From positions 147,050 to 211,049 of the forward strand of contig CAVVCK010000001.1 in the NCBI GenBank assembly GCA_963746775.1: a stretch of DNA of 64,000 nucleotides, read 5' to 3'. Positions within the stretch are counted from its first letter, which is position 1; every line of letters starts with the position of its first letter. Source of the DNA: an uncultured bacterium (GTDB lineage: Bacteria > Patescibacteriota > JABMPQ01 > CAVVCK01). The notes under the pieces were generated by a model. The model ran no database searches. It saw only the letters and a list, made by a program, of their open reading frames with translations, and was not told where the DNA came from. Made by a program: the position numbers and the translations under genes. Positions 1 through 64,000 of the stretch are shown here, in pieces.

Positions 1-90
1 GGTTCGGCTACAGTTATTGATATCAAGAAAGCTCGCGAAGAAGGCATTCAGCCCTTTGGTGAAGCAGAAACCGGCAAACAGAATATGTAG
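1..90 (+). CDS. 3' end of an unidentified gene (partial; 5' part lies outside the window)
   Basis: Frame 1 is open from position 1 to a TAG at 88-90 (..GSATVIDIKKAREEGIQPFGEAETGKQNM*). This stretch is visibly higher in G+C (about 47% by hand count) than the surrounding DNA. No family recognised. Confidence 0.3.
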   Translation, partial: GSATVIDIKKAREEGIQPFGEAETGKQNM

Positions 91-126
91 ACATCTTAGT
101 TTAATAAATAAATTAAAATAAAAATT

Positions 127-1197
127 ATGACAAATTGCCCCAAGTGTGGCGATCCAGTGCAAAAGGGGGAAACATTCTGCGGCAAATGCGGTAATATTAT
201 CACAGCTGATAATAAAGCAGATAAATCTGCACCAGCCCAAAATGTACCTACCACCGAAGTTCCCGCTCAAACAACTGCATCCGCCCCTGAGCCAAAAAAG
301 AAAAGAAAGCTTTGGCCTATCTTCCTGGCTACAACTTTCTTTGTTTTAATCGTTGCTATTATTGCCTTTTTATTCCTTTTTGGAATATTTGGCAAAGGCG
401 CTACTATCAAAAAATATGTTCAAAATACAGAGCCTAATTTCAGTACAGTAGTAGAAGATACTGATAAATTAGAGAAAAATTTAACTTATACCTCAACAGC
501 TGAAACAGAAGAAGAAATCAAAGAAGATGTAGATCGCATGAAAACCGAAATAGATAATATCGACAAGTTAAAAGAAGATTCTCAAAAAGCTAAAAACAAC
601 TTAGGTATTCAAAAAACAGTAAAAGATACGGCTGACCTTAATAAAAATCTAAATGATTTTTATGATCAGATAGATTCCTCTATGACTACCAGAAAAAAAA
701 TTGTTGATTACTTCTATCGAACTCAAATTCTAGCCGAGAAAATGGTTAAAGCTTCGGGTGCTACTAATGAAACTGGCCAAACTCAAGACCTAATTCAAAT
801 AGCCGATAATTTATACCAATTTAAAATTGCCCTAGACACTGCTATAGCTGAATTTGAAATGGCAGAAGTCCCAGACGAGCTCATGGAGCTTCATACAGCT
901 GACGTAGATATGCTTAACAAAATGTCGAAAAATTTAGGTGATATGGTTACTACTCTAAAAAATTGGGATGATGTTGGCTATACTTCTGCTTATAATAGAT
1001 TCGAAAGTACTATAAATGAATACGACACAAAAATCTCTAAGCAATATCAAAAGAAATTAGACGAAGAATTCACCAAATTAAATAATGTCCTAAATGAGCT
1101 TAACACTAAAAAAGATGCTATAGAAGATGAATATTCTACTTTCAGAGGTAAATATAGGATTGAAGGAACAGTGCTTAATTTGATAAAAAGCTTATAA
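127..1197 (+). CDS. Hypothetical membrane protein: N-terminal double zinc-ribbon (CPKCG..CGKCG), one transmembrane helix, long coiled-coil-like C-terminal region
   Basis: ORF of 356 aa. CxxC-x12-CxxC at the N-terminus, a hydrophobic segment LWPIFLATTFFVLIVAIIAFLFLFGIF, then an E/K/D-rich region. Ends just before a hairpin terminator. Confidence 0.5.
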   Translation: MTNCPKCGDPVQKGETFCGKCGNIITADNKADKSAPAQNVPTTEVPAQTTASAPEPKKKRKLWPIFLATTFFVLIVAIIAFLFLFGIFGKGATIKKYVQNTEPNFSTVVEDTDKLEKNLTYTSTAETEEEIKEDVDRMKTEIDNIDKLKEDSQKAKNNLGIQKTVKDTADLNKNLNDFYDQIDSSMTTRKKIVDYFYRTQILAEKMVKASGATNETGQTQDLIQIADNLYQFKIALDTAIAEFEMAEVPDELMELHTADVDMLNKMSKNLGDMVTTLKNWDDVGYTSAYNRFESTINEYDTKISKQYQKKLDEEFTKLNNVLNELNTKKDAIEDEYSTFRGKYRIEGTVLNLIKSL

Positions 1198-1211
1198 AAA
1201 ACTCTGCTTAT

Positions 1212-1240
1212 AAAAAAGCGCCCTATAGGGCGCTTTTTTT
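1212..1240. terminator. Rho-independent terminator between convergent genes
   Basis: aaaaaGCGCCCtataGGGCGCttttttt: a 6-bp GC stem with an A-tract upstream and T7 downstream. The stop codon of the minus-strand gene lies inside the stem. Confidence 0.6.
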
Positions 1241-2326
1241 GTTCTTAAATCTATATCCTAAGATTAAAAATAAACCAAGCACTATCATTAATAAAATTAA
1301 TACCCCCAAGGCTAATACTTTTTCTTTGCCCTGAAGTAAAAGAGCTAATATTCCAAAAGTTAAGCTTATGAAATATAAAAATAAAGTTGCTCCCCTTTGT
1401 GATAAGCCTAAATCTAATAGCCTAAAATGCAAGTGTTTTCTATCAGCCGATTTAAAAGGTGATTTTTTATTTAATAATCTACGCACAATAACCCATAAAA
1501 CGTCTAAGATCGGAATGCCTAAAATCAAAAGGGCTGTTGCGATCTTACCACCCGAAATTATAGCTAAAGTTCCTAACATAAATCCTATTAAAGTACTACC
1601 GCCTTCACCCAAAAATATTTTAGCCGGATGAAAATTCCAGAATAAAAACCCTAATGATGCTCCTCCTAAAATTATACAGATCAAGGCTGTCTCCGGCTGC
1701 ATTATATTCGGCTGTAAGCTCAAGAAAAATAAAACACAAGAGGCAATAACAGATATACCAGATACTAATCCATCTAAGCCATCTAAAAATTTAGTAGTAT
1801 AAGACATTCCCAAAAGCCAAATAAAAGTAAAGAGATCAGCTATTAAAATTATGTAATAAGGCAGACCATTGTGCTCAAAGATTTTAAATCTGTATTGATC
1901 TAATTGAAAAGCCTCGCCTAAGGGATTAGAAATAAAATCAATGCCAATGCCAGCAGCAATCATAGTAAGACAAGCAGCAATTGGCCAAATAATTTGCTTT
2001 AGGGGCGACAGATTATACTTATCATCTAATACTCCGCCAATTATTAATAAAAACCCAGCAATCATAATACCAATAATATGTTTAGGCAGCATATAACCAC
2101 CAAACATTCTTTCAGTAAAAAATGAATAATAAAAAAGAGTTATAAAAAACCCCAGAAAAAGCCCCACTCCTCCCAAAAGAGGAATATCTTTACTGTGAAT
2201 TTTTCTCCGCAAATAAGGCCTATCAACTATATTAAGTTTGAAAGCGACTTTTTTTATTAAAAAAGTAAAAAGTAATGATAAGACAAAGGAAATTATAAAT
2301 GGCAAAATAAATTTTTCTAAAGGCAT
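1223..2326 (-). CDS. UDP-GlcNAc:undecaprenyl-phosphate GlcNAc-1-phosphate transferase, WecA/TagO family (glycosyltransferase family 4, MraY/WecA superfamily)
   Basis: Polytopic membrane protein of 367 aa. DDxxD-like DDKYNLSP loop, LDGLDGL motif, and a C-terminal SPFKSADRKHLHFRLLDLGLSQRGATLF that matches the WecA C-terminal motif SPFSPDRQHIHHLIMRAGFTSRQA rather than the MraY HHHFEL motif. Confidence 0.7.
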   Translation of the reverse strand: MPLEKFILPFIISFVLSLLFTFLIKKVAFKLNIVDRPYLRRKIHSKDIPLLGGVGLFLGFFITLFYYSFFTERMFGGYMLPKHIIGIMIAGFLLIIGGVLDDKYNLSPLKQIIWPIAACLTMIAAGIGIDFISNPLGEAFQLDQYRFKIFEHNGLPYYIILIADLFTFIWLLGMSYTTKFLDGLDGLVSGISVIASCVLFFLSLQPNIMQPETALICIILGGASLGFLFWNFHPAKIFLGEGGSTLIGFMLGTLAIISGGKIATALLILGIPILDVLWVIVRRLLNKKSPFKSADRKHLHFRLLDLGLSQRGATLFLYFISLTFGILALLLQGKEKVLALGVLILLMIVLGLFLILGYRFKNKKSAL

Positions 2327-2330
2327 ATTT

Positions 2331-3125
2331 TTAACTAATATCTACTTTTTCTACATCAATTTTCTCACCCAGAATTTTCCTGGATAGATCATTGAATCTA
2401 TAAGGCACATCACTAACATAAAATTTATGCTTTCTGCCATTTTTTTCTAAACTCGCTTCTATTCCAGGATTTTTCTCTATAAATTTTTTTAATTCCAAGA
2501 CTAATTCCTCAGCCGGATCAACAACCTTTACACTTTTCCCTGAAATACTGCTTATTATTTTGTATAATAAAGGATAATGAGTACAGGCAAGTACTAAAAC
2601 ATCAATTTGTTTTAATTTTAATGGCCTTAAATAATATCTCAATATTTTTCTAGTTTCCATTCTCTTCAACCAGCCCTCTTCTATCAAAGGTACCAACAAA
2701 GGACAGGCTTTGGGAAATACTTTTACCTCCGGATCTATATTTTTTAAAAACTTTTCATGTACTCCGCTTTTAATAGTCGCTGCTGTTCCAATAATACCAA
2801 TTCTTTTTCTTCTGCTTATTTTATAGGCTTTCTCTAATCCTGCCCCCGCTACATCGAATATAGGAACATCAGGAAATTTTTCCCGCAAAATATCCGCTGC
2901 TACCGATGAAGCAGTATGGCAAGCAATAACAATAATTTTAGCTCCTTTCTCCAATAAAAATTCCGTATTTTCAATAGAAAATTTTATGATAGCCTCTCTG
3001 CTTTTGGTACCATAAGGAAGCCTAGCCGTATCACCAAAATACACAATCTTATATTGCGGCAATGTTTTAAATATTTGTTTAACTACTGTCAGGCCTCCTA
3101 TGCCTGAATCAAAAATTCCGATCAT
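2331..3125 (-). CDS. murI: Glutamate racemase
   Basis: N-terminal IGIFDSGIGGLTV signature; conserved Cys motifs (VIACHTAS, VLACTHYP); 264 aa. Confidence 0.9.
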   Translation of the reverse strand: MIGIFDSGIGGLTVVKQIFKTLPQYKIVYFGDTARLPYGTKSREAIIKFSIENTEFLLEKGAKIIVIACHTASSVAADILREKFPDVPIFDVAGAGLEKAYKISRRKRIGIIGTAATIKSGVHEKFLKNIDPEVKVFPKACPLLVPLIEEGWLKRMETRKILRYYLRPLKLKQIDVLVLACTHYPLLYKIISSISGKSVKVVDPAEELVLELKKFIEKNPGIEASLEKNGRKHKFYVSDVPYRFNDLSRKILGEKIDVEKVDIS

Positions 3126-3225
3126 ATGGTTTTATTTTATGGAGTCCCAGCGAAAGCTGGAGAAAATCAACACTTCAAGTGCTAAACTCTCCGACTATCG
3201 TCTGGACTCCTGATAGTTTCCTAAC
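3126..3225 (-). promoter_or_regulatory. G+C-enriched structured intergenic element between alr and murI (candidate cis-regulatory RNA or attenuator)
   Basis: On the minus strand, GGAGUCCAG can pair with CUGGGACUCC over about 50 nt. Inside it, a local hairpin CCAGC-UUUC-GCUGG competes for the same 3' strand. Composition is unlike the neighbouring AT-rich spacers. Confidence 0.3.
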
Positions 3226-4395
3226 TCACACCACTATTCTCAAAATCCTCGGATTAATTCTCGTTAAAACTTCATAATTAATCGTTCCAATTTTTGCAGC
3301 CATCTCTTCAGCTGTAATTTCTTCTATGCCTTGCTCACCAATTATTACCACTTCATCTTCCAGACTTATATCTTTAATGTGGTTAACATCTACCACAATC
3401 ATATTCATACAAACCCTGCCCAATACTTTGCATTTCTGGCCTCCTATCAATACATTGCCAACGCTTGATAACCCTCTATCAAATCCATCCCAATAGCCAA
3501 TAGGCAAAACAGCTATTTTAGTATCCTGAGTAACCTTCTCTGTAATTCCATAACTTACTGGTGTTCCTGCTTTAATTGTTTTTATCTGAGCAACAACAGT
3601 TTTCCAAGATAATACTGGCTTTAATTCTAACTTTCTTCCCCGTTCTTTGGCTGATACCTGCGTTTCTTTTGATGACCAATGACCATACATTGATATACCT
3701 AATCTTACCATATCAAAATATGTTTCGGGAAATAATACCGTAGCAGCTGAACAAGCTGTATGCTTAATGGGTACTTCAAAACCACTATCTTCTAATAATT
3801 TAATTATTTTATTATATTCTTTAAGCTGCCCTCTGGCATAAGAATGATCGGTCGTATCTTCTATATTAGCATAATGCGTTGATATGCCCTCTATTTTTAT
3901 ATTTTTAAATTTATTTATAAATTTTACAAAACTCAATATATTTTTTTCCAAAACCCCTTGTCTAGATGTTCCGGTTTCAACTTTAATATGCACATTTACT
4001 TTTTTATTTTTTAAATTTGGGATTTTGAGATTTGTTATTTTACCAAGTTCTTCAATCGTTTCCTTATTATAAACAACCTGTCTAAATCCATTCTCCACAA
4101 CTTCACGAAGTCGAGATTTTAGAGTATATCCTAATATTAAGATTGGCAGTTCTAGACCATTTTTCTTTAATTCCAAAGCTTCATCAATAGAATCCACTCC
4201 AATCCAATTAGCTTCGCTTTCCTGCGCAACTTTAGCTATTTCTACTAATCCGTGTCCATAAGCATTAGATTTTACCACTGCCATTAATTTTCTCTTTTTG
4301 CCTATTAAATTTCTAAATTGGCTTAAATTACTTTTTAAGTTTTTTTCACTAATTTCAACCCAAGTTTTATAGTTTTTCACTTTTTCCATAGACAT
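3226..4395 (-). CDS. alr: Alanine racemase
   Basis: PLP-binding motif AVVKSNAYGHG near the N-terminus; 389 aa; adjacent to murI. Confidence 0.9.
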   Translation of the reverse strand: MSMEKVKNYKTWVEISEKNLKSNLSQFRNLIGKKRKLMAVVKSNAYGHGLVEIAKVAQESEANWIGVDSIDEALELKKNGLELPILILGYTLKSRLREVVENGFRQVVYNKETIEELGKITNLKIPNLKNKKVNVHIKVETGTSRQGVLEKNILSFVKFINKFKNIKIEGISTHYANIEDTTDHSYARGQLKEYNKIIKLLEDSGFEVPIKHTACSAATVLFPETYFDMVRLGISMYGHWSSKETQVSAKERGRKLELKPVLSWKTVVAQIKTIKAGTPVSYGITEKVTQDTKIAVLPIGYWDGFDRGLSSVGNVLIGGQKCKVLGRVCMNMIVVDVNHIKDISLEDEVVIIGEQGIEEITAEEMAAKIGTINYEVLTRINPRILRIVV

Positions 4396-4459
4396 TATTA
4401 TAAAATAAAACCAAGATTATCTCGGTTTTACCTATGTTTTAAATATATTATCATTATAC

Positions 4460-5770
4460 TCACTTTTTAATCATTTTCAACCCTCCCATATAATTCTGTA
4501 AAACTTCAGGAATTTCAATACTTCCATCTTCTTTTTGATAATTCTCTAAAATAGCAATTAAAGTCCTACCAATAGCAAAAGCAGTCGCATCATTCATGTG
4601 AACAAATTTTTTATTCTTGTCTTTATCTATATATTTAGTACCCAGACGTCTCGCTTGATAATCAGTCATATAATCAGCCGTATGTGTTTCTCTATATTTT
4701 CCCTCGCCTGGCATATAACATTCTATATCAATCGCTCGAAAATCTGCTTTACCGCCTATATCACCGCTACATTTCAAAACAACTTGATAAGGAATTTTTA
4801 ATTGCTGCATTAAATACTCTTGGATAGCTACCAATAAATCCTGCTCTTTCAATCCATATTCTCCTTGGATAAAAGTCTCCATTTCTAATTTATCAAACTG
4901 ATGTCTACGAATTATACCTGATGTATCTTTTCCGTAGCTACCAGCTTCTCTTCTATAGGCTGTAGAATAACCAACATATCTAATAGGTAAATTATCTTCT
5001 TTTAAAATTTCACCCATATGTAGAGGACCCAAGGTATGTTCGGCACTACCAATTAACACTGAATCATCTTTCTCTAAATAGTATCTATCATCAATTGGAT
5101 CAAACCGATCCATTTTCTTCATTATCTCTGCTTTTACAATATCCGGCACAACTACGGGAATAAATGGCTTATCAAAAGGATTATTAACCTCATCTGCTAA
5201 TTCTTTTATTATTTTTTTATCCGTTAAAACACTTAATCCAAACTGAATTAAGGCAAATTGTAAAAAGACTGCACTATTAAATAAATAATTAAACCTGGAA
5301 CCAGATATTTTGGATGCTTTTTCTGTATCAATTAAACTATGTATTTCACTTAATTCCATATGATTTTTTGGTTTAAAATCATATTTCAGAATATTTCCTA
5401 CTTTTCTTAAAATTTTGTTTTCTGCCTCACTTTTCCCAAGTGGCGTATCTTCCGAAAGTAGATTGGGTATTTGATAAAGCAACTTTTGAAGTTTGCTATT
5501 TGCTTCTTCAAGTTCCGGTTCTATTTTTTTAATTTTCTCAGAAATACTTTTTGATTCATTTATTATACTTATTCGATCATTTGCACTTGCCTGATTAATT
5601 TTTTCATTAATTCCATTTCTCTGCGATCTTAATTCCTCTACTTCTTTTAAACTTATTTTATATTTTTCATCCAATTCTAAAATTTCATCAAGATTAACTT
5701 TCATATTTCTGTTCTTGATACTTTCTTCTACTTTTTTCCTATTTTCACGAATTGTATTTATATCTAACAT
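4460..5770 (-). CDS. serS: Seryl-tRNA synthetase
   Basis: N-terminal coiled-coil arm (MLDINTIRENRKKVEESIKNR..), class II core with FRRE/GSA motifs; 436 aa. Confidence 0.9.
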   Translation of the reverse strand: MLDINTIRENRKKVEESIKNRNMKVNLDEILELDEKYKISLKEVEELRSQRNGINEKINQASANDRISIINESKSISEKIKKIEPELEEANSKLQKLLYQIPNLLSEDTPLGKSEAENKILRKVGNILKYDFKPKNHMELSEIHSLIDTEKASKISGSRFNYLFNSAVFLQFALIQFGLSVLTDKKIIKELADEVNNPFDKPFIPVVVPDIVKAEIMKKMDRFDPIDDRYYLEKDDSVLIGSAEHTLGPLHMGEILKEDNLPIRYVGYSTAYRREAGSYGKDTSGIIRRHQFDKLEMETFIQGEYGLKEQDLLVAIQEYLMQQLKIPYQVVLKCSGDIGGKADFRAIDIECYMPGEGKYRETHTADYMTDYQARRLGTKYIDKDKNKKFVHMNDATAFAIGRTLIAILENYQKEDGSIEIPEVLQNYMGGLKMIKK

Positions 5771-5808
5771 ATTTTTTCTATCCTTTGGGAAATAAGATTA
5801 ATAATCTT

Positions 5809-7062
5809 TTATTTATTAATACTTTTTTTCTCTTTTTTCTTAATCCTGCCTTTATTTTCCTTATAATAATTAAATAAACAAACTAATATAGCCCCCATGC
5901 CAAATATTACGGCTGATATTTTAACCAAAACCCCAATAAAAGGAATCATGAATAAAATCCACAAAACAAACAGTCCTAAGATGGTAGGTAAAATTAAATT
6001 GCTATATTTCTTTTTACTTTTAGAATTAATGTATTCTAAAATTCGCTTACCTGCCCAAAGCCCCGTATATATTTTTGATACATAAAACAATACACCATAC
6101 ATCAGACCTAAAATAATAGCTAAAGGAATACCTAGAATCGTAATTGCTAATATAATAATAGCTGTAGGTGCCACTATTAATAATCCCAACCCATACAAAA
6201 AGCTTTTACCTGGTTTAGTATTTATATTATTAGCAACTTCTTCTGATTTTTTAGGAAACAATAAAATTGCTACAATGGCTACTATTAATAAAGCAAGCAC
6301 ATTATAAATCTTACCCAAAATATTACCAAACAAATTAGTTATTAATGATCTATTTTTTCTAGCTTTATCTTCCAGTTTTTCCCATTTTTTCTCACCAACT
6401 ATCATAGCTCCATCTTTTATTTCTGCCTCTTTAGGTGTCTTGTACTCTAAATTACCATCTATCTCAGCACTAGACTCAATAACAATCTTTTTACTTGCCT
6501 CACCATTCAAATTCCCGCCAATCTCTCCTAAAATTGTCATTTGCCCTACTCCAAATGTAACATTTCTTTTAACAGTTCCAGATAAATTTACCATACCTCC
6601 ACCAACTAATAAATCTCTGCCAATTTTTCCTCTCTCGCTAACATTAATCATGCCACCAGCCATCATAACATTATCTCTTACTTCTCCATCAATATTTATA
6701 GTTCCACCAGCTGCCATTAAGTCATCGGTTACTTCTCCTATTAATTCTACTGTTCCGCCAGCTACCATCAAATCTCCAAAAACTAAACCATTTATTTTTA
6801 CATCACTGCCAGCCGCAATTACATTACCATTAATATCACCGTTTATGGTCACATTAGCTGCAAATGCTTTTAAATCACCGTTAATTGTACCGTCAACTGT
6901 TATAGTTTCTCCTGTTATCACAACATCATCTTCAATTACTTCATCTTTTGAAATAGTAACAGAACTTTCTTTCAATTTTAAATTGTAAGCAAGTGTTACA
7001 CTGGGAACTAATAATAAAATAGAAAATGCAATTAATAGGAATTTTATTTTATTTTTTAGCAT
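5809..7062 (-). CDS. Membrane protein with bactofilin-like (CcmA/DUF583-type) beta-helix repeats
   Basis: N-terminal signal or anchor (MLKNKIKFLLIAFSILLLVPSVTLA), then about 8 tandem repeats of G-x-[IV]-N/G-G-D-[IVL] (e.g. TINGDINGNVIAAGSDVKINGLVFGDLMVAGGTVELIGEV...), and about 3 C-terminal transmembrane helices. Confidence 0.55.
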   Translation of the reverse strand: MLKNKIKFLLIAFSILLLVPSVTLAYNLKLKESSVTISKDEVIEDDVVITGETITVDGTINGDLKAFAANVTINGDINGNVIAAGSDVKINGLVFGDLMVAGGTVELIGEVTDDLMAAGGTINIDGEVRDNVMMAGGMINVSERGKIGRDLLVGGGMVNLSGTVKRNVTFGVGQMTILGEIGGNLNGEASKKIVIESSAEIDGNLEYKTPKEAEIKDGAMIVGEKKWEKLEDKARKNRSLITNLFGNILGKIYNVLALLIVAIVAILLFPKKSEEVANNINTKPGKSFLYGLGLLIVAPTAIIILAITILGIPLAIILGLMYGVLFYVSKIYTGLWAGKRILEYINSKSKKKYSNLILPTILGLFVLWILFMIPFIGVLVKISAVIFGMGAILVCLFNYYKENKGRIKKKEKKSINK

Positions 7063-7095
7063 AATATTTGTTAAACAATTAATTAAAGTTGCTAC

Positions 7096-7284
7096 TTATA
7101 TTGAACAGGTTTTAACCTGTATCTACAATAATTCACCTTTCCACCTATAAATAGATTTTATCCCAAGTATAGCATTAACGCAAGCAGTTAATCTCTTTTC
7201 TATTAAAATTTTACCAATTTTTAAGACTTCTTTTTCATCTTTATGGGTAATAAAAATAATTTTTATCGTAACAAGGACGATTTA
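7096..7284 (-). pseudogene. cutA: Degraded cutA (divalent-cation tolerance protein) remnant
   Basis: The minus-strand frame reads IIFITHKDEKEVLKIGKILIEKRLTACVNAILGIKSIYRWKGELL*IQVKTCSI*. This matches the CutA core EKRLAACVNLIP.ITSIYEWKGKIEED..LMMIKT. There is no start codon (the frame opens after a TAA and overlaps the 3' end of the upstream gene), an in-frame TAG, a deletion relative to CutA, and the C-terminal half is missing. Confidence 0.5.
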
Positions 7285-7670
7285 TATTTTTCAGGTTTAA
7301 AAGATCTAGCCAGAACAATTTTTGTATTCAGTTTAAATTCTTTTATCTTACTTGCTAAATCCTTAGTAAAAGAATCCTGATCATACCCAAGACATATGAC
7401 ATCAGGTTTTTCTTCTCTTACAACTCCGTAGGGATCCCCTAAATTACCTAGCCTGACTTTATTTACAAAATCTAGCTCTTTTATTTTATTTAACCTAAAT
7501 TCTTCATTATTTCTAGGATATTTACCCTTTACTTGTTTAACTGTTTCATCTCTACCAACTATTACTACCAATTCATCGCCACATTCCTTTGCTTGTTTTA
7601 AATAAAAAATATGCCCAGGATGAATAATATCGAAAGTGCCAAATGTTAAGACTTTTTTTGAATTTGACAT
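7263..7670 (-). CDS. Cytidylyltransferase-fold nucleotidyltransferase (HIGH motif); closest to archaeal-type FAD synthase RibL, alternatively TagD-like
   Basis: 135 aa. LTFGTFDIIHPGHIFYLKQAKECGDELVVIVGRDETV resembles RibL AGTFDILHPGH...ELIVIVARDETV, and CLGYDQ resembles RibL VLGPDQ. Confidence 0.55.
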   Translation of the reverse strand: MSNSKKVLTFGTFDIIHPGHIFYLKQAKECGDELVVIVGRDETVKQVKGKYPRNNEEFRLNKIKELDFVNKVRLGNLGDPYGVVREEKPDVICLGYDQDSFTKDLASKIKEFKLNTKIVLARSFKPEKYKSSLLR

Positions 7671-7703
7671 TTTATTAGAAATTAGGAATTAGAAATTGGA
7701 GAT

Positions 7704-9764
7704 TCACAGCCCTATTTTATCACTTATGCTTTTCATAGCATTCAGTGATATCTCAATAAACTCATCTAAACTCAAACCAAGCTTCTCACATTCTTTTATC
7801 ACTTCTCTATTGACTTTAGCGGCAAAAGATTTGTCTTTCATTTTCTTTTTTATAGATTTCACTTTCACTAACTCTAATTTCTTATCCGGTCGAATTAAAG
7901 CTGAGGCATAAATAAGCCCAGTTACAGTTTCTCCACAGCGCAGAGCATAATCTAGCTTTGTCTTGGGTTCCTCGGCATTATTATAACCAAAATTATGAGC
8001 TTTGATAGCTTGAATTAATTCTTCAGGATAATTTTTTTCTTTTAAATATTCTTCTGCTTTTAATCCATGTTCCTTGGGTTCATTATCTCCTGTCTCCTCC
8101 CAATCCAAGTCATGCAATAATCCTGTTGCTCCCCATAATTCCTCATTTTCACCTAACTTAAAAGCTAGAGCTCTCATTATAACTTCGCTTTCTAGGCTGT
8201 GAAAAATATTTGGTTTTTGTTTTACATGCTCTTTTAATAATTCAAAAGATTTTTCTCTGGATATATCAAATTTTACATCACTTTTCATACTTTTTGCTAC
8301 ATTATTGCCATTTTTGGGTTTAAGCAGTGGAAATAAAACGCACTCCCTAATAGGTTTATCCATTAGAAAAGAAAACAGTCTCTCTGATACACCAAATCCG
8401 CAAGTAGGTGGCATACCATACTCGAGAGCTTCAACGAAATCTCTGTCATGCATTTGCGCTTCATTATCTCCTTCTTCACGAAGCTTAGTTTGCTCTTCAA
8501 ATCTTTTGGCCTGATCTAGAGGATCATTTAACTCAGAATAACCATTGCCTAATTCTGATCCAGCAATAATAGGATGAAATCTTTGGGTAAATTCAGAACT
8601 ACCTTCAGTTTTTTTAGCTAAAGGAGAAATAGCTATAGGGTCATTAATTAAAAATCCCGGACCACCTATTTGTTTGCGACAATATTTCCATAAATTATCT
8701 ATAGCCCGAGTTATGTTAAATCCTTTTTTGTCATAATTTATTTTTAATTCCCTAAGTTTTTTTTCAATTTCTTCCAAAGAGACGCTCATAATATCTACTC
8801 CTGTATATTTTTTAACTGTTTCCTTATAATCATATTCCTCCCATTTCTTTTCAAGATCAACTTCAAAACCCCTTATTTTAAATTTTAGAGTTCCGAAAGT
8901 CTCACTAGCTACATATTTAAATAATTCTTCTACTAACTCCATTCCTTGTCTGTAATCTGCATAGGCCCAATAAAATTCCATCTGAGAATAATCATTTAAA
9001 TGTTCAGCATCCATACCTTCATTTCTGAATTGCCGACCTATTTCAAAAGTCTTATCAAAACCAGCCACCATTAATCTTTTCTGCCATAATTCTCCCATTG
9101 AAATACGTAAATAAAGATCAATATCTAAGGCATCGTGATGAGTAACAAAAGGATTAGCATCAGCTCCACCAGTGGCTGCTTCTAAAACAGGAGTCTCTAC
9201 TTCCAAAAATCCTTTTTTAATTAAAAAATTTCTCATACTATTCCAAAAAATAGCTTTCTTTTGAAACATCTCCCTTAATTCCGGATTCATTAAAATATCT
9301 AAATATCTTTTCCTATATCTAGTTTCTTCGTCTTTTATTCCATGCCATTTATCAGGAAGGGGTTTTATGCTTTTAGTTAGTATATTGAAATTTGATATTT
9401 CTAAAGTTTTCTCTTCTTTTTTTGTTTTAAATAATTTACCCGACACCTGAATAAAATCTCCAATATCAAAATTTTTCAAAAATTTATACTCCTCCACACC
9501 TAAAATATCTCTTCTAAAAAGTAATTGAAATTTATTAGTACCATCAAAAATATTAGCAAAAGTAGATCCACCATGTGGACGCAGAGACATAATTCTTCCT
9601 ACTAAAGTTATATTTTTCTCTTTTAATCTATTAAAATCTAAAAACGCCTCATTACAAGACATATCCCTTTTAGCTTTGGCTGGATAAGGATTAATATTAT
9701 TTTCTTTGAAATTTTCTAATTTTTGTAGTCTTACTTTTCTTATTTCTTCCTCTTGTTTTTTCAT
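7704..9764 (-). CDS. lysS: Lysyl-tRNA synthetase (class II) fused to a C-terminal HD-domain-like extension of about 190 aa
   Basis: Class II motifs RQFRNEGMDAEH..MEFYWAY and GFGVSERLFSFLMDKPIRECVLFP. The extension after about aa 495 contains H...(27)...GLLHDLD...H...D, the spacing expected for an HD phosphohydrolase fold. Confidence 0.85.
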   Translation of the reverse strand: MKKQEEEIRKVRLQKLENFKENNINPYPAKAKRDMSCNEAFLDFNRLKEKNITLVGRIMSLRPHGGSTFANIFDGTNKFQLLFRRDILGVEEYKFLKNFDIGDFIQVSGKLFKTKKEEKTLEISNFNILTKSIKPLPDKWHGIKDEETRYRKRYLDILMNPELREMFQKKAIFWNSMRNFLIKKGFLEVETPVLEAATGGADANPFVTHHDALDIDLYLRISMGELWQKRLMVAGFDKTFEIGRQFRNEGMDAEHLNDYSQMEFYWAYADYRQGMELVEELFKYVASETFGTLKFKIRGFEVDLEKKWEEYDYKETVKKYTGVDIMSVSLEEIEKKLRELKINYDKKGFNITRAIDNLWKYCRKQIGGPGFLINDPIAISPLAKKTEGSSEFTQRFHPIIAGSELGNGYSELNDPLDQAKRFEEQTKLREEGDNEAQMHDRDFVEALEYGMPPTCGFGVSERLFSFLMDKPIRECVLFPLLKPKNGNNVAKSMKSDVKFDISREKSFELLKEHVKQKPNIFHSLESEVIMRALAFKLGENEELWGATGLLHDLDWEETGDNEPKEHGLKAEEYLKEKNYPEELIQAIKAHNFGYNNAEEPKTKLDYALRCGETVTGLIYASALIRPDKKLELVKVKSIKKKMKDKSFAAKVNREVIKECEKLGLSLDEFIEISLNAMKSISDKIGL

Positions 9765-9833
9765 AATTTTGACTAAAATAACAATATACTCAGAATAACC
9801 CTGAGTATATTTATTATAGTATTTTTATTCTAT

Positions 9834-10292
9834 TTATTCAATCTTTAATATTTTGTATCGTATTATTCCTCCGGGAGTTGCTACTTCTACCTTATCCCCA
9901 ACTTTTTTGTCTATTAATGCCGCTCCAATAGGTGATTCATTAGAAATTTTTCCTTCTGAAGGATTAGCCTCAGAAGCTCCAACAATTTCAAAATCCATTT
10001 TTGAATCACTAAATTTAACTTTTATTTTTGAACCAGGCCTGATGGTTTTTGATTTACCATTTTTAATTACTTCAGCATTCTTTATCTTAGTTTGCAACAT
10101 AATTATTCTTCCTTCAACAAAAGCTTGTTCTTCCTTAGCTTCAGAATATTCTGCATTTTCTGACAAGTCTCCTTGCTCTAGCGCTTTTTTAATTCTTGCG
10201 GCCATTTCTTTTCTTTTCGTATTTTTCAAAAATTCTAATTCTTCTTTTAGTTTTTTTAATCCTTCTCGACTTATAATTACTTTGTTAATCAT
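9834..10292 (-). CDS. greA: Transcription elongation factor GreA
   Basis: N-terminal coiled-coil (LKKLKEELEFLKNTKRKEMAARIKKALEQGDLSENAEY) and a C-terminal FKBP-like domain; 152 aa. Confidence 0.9.
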   Translation of the reverse strand: MINKVIISREGLKKLKEELEFLKNTKRKEMAARIKKALEQGDLSENAEYSEAKEEQAFVEGRIIMLQTKIKNAEVIKNGKSKTIRPGSKIKVKFSDSKMDFEIVGASEANPSEGKISNESPIGAALIDKKVGDKVEVATPGGIIRYKILKIE

Positions 10293-10312
10293 TTATTTAT
10301 TTATAAAAAAAT

Positions 10313-10340
10313 ATTTGCATATCTCGTATAATATGCAAAT
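10313..10340. promoter_or_regulatory. Perfect 10-bp inverted repeat immediately upstream of greA (candidate operator)
   Basis: ATTTGCATAT-ctcgtata-ATATGCAAAT. A TATAAT lies in the spacer. Located 21-48 nt upstream of the greA start. Confidence 0.3.
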
Positions 10341-10382
10341 TATAGATCTAGTCAAGCTTTTATATCCACAAGTCTTTATTTT

Positions 10383-11225
10383 TTACTTCTTTGATCTTTG
10401 TAAATCGAATATATTTTCTAATAATTTAGCTACGGTCACAGGACCGACTCCTCCAGGCACAGGAGTAATTAACTTAGCTTTATTATAAACTGACCCAAAA
10501 TCACAATCGCCATAAAGCTTTTTTCCTTTAAATCCTACCCCGGCATCTATCACTACTACGCCCTTCTTTACCATATCACCTTTAATTAGTTGGACTACCC
10601 CTGTGGCAGTAATTAAAACATCAGCTTGCAGAGTTATTAATCTTAAATTTTTAGTATATTTATTACAAACAGTAATCGTATTTTTATCTTGGGTTAAAAT
10701 TATACTCAAAGGTTTCCCTACTAAATCACCCCTGCCTACTATAACCACATGTTTACCAGTTAGATCTACTTTATAGCTATTTAGAAGATGCAAACAAGCT
10801 GCTGCTGTAGGAGGTAATATCACTGGCATGTCAGCTGTTAATCTACCTTGATTAAAAGAAGTTAGACAATCAACATCCAAATCAGGTCTTATCGCTTCTA
10901 ATACATTTCTTGTATTTATTCTATTTGGTAGAGGAAGCTGAATAACTAAACCAGAAAGTTTTTGATCATCTTGAATAATATTTATTTTTTTTAACAAATT
11001 ACTTTCACTAATATTCTCCGGAAAAGTAAATAATTCAAAATTTATACCTACTTCCAGACAGGCTTCTTCTTTCTTCTTGATAAAGCTGATTGAAGCTTTA
11101 TCTGCACCTACTAAAACTACAGCTAGTTTTAATTTAATATTCTCTTTTTCTAGTTTTCTAGCTTTTCTTTTTAATTTATTAAGTATTTCCTGAGCTACTT
11201 TTTTACCATCTATATTTTTTTTCAT
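10383..11225 (-). CDS. folD: Bifunctional methylene-THF dehydrogenase / methenyl-THF cyclohydrolase
   Basis: VVIVGRGDLVGKPLSIIL and PVPGGVGPVTVAKLLEN motifs; 280 aa. Confidence 0.9.
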   Translation of the reverse strand: MKKNIDGKKVAQEILNKLKRKARKLEKENIKLKLAVVLVGADKASISFIKKKEEACLEVGINFELFTFPENISESNLLKKINIIQDDQKLSGLVIQLPLPNRINTRNVLEAIRPDLDVDCLTSFNQGRLTADMPVILPPTAAACLHLLNSYKVDLTGKHVVIVGRGDLVGKPLSIILTQDKNTITVCNKYTKNLRLITLQADVLITATGVVQLIKGDMVKKGVVVIDAGVGFKGKKLYGDCDFGSVYNKAKLITPVPGGVGPVTVAKLLENIFDLQRSKK

Positions 11226-11250
11226 TTAATAATATTAAATTTTTTATTTA

Positions 11251-13194
11251 TTATTTCTTATTATTAAAATACCATTTTAAAATTTCATTAGCTATGGGAG
11301 CTGCTACTTCATTTCCTTCTCCACCTTCTTCTACTAACACCACCAAAACTATCTCCGGATCTTCGAAGGGAGCGTAAGCAGTATACCAGGCATGAGTTTG
11401 GTCACTTCCTCCATGTTGAGCTGTACCAGTTTTACCCGCAGAACTAACAGGTAAATCAGATAATAACCTACCAGAACCAGATAGCACCGTTTCTCTCATT
11501 GCCCTTTGAACCTGATTTATATATTTATTATCAATAAAATTTTCACGAATAACATTTTTCTTATTTTCAAAGATAACATTTTTATCCTGGTCAATACCTT
11601 CTTTCACAAGGTATGGCCTTAGAACTTGCCCACCGTTAGCTACAGTCGATGTCCATGATAAAACTTGCAGAGGTGTTGTTAATAAATCTCCTTGTCCGAT
11701 TGAAATATGATAAGTATCACCTAAATACCATTCTTCCCCTTTTACTTCTTGCTTCCAAGCAGGAGTAGGTATTAATCCTTCTGCTTCAGATGGTAAATCA
11801 ATACCCGTTTTTGCCCCCAGTCCAAATTTTCTAAAATACTGAATTATCTTATCAGCGCCTAGCCCCTTAAAATCCTCATAACCTCCACCTACATAATAAA
11901 AATAAATATCAGACGACTTTGCTATAGCAGAATATACATTCATGGGGCCGAGGCCAGATTTTTCCCAACCCACAAAATGATAAACCGTACTGGCATCATA
12001 CATATTAGTTACATCTATAGAACCATTATCTGTTATAGTAGTATTTTCATTAATAACACCTTCCTGAAGTCCAGCAGAAGCCATAACAGGCTTAATTGTA
12101 GAACCTGGTGGATAAATACCATTAACAGCTCTATTGTACAAAGGTTTATCTGGATCATTTAAAAATTTGTTATAATCTTCTAATTTTATTCCTTTTGAAA
12201 AAAGATTATCATCATATGAAGGAATATTGACGAAACTTAATATTTCACCAGTTTTAGGATTCATAGCAATGCATACTCCCTTTTTAGCTTTTGCTTTATT
12301 TAAACCTTCTTCCAAAAGCCTTCTTGATTCAAGCTGTAAATCTTTATCAATTGTTAAAATTAAATCTTGTCCTTCAGCTGCATCTTCTTTAGCAACAGTT
12401 TTTCTAACATTACCAACAGAATCAACTTCAACTTGTTTTTTACCTTTTGTCCCTTTTAGATTATTTTCATATTTTTTCTCTACCCCTTCTTTGCCTATAT
12501 AATCAATAGCTTGATAATCATTATTAGATTCTTCTAATTCTTCCTGACTTATTTTCCCTATATAACCCAAAATATGTGCAAATTCTTCTGGATATAGATA
12601 ATCACGAATTGGATTTTTCTCAATTTTTATACCTATGAAATTATCAAGTTTTGCTTCCATAATCAAAGCTTCATCTCTTACTAAATTTTTTTTCACTAAA
12701 ACAGGCTCATAAGAATCATTGTTAGTTTCATTTAAAAAAATATCTTTCTCTTCATCATCCAAACTAATTATTTTATTTATATCATTTAACATATTACTTT
12801 TCCCTTCAAAATTTTTTGGTAAATCTGCTGGAATAACTACTAGATCGAAAGCTGGAATATTCTTGACCAATAAATTGTTATTTCTATCATAAATAACTCC
12901 TCGCGGAGCACTTAAATTATATATTCTATAACGATTTTCTTCAGCCGCAGATCTTAAATTATCACCTGACATGATCTGTAAATAGAATACCCTACTCCAA
13001 ACTATTGTAAAAATAATGAAGATAACAAAATAAACCCACTTAAATTTTTTATAATCAAAGAGTGGTTTTACTGTTCTAGGCCTAAAGGGACCAGAATCTA
13101 CTAGAGTTTCTTCCCATTCGTATCCTTCGTTCCCTTTTTTATTCTTTTTTTCAATATGACCTATTTCCGGAATTATAAAAGGATTTTTCTCCAT
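11251..13194 (-). CDS. mrdA: Penicillin-binding protein 2 (class B transpeptidase)
   Basis: N-terminal membrane anchor. Transpeptidase motifs STIKP (SxxK), SSD (SxN-like) and KTGTA. Located downstream of mreBCD. Confidence 0.85.
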   Translation of the reverse strand: MEKNPFIIPEIGHIEKKNKKGNEGYEWEETLVDSGPFRPRTVKPLFDYKKFKWVYFVIFIIFTIVWSRVFYLQIMSGDNLRSAAEENRYRIYNLSAPRGVIYDRNNNLLVKNIPAFDLVVIPADLPKNFEGKSNMLNDINKIISLDDEEKDIFLNETNNDSYEPVLVKKNLVRDEALIMEAKLDNFIGIKIEKNPIRDYLYPEEFAHILGYIGKISQEELEESNNDYQAIDYIGKEGVEKKYENNLKGTKGKKQVEVDSVGNVRKTVAKEDAAEGQDLILTIDKDLQLESRRLLEEGLNKAKAKKGVCIAMNPKTGEILSFVNIPSYDDNLFSKGIKLEDYNKFLNDPDKPLYNRAVNGIYPPGSTIKPVMASAGLQEGVINENTTITDNGSIDVTNMYDASTVYHFVGWEKSGLGPMNVYSAIAKSSDIYFYYVGGGYEDFKGLGADKIIQYFRKFGLGAKTGIDLPSEAEGLIPTPAWKQEVKGEEWYLGDTYHISIGQGDLLTTPLQVLSWTSTVANGGQVLRPYLVKEGIDQDKNVIFENKKNVIRENFIDNKYINQVQRAMRETVLSGSGRLLSDLPVSSAGKTGTAQHGGSDQTHAWYTAYAPFEDPEIVLVVLVEEGGEGNEVAAPIANEILKWYFNNKK

Positions 13195-13722
13195 TTAAGT
13201 TTTCGCTTTTATTCTATCATTATATCGTATAGAAAAATCACGAAAGAAATTTACAAATCTATAAAATAGAAACATTAGTATAATATTTAATACTATACCT
13301 CCTAAAATTTTATACCATAAAGGTTGTAAATATCCTACAAATTTCAAATCAACAAATTTAAGAATAAAAAATATTAAAAATATAAGTAAATAATAAAATA
13401 AAGTAGCTAGTGTAATTATACCAATTCTAGTATAAATATTGTTCATATCAACAAAATGAGAAATTATTAAATAAATTATTATCATAGTAATGATTAAACT
13501 TATCATATTAATTCCAAAAAAAGTACTTGAAAATAAATCTAGCAAAAATCCTCCCAAAACTGCACCATACAATCCATTTTTATAATTTTTTAGAATGCAC
13601 CAACTAATCACAAAAACTAGCATTAAATTTGGTACAGAGCCTAATAATTCAAAATGAGGCAGGAAAGAAGCCTGCAATATAGCTAATAACGAAATTAGAA
13701 GTGTTAATAAAAATAAAACCAT
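13195..13722 (-). CDS. mreD: Rod shape-determining protein MreD
   Basis: 175-aa polytopic membrane protein lying between mreC and pbp2. Assigned by operon position and hydrophobicity. Confidence 0.6.
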   Translation of the reverse strand: MVLFLLTLLISLLAILQASFLPHFELLGSVPNLMLVFVISWCILKNYKNGLYGAVLGGFLLDLFSSTFFGINMISLIITMIIIYLIISHFVDMNNIYTRIGIITLATLFYYLLIFLIFFILKFVDLKFVGYLQPLWYKILGGIVLNIILMFLFYRFVNFFRDFSIRYNDRIKAKT

Positions 13723-13729
13723 TAAATTT

Positions 13730-14563
13730 TTAATTTTTTGCTACAAAGACATAATCTAAATCTTTAAAATCAACTGGAGATTTAATTCTGGCATTTTGAA
13801 ACAATTCATTGTCTCCGCTATCTATTTCCTCTATTTCTCCTATTAATAAATCAAATGACTTTTTTTCTAAATCTGCAGTTGTCACTATATCTCCCTTTTT
13901 TATTACTTTATCTTGTGGAATTAGTTCCATGATCAGTCCTAGTCCATGTTCACCCGATACTATACCATCGGCATTAGAATCTTTTATATGTGCTTGCACA
14001 TGACTATATATATCACTAATTAATAAAACAGATGAATAATTATCATACACATCCTTAATTTTACCAATTAATATACCGTCTGAGACTATCACAAATTGAT
14101 CTTTTTCAACTTCATCTTTTGACCCCTTATTAATATTAATAGTATTGGATAAATTATTTGAATCTCTGCTAATTACTTTAGCTGGAATTAAATCAAGAGA
14201 TGATTTTTGTTTGAATGATAATTGATCTCTTAAATCATTATTTTCCTTTTCAAGCTCTTCTAATTTAGCCCTATCTACTAAAGATTTTTGCAAATCCGAC
14301 CTAATAGTTTTATTCTCTTTTGCTAAATCTCTAATAGACCCTAAAAAACCAAAAAAACCAGATATATATTCTCCTGTACTAAAAAAAACACTTTTTACTG
14401 GTACTAAAATTTTTAGTAATAAATTTTCAACTGGATTCAATATTCCAATAAAATGAAAAGTAATCAATAAAAATACTATTACTAAAGACACTAAAAACAA
14501 AAATTTTTTATTTTGTGATAGTTTAAGCATATAAAACAAAATTTTAATTAACAATTTCAACAA
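13730..14563 (-). CDS. mreC: Rod shape-determining protein MreC
   Basis: N-terminal transmembrane helix, coiled-coil (LEELEKENNDLRDQL), C-terminal beta domain; lies directly downstream of mreB. Confidence 0.7.
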   Translation of the reverse strand: MLKLLIKILFYMLKLSQNKKFLFLVSLVIVFLLITFHFIGILNPVENLLLKILVPVKSVFFSTGEYISGFFGFLGSIRDLAKENKTIRSDLQKSLVDRAKLEELEKENNDLRDQLSFKQKSSLDLIPAKVISRDSNNLSNTININKGSKDEVEKDQFVIVSDGILIGKIKDVYDNYSSVLLISDIYSHVQAHIKDSNADGIVSGEHGLGLIMELIPQDKVIKKGDIVTTADLEKKSFDLLIGEIEEIDSGDNELFQNARIKSPVDFKDLDYVFVAKN

Positions 14564-14662
14564 CAGTATTACGTAATATATACGTAATTATATTTTTCAC
14601 TAATCTAATCTAGAAAATTTATTTTTGTTTATTTCTCTTAGTGAATTGATGAGATTTTGTTT

Positions 14663-15742
14663 TTATTTTCGTCTTATAAATCTTGTTCGAGGAGGTTTAT
14701 GATATTGTGTAGTCATTAAAACTTCTTTTAAAGTCTCTAGATCTTCTAAAACAATACCACACCCTCTGACAACGCAAGTTAGAGAATCATCAGCTACACT
14801 GGCAGGCATTTTTGTTTTTTCGGTAATTAACTTGTCTAATCCTCTTAATAATGACCCTCCTCCAGCCAGAATAATACCTCTTTTCATAATATCTGATACT
14901 AATTCTGGTGGTGTTTCTTCAATAGCTATTTTAATTTCATTAACAATAGTTCTAACAGATCGAGCGAGTGCTTCCTGAGCCTGTCCATTATTAATTCTAA
15001 CTTCTTTTGGTAAACCTGACACTAAATCTCTACCTCTCATAGAAGTCTCCAGTGTTTTATATAGAGGATAAGCAGATCCAATAGCAATTTTAATTTCTTC
15101 AGCAGTCTTTTCTCCTATTACTAAATTAAATTCTGAACGTGCGTATTGAATAATATCTTCATTCATCTCATCTCCGGCAATCCTTAAAGATTTAAAGATA
15201 ACTACTCCTCCTAAAGATATTACCGCTACTTCTGTAGTACCTCCACCAATATCAACAATCATACATCCAGAAGGGCTCTGAATAGGCAATCTAGCGCCAA
15301 TAGCGGCTGCCATAGGTTCTTCAATCAAGAATGCTTGCCTGGCTCCAGCATTTATAGCAGCATCTTCAACAGCTCTCTTTTCTACTTCTGTTACACCAGA
15401 AGGAATACCAATAACTACACGAGGTCTAGGAAATAAGGTAAAAGCTTCTTGATGAACTTTTTCAAAAAAATATTTTAACATTTGCTCAGTTATTTCAAAT
15501 TCTGAAACAACTCCATCAACCAATGGACGAGAAGCTACAATATGTGATGGAGTTTTACCTACCATTCGTTTAGCTTCATTACCAATAGCTAATATCTGAC
15601 CAGTATTTTTGTTCAAGGCGACCACAGAAGGTTCATTAATGACTATACCCTTACCTTTTACATACACCAAAGTATTGGCAGTCCCCAGATCAATCCCAAT
15701 ATCTTTTGAAAAACTACCTAATATATTATTTATAATAGACAT
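14663..15742 (-). CDS. mreB: Rod shape-determining actin homologue MreB
   Basis: IGIDLGTANTLVYVKGKGIVINEPSVVA and the DIGGGTTEVAVISLGG phosphate-binding motifs; 359 aa. Confidence 0.9.
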   Translation of the reverse strand: MSIINNILGSFSKDIGIDLGTANTLVYVKGKGIVINEPSVVALNKNTGQILAIGNEAKRMVGKTPSHIVASRPLVDGVVSEFEITEQMLKYFFEKVHQEAFTLFPRPRVVIGIPSGVTEVEKRAVEDAAINAGARQAFLIEEPMAAAIGARLPIQSPSGCMIVDIGGGTTEVAVISLGGVVIFKSLRIAGDEMNEDIIQYARSEFNLVIGEKTAEEIKIAIGSAYPLYKTLETSMRGRDLVSGLPKEVRINNGQAQEALARSVRTIVNEIKIAIEETPPELVSDIMKRGIILAGGGSLLRGLDKLITEKTKMPASVADDSLTCVVRGCGIVLEDLETLKEVLMTTQYHKPPRTRFIRRK

Positions 15743-15759
15743 ATATAAATAGAATAAAA

Positions 15760-17022
15760 TTATTTGCTTTTTTTAATAATATCAATCAGCTCTTTTCTAT
15801 TTAACAAGCTAAAATCTTTCTGATCTCTAAACTTGTGTTCAAACTTATCATTTTCTACAGTTTTTTTGCTAATAACGACTCTTTGAGAAATACCAATTAG
15901 ATCGCTATCGGCTAGCTTTTCTCCAGAACTTTTATCTTTACGGTCGTCATATAATACCTCGATATTATTTTTTTGTAAAGTATTATAAAATTCATCACTA
16001 ACCTTATTTACCTCTTTTTCATCCGGATTTAATAAAACGAGATGAATATTAAAAGGAGAAATTTCCTTAGGCCAAATCATACCCCTATCATCATTATTTA
16101 GTTCTACAACAGTTCCCATTACTCTACCTGGCCCAATGCCATAACTTCCCATAATAACAAGCTTTTTCTCACCTTTTTTATCAGTAAATTTAAGCCCTAT
16201 GGGTTCTGAATATTTAGTACCTAAAGTAAATATATTGCCAACCTCAACCGCTCTTTCTTCTCTCAAATCATCTTTGTTTAAACCCAAATTTACTAGAACC
16301 TCATCATTAAATACTTCTTTATTAATAGCAATTTTCCTTTTTTTATCAACATAAATAGTATCTTCCCCAGCTTTGGTTAAAGTTTGAAATTCATGGGAAT
16401 ATTTACTAAAAACTCCACCAGAAGCAAATGTTTCATAAGTATTATCACCTAGCCCGCAACGATTATAAATTTTCATATAGGCTATTTTGGATTTTTCATA
16501 GAATTCATCATGTTCTTTCTGAGTACGAGAAAATGAATATAAGTCTTTCATTAAAAATTCTCGACAACGCATTATACCGCTTTTTGATCTTACCTCATTG
16601 CGAAATTTAGTTTGTATCTGATAGATATATTTCGGCAAATCCTTATAAGAAGATACGTGATTTTTGACAATAGCAGTTAGTGGCTCTTCATGAGTAAATC
16701 CTAAACCAAGTTCTGTTTTATTTTTAAGTTTTGTTTTAAACCAATTATCAACTATTTTATCATCCCAACGTCCAGTTTTTTTCCAAAGATTTTGATCTTG
16801 TAAAACGGTTAGATGAACTTCTTGTCCACCAATAACATTCATTTCTTCACGTATAATATTATTAATTTTATTTAAAACTTTTAATCCTAGAGGTAAAAAC
16901 GAATAAACTCCTGCCATTTCTTTGTAAATAAAACCAGCTCTAATTAACAGCTGAGCATTAATGCTAATTTCATCTTTGGGAATATTTTTAGTTGTTTTTG
17001 TAAAAAGCTCCGATTGTCTCAT
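15760..17022 (-). CDS. proS: Prolyl-tRNA synthetase, bacterial type, lacking the INS editing domain
   Basis: N-terminus MRQSELFTKTTKNIPKDEISINAQLLIRAGFI and motif 2 FRNEVRSKSGIMRCREFLMKDLYSF. Only 420 aa. Confidence 0.9.
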   Translation of the reverse strand: MRQSELFTKTTKNIPKDEISINAQLLIRAGFIYKEMAGVYSFLPLGLKVLNKINNIIREEMNVIGGQEVHLTVLQDQNLWKKTGRWDDKIVDNWFKTKLKNKTELGLGFTHEEPLTAIVKNHVSSYKDLPKYIYQIQTKFRNEVRSKSGIMRCREFLMKDLYSFSRTQKEHDEFYEKSKIAYMKIYNRCGLGDNTYETFASGGVFSKYSHEFQTLTKAGEDTIYVDKKRKIAINKEVFNDEVLVNLGLNKDDLREERAVEVGNIFTLGTKYSEPIGLKFTDKKGEKKLVIMGSYGIGPGRVMGTVVELNNDDRGMIWPKEISPFNIHLVLLNPDEKEVNKVSDEFYNTLQKNNIEVLYDDRKDKSSGEKLADSDLIGISQRVVISKKTVENDKFEHKFRDQKDFSLLNRKELIDIIKKSK

Positions 17023-17028
17023 AGTGTT

Positions 17029-18186
17029 TTAATTTATAATTCTATTCCAAATTCCAATGAACATGTCCTTAAATTTAAAAACATCTTTAAAGGTTACTAC
17101 TACTAACAATAAAATTAAAAGAAAAAATCCTACGGTATGAATTGAATTTTCAATTTTTTGACTAACTTTTTTACCTCTAATTTTTTCAATTAACAAAAAC
17201 AATATTCTTCCACCATCCAAAGCTGGAAAAGGCAAAATATTTAAGATACCTAAATTAATACTTAAAATTGCCGCAAATTGCAAAATATAAACAAAACCCA
17301 TTCTAGCCACTTGACCAGTTAAAACAGCAATACCAACTGGTCCAGTGAACTCAGCTGAAACAGGCTCATGAACTATTAAGTTGTGTATAATATCATAAAA
17401 TGCTGATAAAATTGCAATTATTAATGCATAAGTAGTAGATATTCCCATCCAGATTGATTGGAAAAAAGGATATGAGACAATTCCAGTCTTAGCCAGGGCT
17501 ATTCCCAATGCTCCTTCATCCTCTGGCGGATTTTCCCGTGGAATTGCTTTAACATTCAAATTTTCATCACCTCTTTTTATTTCTATATCAATTTCTTTTC
17601 CCGATTCTGATTTTATTTTTTCTTGTAAATTTCCAATCTCTATGAATTCCTCTCCATCTACTCTAACAATTTGATCTCCTACAGCTAGCCCAGAACTCTC
17701 AGCTGGAGAACCCTTTGACACTTGAGCTATTTGTATTTTCAAATCACGTGCATTATTATCACCTTCTTCCAATGCCTGAGGCAAACCAATTTTAAACCCT
17801 ATAGTTAATAAGACAATAGCTAAAACGAAATTCATTAAAACTCCAGCCGATAAAATTAAGCTACGCACCCAAACCGGTTTTGATGAAAAACTTTTTGGAT
17901 CTTTTTTGCCTTCACCTTCTTCACCAAAAATCTTAACAAAACCTCCAATCGGCAGCCAATTGATTGAATAGAGTGTATTTTGATCTTTTTTTAATTCTTT
18001 ATTGCCAATTATCTTTTTCCACTTACCATCTTTAGTTCTATAAATACCAAAAATTCGAGGAGGAAAACCAAAACCAAATTCTTCTGCTCTAACCCCCATT
18101 TTTCTAGCAGTAATAAAATGTCCAAATTCATGAACAAAAATTAATAAGCCTAATACTAAAACAAAAACTATGATAGTTAAAATCAT
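17029..18186 (-). CDS. rseP: Site-2 protease (RseP/M50 family zinc metalloprotease)
   Basis: HEFGHFITARKMGV (HExxH), a PDZ domain, and the LNILPFPALDGGRI motif; multiple transmembrane helices. Confidence 0.85.
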   Translation of the reverse strand: MILTIIVFVLVLGLLIFVHEFGHFITARKMGVRAEEFGFGFPPRIFGIYRTKDGKWKKIIGNKELKKDQNTLYSINWLPIGGFVKIFGEEGEGKKDPKSFSSKPVWVRSLILSAGVLMNFVLAIVLLTIGFKIGLPQALEEGDNNARDLKIQIAQVSKGSPAESSGLAVGDQIVRVDGEEFIEIGNLQEKIKSESGKEIDIEIKRGDENLNVKAIPRENPPEDEGALGIALAKTGIVSYPFFQSIWMGISTTYALIIAILSAFYDIIHNLIVHEPVSAEFTGPVGIAVLTGQVARMGFVYILQFAAILSINLGILNILPFPALDGGRILFLLIEKIRGKKVSQKIENSIHTVGFFLLILLLVVVTFKDVFKFKDMFIGIWNRIIN

Positions 18187-18203
18187 TTTTTATATATTAT
18201 TAT

Positions 18204-18761
18204 TTATACGCTCATGATCTCAGCTTCTTTCTTTTTACCTATTTCTTCGACTTCTTTATTATAATTCTCTATTACTTTATTTAAATCTTCCTGCGCCTTA
18301 TACTTATCATCTTCCGTTATATTGCCACCTTCTTCTAAATCTTTTATCTCTTTCCAACATTTTTCCCTTACCGCTCTTAAACTAATTCGTGCTTCTTCTA
18401 ATTTTTGACTCATAATACTTGCAATTTCCTTGCGTCTTTCTTCTGTTAAAGAAGGAATGATAATTCTTAAAACAGTACCATCATTAACTGGATTTAATCC
18501 TAAATCTGAAGCTTGTATTCCCTTCTCGATGTTACTCATAATATTTTTATCATATGGTTGAATTACTATCATCTGCGGTTCTGGAACATTAATGGTAGCT
18601 AATTGCTGCAACGGTGTCATCACCCCATAGCATTCCACCCTAAGATCAGAAACAAGCCCGGCATTTGCCCGACCTGTTTTAATTTTAGACAATTCTCCTT
18701 TAAGAAAATCTATAGACTGTTTCATTGCTTTTTCTGCTTCTTTTATTTTTTCCTGATACAT
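18204..18761 (-). CDS. frr: Ribosome recycling factor
   Basis: 185 aa with typical RRF sequence (..TGRANAGLVSDLRVECYGVMTPLQQLATINVPEP..). Confidence 0.9.
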   Translation of the reverse strand: MYQEKIKEAEKAMKQSIDFLKGELSKIKTGRANAGLVSDLRVECYGVMTPLQQLATINVPEPQMIVIQPYDKNIMSNIEKGIQASDLGLNPVNDGTVLRIIIPSLTEERRKEIASIMSQKLEEARISLRAVREKCWKEIKDLEEGGNITEDDKYKAQEDLNKVIENYNKEVEEIGKKKEAEIMSV

Positions 18762-18771
18762 ATTTTTATTA

Positions 18772-19818
18772 TTAATTTGTTGGTAATTTGGCTATGCCTA
18801 CATAAATTTTCTGAATATCTTGAGGATCGCAAGCAATAGCATATATTAAATCAGTTGTGATTCTATTAACTTCCCAGCTTTGCCCATCATCATTGGACTT
18901 ATAAATCGCAGAGTCTATCCCTAAATAAATACTTGAAGAATCTTTATTTATTGCAATTTTAATAGTCCCTTTTTTTTCAACATCAGTTAATATATCAGCT
19001 TTCCTCCAGCTATCTCCTTCGTCATCAGATATTAATAATCCTTCCAAAGAAGTGTAATATACTCTACCTAATTTTTGCGAATCAAAAGCTAATGATTGAA
19101 CTTTAGCAGTTTTACTGCTAAATTCATCTGAAATTTTCTCTTCTAAACTAACCCATTCCTCTCCTCCATTGGTTGTTTTATATATACCATTAGAGGCAGT
19201 ACCTATTAAGATATGCCGGGTATCATGGGTACTTATAACTATGTTATTAATATCATCTTTTAATTTATTTTGAAGAACCCAGCTACGACCACCATCTTCA
19301 CTTTTTAAGATAGCTCCTTCGGAAGTTCCTGCATAAATTTTTCTTGTATCATATGAATCAATAGCTATATCCATCACAGCATTTTTTTCGTGTGTTTCGG
19401 AATATATCTCTTCAAAATTTTGCCCTCCATTAGTACTTTTAAATATTTTTCCCAATGTACCAAAATATCCAGCCACATACATTATGTTTGGATCCTTAGA
19501 ATCTATACTAATAGCATTTATGTTGCCACTAGCTAATACTAACTGTTGCCAAGTTTCACCTTCATCTGATGTTTTATAAAGACCTTTTCCTCTAGTTCCA
19601 ATAAAAATTATTTTAGAATCTTGGGGATTAATTGATAATGAAATAACATTAATACTCTTGATTGATTTTTTATCATCTATTTTTACTTTTTGTTGCCAAG
19701 ATTTTCCTTCGTCGCTACTTTTAAAAACACCTAAATTAGAAGAATTATTTGAACAAGAAATTCCACTTAAAACAACCGATGATAATAACAAAACCCCTAA
19801 AATTATTTTTTTATTCAT
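18772..19818 (-). CDS. Secreted BNR/Asp-box repeat beta-propeller protein, probable lipoprotein
   Basis: Signal peptide ending LSGISCS. At least 6 Asp-box-like repeats (SDEGKSW, SDEGETW, SEDGGRSW, TNGGEEW, SDDEGDSW, SNDDGQSW). Confidence 0.5.
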   Translation of the reverse strand: MNKKIILGVLLLSSVVLSGISCSNNSSNLGVFKSSDEGKSWQQKVKIDDKKSIKSINVISLSINPQDSKIIFIGTRGKGLYKTSDEGETWQQLVLASGNINAISIDSKDPNIMYVAGYFGTLGKIFKSTNGGQNFEEIYSETHEKNAVMDIAIDSYDTRKIYAGTSEGAILKSEDGGRSWVLQNKLKDDINNIVISTHDTRHILIGTASNGIYKTTNGGEEWVSLEEKISDEFSSKTAKVQSLAFDSQKLGRVYYTSLEGLLISDDEGDSWRKADILTDVEKKGTIKIAINKDSSSIYLGIDSAIYKSNDDGQSWEVNRITTDLIYAIACDPQDIQKIYVGIAKLPTN

Positions 19819-19830
19819 TTTTAAAAAATT

Positions 19831-20811
19831 TTATAAACTTATGATCAAATTTTCTATTAATAGCTTTTTATTAATATTTCTTGATAATAAGGAAATTCCT
19901 TCATTTATTTTTATAATATTCTCACTAATTTTTTTTAAAGAATACTTTTTTAAAATCTTCTCAGATAACATACTTTCTTCTTTTTGATAAAGCCCTAATT
20001 TATAAAACATCATATTCCTAAAATACATTTTCCATGATTCCAAAAATATTTTTATTTCAAATTTTTCTTTTTTAGCTATCTTCGTTGCTTGATTAAGCCT
20101 TCCATCAATACCACTAACATCACTTAATATACCTTCAAAGCTTTTTTTAATATTATCTATTTCTTCTAATTTTTTTCTATTCTCTAAATATTTAAAAATA
20201 ACTCCTGGTCTGTTACCTGCATTTGGATATATTCTTTCTAATAAATCTTTTTCAATACTTTTACTATAATACGTAGAAAAATATTTCTCAATTTCATTAC
20301 TAGTTGGATTTAAAAAGTTAAATAAAACACATCTGGACACAATAGTTGGTAGCAATTTTTGATAATTTTCAGTTGTTAAAATAATTATGGCCTTTCCGCT
20401 TGGTTCTTCTAAAATTTTTAATAACGCATTAGCTGCTTCAATGGTTAATTTTTCAATGTTAGTTAACAAGCAAATTTTATATAAAGACATAGAAGCACCC
20501 AGCGATAATATGTGTTTTAATTTTCTAATATCCTTAATTTTCAAAGACTCTTTACTATCATAAACATTTATATCCGGATGCAAGCCTTGCTCTATACTTT
20601 TACACGAATTACATTCACCACACGGACGAGACTCACCTAAACATTGAACTGATTTTATAAGATTTTGAGCAACAAATGTTTTGCCAATACCAGATACCCC
20701 AGAAAATAGAAGAGCATGCGGTAATTTCTGTTTTACAATAATATTATTTAAAATATTTACTATTTTCTGATGACCTATAACCGGCCATTTTTTTAAATTA
20801 AAGCTATTCAC
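19831..20811 (-). CDS. holB: DNA polymerase III delta' subunit
   Basis: AAA+ clamp-loader N-terminus (PHALLFSGVSGIGKTFVAQNL) with a CGECNSC zinc module. Its 326-aa length fits delta' rather than tau. Confidence 0.65.
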   Translation of the reverse strand: MNSFNLKKWPVIGHQKIVNILNNIIVKQKLPHALLFSGVSGIGKTFVAQNLIKSVQCLGESRPCGECNSCKSIEQGLHPDINVYDSKESLKIKDIRKLKHILSLGASMSLYKICLLTNIEKLTIEAANALLKILEEPSGKAIIILTTENYQKLLPTIVSRCVLFNFLNPTSNEIEKYFSTYYSKSIEKDLLERIYPNAGNRPGVIFKYLENRKKLEEIDNIKKSFEGILSDVSGIDGRLNQATKIAKKEKFEIKIFLESWKMYFRNMMFYKLGLYQKEESMLSEKILKKYSLKKISENIIKINEGISLLSRNINKKLLIENLIISL

Positions 20812-20858
20812 AGATTTTTACTTAGTTTCTACTTTAATTTATCACAAAATAAAGCTTA

Positions 20859-21974
20859 TCACAAGGACTTAAAAACCTCTAAAGTCTCCACAGCACACTT
20901 ATTCCAACTAAATTCTTTGATACGCTTCCTGCCCAAATTGATTAACTCTTTTTGTAATTTTTCATTCTTCATCAATTCTAATATTTTTTGTGCAATATCT
21001 TGTACAGAATTAGGATTAAAAAGAAAAGCGGCTTTATCTACTACTTCCGGAATAGACCCAGAACTAGCTGCCACTACTGGTACATCACATGACATAGCTT
21101 CTAGCGGCGGTATACCAAAACCTTCGTATTTTGAAGGAAAAACAAAAACCTTAGCCATATTCATAATACAAACAACATCCTGAATATTAATCCAACCTAA
21201 TTCAATTATTTTATCTTGAAGTCCTTGTTGCTTAATTTCCTCAACTATTTCGCTATAACCTGTCTCGGGTTCTCCAATTAAAACTAACTTATATCCTTTT
21301 AATTCCTGATAATTTGAAATTTGCTTAAAAGCCTTGATCAAATTTGGAATGTTTTTTTTAAAATTAATTCGTCCCACAAACAAAATATAATTTTTTGGCA
21401 AATTATATTTTTTTCTTACTTTTTCTAATTTTACTTTATCATCTATAACCTTATACTCACCCTTATCAAAACCTTGGTGTATAACTTTGATTTTATTTTC
21501 ATTAATATCACACAATTCTATCATTTCTCTTTTAGAAAATTCAGATATAGTAATTATTTTTGAAGCTTTTTTTATAGCTTGTTCTAACCCAAAATTATGA
21601 TATTTTAACTCTAAAGAAGAATAAAGTTCTGGAAATCTTCTAAAACCCACATCATGAATAGTAGTAACTGTTTTTTTGGGTGAAATCAGGGGTATAATAT
21701 GTGCTGGTACAAATAATTGTTCAGGTGGGTTTTTCTTCATTTCATAAGACATCCTAAGCATTGTCCATAAATATTTAGGTAACCATTTTAAAATTTTTTC
21801 TTCAAAGTTATCAGGCAGATCCCCTAGCTTTCCCTTTAATTCACTTGGAGTATATAAAAAATATCGATTCTGAGAATCGATTTTAGCTAGTTCTAAAATT
21901 AAATTATATGAATACCATTCAGTACCTGTTTTAACATCTCTATTAGCACGAGAAGCATCTATGCCGATATACAT
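20859..21974 (-). CDS. Glycosyltransferase, GT4 family (GT-B fold)
   Basis: C-terminal EGFGIPPLEAMSCDVPVVAASSGSIPEVV motif; 371 aa. Confidence 0.8.
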   Translation of the reverse strand: MYIGIDASRANRDVKTGTEWYSYNLILELAKIDSQNRYFLYTPSELKGKLGDLPDNFEEKILKWLPKYLWTMLRMSYEMKKNPPEQLFVPAHIIPLISPKKTVTTIHDVGFRRFPELYSSLELKYHNFGLEQAIKKASKIITISEFSKREMIELCDINENKIKVIHQGFDKGEYKVIDDKVKLEKVRKKYNLPKNYILFVGRINFKKNIPNLIKAFKQISNYQELKGYKLVLIGEPETGYSEIVEEIKQQGLQDKIIELGWINIQDVVCIMNMAKVFVFPSKYEGFGIPPLEAMSCDVPVVAASSGSIPEVVDKAAFLFNPNSVQDIAQKILELMKNEKLQKELINLGRKRIKEFSWNKCAVETLEVFKSL

Positions 21975-21989
21975 AATTATTTGAACAAA

Positions 21990-22997
21990 TTATTTTTTCA
22001 ATAATATATTTCTTTTATATGAGTCTAAATTCTCAATTGCAATACCTGCTCCCTTACCAACACATAATAAAGGATCCTCCGCTACATAAGTAGATACTCC
22101 GGTAGCTTTAGTAATTAATTTATCAAGATTAGTAATTAAAGCTCCACCACCAGTTAATACTATGCCTTTTTCTATAACATCAGATGCTAGCTCTGGGGGT
22201 GTTTCTTGCAATACCTCTTTTATAACTTGAATAATTTCACGCAATGGATCTTGAATTGCTTCATTAACTTCATTGGAATTAATGGTAATCATTTTAGGTA
22301 AACCGGTCACCATGTCACGACCTTTAATCTCCATTAATTTTGGTTCATTATAGGGCAATGCTGTACCAATATTAATTTTTATTCTTTCAGATGTTCTATC
22401 ACCTACTGCCAAACCATGTTTTTTTCTAATATAATCAGCTATAGCTGTATCAATTTTATTACCAGCCATTCTAGCAGAACTAGCTGTCACAATACCCCCT
22501 AAAGATATAACACCCACTTCTGTAGTACCACCACCAATGTCAATAACCATATGACCACTTGATTGAGCGATAGGTATACCAGCTCCAATAGCAGCTGCTA
22601 GGGGCTCTTTTATTAAATAAGCTGCCTTAGCCCCTGCTTGAATAGTAGCATCAATAACCGCCCTTCGTTCGGTACTAGTAATACCAGCCGGAACAGAAAC
22701 CATAACTTCAGGCCTAAAAATTCTTAAATTACCAATAGCCTTACTAATAAAGTAATGAAGCATTGCTTCTGTAATTCTATAATCTGCAATAACACCATCT
22801 CTCATCGGACAAGAAGCTACGATGCTATCTGGAGTTCTGCCTAACATCCCTTTGGCTTCATCACCTACAGCCAGGATTGAATTATCATCGAGAGAGATTG
22901 CTACGACTGAAGGTTCATTAATAACTATGCCCTTCTTTGAAGCATAAACTAAAGTATTTGCAGTTCCCAAATCGATAGCTATTTTTTTTATAAACAT
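21990..22997 (-). CDS. Second MreB-like actin homologue (paralog)
   Basis: IAIDLGTANTLVYASKKGIVINEPSVVA and DIGGGTTEVGVISLGG motifs; 335 aa; separate from the mreBCD operon. Confidence 0.8.
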   Translation of the reverse strand: MFIKKIAIDLGTANTLVYASKKGIVINEPSVVAISLDDNSILAVGDEAKGMLGRTPDSIVASCPMRDGVIADYRITEAMLHYFISKAIGNLRIFRPEVMVSVPAGITSTERRAVIDATIQAGAKAAYLIKEPLAAAIGAGIPIAQSSGHMVIDIGGGTTEVGVISLGGIVTASSARMAGNKIDTAIADYIRKKHGLAVGDRTSERIKINIGTALPYNEPKLMEIKGRDMVTGLPKMITINSNEVNEAIQDPLREIIQVIKEVLQETPPELASDVIEKGIVLTGGGALITNLDKLITKATGVSTYVAEDPLLCVGKGAGIAIENLDSYKRNILLKK

Positions 22998-23007
22998 AAA
23001 AATATAA

Positions 23008-24261
23008 TTATACTCTTTTTATATCAGCACCTATTGCTTTCAACCTACTTTCAATATCTTCATATCCACGATCAATTTGCTCTATGTTCTCAATCTCACT
23101 TTGTCCCTCTGCTATTAAGGCTGCTAAAACTAAAGCTATGCCTGCTCTAATATCTGGACTTTCCATTTTTATTCCATAAAGTTTGGTGGGGCCTGATATT
23201 ACTACTCTATGAGGATCACACATAACAATATTTGCTCCCATTTTATTTAAGGTATCAGTATAAAACAATCTACCTTCGTAAATAACTTCATGGACCAAAC
23301 TCATCCCTCTGGCTTGTGTTAATAAAACAGTAAATGGAGCTTGTAAATCAGTAGCAAATCCAGGATACTCTCTTGTCCTTAATTCGCAATGATTAAATGT
23401 AGAAGAATTGTTAATATACACATTCTTTCCTTTTATGTCAAATTTTACTCCTATTTTTTCTAACATTTTCCAAAATACTTCCAAATGAGTTGGCTCACAG
23501 TTTTTTATTTCCAATTTTCCACCAGATAAAGCTCCTAATATGGCAAAAGTTCCAGCTTCTATGCGATCTGGTATCATTTCAAAACTCCCACCCGAAATAT
23601 TGTTAACTCCTTCAATTTCTATGGTATGGGTTCCAATTCCAGAAATTTTTGCTCCACATTGATTTAAGTTCTCACATAAAGCTACTACTTCTGGCTCACA
23701 AGCAGAATTTATTAAAGTTGTCTTACCCTTGGTAAGACAAGCAGTCATAACAGCACTCTCTGTAGCCGTATGGCTAATCCAGGGAAAAACAAATTTAGAA
23801 CCAGTTAGATTCTTAGCTTTTATATGATAATAGTCATCCTTTTTTTCAATCTCTGCTCCAAACGATTTAAAATTATTCAAAAAAATATCTATTGGACGTC
23901 TTCCGATAGCATCACCACCAGGATTTGGAAATTTAACTTCTCCAAATCTAGTAAGCAAAGGTGCCATAAACATTATTGAAGCTCTTAATTGAGAAACTAA
24001 TTTTGAATCTAGCTCTATCTTATTAATATTGTCACATTTTATACTATATTCATTTTTTCCTTTTTTCACTACTTTTGCACCAATATCTTCTAATATCTGA
24101 ACCATAATTCTGACATCTGCAATATCAGGAATATTTTTCAAATTCCATTCTTTATCTGACAAAATAGTAGCTGCTAGCATCTTTAAAGCTTCATTTTTAG
24201 CTCCAGACACAGCTATTTCACCGGAAATTTTGTTCTTACCATTTATTATAAATTTACTCAT
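23008..24261 (-). CDS. murA: UDP-N-acetylglucosamine 1-carboxyvinyltransferase, Asp variant at the fosfomycin-target Cys position
   Basis: N-terminus FIINGKNKISGEIAVSGAKNEALKMLAA. Active-site loop reads PNPGGDAIGRRPID (E. coli: LPGGCTIGARPVD). Confidence 0.9.
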   Translation of the reverse strand: MSKFIINGKNKISGEIAVSGAKNEALKMLAATILSDKEWNLKNIPDIADVRIMVQILEDIGAKVVKKGKNEYSIKCDNINKIELDSKLVSQLRASIMFMAPLLTRFGEVKFPNPGGDAIGRRPIDIFLNNFKSFGAEIEKKDDYYHIKAKNLTGSKFVFPWISHTATESAVMTACLTKGKTTLINSACEPEVVALCENLNQCGAKISGIGTHTIEIEGVNNISGGSFEMIPDRIEAGTFAILGALSGGKLEIKNCEPTHLEVFWKMLEKIGVKFDIKGKNVYINNSSTFNHCELRTREYPGFATDLQAPFTVLLTQARGMSLVHEVIYEGRLFYTDTLNKMGANIVMCDPHRVVISGPTKLYGIKMESPDIRAGIALVLAALIAEGQSEIENIEQIDRGYEDIESRLKAIGADIKRV

Positions 24262-24295
24262 ATTTAGCTATTATTTCTATTTTATATGCAAAAAT

Positions 24296-24304
24296 ATTAT
24301 AACA
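24296..24304 (-). promoter_or_regulatory. Candidate extended -10 promoter element for murA
   Basis: The minus strand reads TGTTATAAT (TGnTATAAT) about 30 nt upstream of the murA ATG. Confidence 0.3.
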
Positions 24305-24355
24305 AAACTATATAAAATAAAAAGGCTATTTGGCTTATAAATAATACAACTCGTA

Positions 24356-24384
24356 TTGACAATATTGTTCATAAAAAAGATAAT
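24356..24384 (+). promoter_or_regulatory. Sigma-70-type promoter for glmS
   Basis: TTGACA (24356-24361), 17-nt spacer, GATAAT (24379-24384); 33 nt upstream of the glmS ATG. Confidence 0.5.
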
Positions 24385-24417
24385 ATACTTATTAAAATTA
24401 ATAAAAATAATTAACTT

Positions 24418-26244
24418 ATGTGTGGAATAATTGGATATATAGGTAATAAAGAAGCTTTGCCAATCTTAATTCAAGGCTTAAAAAGGTTAGAATATCGTGG
24501 ATATGATAGTGCCGGCGTAGCAATAATAAATAATGGTAAAATAAAAAGATTAAGATCGGTTGGAAAAATCGATAAATTAGTAGAAAAAATTAAAAAACAA
24601 GATTTTCCTGGTAGTATTGGTATTGCTCATACTCGTTGGGCAACTCATGGTGGTGTAACTGAAGCCAACGCCCATCCTCATGTGTCTTGCAATGGTAAAA
24701 TTTCCTTAGTACATAATGGAATTATTGAAAATTATCAGGAAATAAAAGATAAATTAAAGAAAAAACATATTTTTTCTTCTACTACTGATACGGAAGTATT
24801 AGCACATTTAATAGAAGAAAATTATGAAAATAATTTACAAAAGGCTGTAGAAAAATCTCTATTAAAAGTTAGAGGTACTTATGGTATCGCTGTTATTTCG
24901 AATGACGAACCAGATAAAATAGTTGTTGCCCGTTTAGGCAGCCCTATTGTAATTGGCATAGGACAAAATGAATACTTTTTTGCCAGCGATCCCACTCCCA
25001 TGTTACCCTATGCTAAAAATTTCATATTTTTAAAAGATGGCGAATTAGCAGTTATAAGCCAAGATAAGATTAAAATAATTAGTATAAAAAGAGGTATAGA
25101 AATAAAAAAGAAAATCGAAATGATTGACTGGAGTGAAGCACAAGCACAGAAACAAGGCTACACCCATTTTATGTTGAAAGAAATATCAGAACAATCAGAT
25201 GTTCTTCAAGATGCTATTAGAGGTAGGTATAACATAAAAGAAGGTACTGCTCATCTGGGAGGATTAAATATGACTGAAAAAGAAATGCAAGATATAAATA
25301 AGATTTTTTTTATCGCCTGCGGAACTGCTTCCTATGCTGCCATGATTGGCAAATATGCCTTTGAAAGATTAGCGGGTATTTCAACTGAGGTAGATGTCTC
25401 TAGTGAGTTTCGCTATCGCGATCCAGTAATTGATAAACACACTCTAGTATTTGCCGTATCTCAGTCAGGAGAGACCCTAGATACTCTAGCAGCCCTGCGA
25501 GAAGCAAAAAGAAGAGGCGCTCAGGTACGAGGAATTGTGAACTCTATAGGATCAAGCATTGCCAGAGAAGCTGATGGTGGAACCTATATTCATGCCGGAC
25601 CAGAATTAGCTGTTGCTTCAACTAAAGCCTATACTAATATGCTGGCTATTATGATTCTATACGCCTTACAATTTGGACGCCTGCAAAGACTTTCTCTCGG
25701 CACCGGCAAAAAATTAATTAATGCATTATTAGAAATACCGGAAAAAATAGAACAGATACTTCAAACAAGTAATTCAATAAAAAAAATAGCAAAAAAATAT
25801 AGTAAATATCAAGGATTTTTATTTCTTGGCAGAGGTGTCAATTATCCTGTAGCTTTAGAAGGATCACATAAATTAAAAGAGGTATCATATATTCATAGCG
25901 AAGCTTACCCTGCCGGTGAAATGAAACATGGAGTTAATGCCCTATTATCTGAGAATTTCCCAGTTTTAGCTATTATGACCAAAAATCAACTATATGATAA
26001 AATGAGAAGCAATATTGAAGAAGTAAAAGTTCGCAAAAGTAAAATTATTATTTTAGCCAACACAGGAGATAAAAAAGCAGCAGCTCTAGCAAATGACATT
26101 ATTTATGTTCCGAAAACGATGGAACTATTAGAACCGCTTTTAAATACTATTCCCCTGCAACTATTTGCTTATCACATGGCCGTAATACTTAAAAAAGATG
26201 TTGATCGTCCTAGAAATTTAGCAAAAAGTGTTACTGTAGAATAA
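24418..26244 (+). CDS. glmS: Glutamine--fructose-6-phosphate aminotransferase
   Basis: MCGIIGYIG N-terminal nucleophile; two SIS domains; C-terminal ..DVDRPRNLAKSVTVE; 608 aa. Confidence 0.95.
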   Translation: MCGIIGYIGNKEALPILIQGLKRLEYRGYDSAGVAIINNGKIKRLRSVGKIDKLVEKIKKQDFPGSIGIAHTRWATHGGVTEANAHPHVSCNGKISLVHNGIIENYQEIKDKLKKKHIFSSTTDTEVLAHLIEENYENNLQKAVEKSLLKVRGTYGIAVISNDEPDKIVVARLGSPIVIGIGQNEYFFASDPTPMLPYAKNFIFLKDGELAVISQDKIKIISIKRGIEIKKKIEMIDWSEAQAQKQGYTHFMLKEISEQSDVLQDAIRGRYNIKEGTAHLGGLNMTEKEMQDINKIFFIACGTASYAAMIGKYAFERLAGISTEVDVSSEFRYRDPVIDKHTLVFAVSQSGETLDTLAALREAKRRGAQVRGIVNSIGSSIAREADGGTYIHAGPELAVASTKAYTNMLAIMILYALQFGRLQRLSLGTGKKLINALLEIPEKIEQILQTSNSIKKIAKKYSKYQGFLFLGRGVNYPVALEGSHKLKEVSYIHSEAYPAGEMKHGVNALLSENFPVLAIMTKNQLYDKMRSNIEEVKVRKSKIIILANTGDKKAAALANDIIYVPKTMELLEPLLNTIPLQLFAYHMAVILKKDVDRPRNLAKSVTVE

Positions 26245-26257
26245 ATAAACTAACTCT

Positions 26258-27238
26258 ATGAAAAATATAACCTGCATTGGTGGAGCAGCTGGAATATCAA
26301 CAGTATTGTCAGGTTTAAAAAAAAGTAACCATCATTTATCAGCCATATTTCCAATCACGGATGATGGTGGATCAACCGGAAGACTAATAAAGGATTATGA
26401 CATTCTGCCAATGGGAGATTTAAGAAGACTGCTTGTAGCTTTATCGAGAAACAAGAGTATTATAAATAAAATGTTACTCTATAGATTCGATAGAGGAGAA
26501 TTGAAAGGACATGCCTTGGGCGCTATTATGCTTACTGCGCTAGCCCAAATATCCGGAAATATCGAAAATGCTACCGAAGAAATGAAAAAAATACTAAAGA
26601 TAAAACACGATATAATTCCCTCATCGAAACAAAAATCAATTCTCTGTGCTAAATTAGAAAATAATCAAATTATTAAGGGAGAAAACAATATAGATGAGGT
26701 AATAGGATTTGATGGAAATTTAAAAATAAAGGAACTATTTTTAAACCCTATTATAAAAATTAACCCCTCGGCTAAAAAAGCTATTATAAATTCAGACTTA
26801 ATTATTATAGGACCAGGAGACTTACACACAAGCGTATTACCCAATCTTTTGGTTTCTGGAATAGTTAAAGCTATAAATAAATCTGGAGCTAAAATAATTT
26901 ATATTTGTAATTTAATGACAAAATTTGGTCAAACAAATAATTTTTCAATTTCAGATTTTGTATCAGAAATTGAAAAATATTTAGGTAAAAATACGCTAGA
27001 TTACGTAATCTATAATAATCAAAAACCAAGCAATAAAATATTAAAACGTCATAAAATAAGAAAAAGTAAATTTGTTGAAATTGATAAAGAAAACTTTAAC
27101 AATAAATATACTTATTTATCTTCAAATTTGATTGAAAATAAATTATATAAAAACGATGCTGGTGATGCCTTACAAAGAAGCTTAATAAAACATGATCCCA
27201 AAAAATTATCCAAATTAATTCTTTCTTGCCTTAAATAA
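26258..27238 (+). CDS. YvcK/GlmR (CofD-like, UPF0052) family protein
   Basis: GGAAGISTVLSGLK...ITDDGGSTGRL signature of the YvcK/CofD family; 326 aa; immediately downstream of glmS. Confidence 0.8.
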   Translation: MKNITCIGGAAGISTVLSGLKKSNHHLSAIFPITDDGGSTGRLIKDYDILPMGDLRRLLVALSRNKSIINKMLLYRFDRGELKGHALGAIMLTALAQISGNIENATEEMKKILKIKHDIIPSSKQKSILCAKLENNQIIKGENNIDEVIGFDGNLKIKELFLNPIIKINPSAKKAIINSDLIIIGPGDLHTSVLPNLLVSGIVKAINKSGAKIIYICNLMTKFGQTNNFSISDFVSEIEKYLGKNTLDYVIYNNQKPSNKILKRHKIRKSKFVEIDKENFNNKYTYLSSNLIENKLYKNDAGDALQRSLIKHDPKKLSKLILSCLK

Positions 27239-27239
27239 A

Positions 27240-27869
27240 ATGAAAAATAATTTAATAGTTTTACTTGATTTTGATAGAACATTATTTGATACTGACAATT
27301 TTTTATTTGAAATAAAAAAAATCTTTAAAACAATTGGAATTAATGAAAATACGTTTATAAGCAGTTATAAAAAAGTCAAACCCTACAATATTAAAAAACA
27401 TTTAGATTTACTTAAATTAAACCGCCAAAATAAAAGTTTAATCCAAGCAAAATTAAATAAGTTAGCAGATAATTCAAAAAAATACTTATTCTCAGATACA
27501 ATTAAATTTTTAAAGTTTTTAAATAAAAATAATATAAAATGTATTTTAGTTACTTATGGAAACAAAGAATTCCAAAATAATAAAATAAAAAAAAGTAATA
27601 TTAAAATTTATTTAGACGATATTTACATAACTTCCAACAACCAAAATAAAATTAATATTTATAAAAATATTATTACTAAAAACAAAAATAAATCATTTAT
27701 TATAATAGATGATTTAAAAACAAATACTGAAAATGTTACAAAAAAAATTAATCATATGAACTCTATCAGAATAAATCGAAACAAAAATAATACCGAAATT
27801 AGCAATTTCGAAAAATATTACGAAGTTAAAAACTTAGATCAAGCAAAAAAAATAATCTCTCAATTATGA
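27240..27869 (+). CDS. HAD-superfamily hydrolase-like protein (N/K-rich)
   Basis: N-terminal LLDFDRTLFD (DxDxT motif I); 209 aa; highly low-complexity. Confidence 0.4.
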   Translation: MKNNLIVLLDFDRTLFDTDNFLFEIKKIFKTIGINENTFISSYKKVKPYNIKKHLDLLKLNRQNKSLIQAKLNKLADNSKKYLFSDTIKFLKFLNKNNIKCILVTYGNKEFQNNKIKKSNIKIYLDDIYITSNNQNKINIYKNIITKNKNKSFIIIDDLKTNTENVTKKINHMNSIRINRNKNNTEISNFEKYYEVKNLDQAKKIISQL

Positions 27870-29293
27870 AATTATGGAAAAGAAAAACATTGTTGATTTT
27901 AGCTTTTAGTCTTTTTTTTATTATTGCTCCTATTTTAGTTTTTTACGCTATGGGTTATCGTTATGATTTTAAAAATAAAATTTTCCGACAAATAGGAATG
28001 ATTATTTTAGAATCAAAACCTGATAGTGCCGATATCTATATAAATAATGACTATAACTCAAAGACTCCTTTTAGAATCAAAAATTTACTACCTAATGAAT
28101 ACTCTGTCAAAATAAGTAAAGATGGGTTTAATTCTTGGGAGAAAATATTGAATGTTGAATCAAAAAAAGTAACTTGGGCTTCGAATATAGTTTTGTTTTA
28201 CAAAGAGCCAGAAACCAAGGATTTATCAGATATTAAATTTAATAATTCTAGTATTTCTCCCAATTATAAAAAAATCATAGCCTCCTCAAATGATCAAGAG
28301 AATTATGGTTTGTGGCTTTTTGATTTAGATACAGGACAATCAAAAAATATATACCCTGGAAGTAATTCTGATTTAATCTCTCCTATATCCGAAAATGATT
28401 ATCGTAATTTAGAATATTCCAATTTTAAATGGTCACCAAACAGTAAAAAATTAATTTTATCAATAAAAAATAAAAAATCAGAAAATACATTAATCCTAGA
28501 TACAGATGAAAATATAAAGCCCATATATTTAAATGATACATACGATTTAATAACACAAGATGTACAATGGAAAAGCAATGAAGAAATATATCTTTTAGAT
28601 AACACTGGCAATATCCATCAGATTGAATTAAATTTAAAATACCCGCCAAAAATAATATTAAATCAAGCTGTTATTTTTCAATTTAATAAAGAAAATAATG
28701 AAATAATATATATATCAAGAGAAGAAAATGGATTTCAATTAATCAGTTATGTAGACAATGCAAAGAATAATATTTTAAATTTACCCAAAGATGAAAATTT
28801 TGAAATAGGAATGGGTATGTATAATAATTTAGCCCTGTTACTAAAAAACAAAAAGGAATTGCTTTTAATAGATACTATAACAAAAGAACCTAGGGTTATT
28901 GGAAATAACATTAATACTTTCAACTGGTCCAAGAGTAAAAATAAATTATTATACCTAGGAAAAAATGAATTATGGTTTTATGCCCTAAAAAAAGAAACTA
29001 CAGACCAAAGTACTTACCTTGCTTACAATTTTAATGAATCAAATTTATTAACAAGATATTCTACAGAAATAAAAAATGCCACTTGGTATTCAAATGAAGA
29101 ATATATAGCTCTATTACTAGAAGATAAAATGAAAATACTTGAATTAGATGGTAGGGAAAAAAGAAACAGCCAAGAATATAATAATAATCTTTTAAATAAA
29201 GACTATTCTATAGGATTCGACAAGAAAGGAGAAAACATTTACTTAATTAATAAAAATAATATCCTTCAAAAAGTAAAAATTACTGAATTTTAA
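27866..29293 (+). CDS. Membrane-anchored PEGA-domain / TolB-like beta-propeller protein
   Basis: N-terminal transmembrane helix; PEGA-like segment SKPDSADIYINNDYNSKTPFRIKNLLPNEYSVKISKDGF; WSPNSKKL-type propeller repeats. Confidence 0.5.
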   Translation: MKLWKRKTLLILAFSLFFIIAPILVFYAMGYRYDFKNKIFRQIGMIILESKPDSADIYINNDYNSKTPFRIKNLLPNEYSVKISKDGFNSWEKILNVESKKVTWASNIVLFYKEPETKDLSDIKFNNSSISPNYKKIIASSNDQENYGLWLFDLDTGQSKNIYPGSNSDLISPISENDYRNLEYSNFKWSPNSKKLILSIKNKKSENTLILDTDENIKPIYLNDTYDLITQDVQWKSNEEIYLLDNTGNIHQIELNLKYPPKIILNQAVIFQFNKENNEIIYISREENGFQLISYVDNAKNNILNLPKDENFEIGMGMYNNLALLLKNKKELLLIDTITKEPRVIGNNINTFNWSKSKNKLLYLGKNELWFYALKKETTDQSTYLAYNFNESNLLTRYSTEIKNATWYSNEEYIALLLEDKMKILELDGREKRNSQEYNNNLLNKDYSIGFDKKGENIYLINKNNILQKVKITEF

Positions 29294-29304
29294 TATTTTT
29301 CTAA

Positions 29305-31005
29305 TTAAATAAATTTATTGTTTTTTAAATAGTCAACAACTTTATCTGCACATTTTTCCATACTTTCCTCTGCAGGTTTTAATTCTATTTCAGGATTTTC
29401 TGGTATTTCATAGGGATCAGAAATTCCTGTAAAGTTTTTAATTTCTCCATTTCTTGCTTTTTTATACAATCCTTTTTTATCTCTTTTTTCACAAACCTCA
29501 AGTGGAGTATTAGTGTATATTTCTATAAAATTATCTATTTTTAACCTTAAATCATTCCTTTGTTTGATATAAGGAGATACAAAAGAAGCTATAACACCTA
29601 CGCTATTTCTACTTAAAAGTTTAGCTACAAAACCTATTCTTCTTATATTTTCATCTCTATCATCTTTAGAAAATCCTAAATCTCTAGTTAAAGATTCTCT
29701 AACAATATCACCGTCTAATCTTTCAACTTTGTATTCATCTTTTTTTAAAATTTCATAAACTTTATCTGCAATAGTACTCTTGCCAGACTGAGAAAGCCCA
29801 GTGAACCATAAAACAAATCCTTTTTTATTTTTATATGTTTTTTTCTCATACATAGAATCTGCTAATGGATTTTTACTATTAGTTAAAACGTTGTAAACCT
29901 CTGGCCTAATTAAATATTCAGGTAATTTTTTCTTATTTTTTACATCTTCTCTCAATTTAGTAATGCTAAAAAAAATAGCATCATCTTCATCACATTCATC
30001 TGCAAAACAATGTTTTTTTCTTCTATTATCATAAACTATTTCTGGAAATTTTAAAATCTCTATACCTATTTCTTCTTTTTTGAAGTTATTAAATATATCT
30101 TGTGCTGTAAATGGTTTATAATAATTTCCCACACCAGCACGATCCCTACCAACTATAAAATGTGAACAACCATAATTTTTTCCGATTAAAGCACGAAAAA
30201 TGGCTTCTCTAGGACCAGCATATCTCATTTTTAAAGGCAAGATACCTAATACCACCTTATTTTTAGGATAATACTTATCAATTATAGCCTCATAGCAGCT
30301 AATAATATATTCATCTTTAAAATTTTCTAATTTCTTTTTGCCAATTACTGGTTGTATAAAAAGCCCATCAACTTTTTTTAAAGCTTCTTTTTGTAAAAAT
30401 TCATGGCCTCGATGAGGAACATTCCTTGTTTGGAAAGCAACAATTTTATTCCATCCCCTACCTTGAAATATTTTTCTTATCTTCTCTGGAGTAAAATTAT
30501 ATTCTTTAAATAATTCTTCTCGACCATCTAATAAAAAAACTTTCCCCCCAATTAAATATTCCTTCATCCGAAAAACATCTTCCACCCCTGGATGCCTAAT
30601 ATCTAAAGTTTTAAAAATATTTTCAGCTAATATTTTTTTACTATATTTATAAACCTCAATATCTTCTAATAAAGCTACCGGGATATTATTATATTTATTA
30701 ACTAATAATAATTTCTGTTTATTTCTTATTCTATTATAATCATCTTTTGAAATATCTAAGACAATTGGTATCGACCACACTAAGCCACTAGATAAACGCA
30801 TTTCTTTTATAACACTTTCAAAATCATCTTCACCTAAAAAGCCTTTTAATGGAGAATAAACACCTCGAGCTATATTTTTTACGTCTTTTAATTGTTCATC
30901 ATTTAAAATCAAAGTGGTATACTCATTCTTTTTACTTAAAATTTCTCTACTCTTATTAGGATTTAGAACACCATCAACTAATTTACCTCCATGAGGTTTA
31001 ATCAT
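29305..31005 (-). CDS. Bifunctional sulfate adenylyltransferase (ATP sulfurylase) / adenylylsulfate kinase
   Basis: N-terminal sulfurylase with QTRNVPHRGHEFL (HxxH). C-terminal APS kinase with P-loop GFVLWFTGLSQSGKST; 566 aa. Confidence 0.85.
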   Translation of the reverse strand: MIKPHGGKLVDGVLNPNKSREILSKKNEYTTLILNDEQLKDVKNIARGVYSPLKGFLGEDDFESVIKEMRLSSGLVWSIPIVLDISKDDYNRIRNKQKLLLVNKYNNIPVALLEDIEVYKYSKKILAENIFKTLDIRHPGVEDVFRMKEYLIGGKVFLLDGREELFKEYNFTPEKIRKIFQGRGWNKIVAFQTRNVPHRGHEFLQKEALKKVDGLFIQPVIGKKKLENFKDEYIISCYEAIIDKYYPKNKVVLGILPLKMRYAGPREAIFRALIGKNYGCSHFIVGRDRAGVGNYYKPFTAQDIFNNFKKEEIGIEILKFPEIVYDNRRKKHCFADECDEDDAIFFSITKLREDVKNKKKLPEYLIRPEVYNVLTNSKNPLADSMYEKKTYKNKKGFVLWFTGLSQSGKSTIADKVYEILKKDEYKVERLDGDIVRESLTRDLGFSKDDRDENIRRIGFVAKLLSRNSVGVIASFVSPYIKQRNDLRLKIDNFIEIYTNTPLEVCEKRDKKGLYKKARNGEIKNFTGISDPYEIPENPEIELKPAEESMEKCADKVVDYLKNNKFI

Positions 31006-31786
31006 TTCTTAAAAAATTAATTATTTTATTATGAACTAATTTATTACTTGCTAAAATCCCTCGTTCATTTTTCCTATTCTCTTCATTATAAGAGATTCTA
31101 TTCCCTATCGTATCAGTTATTTTTCCTCCCGCTTCCCTTAATATAATTTCTGGTGCACAACTATCCCATTTGCCCATTTTATTAGTAAGATTAAAAAATA
31201 TATCTGCTTTATTCTCCGCAATTAAGCCAATTTTAATGCCATTGCTGCCTGATTTTATTATTTTTTTTATACCCATCAATTTTGCTAATTGAATATCATG
31301 TGGTCCTAAGTGATTTCTGCTGAAAATTATCCTGCATTCAGATAAATTATTATTATTTGAAACTTGAAGTTTTTTAATATTACCATTTTCTTTTAGATAA
31401 GCTCCTTTCCTTAATTGAGCATAGTACATTTTATTTTTACTCGGCTGATATACTATTCCCAAAATAGGCTTATTATCCTCAACTAAACCAACCATTATGG
31501 AAAATTCTCCAGTTTTTTGAATGAAATCCATAGTACCATCTAGTGGGTCCACTATCCAAAATTTTTTATAACTTTTATTTATTTTATTATTTGACTCTTC
31601 AGATATTATAGGCCAATTATATTTTTTTAAACCTTCCTCTATTATTTTGTTAGCAACCAAATCCGCTTCTGTTACTGGTGATTTATCTTCTTTATTATAT
31701 ATACTATATTTTTTATTATATATTTTTAAAATTTCTTCGCCAACATTATATATAATATCTAAAGTATTCTCTAATAATTTATCCAT
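30998..31786 (-). CDS. cysQ: 3'(2'),5'-bisphosphate nucleotidase / inositol monophosphatase family (CysQ-like)
   Basis: WIVDPLDGTMDF motif; 262 aa; overlaps the sat/cysC start by 8 nt. Confidence 0.75.
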   Translation of the reverse strand: MDKLLENTLDIIYNVGEEILKIYNKKYSIYNKEDKSPVTEADLVANKIIEEGLKKYNWPIISEESNNKINKSYKKFWIVDPLDGTMDFIQKTGEFSIMVGLVEDNKPILGIVYQPSKNKMYYAQLRKGAYLKENGNIKKLQVSNNNNLSECRIIFSRNHLGPHDIQLAKLMGIKKIIKSGSNGIKIGLIAENKADIFFNLTNKMGKWDSCAPEIILREAGGKITDTIGNRISYNEENRKNERGILASNKLVHNKIINFLRND

Positions 31787-31853
31787 TTTAATCTTTTATA
31801 TAAAAAAGCTCAAAAAGAGCTTTTTGAAATACTTAATAATTATAAAATAATAG

Positions 31854-32282
31854 CTAACGTTTCTGCCATTGTGGAGCACGTCTTGCTCTTTTTAAGCCAC
31901 ATTTCTTTCTTTCCTTCATACGTGGATCTCTTTTTAATAAATTTTCTTTCTTCAAGGAAATCCTATAATCTTCATTTTTAAGCTTTAGGGTTCTAGCTAT
32001 TCCATGTCTTATTGCTTCAACCTGACCATTTTTACCTCCACCCTTTACTACCACTTTAACATCACATTTGTTTTTTTCATTAACAATTTCCAAAGGAAAA
32101 AAAACATTTTGCTGCATCTCTTGTGTAGGAAAATATTCTTCTAGTTTTTTGCCATTAATTTCTATCTTGCCACTACCCTTATATAATCTAACTTGAGCTC
32201 TAGATTCTTTTCTTCTGCCAACGGCATATATATATTTTTTCACTTCTTGTTTAATATTTTTTTCTTCTTTAGTCATTATCAT
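31854..32282 (-). CDS. rpsI: 30S ribosomal protein S9
   Basis: GGGKNGQVEAIRHGIARTL and C-terminal KKCGLKRARRAPQWQKR. Confidence 0.95.
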   Translation of the reverse strand: MIMTKEEKNIKQEVKKYIYAVGRRKESRAQVRLYKGSGKIEINGKKLEEYFPTQEMQQNVFFPLEIVNEKNKCDVKVVVKGGGKNGQVEAIRHGIARTLKLKNEDYRISLKKENLLKRDPRMKERKKCGLKRARRAPQWQKR

Positions 32283-32701
32283 TGATTTTCTTTTAATATA
32301 TTCTCATAAGGATGTTTTTCATCTAAAAATATCTTCAATCTTGCTAATCTTTGTGGTCTATTCTTATCAGCTGATAGCATTCCTCCAACAGTTTTCTTTA
32401 TAACCCACTCCGCATCTTTAACAAATTTATTTTCAAAGTTAGTACTTTTGAGCCCTCCTGGATAACCTGAATAATGATAATAAATTTTGTTTTTGTCTTT
32501 CTTACCAGATAATTTTATATTTTTGGTATTGATTAAAATAACATAATCACCTAAATCTTGATGAGGACTATAGAACACTTTTTTCTTACCAGAAAGAATT
32601 AAGGCAATATCAGAAGATAATCGTCCCAACGTCTTATTATTGGCATCAATAAGATGCCATTTTCTCTTTATATCCTTATCTTTTAGTATAAATGTTTTCA
32701 T
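32279..32701 (-). CDS. rplM: 50S ribosomal protein L13
   Basis: N-terminus KRKWHLIDANNKTLGRLSSDIA; 4-nt overlap with rpsI. Confidence 0.95.
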   Translation of the reverse strand: MKTFILKDKDIKRKWHLIDANNKTLGRLSSDIALILSGKKKVFYSPHQDLGDYVILINTKNIKLSGKKDKNKIYYHYSGYPGGLKSTNFENKFVKDAEWVIKKTVGGMLSADKNRPQRLARLKIFLDEKHPYENILKENQ

Positions 32702-32704
32702 ATT

Positions 32705-33058
32705 TTAAACTAATTCTATTTGAACTAACAAAGCATTGTCACCTTTTCTTTCTTTAAGTTTTAATATTCTAGTATACCCACCATTTTTCTCTTTATATTT
32801 AGGTGCAATTTCCTTAATTAATTTTTTCTCAATAATTTTATTACTAATTAGATTATTAATTTTTCTTTTTGAATTTAAAGACTTATCTTCTTTAGACAAA
32901 TTTATTAATTTTTCAACTAGTGGCTGCATAAATTTTGCTTTATCAATAGTAGTTTTTATTTTACCATTAGACAACAAATTACAAGCAAGTATTTTATTTA
33001 AAGACTTTCTTGGTCCACTTTTTCTACCTAATTTTACACCTTTCTTTTTATGACGCAT
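32705..33058 (-). CDS. rplQ: 50S ribosomal protein L17
   Basis: MRHKKKGVKLGRKSGPRKSL..TTIDKAKFMQPLVEKLI. Confidence 0.9.
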   Translation of the reverse strand: MRHKKKGVKLGRKSGPRKSLNKILACNLLSNGKIKTTIDKAKFMQPLVEKLINLSKEDKSLNSKRKINNLISNKIIEKKLIKEIAPKYKEKNGGYTRILKLKERKGDNALLVQIELV

Positions 33059-33062
33059 ATTT

Positions 33063-34028
33063 TTACTTTTCTACTAATTGAACATTATATTTTTTTAATG
33101 CCTTTTGAACTTCTTGCAGAGCTGTTTGTCCAAAACCAGGTAATTTTAATAGTTCTTTTATCTTCTTTTTTGACAAGTCATTTACATTTCTTATTTTAGC
33201 TTTATCTAAGGCATTAAATGTTCTGGTTGAAAAATTAAGTTCAGAAATAGAAACCTCATCTTCTTTATTTTCTTTTTTTACATCTTTTTCATTCTCTTTT
33301 AATTCCTTTTCTTTTTTAACTTCTTCAATTAAATCTTTTACTTTATTAATATCAGAAATAATACTAAACTGTTTTATTAAAATATCAGCAGATTCAACTA
33401 AAGCCTCTAGAGGCGTTATTGTTCCGTCCGTCTTTATTTTAATCTCTAATTGATCAAAATCAGTTCTTTTTCCAACTCTGATATTTTTAACTTCAAAACC
33501 TACAGCTAAAACTGGTGTAAAGATAGAGTCTATGGCTATCATTCCAATTTCAGAATCATTAACATTTTTTTGTTCCAAAGGAACATAACCTCTGCCCTTT
33601 TCAACAATAATTTCCATATCTAACTCAGTATCTTTACTAGTAGATTCAGCTATTTTAAGATCGGTATTGATAATTTTTACATCTGAATTTTTCTCTATAT
33701 CAGCAGCAGTAATAATTTTTTTACCTCTTGTGTGTAATTCTAATTTTACTGGTTCTTCTGTGTGCATTTCCAACCTTAGAGATTTTAAACTAGAGATTAT
33801 TTGAATTAAATCTTCTTTAATACTAGGTATTGTAGAAAATTCATGATCAACACCCTTAATTCTTATTGCTGAAACAGCAGCCCCAGATAGAGAAGACAAT
33901 AGGACTCTTCGTAAGGCATTACCTATAGTAGTCCCATACCCTGAATAACAAGGTTCAATTATTATTATAGCTTCATTTCCCTTATTTTCTTTTATAGAAA
34001 CTTTAGAGGGTACAATTATTTCTTCCAT
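33063..34028 (-). CDS. rpoA: DNA-directed RNA polymerase alpha subunit
   Basis: IEPCYSGYGTTIGNALRRVLLSSLSGAAVSAIRI; C-terminal domain present; 321 aa. Confidence 0.95.
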   Translation of the reverse strand: MEEIIVPSKVSIKENKGNEAIIIIEPCYSGYGTTIGNALRRVLLSSLSGAAVSAIRIKGVDHEFSTIPSIKEDLIQIISSLKSLRLEMHTEEPVKLELHTRGKKIITAADIEKNSDVKIINTDLKIAESTSKDTELDMEIIVEKGRGYVPLEQKNVNDSEIGMIAIDSIFTPVLAVGFEVKNIRVGKRTDFDQLEIKIKTDGTITPLEALVESADILIKQFSIISDINKVKDLIEEVKKEKELKENEKDVKKENKEDEVSISELNFSTRTFNALDKAKIRNVNDLSKKKIKELLKLPGFGQTALQEVQKALKKYNVQLVEK

Positions 34029-34050
34029 ATTATTTTAATTTATAAACTAT

Positions 34051-34680
34051 TTATTTAGAATAATACTCAACAATAAGCTGTGTATTAATACTATTATCAA
34101 TTTCTTCTATCTTTGGTAAATCTATTATTTCAGCCTTAAAGTTTTTTGCATCTTTTTTAAGCCAGCTAACAATAGATTCTGTTGTTTTTACTTTTGCTAA
34201 ATCAGAAAAATAAGGTTTTTTTAATGAATTAGTTTTAACTTCTATAACATCTCCAACTTTAACTTGGAAAGAAGAAATATTAACTACTCTACCGTTTACT
34301 TTAACGTGTCTATGACTAACTATCTGCCTTGCTCCATTCCTTGACTTAGCAATTCCTAATCTAAAAACTACATTATCTAAACGTCTTTCTAATAGTTGCA
34401 ACAACAGCGAACCGGTAACTCCTTTCTTTTTACTAGCTTTTATGAAATAATTCTTAAATTGTTTCTCCAATAATCCATAAATTTTCCTAGCTTTCTGTTT
34501 CTCTCTAAGGTGAGTATTATAATCACTCATGTTTTTGGAATTTGCTGGACCATGCATTCCTGGCACATAATTTCTTCTAGTTATGGAACATTTTTGAGTA
34601 TAACAACGTTCACCTTTTAAAAAAAGCTTTTCACCTTCTCTTCGACATTTTTTACATTTTGGACTCAAATTTTTTGCCAT
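34051..34680 (-). CDS. rpsD: 30S ribosomal protein S4
   Basis: N-terminal Cys cluster PKCKKCRREGEKLFLKGERCYTQKC; 209 aa. Confidence 0.95.
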   Translation of the reverse strand: MAKNLSPKCKKCRREGEKLFLKGERCYTQKCSITRRNYVPGMHGPANSKNMSDYNTHLREKQKARKIYGLLEKQFKNYFIKASKKKGVTGSLLLQLLERRLDNVVFRLGIAKSRNGARQIVSHRHVKVNGRVVNISSFQVKVGDVIEVKTNSLKKPYFSDLAKVKTTESIVSWLKKDAKNFKAEIIDLPKIEEIDNSINTQLIVEYYSK

Positions 34681-34700
34681 CTATAATAAAATAATTATTA

Positions 34701-35129
34701 TTAAACTCTTCTAACTTTAGGGGGACGACACCCATTATGTGGAATAGGAGTAACGTCTTTAATAGATATTACTTTCAATCCATAGGTATTTAGCGCTCTT
34801 ATTGCCGATTCTCTACCGCCACCAACACCTTTTACAAAAACATCAATTTCAGATAAGCCAGTATCTTTAATATGATCAACTACATACTTAGCAATTTCAG
34901 TAGCAGCAAAAGGAGTAGATCTTTTTGCTCCTTTAAACCCTAAAACACCAGCGCTTCCCCAAAAAACAACTCTACCATTCAAATCAGTAATAGTAATAAT
35001 AGTATTATTATAGGTTGATTGAATATAAGCTCTTCCCTTAGATAATTTTATCTTTATTCTTTTACTGCCTTTTTTTGTAATTGAAGACTTTGATTCAGAT
35101 TTTTTTTCAGTTGTATTTTTTTTAACCAT
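34701..35129 (-). CDS. rpsK: 30S ribosomal protein S11
   Basis: [30 protein letters not shown]. Confidence 0.95.
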
Positions 35130-35141
35130 ATAAAATTATTA

Positions 35142-35531
35142 TTATGTTTTTTCTGCTGCTGCTTTTCTTCCACTGCCAGCTGTCTTTCTAATATTACCAC
35201 GTACTGTCCTGGAATTAGTTTTGGTTCTCTGTCCTCTGACTGGTAAACCTTTTTTGTGTCTATCACCTCTATGGCATCCTATTTCTTTCAATCTCTTTAT
35301 ATTTAACATTTTTGTTCTGCGTAAATCACCTTCTACTTCATACTTTTCAATAATATTTTTTAAACTTGCTATTTCATTTTCTGTTAAATCTTTTACTCTT
35401 TTATTATTATCAATATTTGCTTTTTTTAAAATTTCCTTACTCAAAGAGCAACCTATACCATATATATAAGTTAATCCAATTTCTACTATTTTATTGGCTG
35501 GTATTTCTGTGCCAGCTATTCTAACTATCAT
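35142..35531 (-). CDS. rpsM: 30S ribosomal protein S13
   Basis: [27 protein letters not shown]. Confidence 0.95.
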
Positions 35532-35557
35532 GAATGTTTAATATTTTATTTGCTATT

Positions 35558-35671
35558 TTATCCTTGTCTCTGTTTATGTTTTGGATTACTGCAAATAACA
35601 TAAAGCTTACCTTTACGTTTTACAATTTTACAATTATTACAAAATTTTTTAATAGAAGATCTTACTTTCAT
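35558..35671 (-). CDS. rpmJ: 50S ribosomal protein L36 (absent from the ORF track because it is shorter than 60 aa)
   Basis: The minus strand encodes [37 protein letters not shown] (37 aa) between infA and rpsM. Confidence 0.85.
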
Positions 35672-35734
35672 CTTGTTATAAAAAAACTAACCTGTCTCAA
35701 AAGACAGTGGATTAAAATAATTTTATTTCCATTA

Positions 35735-35980
35735 TTAGTGGCGCTGGATAATTCGTCCCTTACTCAAGTCATAAGGAGTTAGCTCAATAGTCACTTTATC
35801 ACCCGGCAAAACTTTAATCGAATACATTCTCATTTTTCCAGAAACTTTTGCTAAAATCTCATGCCCATTTTCTAATTTCACTTTAAATGTAGTTGATGGT
35901 AATGCTTCTAAAACAACCCCTTCTACCTCAATTACATCTTTGCCTGAATTACTTTTACTTGAGTCTTTCTTATTGTCCAT
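35735..35980 (-). CDS. infA: Translation initiation factor IF-1
   Basis: ..[57 protein letters not shown]. Confidence 0.9.
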
Positions 35981-35994
35981 GTTTATATTATTTT

Positions 35995-37695
35995 TTACTC
36001 CCCCATTTTATCAATATTTTCAGAAGTGTCAAGAATAATTATAATTTTTTTCTCTATTTGAGGAACTTTTTTTATCCAAAAAGGCCATAAATCAATTTTT
36101 ATATTTTCTCCAGTAGAATTTTCTAATAAGTATTTTGTAGCTTCTTCGCTAGTTTTACCCTTTATCGCTTTTTTGATTAACTTTTCATCAATTTTCCAAC
36201 CTACTTTTTTATTAATATGTAATTTTAAATCTAATTTTTTATATTCTATATTAAAATCAATTTTTTCGAAATCAATACCTTCTTCTACATTTTTATTAAT
36301 AAAAAATTTTTCTTGAGATAATTCATTATCTAAATTAGTAAAAACTAGTTTTTCTAAATCACTTTTACTAAAACTCATAGTTATTATTTTTGCTCTAAGC
36401 TCCATTTCAAAACCATCCATTTCTTTCTCATTTTCTCCATCAGTTTTTAACTCAATGATTTCACTCTGAGTTGCATTCTTAATAATCATATCTCCTTTTT
36501 CAACATTGCCCTGTATTTCCTCAAACCCTTTTTGGAAAATATCCTCTAGCAATAATTCTTTTGCTTTAGTTAAATCTTCCTCTGTAACTATTTTTACCTT
36601 TTTAGTAGTTCCACCAGTGATTGAATCTTCAGATTGACCATATATATTTTTTTGCTTTATAGAAGCTAGCCCAGGAATAATAAAATCAGAAGGACCTATA
36701 TTATATTCCTCACCTGATTTTTCAGCTTCAACTAAAACCTCTATTTCCCCTGACACTTGTTGTCCATTTTCGATTTTTGCTCCCGGAATAGTTACTTCAG
36801 ATAATAAAAAATAAGTTTTACCTTGTGATTGTAACCTGGTTGAAGCAACCAATACTTGAGGATTTGAAGAATAACTATTATATAGAATAACAGTTCCCCT
36901 GGCTTTTACACCTGCATCTTTTTCCCCTGTAGAATCAAATTTCTTGCGATCACTTTTTATTTCTGCTTCTTCTATTCTGCCTGGGATAATTTTATTTCCT
37001 TGATCTAAACTAGCTACATTACCACTTACAGTAATTTCTAGATCACTGGCAAAAGGTTCCGCTTTGGGAGAAATTGTAATTGTTGCTTTAGGTAAAACAA
37101 CAAAAAATATTATACTAATTAATATAAAACTTATTAAGAAAAAAAACAGAAGACTTCTAAAACCAAATGAGGGCAATAAAACCACTTTCTCTTTAATTGA
37201 TTTTTTTGATGCTCTTTTCCTTTTCGAATTTTTTTTATTGTTGAAAATATTTAAAAATGATTTATCTTTTTTCTTAGAATCATTACTTCTAATAACTTTA
37301 CTATTTTTTTGAAAAGAATTATCATCCTCTGGTTCATTTATTGAGTCTCTATTATCATTTTTCAAGAAATTCTCAATGTTAATTTTATTTTCTTCTTCTT
37401 TTTCTTCATTTTTTACCTTCTCGATACTTTCTTCATTATCTTTAAGAGTTTTACTAACTCTAAATCCACTTTTTTTAGCTAAATTAAAGCCTGTTTCATC
37501 TGAAGTTACTATTAAAATATCTTTATCCAATAAATCAATTTGTTTTTTTAACAACTTCAAATTAACTATGCTTTGAGTTAATGAAGCACGTTTTGGAAAA
37601 AATAAAGCTATATTTTGTTTATCTTGAACTTTTTTAATTTTATCAATAACAGAGGTAATCTCTTCGTCAATATCAAGATAAATTACTTTGAGCAT
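35995..37695 (-). CDS. Hypothetical bitopic membrane protein (cytoplasmic N-domain, K/N/E-rich linker, one TM helix, large extracytoplasmic domain)
   Basis: 566 aa; TM helix [20 protein letters not shown] around aa 175-195; no recognised motif; lies between ftsA-like and infA. Confidence 0.4.
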
Positions 37696-37791
37696 AGAAA
37701 ATCATTATTACGATGCTAATATACTAATACGTACTAATTATACGAATGAATTTATTAGTATCATTAGTATTAATTCGCATATTGGCATCGA

Positions 37792-39054
37792 TCATGTTTG
37801 TATCATTTGTACTGCTCGACGCAATATACGATGAACAGAATCTTCTTCACCTGCCAAATCTATAGCTAAATTAGCTAGAGCCATTGGAGTAATATCCTGC
37901 TGAGATTTCAATTTACCCGTTTTATCAATTATATTAATAACATCTTCTGGCTTAATGTAATAAACCCTAGGTTCTTTGGCAAATGGTAAATTTTCTAGCC
38001 ATGTTTTACTCAAAAGTGAAGATTTAATTCCTGGTAATACACTACCGCCTCCGCACAATAATATTTGAGAAGGTAATAAATCTACATTTGTAAATTCAGA
38101 TAAAGCCAGCTCAATGCCTGATAACCAAACCTGGCAATCTGATTCAAGAGCATTTTTTACTTTTACCATCATATCCTCAGATACTTTTCCTTGAGAATAT
38201 TTAATTTTAATCTCTTCGGCATCCTTAAAACTCATACCTAATTCTTGAGATAACCTTTTGGTAAAAGCTCTGCCGCCTAGGGCAAACATTTTTGTTCCTT
38301 CAATACCACCATCTCTAACTACAGCTACATCCGTAGTACCGCCTCCTATATCTATAAAGATAGCCGAAAATTCTACAGAATTTTCAATCCCCATGCATCT
38401 AGCCACAGCATAAGGCTGACAGGCAACTGATAATAGATCTAAATCAAGTTCTGAGGCTATGCTTTGCAGAGCACCAAGATGAACTAGCGGAGCATAAGCG
38501 TTAAAAGTAGAGATAGAAACATCTTTGCCTTGAAAACCTAAGGGATTAGTAACTTTATAACCATCTATGCGAACATCTACAATAGCCGCGTTAATTAATT
38601 TAACATCTAGCTCAGAAAATCCTGTTTCCCAAGAAAGCTCTTTTCTTACTTTATCAAAAGCTTTCCATTGGACTTTTTGAATAATATTTTTTAATTCAGA
38701 AATGTCAATTTTACTCTGTGGTCTTGATCTTTCATAATGAACAGTCGTTGTTTTCCCTTTTACTAATTCTCCAGCAATTCCCAAAATAACCTGACTCGGG
38801 CTAACCTGAGCCATTTCTTCGGCTTCAACTATTGCTTTTTCACAAGCATCATATACTCCAGCTATATCGGTAACAGCTCCTGATTGCATATCGCCTAATC
38901 TTTGTTTCTTAATACCAACACCAATCACGTACCCCTTTTTATCTTCCGCTTTTACTTCAAAAATAAGCGCCTTAACATATTCTGTCCCAATATCAAGAGC
39001 TAAGACATAATTGCCCTCATCTTTATTTCCAAAGATTTTATTAAAAATACTCAT
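37792..39054 (-). CDS. ftsA: Actin-family ATPase, FtsA-like cell division protein
   Basis: LALDIGTEYVKALIF (phosphate 1), DIGGGTTDVAVV (phosphate 2), ILLCGGGSVLPGI; 420 aa. No ftsZ adjacent within the window. Confidence 0.6.
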   Translation of the reverse strand: MSIFNKIFGNKDEGNYVLALDIGTEYVKALIFEVKAEDKKGYVIGVGIKKQRLGDMQSGAVTDIAGVYDACEKAIVEAEEMAQVSPSQVILGIAGELVKGKTTTVHYERSRPQSKIDISELKNIIQKVQWKAFDKVRKELSWETGFSELDVKLINAAIVDVRIDGYKVTNPLGFQGKDVSISTFNAYAPLVHLGALQSIASELDLDLLSVACQPYAVARCMGIENSVEFSAIFIDIGGGTTDVAVVRDGGIEGTKMFALGGRAFTKRLSQELGMSFKDAEEIKIKYSQGKVSEDMMVKVKNALESDCQVWLSGIELALSEFTNVDLLPSQILLCGGGSVLPGIKSSLLSKTWLENLPFAKEPRVYYIKPEDVINIIDKTGKLKSQQDITPMALANLAIDLAGEEDSVHRILRRAVQMIQT

Positions 39055-39116
39055 TTATATTTTTATTTTGTTTTATTAATTATACCACAAATCTGGGTAC
39101 AATAAAAAATTTAAAT

Positions 39117-40964
39117 TTATTCTAAAATTGCTTTTATTCTTCTAATGCCCCTAGAGCTTGCTTTTTCTGATTTTATTTTAAATTTACCTAATTCGGAAGT
39201 ATTGGAAACATGAGGACCGCCGCACATTTCCATAGAAATATTACCTATAGAATATACTTTCACTTTATCACCATATTTATCTTTAAATAAACCCATAGCA
39301 CCTTTATTTCTAGCCTCATCATAAGACATTTCCTCGCATTTAACTTCAATTCCTTGAGCAATCCATTTGTTCACTAAATTTTCTACCTCAATAATTTGTT
39401 CTGGAGTCATTTTTTCATCATAACTAAAATCAAACCTTAATCGCTCAACTGTAATGTTGCTTCCCTTTTGAAATACCTGATCTCCCAATACTTGTCTTAG
39501 AGCTGCCTGTAATAAATGGGTAGCTGTATGTAATTTTTTAGTCTCCTCTGTATTATCTGCTAGACCACCTTTGAATTTTTTTTCTGCACCAACTTTTGAT
39601 ATTTCTTGAAACTTTTTCTTACCAATCTCATAACCTTTTTTAAAATCATCTGTTGATATTCTTTCTTTAAGTTCAGATGTTAAATTTTCCCACAAAGTTT
39701 CTTTAAAATATCTATGAGTATTCCATAGATGATAAGCAAATTTACCAGCTGCAATACTTACATTATCTAACTTATGATCAATAAACGCTGCCTTTAGCCA
39801 TTTTAAATCTCCTCCTGGATTTAAATTTAACCTTTCGGGATATCTTTCTAAAACAGCTATTCTCTTGTTAATTCTCGGAATTCTTTTCTCGTATTCTTCT
39901 TTCGTAAATTTTTCTTCTTCTGTAATAGTTTTAATTATATACTCTCTTTTATCCCTTAAATTTTTATATTCTGTAATACTACCACAAACATCAATTACTT
40001 TATTAACTACATTAATATAAGAAAAAGAACGCCTTTGCTTATTTATTTCATCAAAAGCATCTCTAAGTAATCTTCTTAATACCGAACCTTTTTCATCTTT
40101 AGATGGCAAAACACCATCTGCAATTAAAAAAACAGCTGCTCTTATGTGGTCACTTATGATTCTTCTGTTCTCAACATCTACACCTTCATTTTCTTTCCTA
40201 CCCGATCCTCTTAATAATCCCTCTTCTTTTTCTACTTCTTCCACAATCTCATAAAGTTCATTTGTATTATATACGGAAGACTTGTTATTTATTACTGCTG
40301 ATAATCTTTCTAGTCCCATTCCTGTATCAATACCTTTATACTCTAAGCTCTTGTACTGCCCATTTTTAAATACGTACTCATTAAAAACTAGATTCCAAAT
40401 TTCTATACCATCTATATAAAATTCTACAGTAGGTCCTCCCGGAGACCCCTCCATTCCAAGTGACCAGAAATTATCATCAAATCCCTGAGGTCTAATTTCT
40501 GATAAAGATAAGCCATCAATTTTTTTTAATATTTCAAAGGATTCTTTGTCCTCTGGAATTTCCCTATTTCCCTCAAAATATGTAGCACTAATTCTTTCTT
40601 TTTTAATTTTCAAAACTTCTGTTAAAAATTCCCAGGCATACTCAATAGCTTTTTCTTTAAAATAAGATCCTTTAATTTTTGGATATCCAAAAGAAAAATT
40701 ACCCAGCATTTCAAAAAATGTTAAGTGTGTACTGTCTCCCACTTCTTCAATATCTGAAGTTCTTAGACATTTTTGAATAGATGTAACTGGAACGTAAGAA
40801 GCTTTTTCTGGATTTAAATAATAATCTTTAAATTGTTGCATACCTGCAGTAGTAAAATGAACAGTTTTATCATTTTCAGGAATTAAAGAAGCAGAAGGAA
40901 TAATTTTGTGTCCCCTTTTTTCAAAAAATTCTAAATATTTTTGTCTTAATTCCTGAGAAGTCAT
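39117..40964 (-). CDS. alaS: Alanyl-tRNA synthetase, short form lacking the C-Ala domain
   Basis: N-terminus ..FFEKRGHKIIPSASLIPENDKTVHFTTAGMQQFKDYYL; editing-domain HTATHLLQAALRQVLG and CGGPHV zinc motif. Only 615 aa. Confidence 0.9.
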   Translation of the reverse strand: MTSQELRQKYLEFFEKRGHKIIPSASLIPENDKTVHFTTAGMQQFKDYYLNPEKASYVPVTSIQKCLRTSDIEEVGDSTHLTFFEMLGNFSFGYPKIKGSYFKEKAIEYAWEFLTEVLKIKKERISATYFEGNREIPEDKESFEILKKIDGLSLSEIRPQGFDDNFWSLGMEGSPGGPTVEFYIDGIEIWNLVFNEYVFKNGQYKSLEYKGIDTGMGLERLSAVINNKSSVYNTNELYEIVEEVEKEEGLLRGSGRKENEGVDVENRRIISDHIRAAVFLIADGVLPSKDEKGSVLRRLLRDAFDEINKQRRSFSYINVVNKVIDVCGSITEYKNLRDKREYIIKTITEEEKFTKEEYEKRIPRINKRIAVLERYPERLNLNPGGDLKWLKAAFIDHKLDNVSIAAGKFAYHLWNTHRYFKETLWENLTSELKERISTDDFKKGYEIGKKKFQEISKVGAEKKFKGGLADNTEETKKLHTATHLLQAALRQVLGDQVFQKGSNITVERLRFDFSYDEKMTPEQIIEVENLVNKWIAQGIEVKCEEMSYDEARNKGAMGLFKDKYGDKVKVYSIGNISMEMCGGPHVSNTSELGKFKIKSEKASSRGIRRIKAILE

Positions 40965-40970
40965 ATTTAT

Positions 40971-41186
40971 TTATAAATCCATTTCTATTTTTTCAATTTC
41001 CTTAGAAGCTCTTGCTTCCTGCTCTCTTAACTCATCAATTTCAGCCTCTAATAATTCTTTCTGTCTTTCAAATTCATCTAAATTTTTTTCTACTTCTTTT
41101 AAATTTTTTTCTTTTAAATCAATATCCATACGCAAATCTTCTAAATCTCCTTTTAATTGATTTACAGGATCAGAAAAATCTTTCAT
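40971..41186 (-). CDS. Small coiled-coil protein (71 aa), unknown function
   Basis: Heptad-rich E/K/L sequence. Preceded by conserved element copy A. Confidence 0.4.
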   Translation of the reverse strand: MKDFSDPVNQLKGDLEDLRMDIDLKEKNLKEVEKNLDEFERQKELLEAEIDELREQEARASKEIEKIEMDL

Positions 41187-41197
41187 ATGTTTTTTTA

Positions 41198-41245
41198 TTT
41201 ATGTGAATTACAAAACTTATCAATGATATTTCCGCCTATCTCGCC
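41198..41245 (-). promoter_or_regulatory. Conserved upstream element, copy A (18-mer box plus AUUUCCGC box), followed by a G+C-enriched stem-loop region to 41345
   Basis: TTTATGTGAATTACAAAA (41198-41215), 11 nt, then ATTTCCGCCTATC (41227-41240). Element B is nearly identical. Downstream, GCATTCCGC..GCGGATAATGC can form a stem. Confidence 0.4.
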
Positions 41246-41407
41246 TCTAATGGCGATGCCGTCAGAGGCAACCGCAACAATCCGCATTATCCGCAATTTC
41301 TACTACTGCAGATATGACAGATTTAGCGGAATGCAGATAATTATTTAATTTAGTAATTCATTATTTGGAAATTATAACAAATAAAAAAGAGGTAAACAAT
41401 GAGATTA

Positions 41408-42502
41408 TTATTTAATAATACCTCCTCCTAATAATTCTTCTTTATTATAAAAAACTGCTGATTGCCCTGAAGTTACAGCTTTCTCCGAACTTTCAAATTC
41501 CACCAAACCAGTTTTCTTAACTTTATTATATTTTAAAATTTTGACTCTAACTACTTTTTGTCTATACCGCATTTGACAATCAGCCATTAATGGAAAATTC
41601 ATTTTTCTTTCTGACACCCAGTTCATATCAAAAGTCCTAAATTGCTTTATAAAAATCCTTTTATCATTAAGATCCTGAGTTACTATAAGCTTATTTTCCT
41701 TTATGTTCTTCTTTATTACATAATATGCATCACCTCCCCCTATCCCAATGCCTTTTCTTTGCCCAATAGTGTAGAAAGGTAACCCTTGATGGTTACCTAT
41801 TTTTCTTCCCTCAGTATTTACAATTAACCCTGGTTTTATATTTTTAATATACTTTTTTAAAAATATTTCTAATCCTTCTTTTGGCAAAAAACACACATCC
41901 TGACTTTCTTTTATCTCGGCCACAGGTAATTTAAATTTTTTAGCCAATTTCCTAACTTCACTTTTTTTGTAACTACTAATTGGGAAAAGCAATTGAGCTA
42001 GTTTTTTTTGATTTAAGTTATATAAAAAATAAGATTGATCTTTATTTTTATCTTCTGCTCTAAAAATTTTATATTCTGATTTTAAATTATTTATTCTAAA
42101 TTTTACATTTTTTACATAATGCCCTGTAGCCAAATAATCTCCTCCTATAGCTTTTATTTTATTAAATAAAAAGCCGAATTTAATCTTTTTATTGCAAACA
42201 ACACAAGGATTAGGAGTATTCCCTAATTTATATTCTTTAATAAAATAATCAACCACTTGCTTCTTAAATTCTTCACTACAATCAAAAACATAAAAAGGAA
42301 TATTTAAAATTTTAGCTACTTTCCTAACTCTTTTTAAGGACTCTGAGGAACAGCATTTATTTTTGGAATTAGCTAAACATCTATCCTGCCAAAATTTTAA
42401 AAATACTCCAGTAACATAATAACCTTTATTTTTTAATAAAGCAGCTACTACCGAAGAATCAACTCCACCCGACATAGCTACAATAACTTTTTTTCTATTC
42501 AT
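41408..42502 (-). CDS. mnmA: tRNA-specific 2-thiouridylase
   Basis: PP-loop VIVAMSGGVDSSVVAALL; 364 aa. Confidence 0.9.
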   Translation of the reverse strand: MNRKKVIVAMSGGVDSSVVAALLKNKGYYVTGVFLKFWQDRCLANSKNKCCSSESLKRVRKVAKILNIPFYVFDCSEEFKKQVVDYFIKEYKLGNTPNPCVVCNKKIKFGFLFNKIKAIGGDYLATGHYVKNVKFRINNLKSEYKIFRAEDKNKDQSYFLYNLNQKKLAQLLFPISSYKKSEVRKLAKKFKLPVAEIKESQDVCFLPKEGLEIFLKKYIKNIKPGLIVNTEGRKIGNHQGLPFYTIGQRKGIGIGGGDAYYVIKKNIKENKLIVTQDLNDKRIFIKQFRTFDMNWVSERKMNFPLMADCQMRYRQKVVRVKILKYNKVKKTGLVEFESSEKAVTSGQSAVFYNKEELLGGGIIK

Positions 42503-42517
42503 CGCTTTCCCATATAT

Positions 42518-44113
42518 TTAATCAATTTTAACAACATTTCCTGGATTAAGATTTTTGTTTATAGGTTTTTTTGTTTTATTATTAAGTTGATTCGGTTTTG
42601 AATTTTTTGAAGATTGATTATTATTATTTCTTTTATCCTCATTTGAATTACTATTCTGGCCTTCTTTCTTTTTCTGGCTCATTAAATCACCTAATAATTT
42701 TTTAAATGGTTGATGATATTCTTCTGATTTACTTTCATTTTTAGATTGATTCCTATTATTACCTCCTCTATATCCTTGTTTGTTGTTCTTCTCATTCACA
42801 GGTAAATCAATATCATCATTCATGCCACTCCAGCGAGCAATTTTCTCTTCTACTATCTCTCGCTTTTTAGCATATCTCTCTCTTGAAACTTTTATAATTT
42901 TTTCTCTGTTACCTTCCTCTTTCCACTCAGGGGGAACAGTACTCGCAGAAAAAGCTTGGCTAGCTACTCCATTTATCATTAATTTCAAATAAATATTATA
43001 TTTAGATAAATTAACTAAATCATTCTCCTCAAAAACAGGTTCAAATTCCTTAGCTAAAAATTCTGAATCCGTACCTCCAATTCTGAAAGTAACTATCGTT
43101 CCTACATTTCCAAAAACGGCATCACGAACTTTAGTACTACCGCCTATTTCAAGCTGACCAATATATTGATGAGCCATAATTAAATCTAGACGATATTTTC
43201 TGGCTTCTGATAAAATATCAGCAAAACTATCAGTGGCAAAATTTTGAAATTCATCAACATATAAATAAAAATCAGCTCGCTCTTCCTCAGGAATATCCAC
43301 CCGTGACATAGCCGCTAATTGCAAATGGGTTACCATCATAGCTCCAAATAAGGCTGAGGCATCTTCTCCGATTCTTCCTTTGGCCAAATTTAAAATTAAA
43401 ATTTTCTTATTATCCATCACTTCTCTAACATTAATGGTAGATTTGGGTTGTCCAACAATATTGCGTATTAGTGAAATAGATAAAAATTGACCAATTTTAT
43501 TTTGAATAGGAGCAATCGCCTCACTGGCAAATTTATCCGGATACTTGGAAAATTCTTCCACCCAAAAAGCTTTAACAATTGGATCTTTAACTTGAGTAAT
43601 AACTTTATTTCTAAATTTTTGATCAGTTAACATCCTCATCGTTCCAAGTAAAGTACTGCCCTGATAATCCAGCAAAGCCAAAATAGTATTTCTTAAAACA
43701 TATTCTAAACGAGGTCCCCAGCTATCTGCCCAAATCTTTTTAAAAACCCCCACCAGACCAGAGGAAATCAAATGTTTATATTCTGGATTATCATTTTCCA
43801 TGACATTAAAAGCAATCGGCCAATCAGCATCACCCGGATTAAAATAAATTACATCGTTAACCCTACTATTTGGTACATAATTAAGCATTTTATCGGCAAA
43901 TTCACCATGAGGATCTACAATACAAAAACCATTGCCATTATTAATATCCGAAATAACTAATTGCTCCATTAAAGTAGTTTTACCCATACCAGTCTTACCA
44001 ACAATATACATATGGCGTCTGCGATCATCTCTTAGAATACCAAACTTTTTTCTTTGGTTTCTAAAATTAGTTTCAGCAAAAATAGTTATTTGATCGTCTT
44101 GTTTCTTGGGCAT
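42518..44113 (-). CDS. Soluble VirD4/TraG/TrwB-family (type IV coupling protein-like) ATPase with N/K/Q-rich C-terminal tail
   Basis: Walker A HMYIVGKTGMGKTT, followed by CIVDPHGEF..VIYFNPGDADWPIAFNVME (T4CP DPKGE...fNPL pattern). Walker B YLYVDEFQNF, then RKYRLDLIMAHQYIGQL...FGNVGTIVTF (T4CP Q..QL / N motifs). No N-terminal transmembrane helices. The last 120 aa or so are low-complexity. Confidence 0.65.
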   Translation of the reverse strand: MPKKQDDQITIFAETNFRNQRKKFGILRDDRRRHMYIVGKTGMGKTTLMEQLVISDINNGNGFCIVDPHGEFADKMLNYVPNSRVNDVIYFNPGDADWPIAFNVMENDNPEYKHLISSGLVGVFKKIWADSWGPRLEYVLRNTILALLDYQGSTLLGTMRMLTDQKFRNKVITQVKDPIVKAFWVEEFSKYPDKFASEAIAPIQNKIGQFLSISLIRNIVGQPKSTINVREVMDNKKILILNLAKGRIGEDASALFGAMMVTHLQLAAMSRVDIPEEERADFYLYVDEFQNFATDSFADILSEARKYRLDLIMAHQYIGQLEIGGSTKVRDAVFGNVGTIVTFRIGGTDSEFLAKEFEPVFEENDLVNLSKYNIYLKLMINGVASQAFSASTVPPEWKEEGNREKIIKVSRERYAKKREIVEEKIARWSGMNDDIDLPVNEKNNKQGYRGGNNRNQSKNESKSEEYHQPFKKLLGDLMSQKKKEGQNSNSNEDKRNNNNQSSKNSKPNQLNNKTKKPINKNLNPGNVVKID

Positions 44114-44122
44114 AATTATATT

Positions 44123-44164
44123 TTTATGTGAATTACAAAATACCTTTTATATTTTCCGCTTATC
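44123..44164 (-). promoter_or_regulatory. Conserved upstream element, copy B
   Basis: TTTATGTGAATTACAAAA (44123-44140), 10 nt, then ATTTTCCGCTTATC (44151-44164). This is followed by nested UCCGC/GCGGA and AUCCGC/GCGGAU inverted repeats up to about 44215. Confidence 0.4.
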
Positions 44165-44257
44165 CGCAATACTTAAACATATGGATCAAGCGGATTTTGG
44201 CGGATATAACAGATAAATTTCCAATTCGTTATTCGCATCTTTTTAATATTCTATATT

Positions 44258-45562
44258 TCACTCCACTGGCAAATCTACTGGTGGTTCTTTAGTTTTTGCT
44301 TCAGATCTAGAGATAGTCGGAGCTTTAACTGTAATATATGGAAAATGAAAAACAGTAGCAATTTCTTCAATATTTAGAACAAAAGGAGAAGCAACTTGAT
44401 CCATTTCACGACTTTTGTAATTTCTCATCAACCTGCGTTCCCTTCTTGGATTTCTATATTTCTGGAAATACTCAACTTTTGACAAAGATTTTTCATTAAG
44501 CCTAAATCCATTAAGGAATTGATCATTGAAAAGACTAACTGATCCAAAAATAGGAGCCGCTCCTTTGGCTTTATTAAATACTTCTTTGCGAGCTATATAT
44601 ATAAATCTAAATTTAACCTCATATGCAGTCTTAGATAAACTTTTTTCAATAGCTTCTACTACTTTTTGTTCTCCTGGAGATAAATATTGCACCAAGGATG
44701 GTACATCCATTTTACCCTCAGATGATTCCACTTCTTCAAATCCTAGGGTAGATTCTATCCCTTTAAAAAGTCCATGTAATAAACCTACACTAGATCTTAA
44801 TGGTCTCTCAATAAGACCTACTTTTTCTTCAACAGCTTTACCGATTAATTTATTAACTACTTTTTCCCCCTCTTTCTTCCACTGATCACGAATAGGCTTA
44901 ATTATAAATTGAATCCATAATTGTTCTCCTTCTCCAAGCCTTGACATCATTTCTGTTAATACAGATAGTGGATCAATAAATTTATTTTCTTTTTCCCCTA
45001 ATTTATTTTCGAATTCATAATAAGTCTTAATTGGATAAGCATCATCCTTAGCTAAACCAAATTCTAGACCGTACATTTTATATTTATCATTAGGATAATT
45101 ATCTGGAGCAAACTTAGTATAATCTTCTACCTCAGTAATTTCTGCCTCTGGATATTGTGAATAGAGACTTGCTTCAACCAAGTCTCTAAAATAATCAGGT
45201 GTTCTAACAATAAAACGCACATTGCCATTAATACTAACCAATTCTAAGCTTAAATATACCTGCGTCTCTCCTTTAAAATATTTTTCAACAAAATTACGTC
45301 CAGACTCAATACCATAGCAACCAGCTAAAACTTGCTCCATTGCACTTGGATTTTTATCACTCTCAGGTGACACAGTAACAGCTAAATAAATAAATTTAAT
45401 AGATTCTATAAACTTAGCTCGTTTTTTTAGTAACCAAATATAGTAAATTAAGAATAATAAAGGAGGAATGGTAAGCCACCATATCCTTGAGAAAACCCAT
45501 AAAGTTAAGCTCCAAAACTCCAAAAAATACTCTAATTGTTCATAAATAAAAGAGTAATCCAT
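44258..45562 (-). CDS. Hypothetical membrane protein (N-terminal TM hairpin plus ~390-aa soluble domain), partner of the T4CP-like ATPase
   Basis: 434 aa. Hydrophobic segment around aa 15-45 (FLEFWSLTLWVFSRIWWLTIPPLLFLIYYIWLL). No recognised motif. Lies immediately upstream of the ATPase in the same orientation. Confidence 0.4.
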   Translation of the reverse strand: MDYSFIYEQLEYFLEFWSLTLWVFSRIWWLTIPPLLFLIYYIWLLKKRAKFIESIKFIYLAVTVSPESDKNPSAMEQVLAGCYGIESGRNFVEKYFKGETQVYLSLELVSINGNVRFIVRTPDYFRDLVEASLYSQYPEAEITEVEDYTKFAPDNYPNDKYKMYGLEFGLAKDDAYPIKTYYEFENKLGEKENKFIDPLSVLTEMMSRLGEGEQLWIQFIIKPIRDQWKKEGEKVVNKLIGKAVEEKVGLIERPLRSSVGLLHGLFKGIESTLGFEEVESSEGKMDVPSLVQYLSPGEQKVVEAIEKSLSKTAYEVKFRFIYIARKEVFNKAKGAAPIFGSVSLFNDQFLNGFRLNEKSLSKVEYFQKYRNPRRERRLMRNYKSREMDQVASPFVLNIEEIATVFHFPYITVKAPTISRSEAKTKEPPVDLPVE

Positions 45563-45668
45563 TAATTTTGTTTTTGTATTCTATATTATAATATTTTTAT
45601 AATTGCAACTATATTCCGTAACTATTGTCTAAATTTAGATAAGAAATAAAGAATCGAGTGTAATATTT

Positions 45669-46805
45669 TTAAGCAATCTGCTGGGCTAATTTATATGTTC
45701 CTTTTTCAACTCTTTGAAATAAATTTTTATCTTGTAGAGTTAAAATTATAGTATTCTCTTTAACCATTCTCTGCTTTAATACTTCTTTTATAATTTTATT
45801 TTTTGATAAGGGTTTGCTTTCATTTTTTAGAACTGAGGCAATAATATCCTTGACAGTACCTTCTTTATAGCCCCATTCTTTCAAAGCATATATACCTCTT
45901 CCAACTAAAATAAAACGAGAATCTTTAATCAACTCATTATGAACAGTTTGCATATTAGCCTGTCTTTTAGAAAATCCTTTATTGTTGATCATTTCTGTAA
46001 TTTTTCTAAAATGTAGTGGTTTTCCATTTTTCTTCAATACAATATAAGCCCTATCTCTAACACCACGAGGCATAATTTCATTCCAATGATTTAGGCCCCA
46101 TTCATTATAAGGATTCTTCTGAATTTTTTTACTTAAATTAAGATAAGATAGTAATGCCTTATTGTTACCCAATAGTTCCATTTCTTCAACCAAATCACTA
46201 TTTTTTGAGATTAGCTCTGTAAATTTATCTTCAGAAAATGGTTTATTTTCTTTCTCTAGTACCCTAATTGCAGAATTAATAATTTTCTCAGCCATTTTTA
46301 TATCAGAATTTTTTAATCCCCAAGCTTTTTTAAGCCTATCATTTTCTTTAAAATCTATAAATCTATCACTCAATTTTAAAATAAATTCAACTAAATTTCC
46401 ATGAGCTTTTTCATGTTGTAACTTTTCAACGCATTTACCTACCAAATCATTATGACTCATCAATTCACCATGTTTTGATAATAGTTCTTCCAAAGAATCT
46501 TCTAAAAGTTTAATATGACCGGCTGCTTTAAATTTTTTAAGTTCAGATAGAGTAGAAGATTCTATTTGTCTTACTCTCTCTCTAGTAATTCCATATTCTT
46601 TTCCGATTTCTTCTAATGTTTTTTTCTTACCACCATCAAGTCCAAAACGTTTTATAATAATATCTCTGCTTCTTTTTTGTGATAATTCATCTAATAATTT
46701 ATATATCAAATCAGCCGGACTTAAGCCGGAAAAATTACACTCCTGATTATTATTATATTGTATATTCTTTAAATTTTCTGTCATTTTATATAATCTTTTA
46801 TACAC
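45669..46805 (-). CDS. DNA-binding protein with an N-proximal sigma-70 region-4-like HTH and a C-terminal HARE-HTH-like winged helix
   Basis: aa 55-100: DIIIKRFGLDGGKKKTLEEIGKEYGITRERVRQIESSTLSELKKF (sigma region 4.2 pattern). aa 235-300: RDRAYIVLKKNGKPLHFRKI...SRFILVGRGIYALKEWGY (HARE-HTH pattern). No sigma region 2. Confidence 0.55.
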   Translation of the reverse strand: MYKRLYKMTENLKNIQYNNNQECNFSGLSPADLIYKLLDELSQKRSRDIIIKRFGLDGGKKKTLEEIGKEYGITRERVRQIESSTLSELKKFKAAGHIKLLEDSLEELLSKHGELMSHNDLVGKCVEKLQHEKAHGNLVEFILKLSDRFIDFKENDRLKKAWGLKNSDIKMAEKIINSAIRVLEKENKPFSEDKFTELISKNSDLVEEMELLGNNKALLSYLNLSKKIQKNPYNEWGLNHWNEIMPRGVRDRAYIVLKKNGKPLHFRKITEMINNKGFSKRQANMQTVHNELIKDSRFILVGRGIYALKEWGYKEGTVKDIIASVLKNESKPLSKNKIIKEVLKQRMVKENTIILTLQDKNLFQRVEKGTYKLAQQIA

Positions 46806-46915
46806 AATTTGATTGTATATAATTGTTTAATTTTTATTTAGTTTATCATAAATTATGAATATGTCAAGCAATCAAGAGAGTTTTTTATCAAATTTTACAT
46901 AGAAATTACTATTTT

Positions 46916-47221
46916 TTATATTTTATCAATATATTGCTTTATTCTGGCGTCTTCTCGCTTAACTACTTCACTTTCTTCATCTTCATAACACCTAATACCT
47001 TTAGTATGCATAGGCCGCCTGGCATCAAAATGAAGATCTATTATAAGTATGTTTTCCTGATTATAATGACAGTTAATATGAAATCTGGGATAAAAAGATG
47101 CTCCCATTCTTCTTATAAAACTTTCCTTGCCACTTCTTGGATCACGCCAAGGTTTATATCCTAGACGGCGCATTAATACGGTTGGATTCTGATTAAATTT
47201 TTTACTTACTTTTATTTGCAT
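46916..47221 (-). CDS. Hypothetical protein (101 aa)
   Basis: An ORF with good coding periodicity, arranged in tandem with the two upstream genes. No motif recognised. Confidence 0.35.
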   Translation of the reverse strand: MQIKVSKKFNQNPTVLMRRLGYKPWRDPRSGKESFIRRMGASFYPRFHINCHYNQENILIIDLHFDARRPMHTKGIRCYEDEESEVVKREDARIKQYIDKI

Positions 47222-47225
47222 TATT

Positions 47226-47534
47226 TTAATATTTAGCTGATTCTTTTTTAATTTCTTCTTTTAATTTCGCACGTATAGTATCATCTATCTGATCAGGCAG
47301 CATGTCTCCTTCGGGATTATGAATTGTTGCTTCTTCGTAAATTTTACCATCTATTTTTCTTGCTTCGTCTTTTATCTCTGCTTTTGCCTCATCATTTATC
47401 TCGACTTTTCCATCTTTATTAAAAAAATCAGCCAGCTCTAGCGAGGCATTATTTTTAAGCCAAAATCCTCCCACAACTGCTAGTCCCAATAAAATTAATA
47501 AAATAGCTATAAATGAATAGAGTAATACTTTCAT
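47226..47534 (-). CDS. Small membrane protein (N-terminal TM helix, acidic and basic C-terminal tail)
   Basis: 102 aa; 4-nt overlap with the upstream methylthiotransferase gene. Confidence 0.35.
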   Translation of the reverse strand: MKVLLYSFIAILLILLGLAVVGGFWLKNNASLELADFFNKDGKVEINDEAKAEIKDEARKIDGKIYEEATIHNPEGDMLPDQIDDTIRAKLKEEIKKESAKY

Positions 47535-48772
47535 AAAATCAAATTACTTTCTAATATTTTTATTATTTTCAATTTGTTTCCTAAATTCTCCTTGCTGTTT
47601 AATTTTACCTTAAAATAGTTTTTTGTAAAACCTGAAAAACAACTATTTTTCCTATTCTCGAATAAAATTTCCTCTTTTTTACCCAACATTTTCTTTTCAA
47701 AATCACCCATAAGTTTTTTATTTATTTTTTCTAAAATTTTTACTCTTTCTATTTTTTTATTATAATTTATTTGCTTATCCATATTACAAGCAACAGTTCC
47801 TTCCCTTTTAGAAAAAGGAAATATATGTATTTTAGAAAATTTTACTATTTTAACAAATTTACATGTCTCCATAAATTCGCTCTTACTTTCTCCAGGAAAT
47901 CCTACTATTACATCAGTAGTAAAATTAAAATCAGGATATTTTTTATAAATTTTTTTAACAATGTTTAAATAATCTTTTGTATTATAATGCCTATTCATCC
48001 TTTTCAAGACCGAGTCAGAACCACTTTGTAATGATAAATGTAAATGTTGGCATATTCTATCATTTTCGAATAAAGACAAGAATTGATCATTTATAGAATC
48101 AGGATTGATAGATCCAAATCTAATTCTATTAATATTTGTTTTTTCTAATATTTTTTTAACTAAATTAGTTAGATCTAATTTATTACTCAGGTATTTCCCA
48201 ATATTTACTCCTGTTAATAAAATTTCTTTGCAGCCTTTTCTCTCTTTTTCTTTTATTTCTTTTAAAATTTTATCAGATTCTATACTAACCATTTTTTCCC
48301 TTATATAAGGTATAATACAATAAGTACAAAAATTATTACATCCATCTTGTATTTTTATAAAAGCTCTAGTATGGATTTTATTGTCTATTTTATTTGTTCT
48401 ATTTTGAACAATTATTTTGTTCTTTACAAATTTATTATAAATTAAACCTGGTATTTTATTTTTATCCTCAATAAATAGATCTACTTCGGATTTTAAGCTT
48501 TTAGCACAACCACACCCTATAATTATAGTTTTTTTATTGTTATTTCTTATTTTATTGATTTCTCTTCTGGACTTAGTAACCGCTTTGGCTGTTATACAAC
48601 AAGTATTTATAATATATAAATCTGCCTTCCGTCCCGTAGGGGCTATGATATCTATTTCCAAACCAAATTTATCTAATTCTTCGGCTATTTTATTAGATTC
48701 TGCTTGATTGAGTCTGCATCCTAGGGTCTTTATAGATATTTTCATAATAAAATTAATTATAATTACAACCAT
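47531..48772 (-). CDS. Radical-SAM methylthiotransferase, MiaB/RimO/MtaB family
   Basis: MTTase N-domain (IKTLGCRLNQAESNKI...IINTCCI), radical-SAM CNNFCTYC (CxxxCxxC), TRAM-like C-terminus; 413 aa. Confidence 0.8.
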   Translation of the reverse strand: MVVIIINFIMKISIKTLGCRLNQAESNKIAEELDKFGLEIDIIAPTGRKADLYIINTCCITAKAVTKSRREINKIRNNNKKTIIIGCGCAKSLKSEVDLFIEDKNKIPGLIYNKFVKNKIIVQNRTNKIDNKIHTRAFIKIQDGCNNFCTYCIIPYIREKMVSIESDKILKEIKEKERKGCKEILLTGVNIGKYLSNKLDLTNLVKKILEKTNINRIRFGSINPDSINDQFLSLFENDRICQHLHLSLQSGSDSVLKRMNRHYNTKDYLNIVKKIYKKYPDFNFTTDVIVGFPGESKSEFMETCKFVKIVKFSKIHIFPFSKREGTVACNMDKQINYNKKIERVKILEKINKKLMGDFEKKMLGKKEEILFENRKNSCFSGFTKNYFKVKLNSKENLGNKLKIIKILESNLIL

Positions 48773-48796
48773 TTTTTCTATTTTTTAAGTATATAA

Positions 48797-48829
48797 ATAG
48801 CGCCTTAATTAATCAAGGCGCTATTTTAT
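48797..48829. terminator. Rho-independent terminator hairpin
   Basis: AGCGCCTT-aattaatc-AAGGCGCT followed by ATTTTATT. Confidence 0.5.
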
Positions 48830-48846
48830 TAATATAATATTTTTCT

Positions 48847-49335
48847 CTATTTCATATATCTTCCCATATCCATATTATGACCGCCAAATCCTCTCATCAT
48901 ACCATTACCCAAATCCTCTATCCCAAGTTCTACAGCTATTGCTTGCGCTCCTTCGCGATCCCCTGATTCCATTAATTTATGCATTTCAGAAAATTTATCA
49001 AAATTATCAGCTGTAATTTTATCTTCTATTTTAGGCTGTGCGTCAATTGCTTCCTTCCAAGCATTATAATCTCCATCTTCAATAGTCTTCTTAATTTTTT
49101 CCTGATTTTGCTGTCTTTCTACCATCTTATTAAAACTATCTTCGCTAAGCCCGCTTTCCATAGCATCTTTCCAGGATTGATAATCATTATTTTGAATAGC
49201 TTGTTCGGCTTTATCTTTATTGCCGCTGTCTAGTCCTCGTATACCTCCCCTATAAGCATAAGCAGAAGATATACCGGCTGCTAAAGTTAACACTGTTATT
49301 AAAGAACCAATAATAATTTTTTTATTCTTCTTCAT
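48847..49335 (-). CDS. Secreted hypothetical protein (signal peptide)
   Basis: MKKNKKIIIGSLITVLTLAAGISSAYA signal; 162 aa; downstream of the ECF sigma / anti-sigma pair. Confidence 0.4.
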   Translation of the reverse strand: MKKNKKIIIGSLITVLTLAAGISSAYAYRGGIRGLDSGNKDKAEQAIQNNDYQSWKDAMESGLSEDSFNKMVERQQNQEKIKKTIEDGDYNAWKEAIDAQPKIEDKITADNFDKFSEMHKLMESGDREGAQAIAVELGIEDLGNGMMRGFGGHNMDMGRYMK

Positions 49336-49420
49336 TAATTGACGTTATTAATTTAATAATAAGCAGCTGCTTTTGACTTTAAAAATTTATGTGGCCTTTA
49401 TAAATTTTTAAGCACTTCAA

Positions 49421-50167
49421 TTAATTAATACGCATCATAATATTATTTCTTTCAAAAAACATTCGATCTTCTATGAATGGTCTTATTTCATCAGCCCTCA
49501 TAGTGTCTATATCCACCATTTCTCCAATAACTTTGATTCTTTCTCCTTCTCTCAGAACTAGTCTTGGCACTATCATCGCGTCTTTACCTAAAATATGCCA
49601 TTTTTCTCTCTCTAGAGAAACTATTTCAAATTGATCTTTGTTATTAAAAGATACAATAACGCCAGCAACTAGTCCTCTCTCGGGAGCATTCCACATATCA
49701 TGCCTTTGGTAAAACATCATTCCATACGGAGGAATTCTTTTTTCTAATGAATTCTCTAATTTTGCTCCTAGTCCGCAAACATACAATAAAGATCCTAAGG
49801 AAATACTTACTAAAATATTTATCAAAACTATTAAAATTGTATTGTACCTATAGCCAGATTTGGTTTTCTTAAAATTATAGTAAGAAAATATTACAAAAAT
49901 AACTAAAAATATCAGCCAAAAATAAGGCAAGGTTATTAAAATAAATTTAAATAAACCATGCCCTAGCTTCTCATAAAGATCCCAATCATTATTGCCAATC
50001 ATAAAAATAACTAAAGAAGTGGAAATACTGCCCAACATTAAAGAAATAACAAAAATAACCCAAAATATTACCTCCCGAATAGAAAACATCCATTTAGGTT
50101 TTGGTTCAATTTTATTCTCTTTAATTGTTGATAAGACTTGCTTAGATAAGTCTTCTGTTTTAGTCAT
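49421..50167 (-). CDS. Putative anti-sigma factor (polytopic membrane protein cotranscribed with the ECF sigma)
   Basis: Starts 20 nt after the ECF sigma stop. N-terminal cytoplasmic segment, 3-4 TM helices, about 100-aa C-terminal domain. Assigned by position only. Confidence 0.45.
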   Translation of the reverse strand: MTKTEDLSKQVLSTIKENKIEPKPKWMFSIREVIFWVIFVISLMLGSISTSLVIFMIGNNDWDLYEKLGHGLFKFILITLPYFWLIFLVIFVIFSYYNFKKTKSGYRYNTILIVLINILVSISLGSLLYVCGLGAKLENSLEKRIPPYGMMFYQRHDMWNAPERGLVAGVIVSFNNKDQFEIVSLEREKWHILGKDAMIVPRLVLREGERIKVIGEMVDIDTMRADEIRPFIEDRMFFERNNIMMRIN

Positions 50168-50187
50168 ATTATAATTAATTTATCATT

Positions 50188-50775
50188 TTAAATTTTAACA
50201 AATTCACCTTTGAATTGCTTTTTAGCTCTATTTATTAAGGTGGAAATAGTGCCTATGGGTTTTTTTAAAATATCTGATATTTCTTCATAACTTTTTTCTT
50301 CAAAAAACCTTAAAATTAATACCTCTTTATATTTATCATCCATTTTTTGCAAAACTTCCTCCATCATTTCCCTTAAATATTTTCTATCTATTTCCTTATC
50401 TATATTAAAATCTGATTTTATATTGGCTATAATCCTATCATTGATTTCTTCATCCAATCCAGCAACTTTAGGTCTGGCATTATTTTTTCTAAAATTATCA
50501 ATAACTATATTATGAGCAATACGATAAATCCAGGAGGAAAATTTCAATTTTTGATCAAAATCATTTAGATTTTGATAAACTTTTATAAAAATTTCTTGCA
50601 GTAAATCTTCGGCATCTTCTTTCTTAACATTGGTTATTCTTTGTATATATCTTAGCAATTTACTTTCATATCTTTTTATTAATAAAGCAAAAAAATCCTG
50701 ATTTTCCAGCGTCAGTTTAACCAAACTTTCATCCGAATTTTCATCTAAATCACTAACATTCGGTATTTTTTGCAT
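50188..50775 (-). CDS. ECF-type RNA polymerase sigma factor (sigma-70 family)
   Basis: Region 2 (EDLLQEIFIKVYQNLNDFD...FSSWIYRIAHNIVIDNFRK) and region 4 (EVLILRFFEEKSYEEISDILKKPIGTISTLINRAKKQF). Confidence 0.85.
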   Translation of the reverse strand: MQKIPNVSDLDENSDESLVKLTLENQDFFALLIKRYESKLLRYIQRITNVKKEDAEDLLQEIFIKVYQNLNDFDQKLKFSSWIYRIAHNIVIDNFRKNNARPKVAGLDEEINDRIIANIKSDFNIDKEIDRKYLREMMEEVLQKMDDKYKEVLILRFFEEKSYEEISDILKKPIGTISTLINRAKKQFKGEFVKI

Positions 50776-50830
50776 TGTTTCTTTTATATTTATACGTAAA
50801 TTATACAGATTTATTTCTTTTTAGCCATAA

Positions 50831-50856
50831 TAAAAAGGCTGTATCAGCCCTTTTTA
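50831..50856 (-). terminator. Rho-independent terminator downstream of the zinc-ribbon gene
   Basis: Minus strand: GGGCUGAUACAGCC followed by UUUUUAUUAU. Confidence 0.55.
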
Positions 50857-50885
50857 TTATTTTGTATTAATTATAAATCAATATA

Positions 50886-51524
50886 TTATTTCTTCTTTTT
50901 TGTTTTTGCTTTTTTCTTGGCAGCCGGTTTTTTCTTAACAACTTTCTTAGCTGCAAGTCCTTTAGTTTCAGCTTTATTAACTTTTTCTGATTTCTTTTCC
51001 ACTTTAATCTCTTTGTTCTGCTTTGGTTGGTTAGCTTTAGATGCAGGTACAGCTACATTGATAGATAATAGCTTTAATACTTTATCAAGCTTTTCATTTA
51101 GCATTTTAAACTGCTTGCTTGATTCTTCTCCAGTATTACTATTTCTATTTCTATCATCTCTTCTACCACCTCTTCTATCGCTTTTATCATTTTTACCATC
51201 AAAACATTTACTACAATAAATAGGTTTACCACTGGTTGGTTTAAAAGGTACTTCACAATTTTGACCACATTCATCACAGACAGCACTAAACATAGCAGTT
51301 CTTCTTGAGTCTCTTCCACCAAAATCACGTCTGCCGAATCCTCTGTCATCTCTTCTATTACTTCTTTTATCATCTCCGCCTTTACTTTTGAAACAGTCGC
51401 TACAATAAATTGGTTTGCCGCCACTTGGTCTAAAGGGTACTTCACAATCTCTGCCACATTCATCACAGACTGCATGATGCATTTGCGGCCTATCTGATCG
51501 GTTATTACGATTAAAATTTCCCAT
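50886..51524 (-). CDS. Tandem zinc-ribbon protein with lysine-rich histone-H1-like C-terminal tail
   Basis: Two repeats of CDECG..CEVPF.P..GKPIYCS.CF; R/D-rich linkers; C-terminus AAKKVVKKKPAAKKKAKTKKKK. Confidence 0.5.
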   Translation of the reverse strand: MGNFNRNNRSDRPQMHHAVCDECGRDCEVPFRPSGGKPIYCSDCFKSKGGDDKRSNRRDDRGFGRRDFGGRDSRRTAMFSAVCDECGQNCEVPFKPTSGKPIYCSKCFDGKNDKSDRRGGRRDDRNRNSNTGEESSKQFKMLNEKLDKVLKLLSINVAVPASKANQPKQNKEIKVEKKSEKVNKAETKGLAAKKVVKKKPAAKKKAKTKKKK

Positions 51525-51645
51525 ATTTTTGATTATTTATTATTAATATGAATTAAAGTATATCCCTTTGTCAAATAAAAGCAAGTGTTTTACTTAAAAT
51601 TAGCCTTTTTCAGTATTTTTAAAAATTTATAAAAAACGTTTAAAA

Positions 51646-51674
51646 TTGATTTTACCTAAATTAACTGTTATAAA
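51646..51674 (+). promoter_or_regulatory. Sigma-70-type promoter giving a leaderless or near-leaderless ABC transporter mRNA
   Basis: TTGATT (51646-51651), 17-nt spacer, TATAAA (51669-51674); ATG at 51682, only 7 nt after the -10. Confidence 0.45.
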
Positions 51675-51681
51675 TAATTAC

Positions 51682-52620
51682 ATGTCCAACATACTATCTG
51701 TTCAAAATTTAACAAAAATTTACTCTCCTCAACGTAAAATAAAAAAAGAAACTGTAGCCGTTAATAAAGTTTCTTTTAATTTACAAGCAGGAGAAATTTT
51801 AGGTTTGCTTGGTCCTAATGGCGCTGGTAAATCAACTATAATATCTATGCTCTTAGGTGTGCTAACTCCAACCTCAGGCAATATCACTATTTTTGATAAA
51901 GATTTTAGTAAATATCGCAGTAACATACTTCAAAATATGACCTTTGCCAGCACTTATGTGCGTATGCCCTGGAGACTAACTATTATAGAAAATTTACGCG
52001 TTTATGGATTATTTTATGGTTTAAATAAAAAAATATTTAAAGAAAGAGTGGAAGAATTATTAACAAAATTTGGCGTATGGGATCATCGCCATAAAATTAT
52101 GTCTGAATTATCTGCTGGCCAGATTACTCGCGTTATACTAGCTAAAGCATTTTTATCTAAGCCAAAGATTGTCCTGCTTGATGAACCTACCGCCTCGCTA
52201 GATCCTGATATCGCTCATCTGGTACGTCAATTTGTTTTGGAGCAACAAGAGAGAAATAATTTATCAATAATCTATACCTCACATAACATGGAGGAGGTAT
52301 CTAGTGTTTGCAATCGCATAATATTCTTGCGACAGGGAAAAATTGTTGCTGAAAATACTCCAGATAAATTAGCAAAATCAATAGAAACTTGCCAAATAGT
52401 TCTCAAAATTTTAAATAAAGATCAACAAACACGTCTTATAAGAATTACAGATATTTTAAAACTAAAGACTATTCACAACAAACAAGCCATAAATATTATT
52501 ATAAAAGAAAAAGATATTGCTAGTTTTTTACAAAAAATTAGCAAAGAAAATATTGAATACAATCAAATAAATATAAAAAAACCAACTTTAGAAGATTATT
52601 TTCTAAAAATGGCTAAATAA
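51682..52620 (+). CDS. ABC transporter ATP-binding protein
   Basis: Walker A GLLGPNGAGKST, signature LSAGQ, Walker B IVLLDEPTASLD. The ORF track offers a TTG start at 51646. ATG 51682 (MSNILSVQNL) is preferred because of the promoter placement. Confidence 0.9.
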   Translation: MSNILSVQNLTKIYSPQRKIKKETVAVNKVSFNLQAGEILGLLGPNGAGKSTIISMLLGVLTPTSGNITIFDKDFSKYRSNILQNMTFASTYVRMPWRLTIIENLRVYGLFYGLNKKIFKERVEELLTKFGVWDHRHKIMSELSAGQITRVILAKAFLSKPKIVLLDEPTASLDPDIAHLVRQFVLEQQERNNLSIIYTSHNMEEVSSVCNRIIFLRQGKIVAENTPDKLAKSIETCQIVLKILNKDQQTRLIRITDILKLKTIHNKQAINIIIKEKDIASFLQKISKENIEYNQINIKKPTLEDYFLKMAK

Positions 52621-52637
52621 ATTACACACTTAAATAT

Positions 52638-53426
52638 ATGAAATGGCATCGTATTTATGCATTAATAGTTAGGCACACACTTCCTCTGAAGCGTGACTTT
52701 GATTTATTAAGCGATATGCTTTATTGGCCATTTATTGATGTCATAACCTGGGGTATTGCTTCTCAGTGGCTAACGAAAGATAATAGTGGTGTAACAAATT
52801 CTGTTATTAGTATTTTAGTTGCCTTGGTTATTTGGAATGTAATTTGGCGTTCCCAATCAGAAGTTTCTAGAAATTTAATTGATGAGATCTGGAATAATAA
52901 TTTGATCAACATGTTTTCCACCCCCCTGACTTTGCTAGAATGGATTACTTCCGTCTTATTACAATCAATTGCCAAAATGTTTGTTACAGTTAGCTTTGTC
53001 TCCTTGGCAATATTCGTACTCTATACAGTTAATGCTTTCGCTATTGGCTGGTGGATGCTACCTTTCTTCCTTAGCGCCACTCTAACTGGTTGGACAGTAG
53101 GTTTTATTGCGGCTGGCATAGTGATTCGCTACGGTCCTAAAATGCAAACAGTAGTCTGGACCCTGCCTGGTATTTTATTCCCCCTCAGTGCAGTCTTCTA
53201 CCCAGCCAGCCAATTACCCATTGTTTTTAAACAAGTAAGCCTTTTCGTCCCTACAACTTATATTTTTGAAGCTATGAGAAGCTTAATATTCTCCGGCTCT
53301 GTCCCAATGGAAAATATTATTATTAGTTTTTCTTTAAATATAGTTTATTTAATTTTAGCTATTTTGTTTTTTGTTAGAAAATTTAAAAAAAGTAAGGAAT
53401 TGAATTTTTCAAGATTTAATAATTAG
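52638..53426 (+). CDS. ABC-2 type transporter permease
   Basis: 262 aa with 6 predicted TM helices; immediately downstream of the ATPase. Confidence 0.7.
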   Translation: MKWHRIYALIVRHTLPLKRDFDLLSDMLYWPFIDVITWGIASQWLTKDNSGVTNSVISILVALVIWNVIWRSQSEVSRNLIDEIWNNNLINMFSTPLTLLEWITSVLLQSIAKMFVTVSFVSLAIFVLYTVNAFAIGWWMLPFFLSATLTGWTVGFIAAGIVIRYGPKMQTVVWTLPGILFPLSAVFYPASQLPIVFKQVSLFVPTTYIFEAMRSLIFSGSVPMENIIISFSLNIVYLILAILFFVRKFKKSKELNFSRFNN

Positions 53427-53439
53427 AAATGATTCTTGG

Positions 53440-53468
53440 TTGACATCTGTAATTATTTTGCTTAAATA
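53440..53468 (+). promoter_or_regulatory. Canonical sigma-70 promoter for the small ORF
   Basis: TTGACA (53440-53445), 17-nt spacer, TAAATA (53463-53468). Strong SD GAGGAGG (53479-53485) lies 7 nt before the ATG. Confidence 0.5.
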
Positions 53469-53492
53469 TAGATAACCTGAGGAGGTTGAGTT

Positions 53493-53699
53493 ATGCATGC
53501 AGGAGAGGTTCAGGAAGAAGTAGAAAAATGTCACAGAAATAATAGAGGATGTATATTATTTTTAAGAAATGGTGCCAAACAAATTATTGAAGCTGGAAAA
53601 TTCATTATTTTCTACGGAATTGGTATCAGTATAAAAATACTATCCTCTCCAGAAGAGCTTATTCATCTGACAGATATACAAATAGTCAAAGCACTATAA
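53493..53699 (+). CDS. Small hypothetical protein (68 aa) with unusually canonical expression signals
   Basis: MHAGEVQEEVEKCHRNNRGC.. Has a promoter, GGAGG RBS and a downstream terminator. Native genes here generally lack SD sequences. Confidence 0.4.
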   Translation: MHAGEVQEEVEKCHRNNRGCILFLRNGAKQIIEAGKFIIFYGIGISIKILSSPEELIHLTDIQIVKAL

Positions 53700-53765
53700 C
53701 ATTTCTTTATTTTTTTTAATCCTCCGCTCTTTCCAAACATCTTAAACAATAGCTTCCTATATATC

Positions 53766-53794
53766 AAAAAGACCTATTAATTTAGGTCTTTTTG
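53766..53794. terminator. Bidirectional rho-independent terminator (small ORF and tRNA-Lys converge here)
   Basis: aaaaAGACCTAttaattTAGGTCTttttt. Confidence 0.6.
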
Positions 53795-53834
53795 TATTGT
53801 TAATTTGGCTTATTTAAGCCTTAAAGTATACACA

Positions 53835-53907
53835 TGGGATGTACAGGATTCGAACCTGTGACCTTCTGCTTAAAAGGCAGCTGCTCTACCAACTGAGCTA
53901 ACATCCC
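53835..53907 (-). tRNA. tRNA-Lys (anticodon UUU)
   Basis: Minus strand GGGATGTTAGCTCAGTTGGTAGAGCAGCTGCCTTTTAAGCAGAAGGTCACAGGTTCGAATCCTGTACATCCCA. 7-bp acceptor stem, D-arm GCTC/GAGC, anticodon loop CTTTTAA (U33, anticodon TTT, A37), T-loop TTCGAAT, 73 nt, CCA not encoded. Confidence 0.85.
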
Positions 53908-54120
53908 ATTTTATTTCTTTTTATTAGAGCTTCTATTCTTTCTCTATTTTTCCATTTCTTAATTTGTTTCTCTCTTTTTCTAGCTTCCAATAAAGTACTA
54001 TATTCCTCAAAGTATTTTATTTTCCATGGCCGATAATTCTTTGTTGACTTAGTATTACCCTTATTATGATCGTTTAACCTATGATTAGGATTTACTGTTG
54101 ATCCAATATATATGTCGAAA

Positions 54121-54171
54121 CTGCTCTACCAACTGCCTGTCCCGTACTGAAAGTCGGGAAGCTAACATCCC
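54121..54171 (-). pseudogene. Partial duplicate of the tRNA-Lys 5' region (positions 1-27) interrupted by a 24-nt hairpin insertion
   Basis: Plus strand: CTGCTCTACCAACTG (54121-54135), cctgtcccgtactgaaagtcggga (54136-54159), AGCTAACATCCC (54160-54171). The intact gene at 53881-53908 reads CTGCTCTACCAACTGAGCTAACATCCCA. The insertion is a stem-loop TCCCG...CGGGA. Confidence 0.6.
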
Positions 54172-54279
54172 TTATATAAAAAAAAGAAACTCCTAATTTC
54201 TTTTATAGAATAACAAATATTTTCAATAAGTCAATGATCCCGCTCTTACAGCGGTGATAAAGGTTTTATATACAAAATA

Positions 54280-54795
54280 CTAATCTTCCTCTCTCTCTTC
54301 GTGTTTAGCTAAAAACATAGCAAATAACGGAGCTACCATCCAGGCAAATCTGGCAATGTCAGATACAAATAAATTTTTAGTAAAATCAGATAAATTTAGG
54401 GCTTCTTGCGGTACAAAAGACAGCACAATGCTTATAATCAATCCCATATGTAAAATACTAAATATAATTATGTGAAAAAAACCAGCGCTTTCTGTAAAGC
54501 TAGAAAGTAAGCCAATCTTAGTAAACATTATATAAAGTCCAATTACTATAAAAGCAAAAATAAATAATTTCATCACAAAAACAGGTCCAAAACCAAATTT
54601 CTTAGCGATCTCATCATTAATAAATGGCAAATTAGAACTGACAGCCAGAGCTATGTAGATGCTAAATAAAATAACCAATATCCTATCTCTGCCCAAAATA
54701 AATCCGTATAAAACAATAGACGAAAAGAAGAATATGTAAATAAACATATCCCAGGTCGGAAAAGACCAATTAATTCCTCCCAAAAAACTGTCCAC
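54280..54795 (-). CDS. Hypothetical integral membrane protein (about 5 TM helices, acidic C-terminus)
   Basis: 171 aa; hydrophobic throughout; no motif recognised. Confidence 0.4.
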   Translation of the reverse strand: MDSFLGGINWSFPTWDMFIYIFFFSSIVLYGFILGRDRILVILFSIYIALAVSSNLPFINDEIAKKFGFGPVFVMKLFIFAFIVIGLYIMFTKIGLLSSFTESAGFFHIIIFSILHMGLIISIVLSFVPQEALNLSDFTKNLFVSDIARFAWMVAPLFAMFLAKHEEREED

Positions 54796-54880
54796 TTTTT
54801 TAAATGTTAATTTTTATTTTATATAAAAACTTTCTACAAAATTATTATAACACTTTTTAAATCTTGCCACAAGAAAGTTA

Positions 54881-56029
54881 TCAACTAAATATTTTATTCC
54901 AAAAACTTTTCTTTTTTATAACCGCTGCCTCTCCTCCAATTGAAACAATCTGCTTAAATAATTCTTTTTCTTCAGAATTAATTTTCTTAGGAATATTAAT
55001 AGATGTTTTAACTATAAAATCACCTCTTTGATTTTTATTATTTAAGTATGGCACACCTTTATCTTTTATTTTAAATATTTCTCCAGGTTGGGTACCAGCT
55101 GGAATCTCAATTTTTGATTCTCCATCAAGTGTTTTAATATTTATTGCATCGCCTAAAATTGCCTGAGTTACACTTATTGGTATCTCACATATAATATTAT
55201 TTCCTTCTCTTTTAAAATATTTATGTCCTGAAACATTAATCGTTACAAATAAACTGCCATTTTGCCCCCCATCTTTTCCAGCTTCACCTTCATTATTAAT
55301 TTCTAAGGTTTGGCCAGAAGATATCCCTGCAGGAATTTTTACTTTTATTTTTTTGTGTCCCAAAACTCGACCTTCACCTCCACACTCAGTACAAGGACTA
55401 ACAGCTTTTTTACCTACCCCCTTACAATCAGGACAAGTTATAGTTCTAGTAAAAGATCCTATAAAAATTTGTTGAATTTGTTTTATTTGCCCCGAACCAG
55501 AACATGTAGGACAAGTCTCAATTTTTGTACCTGGTTCAGCTCCATTACCATGGCACTTGGAGCATTTTATTTTTTTACGTAGCTCAACAATTTTCTCAAC
55601 TCCAAAAACTGCTTCTTCAAATTGCAAATCAATATTTATACTAATATTATCCCCATGTATAGCTCCACTAGCATTTTGACGCCTGCCAGACCTTCCAAAA
55701 AAACTCTCAAATACATCTCCTAAATCAAAATCCTCAAAGCCTGCTCCTGCCTGTCCAAAAGGATTGCCTCCACCAAAGCCCGAGGCATTACCAAAACCGC
55801 CAAAGCCTTCTGCCCCTTGCTGTTCAAAAGTTTGCCCGAATTGGTCATATTGGGATCTTTTATCTTGATTAGATAAGGTTTGATAAGCTTCGTTTACTTC
55901 TTTGAATTTGGCTTCATCTCCTCCAGATTTATCGGGGTGATATTTATGAGCTAATTTTCTATAAGCTTTTTTTATTTCATCATTCGATGCTTCTCGAGAA
56001 ACACCAAGCACTTCGTAAAAATCTTTCAT
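54881..56029 (-). CDS. dnaJ: Chaperone DnaJ
   Basis: J-domain with HPD ([33 protein letters not shown]), G/F-rich region, four CxxCxGxG zinc repeats. Confidence 0.95.
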
Positions 56030-56105
56030 TGATTAAACTAATTTATTTTTCAAATTAGTACTAATTATATACTAATATTTTTTTGATACAAGTAAGTATT
56101 AACAA

Positions 56106-56137
56106 GGTATCCGAAACCCTATAGGATTTCGGATACC
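56106..56137. other. 12-bp perfect hairpin in the dnaK-dnaJ spacer (no U-tract; candidate processing or attenuation element)
   Basis: GGTATCCGAAAC-cctatagg-ATTTCGGATACC. Confidence 0.5.
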
Positions 56138-56151
56138 AATTTAAAATCTAT

Positions 56152-58101
<1,950 letters not shown>

Positions 58102-58318
58102 TTAATTATTAATATTTTCTAGCTTTGAAATTAGCTATTTAGAAACTTGATATTTGTAATAGATATTAGAAACTAGAAATTGGTTAACTATTTTCTAGTT
58201 TCTGTTTTCTATAACTATCTTCAAATTTCTATACAACTATTTTCCAAAAATATTTACCACCCAAGATAATAAAACAAAAAAATAAATTATTTCATTATCT
58301 CAGGCGGAAAAACCCGCC

Positions 58319-58810
58319 CTAACCATTTATTTTCACCTTCGCTGCCCTAATCACCTTCTCACCCATCTTATAACCCTTTACTACTTCCTCCACAATTATA
58401 TCTTTCTCTCCATCCTCTGATTCTACTTTCTCTATTGCTTCATGAATTTCCGGATTAAATTTCTCCCCCACTGTTTTTAATTCTTCAACTCCATTATTTT
58501 TTAATACGTTCTCAAATTGGTCTTTGATATATCTTATGCCTATTGCCCAATTATTATTTTCTAAATCTTTTGGTAATGATTTATAGGCGCTTTGGAAATT
58601 ATCTAGGATTGGCAGTATTTCTAAAATCAGATTCTCACTGGCATATTGAACTAATTCTTTTTTATCTTCTTCTGATCTTTTTTTATAATTTTCATAATCA
58701 GCTAAAGCGCGCTTCCAACCATTCATGTTTTCTTCTGCTTTTTCTTGCAATACTCCGATTTCACTTTGCTTATCTTCCTTTTTCTCTTTTTTTAATTTTT
58801 TCTTTGGCAT
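58319..58810 (-). CDS. grpE: Nucleotide exchange factor GrpE
   Basis: Coiled-coil N-terminus and C-terminal beta domain; ..NYKKRSEEDKKELVQYASENLILEILPILDNF..; 163 aa. Confidence 0.9.
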   Translation of the reverse strand: MPKKKLKKEKKEDKQSEIGVLQEKAEENMNGWKRALADYENYKKRSEEDKKELVQYASENLILEILPILDNFQSAYKSLPKDLENNNWAIGIRYIKDQFENVLKNNGVEELKTVGEKFNPEIHEAIEKVESEDGEKDIIVEEVVKGYKMGEKVIRAAKVKING

Positions 58811-58874
58811 ATTTTATTATTTAATTTGCATCATTTGTATATTCGCTGAATTTGCATATATTCGTAAATTCGTA

Positions 58875-59615
58875 TTATAAATTAACTAAAAATATAAAGA
58901 CAAATCCACCACCAGCTAAAACTTTGACTAAATAATTAATCAGTGAAATGTTTCTGTCATACTTCATCCTTTTTGGTCCCACTAGCGCAATAAATCCTCT
59001 ATCATTGCCTTTTTTAAAATTAGATATAACCATAGAACAATTCTCCGCCTCGACCAAAGGATTTTCCTGACCAATATAAATCTGCACTTCCTTATCTCTT
59101 GCTACCTCTGATACCCTGTCTATATTATCATCTATAAAATCGCACAATGAAGCCACGCCACAAAAATCATTCGATCGGCTAAATTCCGGTTCTTTTAATA
59201 ATTCAGAAATGCCGCAATTATATATTTCTTTTTTCTTAATTATCGTCGAGATAGCTAGGCCTCCCGTTTCTGAAGCTAGAATTTTAGTAATAGTCTTCGT
59301 TGTCTCTCCATATCTATTTTTATACTCTACAATTTTCTTTTTTAAAATATATTCTTCCTGGCCTTCAATGTCTCTTTTCTTCATTAATCTATCAATATAA
59401 TAGCGATAACCTCTATCGGAAGGTATGCGGCCGGCGGATGTATGCGGCTGTTCTAAAAATCCTTCTTCTTCCAAATCTAGCATTTCGTTACGTAGCGTAG
59501 CTGTAGATAAATCAAATTTATGTTTTTTTTGTAAAATTGAAGAAGAAACAGGCGCTTTTCTGTCTATATAATCAGATATAATAGATTTTAAAATTTCCTC
59601 TTTTCTTTTATTCAT
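58875..59615 (-). CDS. hrcA: Heat-inducible transcription repressor HrcA (short form)
   Basis: N-terminal wHTH (RKEEILKSIISDYIDRKAPVSSSIL..TLRNEMLDLEEEGFLEQPHTSAGRIPSDRGYRYYID); 246 aa; CIRCE upstream. Confidence 0.85.
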   Translation of the reverse strand: MNKRKEEILKSIISDYIDRKAPVSSSILQKKHKFDLSTATLRNEMLDLEEEGFLEQPHTSAGRIPSDRGYRYYIDRLMKKRDIEGQEEYILKKKIVEYKNRYGETTKTITKILASETGGLAISTIIKKKEIYNCGISELLKEPEFSRSNDFCGVASLCDFIDDNIDRVSEVARDKEVQIYIGQENPLVEAENCSMVISNFKKGNDRGFIALVGPKRMKYDRNISLINYLVKVLAGGGFVFIFLVNL

Positions 59616-59703
59616 TTTTATGTTATCTTTTTAAGGATTAGCAAGTTTCAACTTGTACTCATATTCTAAGCGCGAACTAAAGTTCGCTAATCCTATAAAA
59701 TCA

Positions 59704-59730
59704 TTAGCACTCAACATATCCGAGTGCTAA
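59704..59730. promoter_or_regulatory. CIRCE operator (HrcA binding site)
   Basis: TTAGCACTC-aacatatcc-GAGTGCTAA, a perfect 9-N9-9 match to the CIRCE consensus; 89 nt upstream of hrcA. Confidence 0.9.
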
Positions 59731-59762
59731 TTTTATTTTATTATTTTAATAAATAGTGTCAA
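59731..59762 (-). promoter_or_regulatory. Candidate sigma-70 promoter for the hrcA-grpE-dnaK-dnaJ operon, directly upstream of CIRCE
   Basis: Minus strand: TTGACA (59762-59757), about 16-nt spacer, TAAAAT, then 4 nt, then CIRCE. Confidence 0.4.
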
Positions 59763-60056
59763 GGGAATTTATTTAAATTATATCAAAGTAAAGTGAATCT
59801 GCTAGATAAAAATTATCTATTTTTTGTTTATTTTTAGGCAAAATAACCATTTTAACTTGACATTTACCCCTAAATTATGCTTGACTTTTTTGTACGGTGT
59901 TTTACAGTATAAGTGAAAAGTTGTTTAGACTTTTATTTTGAAAGATGCATATATATTTCAATTTTAAATGAATTGAAATGTAGAATGTTCCTTCAAAACT
60001 TTTTTCTGAAACACAACAACAATTCCTCTTTTAAAAGAGGGGTAGGGAGATTTACT

Positions 60057-61400
60057 ATGGAACCCAAGGTTGGCGATATCATCAATAATAAGTATGAACT
60101 GATCAGGGAACTTGGCAGCGGAAGTATGGGAGTGGTATTCCTGGCCATCCACCAGCTCTTGAGGGCTCGTGTGGCCATCAAGTTCATCAATTCAGAGTTG
60201 GTACAGAATAAGGAGGCTAGGAGACGCTTCCTTTTGGAAGCACAAATCGGGGCAGAGATTAAACACCCCGGAGTAGTGTCTGTTTCAGACATCGAGGCAA
60301 ATGGGTACATCTTCATTGTGATGGAGTACCTCGAAGGCAGGGGTCTCGATAAAATTATTAATGAAAAAGGCTGTATTGTTGAAATTGAGTTTGCTATTGA
60401 TGTAACGATACAAATCCTGCGTGCACTCCTTGTGGTGCACGAAAAAGGGATTATCCATCGTGATCTCAAACCGGAAAACATCTTCATCACAGAAGGTGGT
60501 GAAGTCAAAATTATGGATTTCGGGATCGCCAAGGCTAGATCGGCAGCCCTCGCCACTACACATGAGCTGACCAGCGTTGGGACAATCAATGGGACCCCCC
60601 ATTATATGTCCCCGGAACAGTGCTGCGGTTCAAAGAGCATCAACCATCAAACCGATATCTGGTCGGTAGGCATCATGCTCTACGAGATGCTTACGGGGTG
60701 TTTCCCCTACATAGGGGACACTTCTAGCGATATTATAAATAGAATCCTTGACGGGGGAACCAATCCCCCTAAGGCTCTAAATCCGACTATTTCAGAAGGA
60801 CTCGAAAGAGTCATTCTGAAGGCAATGGAACCGGTACCGCAAAAACGGTACCAGAGTGCCAAGGAGTTCTTGGTCGACCTCGAGAGTCTTGAAGAACATC
60901 CTGCCTATACACCTCCTCCTCCGACGCCTACGACCACCGTACACGAGGCCGAAACGGTTATCGTGCAAAAGGTCGACGACTCAGAACCAAAAAAAAAGCA
61001 CTGGAGACTTCCTGTGACAATCGCTATCGCCGTTCTGATCATCGGTGCTTTCACGGGATGGTTCATCTCTCAACCTCAACCTTCTACTGAACCTCAAGTC
61101 ACTGATCCAACTCCAACGAAAGTTGTTGAATCTACACCCGTCGCTCAAGCTCAAGCTGAACCGGAACCACCCGCTCCGCCTGAGAAAGCTACACCTCCGC
61201 CTGAACCCGAACCTCAGCCAAGCGCCGAAGCAACAGCCGAACCCACCAAGCGCGCCCCACCTCCCCGACCAGCAAAGCAGGCCACTCCCGAGCCTCGCCG
61301 CCCTCACCCCACTGTCGAAGAGGAGCCACCACCCATCATAGTGGTTCCGCAAAGGCCACCTACTCCTCCCCCCATCATCGTTCTTTCTCAAAGAAGGTAG
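60057..61400 (+). CDS. Hanks-type Ser/Thr protein kinase with TM helix and Pro-rich C-terminal extracellular tail
   Basis: GSGSMGVV (Gly loop), VAIKFI (Lys), HRDLKPENIFI, DFGIAKA, GTPHYMSPE; TM WRLPVTIAIAVLIIGAFTGWFI; P/E/T-rich tail. Start taken at ATG 60057 (RBS aGAGGGGtaGGGAG) rather than the ORF-track ATG 59913, which adds 48 AT-rich codons. Confidence 0.85.
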   Translation: MEPKVGDIINNKYELIRELGSGSMGVVFLAIHQLLRARVAIKFINSELVQNKEARRRFLLEAQIGAEIKHPGVVSVSDIEANGYIFIVMEYLEGRGLDKIINEKGCIVEIEFAIDVTIQILRALLVVHEKGIIHRDLKPENIFITEGGEVKIMDFGIAKARSAALATTHELTSVGTINGTPHYMSPEQCCGSKSINHQTDIWSVGIMLYEMLTGCFPYIGDTSSDIINRILDGGTNPPKALNPTISEGLERVILKAMEPVPQKRYQSAKEFLVDLESLEEHPAYTPPPPTPTTTVHEAETVIVQKVDDSEPKKKHWRLPVTIAIAVLIIGAFTGWFISQPQPSTEPQVTDPTPTKVVESTPVAQAQAEPEPPAPPEKATPPPEPEPQPSAEATAEPTKRAPPPRPAKQATPEPRRPHPTVEEEPPPIIVVPQRPPTPPPIIVLSQRR

Positions 61401-61422
61401 ACTAGAGATCCTTCTAGTCTAC
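61397..61422. repeat. 9-bp perfect inverted repeat overlapping the kinase stop codon
   Basis: GTAGACTAG-agatcctt-CTAGTCTAC; not followed by a T-tract. Confidence 0.4.
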
Positions 61423-61497
61423 CAAACCCCTTCAATTACAACTTTAAATATACCCGCCTCTGACGGCGGACAGATAAAATTTACACAAACAAAAAAG

Positions 61498-61532
61498 AGA
61501 CTAAGCAAAATTACAGCTTAGTCTTTTTTTTA
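61498..61532. terminator. Rho-independent terminator between the convergent island genes
   Basis: aaaaaagAGACTAAG-caaaattacag-CTTAGTCT-TTTTTTTT. Confidence 0.6.
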
Positions 61533-61601
61533 TTCTTTTAAATTTTAATTATATATAGAAAGTAATAATAATAAAGGGAAGCCGTGTGTGCGAAAACGCG
61601 G

Positions 61602-62426
61602 CTAAAAGGTGAGAAAGAGCGGTGAGGCGATGGCGAGGGGCTCCCAGTTGGAGGAGGAGTCCTCGCCTTCGGCGTGGGGTGAAGCGCGAGCGCTTCTTCT
61701 TAACCGGTAGGTCTCAACTATCAGTAGGATTGCTCCCACTGCAGCAATACCTAACCCGATAAAGAAACTCGCATCGCCCAAGTCTTGTCGCCAAGACAAA
61801 TGCGACGGATCCTCCTGGAAGCGAACATATTCCGCGATCCAGGAAGGAATACCCACGCCCACCATCCCGGCAAGCCCGATTCCGAGAAGCCCCCACCCTG
61901 CAGGCCAAAAACGGGTATGAGAAGGTGGAGGAGTGGGGAGGTAGGGGGGAGTCCCACTAAACTGAACAGGAGGAGGAATGGGCTCCTCCTCTTCAACCGG
62001 CTCAGGAGAAGTTACGCACTCCTCCTCCAAAGCCTGGATACGTCCTTGGAGATATTCCCTTAAGAACATATCCTCTGCCACCACCCTCACAAGGTCCTCA
62101 GGAGAAAAACCCTCCAAAGCCTCTTGATAAAGAGGAATGGCTTCACACCTCCTTTCTTCCCCGGCCAGCTCCAAACAAGCCGCCTGGTACTGGCGAAGAG
62201 TGGCAAGATTATTCGCCTCACCATCCCCACAAATATCAGCTGCCTCTTGGAGCGACTGGAGGACCCCCTCGATCCTCGAAGGATCCCGACAGTCAACCGG
62301 CACCTGGCCGGCCAGTCGTCGAACCTCGCTCGAAGAACAAGGATTCCTTTCCTCCTCGGCCAAAATGGCCGAGGAATTAAAGAGAACAAAAATAACCGCG
62401 AAAATAACATGCGAAATACGTTCCAT
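61602..62426 (-). CDS. Secreted Cys-containing protein with Pro-rich linker and two C-terminal TM helices (hypothetical)
   Basis: Start taken at MERISHVIFAVIFVLFNSSAILA (signal peptide), which is preceded by AAGGAGGAAGGGACA. The ORF-track start at 62474 adds 16 aa without an RBS. Region with 5 or more Cys; PPVQFSGTPPYLPTPPPS linker; TM helices GWGLLGIGLAGMVGVGI and FFIGLGIAAVGAILLIV. Confidence 0.5.
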   Translation of the reverse strand: MERISHVIFAVIFVLFNSSAILAEEERNPCSSSEVRRLAGQVPVDCRDPSRIEGVLQSLQEAADICGDGEANNLATLRQYQAACLELAGEERRCEAIPLYQEALEGFSPEDLVRVVAEDMFLREYLQGRIQALEEECVTSPEPVEEEEPIPPPVQFSGTPPYLPTPPPSHTRFWPAGWGLLGIGLAGMVGVGIPSWIAEYVRFQEDPSHLSWRQDLGDASFFIGLGIAAVGAILLIVETYRLRRSARASPHAEGEDSSSNWEPLAIASPLFLTF

Positions 62427-62640
62427 TGTCCCTTCCTCCTTGAAATTAGGGCACAATTGCCCAAAAGGGATCAATTTATAATATATATAAATAGTGATTA
62501 TGTCAAGTTTTTTTGATTTTTATTGTTTATATGATCTTTATATATATATTTATTTATAAGAAAATAATAATTAGGTATTTATCCATATTTAGACTATAAA
62601 TACACCCTTTTTTTATAAAAAAATTTATAGAAATAAAAAT

Positions 62641-62661
62641 AGCCTGGAAATAATCCAGGCT
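62641..62661 (-). terminator. Rho-independent terminator downstream of groEL
   Basis: AGCCTGGA-aataa-TCCAGGCT flanked by A- and T-tracts. A second hairpin ACCCGC-caaagaa-GCGGGT lies at 62681-62699. Confidence 0.6.
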
Positions 62662-62728
62662 ATTTTATTATCAATGCCTACCCGCCAAAGAAGCGGGTTA
62701 TCAGCGTTTATTAGTATAACATCAACGC

Positions 62729-64000
62729 TTACATCATTCCCCCCATACCACCCATTCCAGGCATACCACCAGGCATTCCGGCAGGAGCATCACCTTTTTC
62801 TTCTGGCAAGTCAGTAACCACTGCCTCAGTAGTTAGGAACATAGAAGCAATAGAAGCCGCATTTTGCAGGGCTGATCTAGTTACCTTAGTAGGATCAATA
62901 ATTCCAGCTTCAACTAAATCTTCATATCTATCTTTATCAGCGTTATAACCTTCTCTTTGTTTTCTCTTTTTAACTTCAGCTAATATTACTGAACCCTCTC
63001 GTCCAGCGTTATGAGCTATTTGTCTTAATGGCTCTTCTAGCGCTCTTCTTAGAATATTAATACCAGTTTCTTCATCAGCATTAGTAGCTTTTACATCATC
63101 AAGAGCTGAAATAGCGCGAACAAGAGCTACACCACCACCAGGTACTATTCCTTCTTCAATAGCAGCCCGGGTAGCATTAAGTGCATCTTCAGTTCTGTGT
63201 TGTTTTTCTTTTTGCTCTGTCTCAGTGGCTGCTCCAACTTTGATTACGGCTACTCCGCCAGATAATTTAGCTAAACTTTCTTGTAATTTTTCTTTATCAA
63301 AATCGGAATCAGATAATTCAATTTCTTTCTTTATTTGGTCAACTCTCTCTTCGATTTTATTCTTCTTTCCTTTGCCATCGACTACAGTAGTATTTTCTTT
63401 AGAAGATACAATCTTTCTGGCTTGGCCTAACATATTAATTTCAGTATTTTCTAATTTTAAGCCAACTTCTTCAGAAATAACTTGTCCGCCAGTAACAATT
63501 GCTATATCATCTAGCATTTCTTTCTTACGATCACCAAAGCCAGGAGCTTTAATAGCTAGCGTATTAAAAGCGCCGCGCAATTTATTAACAATCAAAGTAG
63601 CTAGTGCTTCCCCTTCAATCTCATCAGCAATAATTACTAAATCTTTCTTGCCAGCTTGAGCTAATTTTTCTAATAAAGGCACAATATCGCTAACTGCCGA
63701 AATCTTTTTATCTGTAATTAAAATATAAGGATCATCGAATGAAGCTTCCATTCTCTCTGAATCAGTAATCATATAAGGAGTAATATAACCTTTATCAAAT
63801 TGCATACCCTCAACTACTTCTTTCTCTATACCAAAGATTTTTGACTCTTCCACAGTAATAACACCTTCATTGCCGACTTCTTCCATAACTTCAGCAATTA
63901 AATCACCGATTCTCTTATCTTTAGCAGAAATAGTAGCTACTTGTGATTTCTCTTCTTTATTAGAAACTTTCTTAGAAATTCTCTTTAGCTCACTAACTAC
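62729..64000 (-). CDS. groEL: Chaperonin GroEL, C-terminal approx. 420 aa (5' end beyond the window)
   Basis: ..[44 protein letters not shown].. with C-terminal [13 protein letters not shown]. The frame stays open to the window edge. Confidence 0.95.

Follow-up and report, generated by a model that had tools for sequence, protein, structure and literature searches.

A class II lysyl-tRNA synthetase (LysRS) carrying a C-terminal HD domain is widespread in the tiny-genome Patescibacteria, where the appended module may break down by-product nucleotides, Ap4A for instance. The fusion gene described here lies at positions 7704..9764 on the reverse strand of the window, which is the whole 64-kb stretch of DNA that was analysed. 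It encodes 686 amino acids from an ATG start, with no internal stop, and ends in a stop codon at 7704-7706; an identical protein is present in public data (P0121, encoded on a 547 kb contig). It is mainly through appended domains that aminoacyl-tRNA synthetases (aaRSs) have acquired functions beyond translation. In the literature that could be searched, no synthetase is described with an active-looking covalent HD hydrolase, and searches for a LysRS-HD fusion, or for a link between YqeK and LysRS, returned nothing relevant. The fusion is real and seemingly undescribed so far. Its public annotation is incomplete or wrong, in that the product is called plain "lysine--tRNA ligase" or the open reading frame is split into an HDIG protein without a lysS call.

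The gene product includes a complete class II LysRS that looks functional. The first-pass annotation had read the first 490 or so residues as a standard enzyme of this class, and profile searches agree, with residues 6-484 scoring above the cut-offs of both NCBIfam lysS_bact TIGR00499 (477.5 bits against 427.6) and NF001756 (530.3 bits against 468). The OB-fold anticodon-binding domain occupies residues 52-129 (9378..9611, reverse strand; Pfam tRNA_anti-codon PF01336, E 4.1e-12), and the class II aminoacylation core spans residues 145-480 (8325..9332, reverse strand; Pfam tRNA-synt_2 PF00152, E 3.6e-69). Motif 2 reads F246-R247-N248-E249 (fRxE) and motif 3 reads G456-x-G458...R462 (GxGxGxxR), and R247, N248, E249, G456, G458 and R462 are invariant across 102 fused homologues. 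Neither the window nor the related loci showed a second LysRS.

Some 20 residues (approximately 481-502; 8259..8324, reverse strand) link the two enzymes flexibly, in a stretch that has no secondary structure and a pLDDT of ~64-66 in the full-length model. Linkers range from 14 to 70 aa in 117 fused homologues, with a median of 24. The full-length predicted model has a pTM of 0.71, and a fixed interface between the domains is not evident. A missed frameshift or stop between two separate genes is excluded because the same fused frame recurs in over 100 homologues from independent assemblies, and inspection of the junction DNA revealed neither a stop codon nor a frameshift signature nor an unusual repeat. 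Promoter and terminator scans near the gene gave results at chance level, and the junction lacks an internal start signal. An artefact of assembly or annotation, with two genes merged by sequencing error, is a negligible prospect: an A-rich stretch lies close to the LysRS/HD junction and public annotation sometimes splits the open reading frame (P0005 is called as 184 aa), but the frame is continuous in more than 100 independent assemblies, and in a related locus where annotation splits it (L002) the DNA has an uninterrupted 702-aa open reading frame.

The C-terminal 184 residues (503-686; 7707..8258, reverse strand) form an all-helical HD/HDIG phosphohydrolase domain, upholding the earlier assignment of the last 190 or so residues to the HD fold. 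Residues 522-601 match Pfam HD PF01966 (E 6.5e-9; 36.5 bits against a gathering score of 22), the NCBIfam HDIG model TIGR00277 is matched at 32.4-35.5 bits against a cut-off of 27.6, and the AF2 model of the domain has a pLDDT of 93.1 and a pTM of 0.88. When the tail was searched against PDB sequences by single-sequence phmmer, only chance matches came up, and a profile search was needed to detect relatives there. The predicted two-metal ligand set comprises H522, H551-D552, H566, H590 and E612, with D554 as a further invariant residue (7929..8201, reverse strand), and all are invariant in 52 of 52 family members. The motif string runs H522 ... L549-L550-H551-D552-L553-D554 ... H566 ... H590 ... 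E612; the pattern H-(27)-LLHDLD-...-H-...-D proposed in the first-pass annotation is thus present, with a first spacer of 26 rather than 27 residues and with Glu (E612) rather than Asp as the last acidic ligand. Among the fused copies (n=117), the four His ligands are conserved in every one, D552 in 114, and E612 as E or D in 115; because this pattern is kept, the HD domain looks catalytically active. Downstream of the ligands is a family-specific basic motif, K634-x-K636-S637-x-K639-K640-K641-x-K643-D-K645-x-F647-A-A...R653 (7806..7865, reverse strand), in which S637, K640, K643, K645, F647 and R653 are invariant in the family alignment (A1), and F647 and R653 are found in 117/117 fused forms. 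The lysine-rich motif may bind a polyanion, either a polyphosphate chain or RNA.

Structural searches with the HD model return mostly HD proteins at a Foldseek probability of 1.0, yet with TM-scores of just 0.41-0.55. At least five YqeK-family structures are among the matches, along with PgpH, which gives the highest TM-score (0.55), and YpgQ, whereas the best match is the HD domain of the GlyRS beta subunit (E 1.4e-3). The last of these is the sole other well-described HD domain within an aminoacyl-tRNA synthetase, and its position at the top of the Foldseek matches, together with the frequent recruitment of RNA-binding appendages by aaRSs, would fit a domain that is a non-catalytic tRNA-binding or regulatory appendage. 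In Escherichia coli GlyRS-beta the H-D doublet is lost (Ser393-Lys394) and the domain binds the acceptor arm (PMC8464048). The fusion domain, in contrast, retains the doublet and all other ligands, both in the fused copies (n=117) and among the standalone members, making a non-catalytic role very unlikely. The two domains also differ in context, that of the fusion being terminal on a flexible linker and that of glyS being embedded between the B3 and anticodon-binding domains; the glyS model matched 1/52 family members, weakly.

Other HD proteins provide more distant comparisons. PgpH is a 7TMR-HD c-di-AMP phosphodiesterase. The HD domains of PgpH and RNase Y belong, as does that of the fusion, to the HDIG subgroup, but the 7TM (PgpH) or KH/transmembrane (RNase Y) context is missing from the fusion and the likeness is at the generic domain level. 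The fourth motif of PgpH is an HH pair; the fusion domain has a single His at 590 and no transmembrane region. CCA-adding enzymes carry an HD domain C-terminal to a nucleotidyltransferase head and have 2',3'-cyclic phosphodiesterase activity. Assignment of the fusion domain to this group was rejected, as neither a PolyA_pol/CCA head domain nor a CCA-enzyme match appeared in Pfam, NCBIfam or Foldseek searches.

YqeK (COG1713 / TIGR00488) is the Firmicutes HD-domain symmetrical Ap4A/Ap4N hydrolase and Np4-decapping enzyme, and the first-pass annotation had named it as an HD-domain enzyme that hydrolyses Ap4A. The fusion domain resembles it in part. The best matches in the PDB profile search are YqeK-type Ap4A hydrolases (SP1746, E 9e-4; SAG1661, E 4e-3), both YqeK and the fusion domain are small (~190 aa) and all-helical, and the YqeK ligands H21, H50-D51, H83, H109 and D127 are paralleled in sequence pattern by those predicted for the fusion, with the same spacing of 29 residues between the first His and the HD doublet. 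The spacing from the doublet to the next His, however, is 14 residues in the fusion and 32 in YqeK (a loop shorter by ~18 residues), and the fusion ends its ligand set with a Glu where YqeK has an Asp. The residues with which YqeK binds the tetraphosphate, R18, K54 (HDxxK) and R133, have no counterparts: the R18 position is N519 in the fusion (N or L across the family), the HDxxK position reads HD-L-D-W with an invariant Asp, and no equivalent Arg follows the last ligand. The HDxD and lysine-rich motifs are, conversely, peculiar to the fusion's family. TIGR00488 does not match the fusion tail at E<=1 and weakly matches 3/52 family members, the best at E 1.1e-4 and far under equivalog level; Foldseek TM-scores against YqeK structures are 0.45-0.47. 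Orthology with YqeK was rejected on the grounds of the unmatched TIGR00488, the absent phosphate-binding residues and TM-scores below 0.5. We know of no YqeK that is fused to an aaRS.

The pairing of lysS with the HD domain is conserved across Patescibacteria, as a single polypeptide or as an overlapping gene pair. A survey of LysRS architectures in related genomes, as the first-pass annotation had suggested, found the fusion in more than 100 protein clusters across the phylum; full-length fused homologues number 101 among the best 120 matches and 117 when other searches are added, and the best 150 representatives at 50% clustering include 14 full-length fusions and many truncated ones. The link is present in Falkowbacteria, Magasanikbacteria, Jacksonbacteria and Gribaldobacteria, whose LysRS parts are 50-60% identical. 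Some relatives have a split form made of overlapping neighbouring genes; in one of them the lysS stop and the HD start overlap by 8 nt. The HD domain is dispensable, since two close relatives (L093 and L094) are devoid of it. Some relatives have tRNA_bind and B3/4 modules, or DUF2000, inserted between LysRS and HD, and one protein (P0285) has an inserted HAD domain. The B3/4 module resembles the PheRS editing domain and the CtdA deacylase. DUF2000 has a fold that we take to be Pth2-like, an assumption kept out of the evidence; a literature search for a DUF2000-Pth2 link returned nothing. Fusions of HD to other partners were also found, namely RsmI (rRNA 2'-O-methyltransferase)-HD at L080, HD-FtsY, and the singleton HD-Ham1 protein P0388, which was dropped as a Rosetta-stone clue for being a singleton.

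Beyond the synthetases, the HD domain belongs to a large, uncharacterised family of ~976 clusters at 50% identity, consisting chiefly of standalone ~185-aa proteins from anaerobes and carried by Patescibacteria, DPANN and many anaerobic Bacteroidota and Desulfobacterota. The HDIG model matches 52/52 members. Among 146 genes flanking 78 standalone homologues no dominant partner emerged (MoCF_biosynth 8, MOSC 7, CYTH 3), and aaRS genes were rare. The neighbourhood of the standalone homologue in Pseudodesulfovibrio indicus was uninformative.

The genes around lysS-HD are partly conserved. Upstream on the same strand is greA (9834..10292, reverse strand, recognised from its translation), and GreA Pfam domains hold this position in L001, L002, L004, L088, L089, L091, L093 and L094. 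Downstream, 33 nt past the fusion stop codon, is a 135-aa CTP_transf_like gene of the adenylyl/cytidylyl-transferase fold (7263..7670, reverse strand; Pfam PF01467, E 1.5e-17, and TIGR00125), with orthologues after lysS-HD in L002, L003, L009, L019 and L089, and after the HD-less lysS of L094. A variable slot downstream of lysS-HD is bounded on its 3' side by serS (4460..5770, reverse strand; Pfam Seryl_tRNA_N and tRNA-synt_2b), and SerRS lies downstream in 13 related loci. Nucleotide-hydrolase genes recur in this slot, as a Ham1 gene overlapping the HD stop (L001), a Ham1-NUDIX fusion (L089) and a CYTH gene (L094). Neither yqeK nor apaH was seen within the window, which covers about 12% of the contig, and motif scans of the same stretch turned up no Nudix, HIT or ApaH signature and no second HD paralogue.

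These contexts bear on a somewhat unlikely but serious rival reading, in which the domain works as a nucleotidase in general house-cleaning or salvage, with NTP/dNTP, NDP, cyclic or linear dinucleotides, or (p)ppGpp as its substrates, and is mechanistically uncoupled from LysRS. The fusion would then have arisen through loss of a stop codon between neighbours in a compact operon and would persist because it is harmless. Split, fused and HD-less forms all occur among close relatives; the greA-lysS-...-serS slot gathers Ham1, NUDIX, CYTH and nucleotidyltransferase-fold genes as well; the HD-Ham1 and HD-FtsY fusions resemble read-through events; PgpH and YpgQ are among the fold matches; standalone homologues sit in unrelated neighbourhoods; and nothing points to the two domains sharing a fixed interface (pTM 0.71, linker pLDDT ~65). 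Against such an accident, Patescibacteria classes that diverged deeply all retain the lysS-HD link, even where domains have been inserted between the two parts, a persistence beyond that expected of a neutral event.

An unlikely but serious alternative, raised for the tRNA 3' end in the first-pass annotation, is that the HD domain is a phosphoesterase of RNA or tRNA ends. It would take off a 2',3'-cyclic phosphate or 2'/3'-phosphate, or process the acceptor end or damaged tRNA-Lys in some other way, making it chargeable, in the manner of the HD domain of CCA-adding enzymes. The RNase Y HD region matches 52/52 family members and the PRK12703 model, which takes its name from the tRNA methyltransferase Trm56, matches 43/52, but both are generic HDIG-level matches (E ~1e-9), and the CCA-enzyme head domain and CCA-type HD are absent from the matches. 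The acceptor-arm-binding GlyRS-beta HD as top Foldseek match, the tRNA_bind and B3/4 or DUF2000 modules between LysRS and HD in relatives, and the RsmI-HD fusion all point toward RNA, as does the invariant lysine-rich motif, whose six or more basic residues exceed what a tetraphosphate needs. The family is, however, mostly standalone and has no RNA-enzyme neighbours, and there is no obvious cause for end repair of tRNA-Lys alone. Phage and RNA-repair contexts were looked for and not found: a phage collection yielded four unannotated faecal contigs with no RNA-repair context, and PADLOC defence models matched nothing. If the ends of tRNA or RNA are its substrate, the domain would bring a novel type of substrate-conditioning module to a synthetase.

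The reading that we tentatively prefer, with confidence short of even, is that the tethered HD domain hydrolyses Np4N/Ap4A or acts as a decapping enzyme. The aminoacyl-adenylate is the source from which aaRSs, above all LysRS, produce Np4A; YqeK cleaves Ap4N and also strips Np4 caps (PMC13627108; PMC13010140). In the proposed mechanism, LysRS would make a phosphoanhydride by-product when lysyl-AMP meets a nucleoside triphosphate rather than tRNA. Ap4A or a different Np4N would be this by-product, perhaps along with Np4 caps at the 5' ends of RNA. The HD domain would cleave it beside its place of synthesis, keeping alarmone and caps low and recycling adenine nucleotides to a scavenging-dependent cell, and would thereby be a functional analogue of YqeK or ApaH without orthology to either. 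Np4N hydrolysis is the most economical guess because of the link to LysRS and the YqeK-type proteins among the best profile matches. The existence of standalone homologues in other phyla without aaRS linkage suggests a diffusible small-molecule substrate, and the flexible tether suits capture of a released product. Also in favour are the retained metal ligands, whose sequence pattern and first spacing match the binuclear site of YqeK, the YqeK-family structures and PgpH among the Foldseek matches, and the recurrence of nucleotide-hydrolase domains at or beside lysS-HD: the Ham1, Ham1-NUDIX and CYTH genes of the downstream slot, the HAD insertion in P0285 and the HD-Ham1 protein P0388. Set against Ap4A as the substrate are the replacement of the YqeK phosphate binders, the weak structural likeness to all solved HD proteins, the tRNA-binding nature of the top Foldseek match, the RNase Y HD matches, the tRNA-directed inserted modules, the RsmI-HD fusion and the HD-less L093 and L094 loci.

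A broader proposal, which is possible if rather doubtful, is that the entire HDIG family (~1,000 clusters at 50% identity) constitutes a further, unrecognised class of Np4N (Ap4A) hydrolases and Np4-decapping enzymes beside ApaH, YqeK and Nudix, fused in Patescibacteria to the main Ap4A synthase. If true, the fusion would be a self-limiting enzyme that makes and destroys an alarmone, or that caps and uncaps RNA. Degradation of Ap4A/Np4N by the HD domain would also mean a new hydrolase family for organisms without a known ApaH or YqeK, would show ultra-small symbiotic bacteria controlling an alarmone at its source, and would offer an easily tested system in the old debate on Ap4A as a signal or as a by-product to be cleared. 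LysX (mycobacterial MprF-LysRS), like other aaRSs that bear catalytic appendages, offers a parallel as a class II LysRS joined to a second enzyme that uses or handles a LysRS product, as the HD domain may do, and NF002821 matches the LysRS part of the fusion; the partner in LysX is an N-terminal membrane lysyl-phosphatidylglycerol synthase, whereas that of the fusion is a C-terminal soluble phosphohydrolase.

Two genomic associations of the known Np4A hydrolases recall features of the lysS-HD loci. The nadD gene frequently adjoins yqeK, and the unassigned 135-aa PF01467 member adjoins the fusion, so that a gene of this family is a neighbour in both cases. ApaH, an Np4A hydrolase and decapping enzyme that is a possible functional analogue of the fusion domain, has a metallophosphoesterase fold unrelated to HD, and no sequence relation between the two was found. 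In the ksgA-apaG-apaH operon of E. coli, apaH is linked to an rRNA methyltransferase gene, an arrangement that parallels the RsmI-HD fusion and serves as a lead rather than a test.

The fusion gene occupies window positions 7704-9764 on the minus strand and encodes 686 aa from an ATG start with no internal stop. As the first-pass annotation had proposed, its N-terminal part is a standard class II LysRS: residues 6-484 exceed the trusted cut-offs of two NCBIfam lysS models (TIGR00499, 477.5 against 427.6; NF001756, 530.3 against 468), and Pfam finds both an OB anticodon-binding domain (residues 52-129) and the class II D/K/N core (residues 145-480, E 3.6e-69). The HD-like module claimed for the C-terminus was recovered by the Pfam HD model over residues 522-601 (E 6.5e-9, 36.5 bits against a gathering score of 22) and by the NCBIfam HDIG model TIGR00277 (32.4, or 35.5 for the tail alone, against a cut-off of 27.6), and the motif reads H522 ... 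LLH551D552LD554 ... H566 ... H590 ... E612. The reading frame is uninterrupted and the junction DNA of the window's lysS-HD contains no stop, frameshift signature or repeat, in keeping with a single gene. GC content of the window is about 30% and nearly all its genes lie on one strand; homologues are named Parcubacteria or Patescibacteria.

An identical protein (P0121) is present in public data on a 547 kb contig, and the survey of LysRS architectures in relatives bore out the fusion: 101 of the 120 best full-length matches are complete fusions of 675-745 aa. Fused homologues among these best 120 share 50-88% identity, come by assembly name from Falkowbacteria, Magasanikbacteria, Jacksonbacteria, Gribaldobacteria and the Patescibacteria group, and where annotated are called lysine--tRNA ligase and nothing more. 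An exhaustive search with the tail against 1.84 billion cluster representatives returned 2,767 relatives at E<=1e-3, of which 976 reach E<=1e-10; the top 150 include 14 full-length LysRS-HD proteins and at least 12 contig-truncated fragments of the same architecture. The fusion is widespread and is no artefact, an explanation to which we attach a negligible probability. No description of it was found in the full-text literature searched, in which the sole aaRS HD domain discussed is the degenerate one of GlyRS-beta. LysRS-HD proteins have stood in public databases for years as lysine--tRNA ligase; the sequence is therefore not new, but the architecture appears uncharacterised. Its parts are of kinds already known, namely an aaRS with an appended catalytic domain and an HD part from an uncharacterised HDIG family.

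The two halves also occur apart. At loci L004 and L005 a separate 484-aa lysS, 70% identical to the LysRS part of the window protein, is followed by a 185-aa HD gene with an 8 nt overlap, and at L019 and L074 lysS and HD are two adjacent genes. The module can also be lost: the HD is missing altogether from the close relatives L093 and L094, whose LysRS is 68-70% identical. Annotation can split or miss the fusion: L002 (JABMPQ010000039.1) holds an uninterrupted 702-aa LysRS-HD frame at 3447-5555, yet NCBI annotation has no lysS there and gives just the C-terminal 184 aa, labelled an HDIG protein. At L001 (3418-5627) the N-run of an assembly gap at the junction is the sole interruption of the ORF. 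Patescibacteria entries that stand in protein databases as "standalone" HD proteins may thus in some cases be pieces of fusions.

With the tail alone as query, 3,506 homologues were found, almost all of them standalone proteins 184-192 aa long. Those in 80 species-representative genomes come from Bacteroidales, Desulfovibrionales, Syntrophales, Scalindua, Elusimicrobia, Cloacimonadota, DPANN archaea and Patescibacteria; lysS is fused or adjacent only in Patescibacteria L008, L009 and L019 and an "archaeon" MAG (L074), and none of the remaining loci has a LysRS within 4 kb. The AF2 model of the tail is all-helical (pLDDT 93.1, pTM 0.88), and its Foldseek matches in the PDB are HD proteins only, at probability 1.0 and with weak scores (TM 0.41-0.55), which agrees with the HD fold expected of the extension. 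The PgpH HD domain has the best TM (0.55); the others comprise five YqeK-family entries (SP1746, 8wmy, 2ogi, 3ccg, 2o08), the GlyRS beta-subunit HD (E 1.4e-3), 2pq7, Ddi2 and YpgQ. Against PDB sequences the family profile finds SP1746 best (E 9e-4; YqeK-type, named bis(5'-nucleosyl)-tetraphosphatase (symmetrical)) and SAG1661 second (4e-3), both alignments spanning the H...HD region only. All 52 aligned family members match the NCBIfam HDIG and RNase Y (HD region) models, 43 match PRK12703, named tRNA (cytidine56-2'-O)-methyltransferase, 27 the NadD-YqeK fusion model and 26 TIGR00295, and YqeK proper is matched by 3. From these counts the module is, by sequence, a distinct, uncharacterised HDIG family and no YqeK orthologue.

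The invariant residues of the family are, in tail numbering (add 484 for the fusion protein), H38, E43, W60, H67, D68, D70, H82, H106, E128, T131 and G132, with P142, S153, K156, K159, K161, F163, R169 and E174 further on. The four His ligands, F647 and R653 are present in 117 of 117 full-length fused proteins, D552 in 114 and E612, as E or D, in 115; fused copies thus keep a complete predicted metal site. YqeK, whose activity requires a binuclear centre, binds one metal via H21, H50 and D127 and the other via D51, H83 and H109, and holds the tetraphosphate by R18, K54 and R133 (PMC13627108). In sequence the tail repeats this ligand pattern, with an identical H-to-HD spacing of 29 residues, but its next His follows after 14 residues rather than 32 and Glu takes the place of Asp as last ligand. 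None of the YqeK phosphate binders is present: N519 stands in the tail, and HDLD, with an invariant Asp, replaces HDxxK. A lysine-rich stretch, K-x-K-S-x-K-K-K-x-K-D-K-x-F-A-A...R, is invariant in the family and peculiar to it. In the GlyRS-beta HD, by contrast, the H-D doublet is lost (Ser393-Lys394) and the domain acts as an acceptor-arm binding surface (PMC8464048). Since the fused HD keeps the ligands lost there, a purely structural or tRNA-binding role seems unlikely, and a non-catalytic HD is very improbable.

The full-length model, built from a 102-sequence alignment, has a mean pLDDT of 91 in the domains, about 65 in the linker (481-500) and a pTM of 0.71, and linkers in the 117 fused proteins range from 14 to 70 residues (median 24), which together indicate flexible tethering of the two halves and speak against a fixed composite active site. 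These comparisons show a functional-looking LysRS tethered to a predicted, catalytically intact binuclear HD phosphohydrolase in a conserved pairing. The HD would presumably act on something made by LysRS. Our tentative preference is for a tethered Np4N hydrolase or decapping enzyme, because to our knowledge LysRS-specific phosphoanhydride products are limited to Np4N, Ap3A and p4A, the closest characterised relatives in sequence are Ap4A hydrolases, and the genes nearby encode nucleotide hydrolases. Ap4A/Np4N classically come from LysRS, when an NTP attacks lysyl-AMP (PMC13627108), and Np4A made by aaRS feeds Np4 capping of RNA, the caps being removed by YqeK (PMC13010140). The fusion would be of greater interest if Np4N activity were confirmed.

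In some Patescibacteria LysRS-HD proteins a module is inserted between the synthetase and the HD, which remains C-terminal: LysRS-HAD-HD (P0285, a HAD phosphatase insert), LysRS-tRNA_bind-B3/4-HD (P0342), LysRS-B3/4-HD (P0157, L091 3501-6248; fragments P0416, P0418 and P0419) and LysRS-DUF2000-HD (P0271, P0315). The B3/4 insert is similar both to the editing domain of PheRS-beta and to the canavanyl-tRNA deacylase CtdA. We know of no report of a post-transfer editing domain on LysRS, and this insert may merit separate study. At L090 pheS-pheT lies immediately upstream of lysS-HD and is a possible donor of the tRNA_bind-B3/4 insert. In an unclassified bacterial MAG outside the CPR (L080, 1539-3023; TP_methylase, RsmI_C and HD) an HD homologue is joined to the C-terminus of an RsmI-type 16S rRNA 2'-O-methyltransferase, a second fusion of the family with an RNA-acting enzyme. 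An RNA- or tRNA-end phosphoesterase, which we consider unlikely, would suit the tRNA-directed inserts, the fusion to RsmI, the similarity to RNase Y and the large size of the basic motif.

The window gene order is MreB-MreC-MreD-PBP2-FolD-GreA-LysRS/HD-CTP_transf_like-bactofilin-like-SerRS-Alr-MurI-MraY, and the arrangement greA, lysS/HD, variable slot, serS was found again in 13 related loci. The CTP_transf_like gene (PF01467, TIGR00125; 7263-7670, minus strand) has a nucleotidyltransferase fold; of 12 loci with an HD, 6 have a gene of this type, 130-149 aa, in the slot, as does L094, which lacks the HD. This conserved gene comes immediately after lysS or lysS-HD and often overlaps it (window, L002, L003, L009, L019, L089, L094). 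It matches the generic TIGR00125 domain, with no assignment to NadD, CoaD, RibL or TagD possible; the pairing of HD and PF01467 genes resembles nadD-yqeK. Across Patescibacteria the short slot gathers differing (poly)phosphate/nucleotide hydrolases: Ham1 in L001 (5624-6217, where it overlaps the stop codon of the HD), a fusion of Ham1 with NUDIX in L089 (6017-7045) and CYTH in L094 (4963-5553). That the slot downstream of lysS-HD collects hydrolases, and that split and HD-less relatives exist, would also fit a neutral fusion of a generic house-cleaning nucleotidase to LysRS, which we hold to be rather unlikely.

CYTH also adjoins a standalone HD gene in three non-CPR loci. Among 146 genes flanking standalone HD loci outside the CPR (among L010-L087), eight are MoaB/MogA-like (MoCF_biosynth) and seven are MOSC proteins, one or the other flanking about one-tenth of these loci, and a weak match to the DVU_1551 NTP-transferase model is seen in 13 of the 52 aligned members; the family may be linked to molybdenum-cofactor dinucleotide metabolism.

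Between the nucleotidyltransferase-fold gene and serS lies a 417-aa protein (5809-7062, minus strand) that starts with a signal/transmembrane segment, carries bactofilin-like repeats and ends in a multi-pass hydrophobic region; none of the related loci examined has it at that position. The sole tRNA gene in the 64 kb window, tRNA-Lys(UUU) (53834-53908, minus strand), lies about 44 kb from lysS, probably by coincidence. A 45-57% GC island at 60000-62400, against about 30% for the genome, may have been acquired horizontally or stem from a chimeric assembly; located there are a 495-aa PknB-like Ser/Thr kinase ORF (59913-61400, plus strand; Pkinase E 2.6e-54) and a 290-aa ORF without a Pfam match (61602-62474, minus strand).

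Follow-up and report, generated by a model that had tools for sequence, protein, structure and literature searches.

Two diverged copies of a palindromic element, probably inserted, precede start codons in the genome of an uncultured member of the Patescibacteria

We analyzed a 64-kb stretch of DNA (hereafter the window, 31% GC) and in particular the neighborhood of two of its genes, encoding a 71-aa coiled-coil protein (cc71) and a VirD4/TrwB-like P-loop ATPase. The neighboring genes encoded a sigma-r4/HARE-HTH protein, a DUF8128 membrane protein, the TrwB-like ATPase itself, and MnmA. An exact 18-mer, TTTATGTGAATTACAAAA, was found at only two positions of the window, once in the spacer before cc71 and once in the spacer before the ATPase gene (Table 1). 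Both copies lie on the minus strand, which is the sense strand of the gene downstream, and they are separated by 11 nt from the start codon of cc71 (ATG at 41186) and by 9 nt from that of the ATPase gene (ATG at 44113). The next-best match at three or fewer mismatches was a single chance A/T-rich site at 27302. The sequence ATTTCCGCCTATC was located 12 nt past the first 18-mer and ATTTTCCGCTTATC 10 nt past the second, and clustered WTCCGC/GCGGAW boxes come after the 18-mer in each copy. This arrangement of an 18-mer and boxes before two minus-strand genes, reported in the initial annotation, was confirmed; the common element, its like orientation, and its nearly equal distance from the start codon hold in both spacers.

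The spacers before cc71 and the ATPase gene are 221 and 144 nt long, as originally stated, and rank 7 and 11 among 55 spacers with a median of 62 nt. Their GC contents are 0.32 and 0.26, respectively; the proposed GC enrichment is therefore real in comparison with the other spacers (mean of 0.22) and disappears in comparison with the window (0.31). The element cores have a GC content of 0.43 and 0.36. An independent Logan assembly of run ERR11571143 was identical across 12.2 kb, both spacers included; thus, the two spacers are not an assembly artefact.

Table 1. Location of the two element copies, their parts, and the adjoining genes and promoter-like sites in the window.
Feature	Position	Strand	Description
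71-aa coiled-coil protein gene (cc71)	40971..41186	minus	3' of E1; 71–72 aa gene in relatives
Element copy E1	41198..41360	minus	About 163 nt; part of the cc71 5' leader
18-mer, copy 1, sense TTTTGTAATTCACATAAA	41198..41215	minus	Gene-proximal end of E1
E1 box region	41231..41337	minus	Left arm TCTGC / CCGC / AATCTGT / TATCTGC (sense)
Extra GC-rich hairpin, GCCTCT...AGAGGC	41243..41269	minus	E1 only
Candidate terminal inverted repeat on the left of E1, sense TGAATTAC	41353..41360	minus	Perfect complement of GTAATTCA
Predicted sigma-70-type cc71 promoter	41371..41399	minus	TTGTTT, 17 nt, TGtTATAAT
VirD4/TrwB-like P-loop ATPase gene	42518..44113	minus	TrwB_AAD_bind, DUF87, TraG-D_C domains; 3' of E2
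Element copy E2	44123..44227	minus	About 105 nt, possibly to about 44240; DUF8128–ATPase spacer
18-mer, copy 2	44123..44140	minus	Gene-proximal end of E2
E2 box region	44154..44205	minus	TCCGCC-AAAA-TCCGC, 22-nt loop, GCGGAT-AA-GCGGA (sense)
Left terminal repeat of E2, degenerate, sense GAATTGG	44221..44227	minus	
Weak promoter-like site	44245..44272	minus	TTGCCA, 16 nt, AATATT; 9/12 matches; upstream of E2, where the DUF8128 gene ends

Copy E1 forms a long imperfect palindrome in which four box pairs are nested and one further branch is present. Its ends form a perfect 8-bp inverted repeat, TGAATTAC/GTAATTCA, short for an end recognised by a transposase; GTAATTCA, the right arm of this outer stem, lies within the 18-mer. 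Read base by base from the dot-bracket structure, the left-arm boxes pair with GCGGA / GCGG / GCGGATT / TTGCGGATA in the right arm. Every mismatch in the E1 boxes is a C-to-U change that results in a G.U pair in the sense RNA; this applies to each degenerate box of the left arm. The extra hairpin (27 nt) is situated within a block of about 50 nt bounded by GCGGA direct repeats. The predicted folding energy of E1 was -56.1 kcal/mol for the sense RNA (z -5.9) and -41.2 kcal/mol for the antisense RNA (z -3.9).

In copy E2, the outer stem is formed by GAATTGG with GTAATTC, the latter inside the 18-mer, and encloses two nested CCGC/GCGG box pairs; UAAUUC of the 18-mer pairs with GAAUUG of GAATTGG over six positions, one of them G.U. 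The folding energies were -27.1 kcal/mol for the sense RNA (z -3.5) and -19.6 kcal/mol for the antisense RNA (z -2.3). The CCGC/GCGG stem-loops proposed in the initial annotation were thus borne out, folding significantly better than shuffled sequences in both copies. The mini-ORFs on the sense strand differ between the copies of 105 and 163 nt, leaving no conserved ORF.

The recurrence of an exact 18-mer was initially regarded as unlikely by chance in 64 kb, which proved wrong: at least one such repeat occurred in 73% of Markov-3 simulations of the 31% GC window, and the window itself contains a second, low-complexity one (8030/41102). Local alignment of the two spacers scored 44 against 21 ± 3 (maximum of 35) in 1000 shuffles, none of which reached this value (z 7.6). 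A colinear chain of exact blocks common to both copies (TTATCTG, TCCGCT, ATTGCGGATAA, GCGGAAA, and the 18-mer) exceeded all 500 of 500 shuffles, being marginal without the 18-mer (p about 0.02–0.06). Of the 25 WTCCGC/GCGGAW sites of the window, 8 fall within the two spacers, four in each, that is, within 365 nt or 0.6% of its length; any other 150-nt stretch contained at most two. The significance of the repeat thus comes from the extended colinear similarity and the box clustering, not from the 18-mer alone. Judged by these sequence features, the two spacers contain diverged copies of one element. It is larger than the 45 nt or so originally described; that shared sequence is present, and the robustly conserved part comprises the 44 nt nearest the gene, where about 38 of the 44 alignment columns agree, and ATTGCGGATAA(T)GCGGA. 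The rest of the shared sequence, beyond the gene-proximal 44 nt, is colinear and weaker, with only marginal significance. MAFFT misaligned the left ends of E1 and E2, and two sequences provide zero power to detect covariation.

We failed to find further copies or homologues of the element. Only tRNA-Lys at 53835 was detected by Rfam at the gathering score in the whole window, and a search of positions 40900–44600 at E values up to 10 returned two meaningless sub-threshold matches, both outside the spacers. Searches with nhmmer and blastn-short using both copies gave no further copy in the window and all fetched loci, and no third copy was present in 8.8 kb beyond the window, which gives two copies in about 73 kb examined. 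The motif is likewise not a generic AT-rich repeat scattered in coding regions, a possibility raised in the initial annotation, as the search of the window and the fetched loci demonstrated. In the metagenome scan, the pattern GCGGAAA-N6-20-TTGTAATTCACATAAA had no matches, and none of the 52 matches to TCCGC-N15-40-ATTGCGGATAA-N0-1-GCGGA was element-like: they came from loci with 37–66% GC, compared with 31% here, and many represented one recurring conserved sequence. Among viral contigs, the 18-mer occurred by chance in 8, inside coding DNA, and the box pattern in none. With blastn in distant mode, no match was obtained in the plasmid or phage collections. Neither a transposase nor a RAYT gene was present among the 17 window proteins scanned. 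A cluster of DnaA boxes was also considered (TTATCCGCA versus TTATCCACA) and rejected, with 21 one-mismatch matches versus 20.4 expected and no GC-skew switch.

Regarding transcription, a sigma-70-type promoter was predicted for cc71 upstream of E1, and its counterpart was recognised in relatives (TTGCAT, 16 nt, TGtTATAAT; alignment by eye of the window with L081–L086). E1 is predicted to begin about 3–5 nt past the cc71 transcription start deduced from this promoter. Because the conserved promoter lies upstream of it, E1 is probably a transcribed insertion and not the promoter. No shared sigma-70-like -35/-10 pair with 16–18 nt spacing was found in or around the 18-mer, either by the promoter scan or by eye; together with the position of the cc71 promoter, this does not support the promoter module suggested in the initial annotation. 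An outward promoter or a leaderless mRNA was rejected, since no hexamer pair is shared and the TATAAT of E2 ends 2 nt from the ATG. The promoter-like site upstream of E2 is not conserved in relatives, which makes co-transcription with the DUF8128 gene the likelier source of E2 RNA. An intrinsic terminator was also rejected: the scan listed none on the sense strand of either spacer, and the sequence after the hairpins is A-rich.

Junctions were compared with those of the closest relatives, nine syntenic contigs (L081–L089) with an ATPase 83–86% identical, using products P0002–P0005 and P0007. Both sites were empty in these relatives, the spacers being 19–20 nt long between the DUF8128 and ATPase genes and 57–68 nt before cc71. 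The element was also absent from 80 more distant loci with the ATPase gene, and the DUF8128–ATPase junction was shorter than 50 nt in about 50 of 74 distant loci. The initial annotation had tied its co-regulation proposal to conservation in related genomes; the nine syntenic contigs have short, element-free spacers instead. Lacking conservation upstream of orthologues, the element does not look like an ancient conserved regulator. Comparison of the junctions shows both copies to have been gained after the split from the relatives with the 83–86% identical ATPase. The junctions are A/T-rich, and either TAA or AAATAA, present on both sides, is a candidate target-site duplication, at a level not above chance.

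We consider that the two spacers probably contain diverged copies of a non-coding, imperfectly palindromic insert of the MITE/ERIC/Correia-like kind, private to this genome within the scope searched, co-transcribed with its neighbors and folding as an RNA hairpin (probability of about 0.55). Such an element would be bounded by short terminal inverted repeats, TGAATTAC...GTAATTCA, of which the right-hand one falls within the 18-mer. Its arms would consist of repeated ATCCGC-type boxes facing repeated GCGGAT boxes, with an extra GC-rich branch in copy 1. Each copy would have been inserted about 10 nt before a start codon into DNA that was already transcribed: one a few nucleotides downstream of the predicted cc71 transcript start, the other into the intercistronic DUF8128–ATPase junction of 19–20 nt, a tight operon junction in the relatives. 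The sense transcript would then form a long hairpin, its base pairing the 5' end of the element with UUUUGUAAUUC of the 18-mer, and only ACAUAAA and 9–11 A/U-rich nucleotides would stay single-stranded before the AUG. Transcription in this orientation accords with the folding predictions, which favor the sense RNA in both copies, and with the G.U-keeping changes in E1, although the latter could also stem from strand mutation bias. As a 5' or intercistronic structure, this hairpin could alter mRNA processing (as an RNase III-type substrate), stability, or translation downstream. If cc71 and the ATPase gene are co-regulated at all, this would be a side effect or a recently co-opted function. The better preservation of the gene-proximal 44 nt fits both a transposition end and selection on the translation-initiation region.

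Several known families of repeats resemble the element. The hairpin of Correia elements (CREE) in Neisseria undergoes RNase III cleavage and is able to alter expression. Like the present element, Correia elements are non-coding, about 100–160 bp long, bear terminal inverted repeats (here candidates), lie in intergenic regions near gene starts, and are co-transcribed with their neighbors to give a long RNA hairpin (here predicted); the junctions observed here would also suit the A/T-rich or TA sites at which they insert. However, there is no sequence similarity, and Correia elements end in repeats of 26 bp, number in the hundreds, and show a clear TA duplication, whereas the present element has a terminal repeat of about 8 bp and two known copies; arms composed of ATCCGC boxes in series are foreign to Correia elements. 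The ERIC/IRU elements of enterobacteria and the palindromic elements of Rickettsia are likewise imperfect palindromes of about 100–150 bp in transcribed intergenic regions, variably present among related genomes and with variants due to internal indels, comparable to the roughly 50-nt block of E1. Their sequences are unrelated, though, the copy number here is apparently low, and the Rickettsia elements also enter coding regions, which was not seen here. REP/BIME/REPIN sequences, which RAYT transposases mobilize, share with the element paired, inverted, short GC-rich palindromic units that are extragenic and form a long hairpin, but they are usually located at the 3' ends of genes and have a conserved GTAG-type head, a co-occurring RAYT gene, and tens to hundreds of copies; both copies here are 5' of genes. 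Finally, the RNase III hairpins of phage T7 early genes are similar imperfect hairpins placed just before translation starts in co-directional polycistronic genes, and they may serve as a functional analogy for a possible action of the element. Unlike them, the element is not of phage origin, and its stems are longer and interrupted by box–spacer periodicity.

An operator or RNA module co-regulating both genes is possible and would be a recent lineage-specific acquisition. In its transcriptional form, which we regard as unlikely, the boxes would be the operator of one DNA-binding protein and the 18-mer a shared core promoter or operator, the two genes forming a lineage regulon. Each spacer contains four boxes 8–10 bp apart (about one helical turn), direct and partly inverted, at a density unmatched in the window; the gene-proximal 44 nt are kept far better than the rest, and the copies agree in orientation and in distance from the ATG. 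However, the module was not upstream of the same genes in any relative examined, the copies have no -35/-10 pair in common in or around the 18-mer, and cc71 has its native promoter upstream of the element. Nor do the sites adjoin any gene that evidently codes for a dedicated regulator and is restricted to this genome; the sigma-r4/HARE-HTH gene is present also in relatives without the element.

It is still less probable that the element is a structured leader RNA with a lineage-specific regulatory role (sensing, or serving as the binding platform of an RNA-binding protein), duplicated onto two genes, and not a selfish or neutral repeat. Folding predictions favor the sense RNA over the antisense RNA in both copies, which, together with the changes in E1 that keep G.U pairing in all degenerate boxes, is consistent with this role, and the hairpin base is located 16–20 nt ahead of the AUG in both. 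However, the C-to-U pattern could alternatively have arisen from strand mutation bias, which is strong in the window (GC skew of about -0.3), and not from selection on RNA. In addition, two sequences allow no real covariation test, the element has no Rfam relative and is absent from the related genomes, and the architectures are far apart, with two box pairs in E2 versus four in E1 and the extra 27-nt hairpin in E1.

It is very improbable that the spacers happen to harbor a stem-loop TIGR (tigRNA) unit or some other gene for a small guide or antisense RNA. Stem-loop TIGR arrays, in which palindromic stems flank short spacers, are known in Patescibacteria at flexible positions (bioRxiv 10.64898/2026.09.09.750476), but neither box C (RUGAUGA) by the 5' stem nor box D (CUGA) by the 3' stem was common to the copies, the 22–28 nt of the loop cannot accommodate two spacers in addition to a loop, and the copies are single units and not an array. 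With no Nop or Tas-like domain in any neighbor gene either, a tigRNA was rejected. A chance resemblance of two A/T-rich spacers is effectively refuted by the box clustering and by the alignment and block-chain statistics, as well as by the like orientation, the start-codon distance, and the two insertions relative to one set of relatives, even though most random sequences of like composition should contain an exact 18-mer repeat and this one also occurs in coding DNA of viral contigs.

Hairpin repeats of unrelated sequence were found in other, distant Patescibacteria, with four copies in L071, three in L048, and two in L040 (2–4 per 11–13 kb). They are also imperfect hairpins of 75–200 nt, each arm being a series of short tandem boxes that the opposite arm mirrors, and they also occupy spacers before co-directional genes, often ending 0–30 nt from the ATG; one copy is upstream of the orthologous ATPase gene. 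Their sequences, in contrast, are wholly different in each genome. Preferential folding of the sense strand does not apply to CPR hairpin repeats in general, since some of these families fold better in antisense. No description of such hairpin repeats in Patescibacteria came up in full-text literature searches. Tentatively, and with considerable doubt, they and the window element may be instances of an undescribed widespread feature of Patescibacteria: each genome would have evolved or acquired a family of its own, made up of long hairpins with box arms (boxes of 6–10 nt, tandem and mirrored) just before start codons in operons, recurrently at the DUF8128–ATPase junction, acting as RNA processing or expression modules or as arrays that bind a lineage-specific factor in genomes with few promoters and regulators.

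If the palindromic-insert interpretation is true, a CPR genome of about 0.55 Mb (547 kb), whose spacers have a median length of 62 nt, either tolerates or exploits palindromic inserts near start codons, even inside a tight operon junction. This would be a modest finding and a caution against reading repeated upstream motifs as conserved regulons. It would be weightier if genome-specific hairpin repeats proved to be a general means of setting expression within the polycistronic transcripts of Patescibacteria.

The exact 18-mer noticed in the initial annotation (TTTTGTAATTCACATAAA on the sense strand) was found at two positions of the window and nowhere else in it as an exact match. It ends 11 nt before the start codon of cc71, the gene of a 71-aa coiled-coil protein, and 9 nt before that of the TrwB/VirD4-like ATPase gene. 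The two spacers are indeed 221 and 144 nt long, which places them 7th and 11th among 55 spacers (median 62 nt). At 0.32 and 0.26, their GC content is raised only in comparison with other spacers (mean 0.22); the GC content of the element core was 0.43 in the copy in the cc71 leader (E1) and 0.36 in the copy between the DUF8128 membrane-protein and ATPase genes (E2). The window itself is compact and AT-rich (~31% GC), with uniformly negative GC skew and almost all genes on the minus strand; the ATPase protein has an identical database entry, encoded on a 547-kb contig, and its relatives carry Patescibacteria (CPR) annotation. A Ser/Thr protein-kinase gene on the plus strand lies in an island of 47–53% GC in a genome of roughly 30% GC and was possibly acquired horizontally.

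Positions of the features in the window and of recurring spacer sequences in other Patescibacteria loci
Sequence	Feature	Position	Strand	Remark
Window	Sigma-70 region 4/HARE-HTH protein	45669–46805	−	
Window	DUF8128 membrane protein	44258–45562	−	
Window	Weak promoter-like site	44245–44272		
Window	Mini-ORF, 21 codons	44233–44170	−	Left edge of E2
Window	E2	44123–44227	−	
Window	18-mer in E2	44123–44140		
Window	TrwB/VirD4-like P-loop ATPase	42518–44113	−	
Window	MnmA	41408–42502	−	
Window	Predicted cc71 promoter	41371–41399		Read by eye
Window	E1	41198–41360	−	
Window	Extra hairpin of E1	41243–41269		27 nt, GC-rich
Window	18-mer in E1	41198–41215		
Window	71-aa coiled-coil protein (cc71)	40971–41186	−	
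Window	AlaRS, FtsA-like protein		−	After cc71 in minus-strand gene order
Window	Ser/Thr protein kinase	59913–61400	+	
L071	Four copies of ~110-nt hairpin	2073–2272, 5765–5997, 8975–9171, 10357–10598		Each upstream of a co-directional gene
L048	Three copies	5840–5994, 12480–12653, 13040–13199		Right arm ends a few nt before ATG
L040	Two copies	2692–2793, 4117–4223		
L020	Spacers with promoter block	9843–10133, 11427–11803		

The argument that an 18-mer would hardly recur by chance did not hold: a repeated exact 18-mer arose in 73% of order-3 Markov simulations of the window, the real window contains a second one of low complexity, and the coding DNA of 8 viral contigs carries the same 18-mer by chance. 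The original observation is real; its significance lies in the extended module and not in the 18-mer. Local alignment of the two spacers scored 44 vs. 21 ± 3 (maximum 35) in 1000 dinucleotide shuffles. Exact blocks shared in the same order (TTATCTG, TCCGCT, ATTGCGGATAA, GCGGAAA, and the 18-mer) form a chain that exceeded 500 of 500 shuffles; without the 18-mer it was still marginally unusual (11–28 of 500). The two spacers hold 8 of the 25 WTCCGC/GCGGAW boxes of the 64 kb, four each, and other 150-nt windows never contained more than two. An independent Logan assembly (run ERR11571143) was identical over 12.2 kb across both spacers. Identity was concentrated in the gene-proximal 44 nt (~38 of 44 aligned columns), far above the rest of the element, which suggests that a transposition end or the initiation region is under constraint, or that this stretch is a gene-conversion tract.

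We compared the window with nine contigs of the closest relatives (L081–L089), encoding the ATPases P0002–P0005 and P0007; the ATPase relatives P0002–P0007 share 83–86% identity. Gene order was the same from the radical-SAM gene to FtsA, while the spacers were 19–20 nt between the DUF8128 and ATPase genes and 57–68 nt between MnmA and cc72, the counterpart of cc71. At the DUF8128–ATPase site, matching flanks border an extra block of ~115–120 nt on either side: the filled site of the window reads ATAGAATATTAA–insert–AAATATAATTATG, and the empty site of L088 reads ATAGAATATTAATATAAATAATTATG. Of the 74 Patescibacteria loci at greater distance in which the upstream gene could be defined, ~50 likewise had a junction below 50 nt; thus, the short state is ancestral, and the lineage of the window gained both inserts.

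Each spacer holds one long imperfect palindrome. In the sense RNA of E2, GAAUUG pairs with UAAUUC of the 18-mer, UAUCU with AGGUA, UUAUA-UCCGC with GCGGA...UAUAA, and AUCCGC with GCGGAU, enclosing a loop of 22 nt. In that of E1, TGAATTAC is perfectly paired with GTAATTCA inside the 18-mer, and the left-arm boxes UCUGC, CCGC, AAUCUGU, and UAUCUGC pair with four right-arm GCGG(A/U) boxes; the extra hairpin lies within a ~50-nt block with GCGGA direct repeats at its edges. Folded alone, E2 gave −27.1 kcal/mol (z −3.5) in the sense and −19.6 (z −2.3) in the antisense direction, and E1 gave −56.1 (z −5.9) and −41.2 (z −3.9). Every departure from CCGC in the degenerate left-arm boxes of E1 is C-to-U, keeping G·U pairing in the sense RNA; this pattern is equally compatible with constraint at the RNA level and with a strong bias from C to T, which the GC skew implies. 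The mini-ORF (MRITNWKFICYIRQNPLDPYV) that opens at the left edge of E2 is probably meaningless, because the equivalent place in E1 has only ATG-AAT-TAC-TAA.

The cc72 spacer of the relatives carries a canonical extended −10 promoter (TTGCAT, 16 nt, TGtTATAAT), and its counterpart in the window reads TTGTTT, 17 nt, TGtTATAAT. The promoter is conserved in L081–L087, L089, and the window despite coding divergence to ~84% amino-acid identity, and to judge from its sequence it represents a clean case of such a promoter in CPR. By eye, the E1 insert begins a few nucleotides past the predicted transcription start. Since E1 lies downstream of this conserved promoter and E2 inside what is a tight operon junction in the relatives, sense transcription of both copies is almost certain.

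A low-copy, lineage-specific palindromic insertion co-transcribed with the two genes explains the observations best. A small dispersed repeat of the MITE/ERIC/Correia type fits two homologous, palindromic inserts that end in short inverted repeats and are lacking at the orthologous sites of relatives. The match to this class is incomplete: the two copies of the window are the only ones known, the A/T-rich junctions allow no target-site duplication to be called, and no cognate transposase was found among the 17 window proteins scanned. Further copies were absent from all fetched loci, from 8.8 kb beyond the window, from plasmid and phage collections, and, in exact-pattern scans, from viral and JGI metagenome contigs.

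Given its sense-transcribed position, the insertion most likely acts as RNA. A long hairpin would form in two places, at or close to the 5′ end of the cc71 mRNA and in the stretch separating the DUF8128 and ATPase cistrons. The 18-mer would contribute its first 11 nt to the 3′ arm, so that ACAUAAA and 9–11 A/U-rich nt stay free ahead of the AUG. As Correia elements and the intercistronic RNase III sites of T7 suggest by analogy, the hairpin could serve as a site of processing, stabilise the 5′ end, or modulate initiation.

The shared operator or promoter co-regulating both genes, as initially proposed, is a possible reading, with boxes 8–10 bp apart and partly inverted. However, the copies have no −35/−10 pair in common, the native promoter lies upstream of the element, and none of the relatives examined has the module. 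Conservation lends no support to the proposed conserved regulatory element. The single mismatch between TTATCCGCA and TTATCCACA raised the possibility of a DnaA-box cluster; such near-matches occurred at chance frequency (21 vs. 20.4 expected), with no skew switch. A stem-loop TIGR unit (bioRxiv 10.64898/2026.09.09.750476) was rejected for lack of box C/D motifs and a Tas neighbour and for its too short loop, and intrinsic terminators for lack of a U-run.

Hairpins also occur in more distant Patescibacteria. In 20 loci the DUF8128–ATPase junction (normally 1–30 nt) is expanded to 60–250 nt, and the sense z is below −3 in 10 of them. The added DNA often consists of a single large hairpin or of short repeats in tandem (L004, L015, L017, L044, L054, L067, L074, L079, L080); many of these junctions are hairpins with arms made up of tandem short boxes mirrored on the opposite arm, each genome having its own sequences. 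A spacer sequence recurred in other spacers of its own locus in 5 of 90 loci. In L071, L048, and L040, the repeats are intergenic hairpins with arms of tandem 7–12 nt boxes, mirrored in the other arm, and are unrelated in sequence between genomes; every copy precedes a co-directional gene, one of them the orthologous ATPase, and the right arm ends 0–30 nt before the ATG in L048 and L040. In L020, two of three similar spacers share a TTGACA...TGnTAnAAT promoter as a near-consensus block (CTTGACAAATAT...ATATG[A/C]TA[C/T]A[A/T]T), not a hairpin; therefore, some similarity between CPR spacers reflects repeated strong promoters. L065 is the fifth locus.

The hairpin families of other Patescibacteria had no sense-strand folding bias, and full-text literature searches turned up no description of such elements in this group. 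On the reading preferred here, the element of the window would be an ordinary new member of the class of small palindromic repeats and of modest interest; speculatively, genome-specific hairpin repeats placed before start codons may be a habit across Patescibacteria.

Follow-up and report, generated by a model that had tools for sequence, protein, structure and literature searches.

Two adjacent genes of a Patescibacteria core locus probably encode a type IV coupling protein divided into membrane-anchor and motor halves

Introduction

In a 64-kb stretch of DNA from an uncultured bacterium (GCA_963746775.1, CAVVCK010000001.1:147050-211049; referred to here as the window), two adjacent genes raise the question of how a coupling-protein-like ATPase with no membrane anchor of its own could be held at a membrane, and what it might move there. 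Patescibacteria, in which related loci are found, account for a large part of bacterial diversity, and host cells serve them as a nucleotide source. Macromolecule exchange between Patescibacteria and their hosts is poorly understood, and orphan homologs of type IV coupling proteins (T4CPs) occur in nearly every genome. These orphan homologs were reported already in 2025, as possibly exapted (PMC12102498). T4CP homologs were detected in 2,918 of 3,035 Patescibacteria genomes (96%; compared with 2,417 genomes [80%] for VirB4), with only 148 near virB4 (PMC12102498). That they exceed VirB4 by at least 501 genomes argues against a strict dependence on a T4SS.

A preliminary description of the window, made from its sequence, proposed a split coupling protein in which the upstream gene supplies the anchor. 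Here, we examine the two proteins, their fused relatives, and their genomic neighborhoods, and weigh this proposal against its alternatives.

Results

The two open reading frames were found exactly as first described, both on the minus strand: an ATPase gene (positions 42518 to 44113; 531 aa) and, upstream of it, a gene for a 434-aa protein (44258 to 45562). Both are real genes rather than chance open reading frames because each has thousands of homologs. All of the motifs reported for the ATPase were located at the checked residues, namely, Walker A (GKTGMGKT, residues 39 to 46; 43976 to 43999), CIVDPHGEF (residues 64 to 72), FNPGDADWPIAFNV (residues 91 to 104), Walker B (FYLYVDEF, residues 282 to 289; 43247 to 43270), AHQY (residues 314 to 317; 43163 to 43174) within AHQYIGQL (residues 314 to 321), and FGNVGT (residues 334 to 339; 43097 to 43114) within FGNVGTIV (residues 334 to 341). 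In an alignment of 24 orthologs, six of the eight Walker A residues were invariant and one further residue was at least 90% conserved; the Walker B, AHQY, and FGNVGT columns were invariant across the ortholog alignment. Between Walker A and Walker B, the AlphaFold model contains an all-alpha insertion (about residues 110 to 235; 43409 to 43786) that consists of helices alone over residues 110 to 234 (pLDDT, about 75 to 95) and corresponds to the T4CP all-alpha domain. The model is poor over residues 319 to 393.

Profile searches, which the preliminary description had proposed, placed the ATPase above the Pfam cut-offs for TrwB_AAD_bind (50.9 bits; cut-off, 20.5; profile positions 13 to 311 of 387 covered), TraG-D_C (25.4 bits; cut-off, 22), and DUF87, and ortholog P0162 above that for T4SS-DNA_transf (27.4 bits; cut-off, 20.1). 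The only solved relatives detected by sequence were TrwB and DotL, with TrwB the best (E value, 1.8e-8). Regarding the NCBIfam T4CP equivalogs (TraD, CD1115 VirD4-like, and CedD), the ATPase scored far under every cut-off, the top score being that of SXT_TraD (43.6 bits; cut-off, 366). The protein possesses the nucleotide-binding domain of the FtsK/HerA superfamily with intact Walker A and B motifs, together with the T4CP profile matches. The N-terminal transmembrane (TM) domain that T4CPs carry in cis is missing, as had been claimed: a hydropathy scan revealed no hydrophobic segment, and Walker A begins already at residue 39. The fold by itself does not distinguish a T4CP from a VirB4 C-terminal domain or DptH; the HMM and fold assignments taken together support a VirD4/TrwB-type coupling-protein ATPase. 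The protein does not fit the FtsK/SpoIIIE family, which is defined by a four-TM N terminus, an alpha/beta motor with a gamma domain, and a match to the FtsK_SpoIIIE profile. A role as an FtsK substitute was considered and rejected, given that Candidatus Southlakia epibionticum has a separate, essential FtsK.

The ATPase ends in a low-complexity tail delimited by composition and ortholog alignment (residues 431 to 531; 42521 to 42823). It is rich in N (23%) and K (17%), as previously noted, and comprises 101 aa rather than the 120 aa first given. It terminates in PGNVVKID, and many orthologs terminate in PG(Q/E)V(I/V)KF. Most orthologs (36 of 57) carry a CxxC...CxxC motif in the tail, and the zf_Tbcl_2 domain was confirmed in P0162; the HQPFKK of the window tail is a cysteine-less remnant of this treble-clef zinc ribbon. 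The basic tail, with its zinc ribbon in these orthologs, hints at a nucleic acid substrate.

The upstream protein, which probably forms the N-terminal half of the split coupling protein and anchors it in the membrane, contains a single hydrophobic stretch of about 32 residues (residues 14 to 45; 45428 to 45523), followed by KKRAK. On the Kyte-Doolittle scale, residues 27 to 45 scored 1.81 and residues 19 to 42 scored 1.6, and only the former are clearly at TM strength. Nearly all homologs (23 of 24) have a corresponding stretch. AlphaFold predicts two N-terminal helices (residues 4 to 26 and 28 to 54). Given one segment of clear TM strength and two modeled helices, the N-terminal TM hairpin previously described is possible and not established; the safe reading of the hydropathy and the model is at least one TM segment with a cytoplasmic C-terminal domain.

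The soluble domain of this protein had been called unrecognised. It in fact belongs to DUF8128 (PF26449), a precomputed Pfam match recorded for this very protein and for almost all of its listed homologs. An exhaustive profile search yielded 3,666 clusters at 50% identity, and the best 150 matches were all stand-alone proteins. Pfam and NCBIfam scans of the protein (with the DUF8128 model itself outside the Pfam set used) produced no match, 24 members scanned at E values up to 1 gave scattered noise only, and the DUF8128 profile had no match among PDB sequences. The lead on the domain came from fold comparison only. The cytoplasmic alpha/beta domain (residues 56 to 412; 44327 to 45397), whose invariant motifs include YxQYPEAEI and YPI(K/R)TY, has a predicted fold like that of the VirB4 N-terminal domain, and TrwK chains filled all of the top 13 places in a Foldseek search. 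This likeness is structural only, because hhalign against the VirB4 encoded beside an Embleya homolog (see below) gave an E value of 0.41. The protein ends in a disordered yet conserved tail (EEIATVFHFP...VKAP...EPPVDLPVE; 44261 to 44371) in which E400, A402, H406, P408, P415, P428, L431, and P432 are invariant, although AlphaFold assigned a pLDDT of <50 to residues 413 to 434. We presume that this tail is a docking peptide for the ATPase because fused relatives use the same stretch as a linker leading straight into the ATPase.

Three such fused DUF8128-T4CP proteins were identified. A Bacillus subtilis plasmid (NZ_OX419581.1) encodes a 913-aa protein (WP_144625398.1) that matched the DUF8128 profile in hhalign (Prob, 96.6; E value, 5.6e-10), and an Embleya plasmid (NZ_CP108778.1) encodes one of 812 aa (WP_331738717.1) that was collinear across 307 columns (E value, 0.0027). 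The third, of 854 aa, is from a Magasanikbacteria genome (MFQZ01000010.1; hhalign Prob, 99.7; E value, 1.5e-26) and carries TrwB_AAD_bind at residues 431 to 778. In tblastn searches of the window with fused proteins, the alignments spanned both genes (E values, 3.5e-35 and 2e-59). Both halves are homologous, in the same order, and the linker (E)ELA..H.P...AP...PP..(L/I)P is common to the fused proteins and the window pair; the fused proteins differ in being one polypeptide rather than two and share 22 to 30% identity with the window ATPase. By these sequence comparisons, we demonstrate the family of each half and their collinearity with single-chain homologs. A homolog search with the first 330 aa of the B. 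subtilis fused protein gave no match, the parent protein included. The Bacillus and Embleya fused genes adjoin Replic_Relax, VirB4, and PrgI/Tcp genes (in Embleya, in the order PrgI, VirB4-type ATPase, fused T4CP, and Replic_Relax) and therefore lie in bona fide conjugation contexts. A homolog on a Sulfitobacter plasmid (39.5% identity) is a lone gene located by transposases, with no DUF8128 partner, and is thus uninformative on function.

The neighborhood survey proposed in the preliminary description revealed that the pair is conserved: the ATPase gene comes directly after the DUF8128 gene, on the same strand, at 54 of the 67 related Patescibacteria loci with room, and at about 13 of the 67 no ATPase gene adjoins the DUF8128 gene. 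Across 60 related loci, the two genes typically overlap or stand about 5 nt apart (the median spacer). In the window, the spacer is 144 nt (44114 to 44257), its coding strand has no terminator-like hairpin, and promoter-like sites occur at the level expected by chance. Downstream of the pair are mnmA (NCBIfam, 417.8 bits) and the small coiled-coil protein gene noted earlier (71 aa), followed by alaS. The upstream neighbor (45669 to 46805, minus strand) encodes, according to Pfam and NCBIfam, a Sigma70_r4 plus HARE-HTH (RNA polymerase delta-like) protein. This gene is directly upstream at 47 of 72 loci with room, and we regard it as a conserved context neighbor without claiming its membership in the machine.

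In keeping with the earlier claim that the window has no relaxase, VirB4, or pilin genes, tblastn detected no VirB4, PrgI/VirB3, Replic_Relax relaxase, or Tcp homologs and a six-frame scan detected no type IV prepilin leader motif in the 64 kb searched (of a 547-kb genome); the other window genes are housekeeping genes. A supposed truncation of groEL by a GC-rich island was rejected, as groEL merely extends past the window end. None of 80 related 20-kb neighborhoods contained T4SS genes, and here too the neighbors are housekeeping genes. The association with a relaxase or VirB4-T4SS that is typical of T4CPs is accordingly missing from the window and from these 80 neighborhoods and is seen only for the fused plasmid homologs. 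Within the same genomes, identity was 65% for the ATPase core, 42% for MnmA, and 39% for AlaS; purifying selection acts more strongly on the ATPase than on the core translation enzymes encoded beside it. The module is not peculiar to the source genome. It is a phylum-wide, vertically inherited, operon-like chromosomal core locus of Patescibacteria, situated amid housekeeping genes, and neither T4SS nor relaxase genes lie within about 10 kb. The outcome named beforehand as speaking against the proposal, a confident assignment of the ATPase to a non-T4CP family together with no conservation of the pair, did not arise, as no such assignment was obtained and the pair proved to be conserved.

Discussion

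The two genes very probably encode one T4CP divided into two polypeptides. The proposal that the anchor comes from the upstream gene is supported by the HMM and fold assignments, the fused relatives, the conserved pairing, and the short spacers. We consider it likely, on the whole, that the pair is a split T4CP that moves nucleic acid in conjunction with a T4SS; the part of this explanation concerning nucleic acid and T4SS coupling is held tentatively.

In the mechanism that we envisage, the DUF8128 protein would contribute the membrane segment and the cytoplasmic VirB4 N-terminal-domain-like domain, and the downstream protein would contribute the VirD4/TrwB-type nucleotide-binding domain, the all-alpha domain, and the variable basic tail, often with a zinc ribbon. 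The conserved, disordered C-terminal tail of the anchor (residues 398 to 434) would dock on a beta-hairpin that is conserved at the N terminus of the ATPase (residues 6 to 30), thereby tethering a TrwB-like hexamer at the membrane. Fueled by ATP, the hexamer would transport or pass on a polymer, with DNA or some other nucleic acid the most likely one, and its partner, by analogy with CedD and the Ced system, would most probably be the relaxase-less chromosomal T4SS that is encoded elsewhere in most Patescibacteria. The pair is probably a domesticated split T4CP acting as a nucleic acid translocase on a putative substrate, and we infer a role in DNA uptake or translocation.

The same split motor might instead be a T4SS-independent housekeeping translocase of nucleic acids, drawing DNA through ComEC where Firmicutes use the ComFA motor or working alone at the membrane. 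Consistent with this idea are the wider distribution of T4CP homologs than of VirB4 (96% versus 80% of genomes), the lack of linked T4SS genes in all 80 neighborhoods, the conservation of the ATPase core above that of MnmA and AlaS, and the basic tails with their frequent zinc ribbon. In addition, the Southlakia gene tables list comFC (K02242) and no "ComFA," ComEC-dependent competence has been reported there, and competence and SEML1_0293 (the likely counterpart discussed below) are both dispensable. We nevertheless judge it unlikely: neither comEC nor any other competence gene was seen to be linked to the locus, a canonical T4CP depends on a channel partner, ComFA is commonly missing outside Firmicutes, which makes its absence weak evidence, and the role of FtsK is already taken in Southlakia. 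It is equally doubtful that the pair is a Patescibacteria-wide engine importing host DNA or RNA into nucleotide-auxotrophic cells, through ComEC or another channel. If true, a T4SS-free import motor would explain both a conservation exceeding that of aminoacyl-tRNA synthetases and tRNA-modification enzymes and a wider spread than that of VirB4.

That the pair is a split VirB4, i.e., a T4SS assembly ATPase and not a coupling protein, is very improbable. The AAA_10, P-loop_TraG, TraC_F_IV, and CagE_TrbE_VirB models matched neither protein nor the 24 DUF8128 members, although they did match the separate VirB4 beside the Embleya fused homolog, with which hhalign found nothing for DUF8128. Moreover, on both plasmids the fused homolog adjoins a relaxase-type gene with a distinct VirB4-type ATPase also present, and Patescibacteria possess a monophyletic VirB4 of their own.

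The HerA-like defense ATPase raised earlier as an alternative, i.e., an antiphage ATPase akin to HerA, DptH, or MADS that has a membrane partner, found no support and is more improbable still. HerA models matched at the P-loop level only, with an additional match to mad8 (54.9 bits). Such ATPases are marked by a HAS-barrel N-terminal domain and a linked effector or partner, and no effector or partner gene (NurA, Sir2, DptF/G, or methylase) was present nearby; the DUF8128 protein had no PADLOC match. A core distribution across the phylum, a fixed place among housekeeping genes, and 65% identity are the opposite of patchy defense islands, and the fused homologs are located in conjugation clusters. 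That the pair is left over from a decaying integrated conjugative element, as the plasmid- and ICE-typical family and the lack of an adjoining T4SS or relaxase might suggest, is scarcely credible in light of a GC content at the genome background (about 0.30), fully intact catalytic motifs, strong purifying selection, a gene order that is constant among diverse Patescibacteria, and the absence of nearby integrases, transposases, or tRNA boundaries.

For the preferred reading, a split T4CP, what is new here is the identity of the partner, by which DUF8128 is given a role as the detached N-terminal half of a coupling protein, and the ranking by selection, which places the motor above neighboring core translation enzymes. 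A T4CP lineage with a VirB4-type N-terminal domain would also tie together two ATPase families of T4SSs.

Compared with VirD4/TrwB T4CPs (TrwB of R388 [PDB 1e9r], DotL, and Cagbeta), the window ATPase lacks a TM domain in cis, and the pair is chromosomal, core, and unlinked to a relaxase or T4SS. TrwB has no VirB4 N-terminal-domain-like domain of about 350 aa, whereas the window pair has one as a separate protein. The identity of the window ATPase (65%) is far above what is usual for T4CPs. T4CPs that lack a TM segment and have a separate membrane partner form a recognized subfamily (PMC7434980); TraJ/TraI of pIP501 and the R27-type TraG-TraJ likewise combine a soluble or weakly anchored ATPase with an adjacent membrane protein (PMC7434980). 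Those partners are small (about 200 aa) and serve plasmid conjugation, and their likeness to DUF8128 is one of arrangement. Both window halves are similar in fold to VirB4 (TrwK of R388; PDB 7o42), but DUF8128 has no sequence-level similarity to models of the VirB4 N-terminal domain, the ATPase groups with T4CP models, and the fused plasmid homologs are accompanied by a separate VirB4.

CedD is a chromosomal VirD4-like ATPase needed for DNA import (PMC11823120). Like the window ATPase, CedD/TedD are chromosomal T4CP homologs, and they serve a domesticated, relaxase-less T4SS-like machine; in Sulfolobales, the cedD gene is unlinked to the rest of Ced, and some CedD/TedD orthologs have no TM segment (PMC11823120). 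The NCBIfam CedD model matches the window ATPase weakly, at the P-loop level (27.6 bits; cut-off, 600). CedD has no described partner of the DUF8128 type, and import has been shown for CedD and is conjectured for the window pair.

Candidatus Southlakia epibionticum ML1 (Wang et al. 2023), a relative amenable to genetics, encodes SEML1_0293, which is, on synteny and architecture only, the likely counterpart of the window pair; a paralog, SEML1_0142, is essential. SEML1_0293 is dispensable in co-culture; the T4SS is essential there, an observation that speaks against T4SS coupling. Unlike the split pair, it is a single chain of 921 aa with the ATPase from about residue 400. It belongs to a core, Patescibacteria-enriched family and carries the same Pfam trio as the window ATPase (PF10412, PF12696, and PF01935). 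It also shares the upstream Sigma70_r4 plus HARE-HTH gene, whose Southlakia counterpart, SEML1_0294, has the same architecture and position and is essential.

The two genes and their surroundings

Both ORFs lie exactly where the preliminary description had placed them and have the lengths that it gave: a T4CP-type ATPase of 531 aa (42518..44113, minus strand) and, directly upstream, a DUF8128 (PF26449) protein of 434 aa (44258..45562, minus strand). The ATPase carries all of the motifs that had been quoted, in the order given, and likewise lacks an N-terminal transmembrane (TM) anchor (i.e., a hydrophobic segment is absent and Walker A begins at residue 39). Its N/K/Q-rich tail, described as 120 aa long, measured 101 aa (N, 23%; K, 17%). 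Where a TM hairpin had been proposed for the upstream protein, a single hydrophobic stretch (residues 14 to 45) was found, compatible with either one TM segment or a tight hairpin. Because KKRAK follows this stretch, a cytoplasmic location is expected for the large C-terminal domain.

The window is AT-rich (approximately 30% GC). Nearly all of its genes lie on one strand, and they have housekeeping functions (mur, mre, ribosomal, aaRS, and chaperone genes). The ATPase gene is followed by mnmA and a 71-aa coiled-coil ORF, both as described previously, and by alaS and ftsA. When VirB4, PrgI, Replic_Relax, and Tcp were used as tblastn queries, no other T4SS-type genes were detected in the window, in agreement with the earlier statement that relaxase and VirB4 genes are absent; a six-frame search detected no prepilin leaders.

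Two MreB-like genes (14663..15742 and 21990..22997, minus strand) are present together with mreC, mreD, and a PBP2-type transpeptidase gene (11251..14563); the full rod-shape machinery is kept despite genome reduction (apparent genome, ~547 kb). Neither of the two short ORFs between the MtaB-like and sigma/HARE-HTH genes (46916..47534, minus strand; 101 and 102 aa) gave a family match; the 101-aa one is also present in a few related loci (L001, L005, and L055). A GC-rich island (59,950-62,450; 0.44 to 0.62 versus a background of ~0.30) between hrcA and groEL encodes a Ser/Thr protein kinase whose tail is rich in proline (59913..61400, plus strand; Pkinase, 184.8 bits) and a membrane protein of 290 aa, likewise proline-rich, without a Pfam match (61602..62474, minus strand). 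The island probably represents foreign DNA, a strain-variable region, or a chimeric segment. Across its left junction it is matched at 100% identity by an independent Logan contig (run ERR11571143), which ends at window position 60268.

Fused homologs

Searching plasmids with the ATPase (tblastn) returned 387 matching records, mostly from Streptomyces, Bacillus, Staphylococcus, Clostridium, haloarchaea, and Sulfolobus (including pNOB8); these homologs belong to the monoderm and archaeal T4CP world. On an Embleya plasmid, the match corresponds to the C-terminal half of a protein of 812 aa (T4SS-DNA_transf, TrwB_AAD_bind, and TraG-D_C domains), encoded in the order PrgI, VirB4-type ATPase (P-loop_TraG, AAA_10, and TraC_F_IV), fused T4CP, Replic_Relax, and NlpC/P60. 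A B. subtilis plasmid encodes a 913-aa protein of which the C-terminal part is homologous; its gene is followed by genes for a replication-relaxation protein and TcpD/TcpE/ATPase.

The N-terminal halves of these proteins matched the DUF8128 profile (B. subtilis: Prob 96.6, E 5.6e-10; Embleya: collinear across 307 columns, E 0.0027). They share with DUF8128 the landmark LV(E/R)xA(I/V)xAx(Y/W)P and a linker, (E)ELAx(L/V)xH(F/L)P...AP...PPxx(L/I)P, that leads straight into the ATPase N-terminal strands. When the fused proteins were aligned to the window by tblastn, the alignments spanned both genes (E 3.5e-35 and 2e-59). Within Patescibacteria, a Magasanikbacteria genome encodes a fused form of 854 aa (hhalign Prob 99.7, E 1.5e-26; TrwB_AAD_bind, residues 431 to 778). 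The domain previously called unrecognised is DUF8128, the detached, VirB4-NTD-like N-terminal half of a T4CP.

Second DUF8128-T4CP copies were found in two further loci, in agreement with the approximately two T4CP homologs per Patescibacteria genome in the literature. In some genomes, a second, more divergent copy occurs in addition to the split pair (loci L056, 17926-20490, minus strand; L042, 1833-4004; L052, 339-2498), with ~44 to 46% identity to the window protein in the ATPase and ~24 to 26% in the N-terminal half. Among these three, fusion into a single ORF is established for L056 alone; there, the fused copy adjoins dnaX and the stand-alone DUF8128 gene has lost its neighbouring ATPase. 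The closest relative outside Patescibacteria is a 395-aa ATPase (39.5% identity) on an alphaproteobacterial plasmid (Sulfitobacter mediterraneus NZ_CP081110.1, 99994-101181; L081), a lone gene beside transposases, without the tail or a DUF8128 partner, which may reflect horizontal transfer out of Patescibacteria.

Conservation across Patescibacteria

The DUF8128 family comprises 3,666 representatives at 50% identity. We surveyed 80 loci from species-representative genomes. DUF8128 was followed by the ATPase gene, in the same orientation, in 60 loci, and in 54 of the 67 with enough downstream sequence; DUF8128 lacked an adjacent ATPase in ~13. Translational coupling is suggested by the spacers, most of which measured -4 to +10 nt. 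A Sigma70_r4 plus HARE-HTH gene was immediately 5' of DUF8128 in 47/72 loci, and secA, secD, secF, mnmA, and alaS were recurrent neighbours; no T4SS genes recurred across the 80 loci. The pair is kept like an operon and is collinear with single-chain T4CPs, which supports the proposed split coupling protein with the upstream gene as anchor. Within the same genomes, identity was 65% for the ATPase core, compared with 42% for MnmA, 39% for AlaS, and 38% for DUF8128; this is unusual, as T4CPs are generally poorly conserved (PMC7434980).

Tails of the ATPase orthologs are variable. A treble-clef CxxC-x17-CxxC zinc ribbon occurs in 36/57, many terminate in PG(Q/E)V(I/V)KF, and the window ATPase retains a cysteine-less remnant (HQPFKK). 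The same ribbon (zf_Tbcl_2) occurs twice in a stand-alone 212-aa protein with RGG/RD-rich spacers and a lysine-rich tail (50886..51524, minus strand), which might supply the module in trans.

Probable Southlakia counterpart and alternative roles

The window protein at 45669..46805 (minus strand) combines Sigma70 region 4 with HARE-HTH (NCBIfam RNA polymerase delta, 54.5 bits; cut-off, 42); its counterpart in Southlakia (SEML1_0294) is both essential and enriched in Patescibacteria (Wang et al. 2023). SEML1_0293 (921 aa; TrwB_AAD_bind, residues 402 to 719) belongs to a core, Patescibacteria-enriched family and lies directly 3' of the essential Sigma70_r4 plus HARE-HTH gene, the same upstream context as that of DUF8128 in the window. 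It is non-essential, yet its reads drop from 5817 to 1372 across the time course. Two further Southlakia proteins, a separate FtsK and a second T4CP-like protein (SEML1_0142), are essential (Wang et al. 2023). From context and architecture, rather than sequence, we infer that SEML1_0293 is the fused counterpart of the split pair.

A role of the ATPase independent of any T4SS is a less probable alternative to coupling with a T4SS. Three points favour it: T4CPs are more widely distributed than VirB4, SEML1_0293 is dispensable in an organism whose T4SS is essential, and the ATPase is extremely conserved. The pair is unlikely to be a split VirB4, as VirB4 profiles match neither protein and a distinct VirB4 is found together with the fused homologs. 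The HerA-like defence role suggested earlier is also improbable: despite similarities to DptH and mad8, the locus has a core, syntenic distribution and lacks neighbouring partner genes. Native composition, intact motifs, and fixed gene order make an ICE remnant unlikely.

Comparison with known systems

Orphan T4CP homologs in Patescibacteria are already known. The excerpted text of Quinonero-Coronel et al. 2025 (PMC12102498) reports 5,713 VirD4-like homologs in 2,918 of 3,035 genomes (only 148 near virB4) and VirB4 in 2,417 genomes, and raises exaptation as a possibility; it makes no mention of a membrane partner. T4CPs that lack a TM segment and are paired with a membrane partner form a recognised subfamily (PMC7434980). 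Apparently new relative to this literature are the identity of DUF8128, the fused forms in conjugative plasmids and Patescibacteria, the spacers of just a few nucleotides, and an ATPase core more conserved than neighbouring housekeeping enzymes.

The function of the split pair can be tested. The conserved disordered tail of the anchor would dock the ATPase at the membrane, where the latter may assemble a TrwB-like hexamer and move or present a nucleic-acid substrate. Its partner would most probably be a relaxase-less chromosomal T4SS, by analogy with Sulfolobales, in which the unlinked Ced system requires the chromosomal VirD4-like CedD to import DNA (PMC11823120); the machine that CedD serves is likewise relaxase-less.

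Follow-up and report, generated by a model that had tools for sequence, protein, structure and literature searches.

Patescibacteria account for a large part of bacterial diversity. Their genomes are tiny, with few recognisable regulators, and these bacteria have become genetically tractable only recently. We describe here a gene of this group, T, whose product joins a sigma-70 domain 4 to winged helices, and several described systems share parts of this architecture. Primary sigma factors (RpoD/SigA) resemble T in the fold of region 4, with regions 4.1 and 4.2 and a segment corresponding to the C-terminal tail. Unlike these proteins, T has no regions 1.2, 2 and 3, and its sigma-4 module is N-terminal rather than C-terminal. 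In sigma70, H5 is a free C-terminal helix that is set in the beta-flap hook (PMC2988021). The equivalent of H5 in T is not a free end and leads into a winged helix.

The delta subunit (RpoE) of Firmicutes and T have in common a HARE-HTH winged helix with the motif D-x-RF...G-x-G-x-Y/W-x-L-x-x-W. The N-terminal domain of B. subtilis delta occupies a site on RNA polymerase between the shelf and the jaw of beta-prime, and delta acts through a disordered C-terminal region (net charge -47) that is needed for activity (PMC7749165). Delta has about 170-180 aa, its N-terminal domain is acidic and it ends in a long acidic tail, whereas T is 371 aa long, has a basic HARE-HTH and is tail-less. The HARE-HTH is N-terminal in delta and internal in T (residues 236-305), and T comes from a different phylum. 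Bacterial proteins in which HARE-HTH is joined to sigma-derived modules, as in T, were reportedly described by Aravind and Iyer (2012, Cell Cycle 11:119) as sharing traits with sigma factors and with the alpha subunit of RNA polymerase. T itself has no alpha-CTD match.

Three or four winged helices in series, as in T, also occur in the tandem arrays of SelB (WH1-4), UFL1/DDRGK1, Dcc1 and RPC62. The winged-helix part of T aligns loosely to the SelB C-terminus and to the other three (Foldseek, E 1e-4 to 1e-2), with just 9-13% identity and rmsd above 11 Å. By TM-score, the RNA- or protein-binding SelB, UFL1/DDRGK1 and Dcc1 are slightly closer to T than RPC62 of RNA polymerase III. The likeness to these arrays is one of architecture, and is no evidence of homology or common function.

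A gene with the same pair of domains is already catalogued. Ca. Southlakia epibionticum ML1 SEML1_0294 (1050 bp, 349 aa) is annotated as 'RpoS' and matches PF04545 and PF05066 (PMC10633639, Tables S1 and S2); the name comes from Prokka. The protein has been parsed into a tri-helical and three winged domains, and the DPAM parse merges residues 6-155 into one domain (PMC10633639). The gene is tabled as a core family that is enriched in Patescibacteria and essential at all three Tn-seq time points (PMC10633639), with 24 insertions in the input and 1-2 after selection (Table S1 of the same paper). The next gene, SEML1_0293, encodes a coupling-protein-like ATPase (2766 bp) and is non-essential, with 87-120 insertions (PMC10633639), so polarity does not explain the essentiality of SEML1_0294. 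RpoD of this organism (SEML1_0063) has regions 1.2, 2, 3 and 4, and is essential (PMC10633639). Like the T family, SEML1_0294 has the Pfam pair and lies in the order TopA, T, coupling-protein-like ATPase that is found in Saccharibacteria loci. From domains and synteny, and not from an alignment, we infer that SEML1_0294 is the counterpart of T. The main text of the Tn-seq paper is silent on SEML1_0294 (PMC10633639), and our literature search found no paper that discusses the T family. The family is already catalogued in databases and flagged as essential in a supplementary table.

T lies in a window of 64,000 nucleotides (the whole stretch of DNA that was analysed) with about 30% G+C and mostly minus-strand genes (Table 1). 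A database protein, P0001, is 100% identical to T over 371 aa and begins at the ATG at 46784; this start is more likely than the GTG at 46805. Residue numbers refer to the 371-aa protein unless the 378-aa form is stated.

Table 1. Coordinates of T, its modules, its promoter-like site and the two following genes in the window
Feature	T residues	Position	Strand	Basis	Remark
Gene B		42518..44113	-	Pfam, NCBIfam	531-aa ATPase like VirD4/TrwB/TraD coupling proteins
Gene A		44258..45562	-	Structural model, Foldseek	434 aa; long N-terminal hydrophobic helix and VirB4/TrwK-like fold
Gene T	1-371	45669..46784	-	ORF list, P0001, AlphaFold	371 aa; sigma domain 4 and four winged helices
Alternative GTG start of T		46805	-		378 aa; stop codon 45669-45671
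Sigma-70 domain 4 (regions 4.1-4.2)	23-85	46530..46718	-	Pfam, NCBIfam, Foldseek, profile	Primary-sigma-like
WH1	86-158	46311..46529	-	AlphaFold	Neutral to acidic; poorly conserved
WH2	159-235	46080..46310	-	AlphaFold	Poorly conserved
WH3 (HARE-HTH)	236-305	45870..46079	-	Pfam, NCBIfam, AlphaFold	Basic
WH4	306-371	45672..45869	-	AlphaFold	Second, marginal HARE-HTH-like winged helix; basic
Promoter-like site		46840..46867	-		TTGACA-16-TAAACT with upstream TG; 56 nt before the T ATG; window copy of the conserved promoter

Pfam assigns Sigma70_r4 (PF04545) to residues 38-91 (51.4 bits, cut-off 24.1, E 7e-14) and HARE-HTH (PF05066) to residues 251-311 (65.2 bits, cut-off 25.9, E 7e-18), both in the 378-aa numbering. 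No matches to the Pfam families Sigma70_r2, Sigma70_r3 or RNA_pol_A_CTD were found in T at E ≤ 0.1. A role of T as a replacement for the alpha-CTD was rejected, as RpoA of this genome has a CTD of its own. Among NCBIfam models, the delta-subunit domain model TIGR04567 (83 positions) reaches 54.5 bits (cut-off 42). About thirty NCBIfam sigma models match T solely via region 4 (residues ~29-108) and far under their cut-offs, the best being MzaA, RpoD, RpoS and SigB, with sigma-32, sigma-K and ECF models lower. Assignment of T as the MZA defence sigma MzaA, and with it a defence-system origin of T, was rejected, since region 4 alone aligns (65 bits in NCBIfam against a cut-off of 800; positions 603-674 of 683 in PADLOC).

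An AlphaFold2 model from 79 homologues (pLDDT 91.7, pTM 0.82) has five folded modules. WH1 and WH2, each searched alone, gave no Pfam matches. WH4 alone scores 25.2 bits against HARE-HTH, just below the cut-off of 25.9, over the full profile length. A single-sequence search of the C-terminal half of T against the PDB gave a weak match to delta (E 0.16).

In domain-only Foldseek alignments against the PDB, the sigma-4 module and SigA region 4 structures share 40-47% identity, with an rmsd of 1.2-2.5 Å, and the T family profile matches S. aureus RpoD domain 4 (E 2e-19). In an alignment of 79 T-family sequences (38-82% identity overall), the positions equivalent to E. coli sigma70 R554, R562, L573, E574, T583, R584, E585, R586, R588 and Q589 are 92-100% conserved; the equivalent of K593 is not conserved. 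These ten positions are reported as -35 contacts in the structure of Taq sigma-4 with -35 DNA. Their conservation could come instead from the fold or from contacts with RNA polymerase. The segment homologous to the sigma C-terminal tail is present and, like regions 4.1 and 4.2, is primary-sigma-like. According to the profile and the AlphaFold model, the H5-homologous part runs straight on from sigma-4 and continues as the first helix of WH1 (residues 86-104), an arrangement that would argue against canonical flap docking of T. Long Foldseek alignments of T to sigma-4/flap chimeras raised the possibility that helix 86-104 mimics the flap tip helix, an idea that was dropped. The rmsd of these alignments is about 7 Å, and by Foldseek and profile the helix is homologous to sigma's own tail.

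WH3 is the most conserved module of T, with a mean top-residue frequency of 0.76 and the motif PQTVHNELIKDxRFVLVGRGxYAL. In its third helix T280, H282, N283 and K287 are invariant, and Q279 occurs in at least 90% of sequences. Mean family charges are +4.8 for sigma-4, -4.3 for WH1, -1.0 for WH2, +5.9 for WH3 and +4.4 for WH4; the T protein of the window has +9 in WH3 and +7 in WH4. T can be seen as three basic HTH modules carried by a scaffold that is acidic or neutral. For comparison, 80 residues of S. aureus delta have a charge of -13. An acidic disordered C-terminal tail is absent from T, which ends in the basic WH4 (AlphaFold model and charge count).

Most of the domain claims of the earlier sequence-only reading of this DNA, which had proposed Pfam and AlphaFold as checks, hold. 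Its sigma-70 region-4-like HTH is borne out by the Pfam score and by the RpoD domain 4 profile match. The C-terminal HARE-HTH is also there, with its motifs and with both the Pfam and the TIGR04567 score, at a residue range about ten residues away from the one proposed. That reading had placed one such domain beside sigma-4; the domain is present, but in the AlphaFold model it is one of four winged helices that come after sigma domain 4. Region 2 is missing as claimed (no region 2 or 3 match, and the rest of the model consists of winged helices), and we agree that T is for this reason not a conventional sigma factor. The Pfam check gave Sigma70_r4 and HARE-HTH, both above cut-off.

The T family is large and Patescibacteria-wide. 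At least 7,899 homologues were found at E ≤ 0.001, and an exhaustive HMMER search at E ≤ 1e-30 gave 624 clusters at 50% identity. All of the 120 best homologues carry both PF04545 and PF05066 (336-413 aa, 86-99% query coverage), so the domain pair in T is not a product of chance. The homologues are labelled Parcubacteria or Patescibacteria, and some are termed delta subunit by JGI annotation. Relatives occur at no fewer than 579 loci in species-representative genomes. The best 80 of these are from Parcubacteria-type genomes, Saccharibacteria (including a cultivated Nanosynbacter), Doudnabacteria, Uhrbacteria and others, and the few that bear labels of other phyla are taken to be binning errors. 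A full RpoD, sought in the 80 related loci for comparison of region 4, was not found there.

Just three of 80 viral-contig matches to T are full length and the rest are phage sigma region 4; on this count, we rejected a phage origin of T. The three full-length relatives are divergent (23-37% identity) and lie on IMG/VR contigs L082, L083 and L097, which are classed as viral; the protein on L097 has 466 aa (4815-6215). They may be copies carried by phages, or the contigs may come from Patescibacteria and be wrongly classed. Another divergent relative, P0315 (contig L081, 2540-4198), is extended at the N-terminus and carries DnaA domain IV at the C-terminus (Bac_DnaA_C, E 1e-22). It adjoins parB and a gene for a 455-aa sigma70-family protein, an arrangement seen on one contig only.

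The genes that follow T encode proteins of the type IV secretion family. The model of A (pLDDT 85) has TrwK/VirB4 structures as its top 14 PDB matches (probability 0.85-1.0), and the matched part is presumably the VirB4 N-terminal domain, going by the known VirB4 layout. B matches TrwB_AAD_bind, DUF87 and TraG-D_C in Pfam. Saccharibacteria have A and B as one fused gene (e.g., L051, 7053-9701), and the 824-position PHROG profile phrog_5156 is matched by both. Together they resemble a type IV secretion family ATPase in two pieces, with a VirB4-like fold in one and a VirD4/TrwB-like motor in the other. Of the 5,713 VirD4-like genes that a published survey found in Patescibacteria, just 148 are near virB4, and its authors suggested exaptation (PMC12102498). 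A and B appear to be the 'orphan T4CP' of that survey.

In 54 of the 76 informative loci among the 80, A or the A-B fusion directly follows T on the same strand, and in five more it is up to three genes away. The T-A(-B) order spans Parcubacteria, Saccharibacteria, Doudnabacteria and others. A Saccharibacteria subgroup (17 loci) keeps T without neighbouring A-B. Upstream neighbours of T vary by lineage and are LeuRS, SecDF, or TopA with DprA. In the window, the minus-strand region upstream of T contains a gene of the methylthiotransferase family (UPF0004 and radical SAM, 47531..48772) and, at 46916-47534, two small ORFs of 101 aa and 102 aa, the latter with an N-terminal hydrophobic segment and a weak match to phrog_32549. 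Neither small ORF has a Pfam or NCBIfam match, and neither is conserved beside T in other loci.

A consensus TTGAC(A/T)-N17-TGnTAnAAT is conserved upstream of T. TTGAC occurs in the intergenic region upstream of T in 66 of 68 loci and in 32 of 103 controls (Fisher p 4e-20), and the full -35/-10 pattern in 42 of 68 and 12 of 103, respectively. The controls are the regions between other, divergently oriented genes, where promoters must lie. No other gene family in these loci is anywhere near the frequency of TTGAC found upstream of T. TTGAC is present in the T-A gap in 3 of 55 loci, and the 106-bp gap of the window has no promoter-like site and no terminator. The TTGAC promoter of T and the signal-poor T-A gap indicate that T heads an operon with A and B, whose promoter has a -35 box unusually close to consensus. 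No second conserved motif that could be a WH3 site was found in T promoters beyond the -35 and extended -10 boxes. The perfect -35 box of T may just mark a strong housekeeping promoter.

The sequence-only reading had T at the head of a string of three small genes that ends in the methylthiotransferase. T is on the minus strand, so this string lies upstream of it. The context of homologues, which had been named as a further check, gives a different operon, T-A-B, with T as first gene (54 of 76 loci) and with a promoter of its own. The suggestion of a '-35-competing' regulator has fared better, and fits the conservation at the sigma70 -35-contact positions, the basic character of sigma-4, WH3 and WH4, and the TTGAC box of T itself. 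The other suggestion, association with RNA polymerase, is made less likely by a HARE-HTH that is basic and has no acidic tail, and by the continuation of the H5 equivalent into WH1.

We tentatively favour an account in which T is an essential, -35-box-binding, multi-HTH DNA-binding factor that acts at promoters and is probably autoregulated. The sigma-4 module would be a copy of the -35-reading domain of the primary sigma, with an HTH that binds TTGACA-like -35 hexamers as region 4 of sigma-A does. WH3 and WH4 would bind flanking DNA and so provide affinity that isolated sigma-4 lacks, with WH1 and WH2 serving as a scaffold. Once bound to a promoter, T would compete with or modulate the sigma-A holoenzyme. 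The consensus -35 promoter of T would be one of its targets, and this would set the level of the operon encoding T, the VirB4-N-like protein and the coupling-protein-like ATPase. We infer DNA binding, a TTGACA target, competition with sigma-A and autoregulation from the domain identities, residue conservation, charge pattern and conserved operon and promoter that are observed for T. The fusion of one member to DnaA domain IV, another HTH that reads dsDNA, and the conserved polar residues of the third WH3 helix count for DNA binding. The slightly closer likeness of the winged-helix part to RNA- and protein-binding arrays counts against it. If T repressed nothing but a dispensable operon, its essentiality would have no explanation, so T would need many other targets.

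It is possible, although we consider it unlikely, that T is instead a Patescibacteria-specific accessory subunit of RNA polymerase, with sigma-4 on the beta flap and the HARE-HTH on beta-prime. Sigma-4 would dock on the flap in trans or after release of sigma-A, the HARE-HTH would bind like the N-terminal domain of delta, and T would have a part like that of delta, RbpA and CarD in related phyla, tuning initiation, recycling or promoter selectivity. Against such an arrangement, the jaw of beta-prime and the tip of the flap are on opposite sides of RNA polymerase. Regions 4.1 and 4.2 and the sigma-tail segment are all present and primary-sigma-like, the HARE-HTH passes the delta model, JGI calls some family members delta subunit, and a protein that is essential, core and highly conserved is what a partner of a conserved machine would be. 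The shelf/jaw site of the delta N-terminal domain (PMC7749165) provides a precedent for the beta-prime contact, but the HARE-HTH of T is basic where that of delta is strongly acidic, and T does not have the acidic tail that is essential for delta activity. Nor does the tail segment of T resemble the free H5 of sigma70 (PMC2988021), as it runs into WH1 in a compact model, and the DPAM parse of SEML1_0294 likewise merges this part into one domain. In addition, Southlakia RpoD has a region 4 of its own. A more extreme proposal, that T is an unconventional sigma factor with winged helices in place of region 2, has the sigma-4 module and the Prokka name of the Southlakia counterpart in its favour, but we regard it as very improbable. 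There is no region 2 or 3 match in Pfam or NCBIfam and no sigma-2 structure among the 50 Foldseek matches listed, and, to our knowledge, all members of the sigma70 family rely on region 2 for core binding and -10 melting. A split, two-subunit sigma was rejected, as the upstream genes are LeuRS, SecDF, or TopA with DprA, with no conserved small region-2 partner.

The conserved operon could also indicate that T is a DNA-recognition or adaptor partner, or a local regulator, of the co-transcribed VirB4-N-like and coupling-protein-like ATPase, bringing DNA to the motor like a relaxosome or coupling-protein accessory factor. The same-strand T-A(-B) order, the absence of a promoter signal between T and A, the VirB4/TrwK fold of A and the TrwB_AAD_bind and TraG-D_C matches of B agree with this, as does the location of most Patescibacteria VirD4-like genes away from virB4, where they may be exapted (PMC12102498). 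We nevertheless find the idea doubtful, given that the Southlakia ATPase is dispensable and the T counterpart essential, that the 17-locus Saccharibacteria subgroup keeps T without adjacent A-B, and that a local accessory factor would typically be far less conserved in sequence than T. Somewhat less probable still is a nucleoid-associated or chromosome-maintenance role (organisation of the origin or of partition) in which T merely reuses HTH modules. Several basic HTH modules, the DnaA domain IV fusion beside parB, the frequent TopA and DprA neighbours and the essentiality of the Southlakia counterpart are consistent with such a role. However, just one contig has this fusion and the neighbouring parB, and the selective retention of -35-type residues suggests a specific hexamer rather than generic DNA binding.

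A bolder version of promoter binding, to which we give little credence, is that Patescibacteria split promoter recognition between two essential proteins, with T as a trans-acting '-35 reader'. In an equally speculative elaboration, T would replace sigma-A region 4 on the beta flap, or hand -35 promoters to the holoenzyme. If this were true, T would be a lineage-specific general transcription factor or an extra RNA polymerase subunit, linked physically or regulatorily to an orphan DNA motor of the type IV secretion family. Whichever role it has, T is a phylum-wide gene, reported to be essential, and built from the DNA-reading module that is most conserved in the transcription machinery. Its role bears on how Patescibacteria recognise or police promoters, on why an orphan type IV secretion family ATPase stays beside T, and on whether sigma domain 4 can act outside a sigma factor. 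The TTGAC-N17-TGnTAnAAT promoter is directly useful for the design of expression tools in Patescibacteria.

The window also encodes a complete ECF sigma factor with regions 2 and 4 (50188..50775, minus strand), followed by a gene for a 248-aa membrane protein (49421..50167, minus strand) that could be its anti-sigma factor. The gene at 50886-51524 encodes a 212-aa protein with two repeats of a treble-clef zinc finger (PF23477, E 6e-33). Its tail is rich in lysine, and the protein possibly binds nucleic acid. An apparent truncation of groEL at the window edge was dismissed as an artefact of the ORF listing. Between hrcA and groEL is a stretch of about 50% G+C (59913-62474) in this genome of about 30% G+C. 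It contains an ORF for a Ser/Thr protein kinase (59913..61400, plus strand; Pkinase E 3e-54) and an unannotated 290-aa ORF (61602..62474, minus strand), and looks like foreign DNA or a chimeric assembly. At 29305-31786, a gene for a fused ATP-sulfurylase/APS-kinase (566 aa) adjoins a gene of the inositol-monophosphatase family (CysQ-like), a PAPS-making pair that seems unexpected in a reduced genome.
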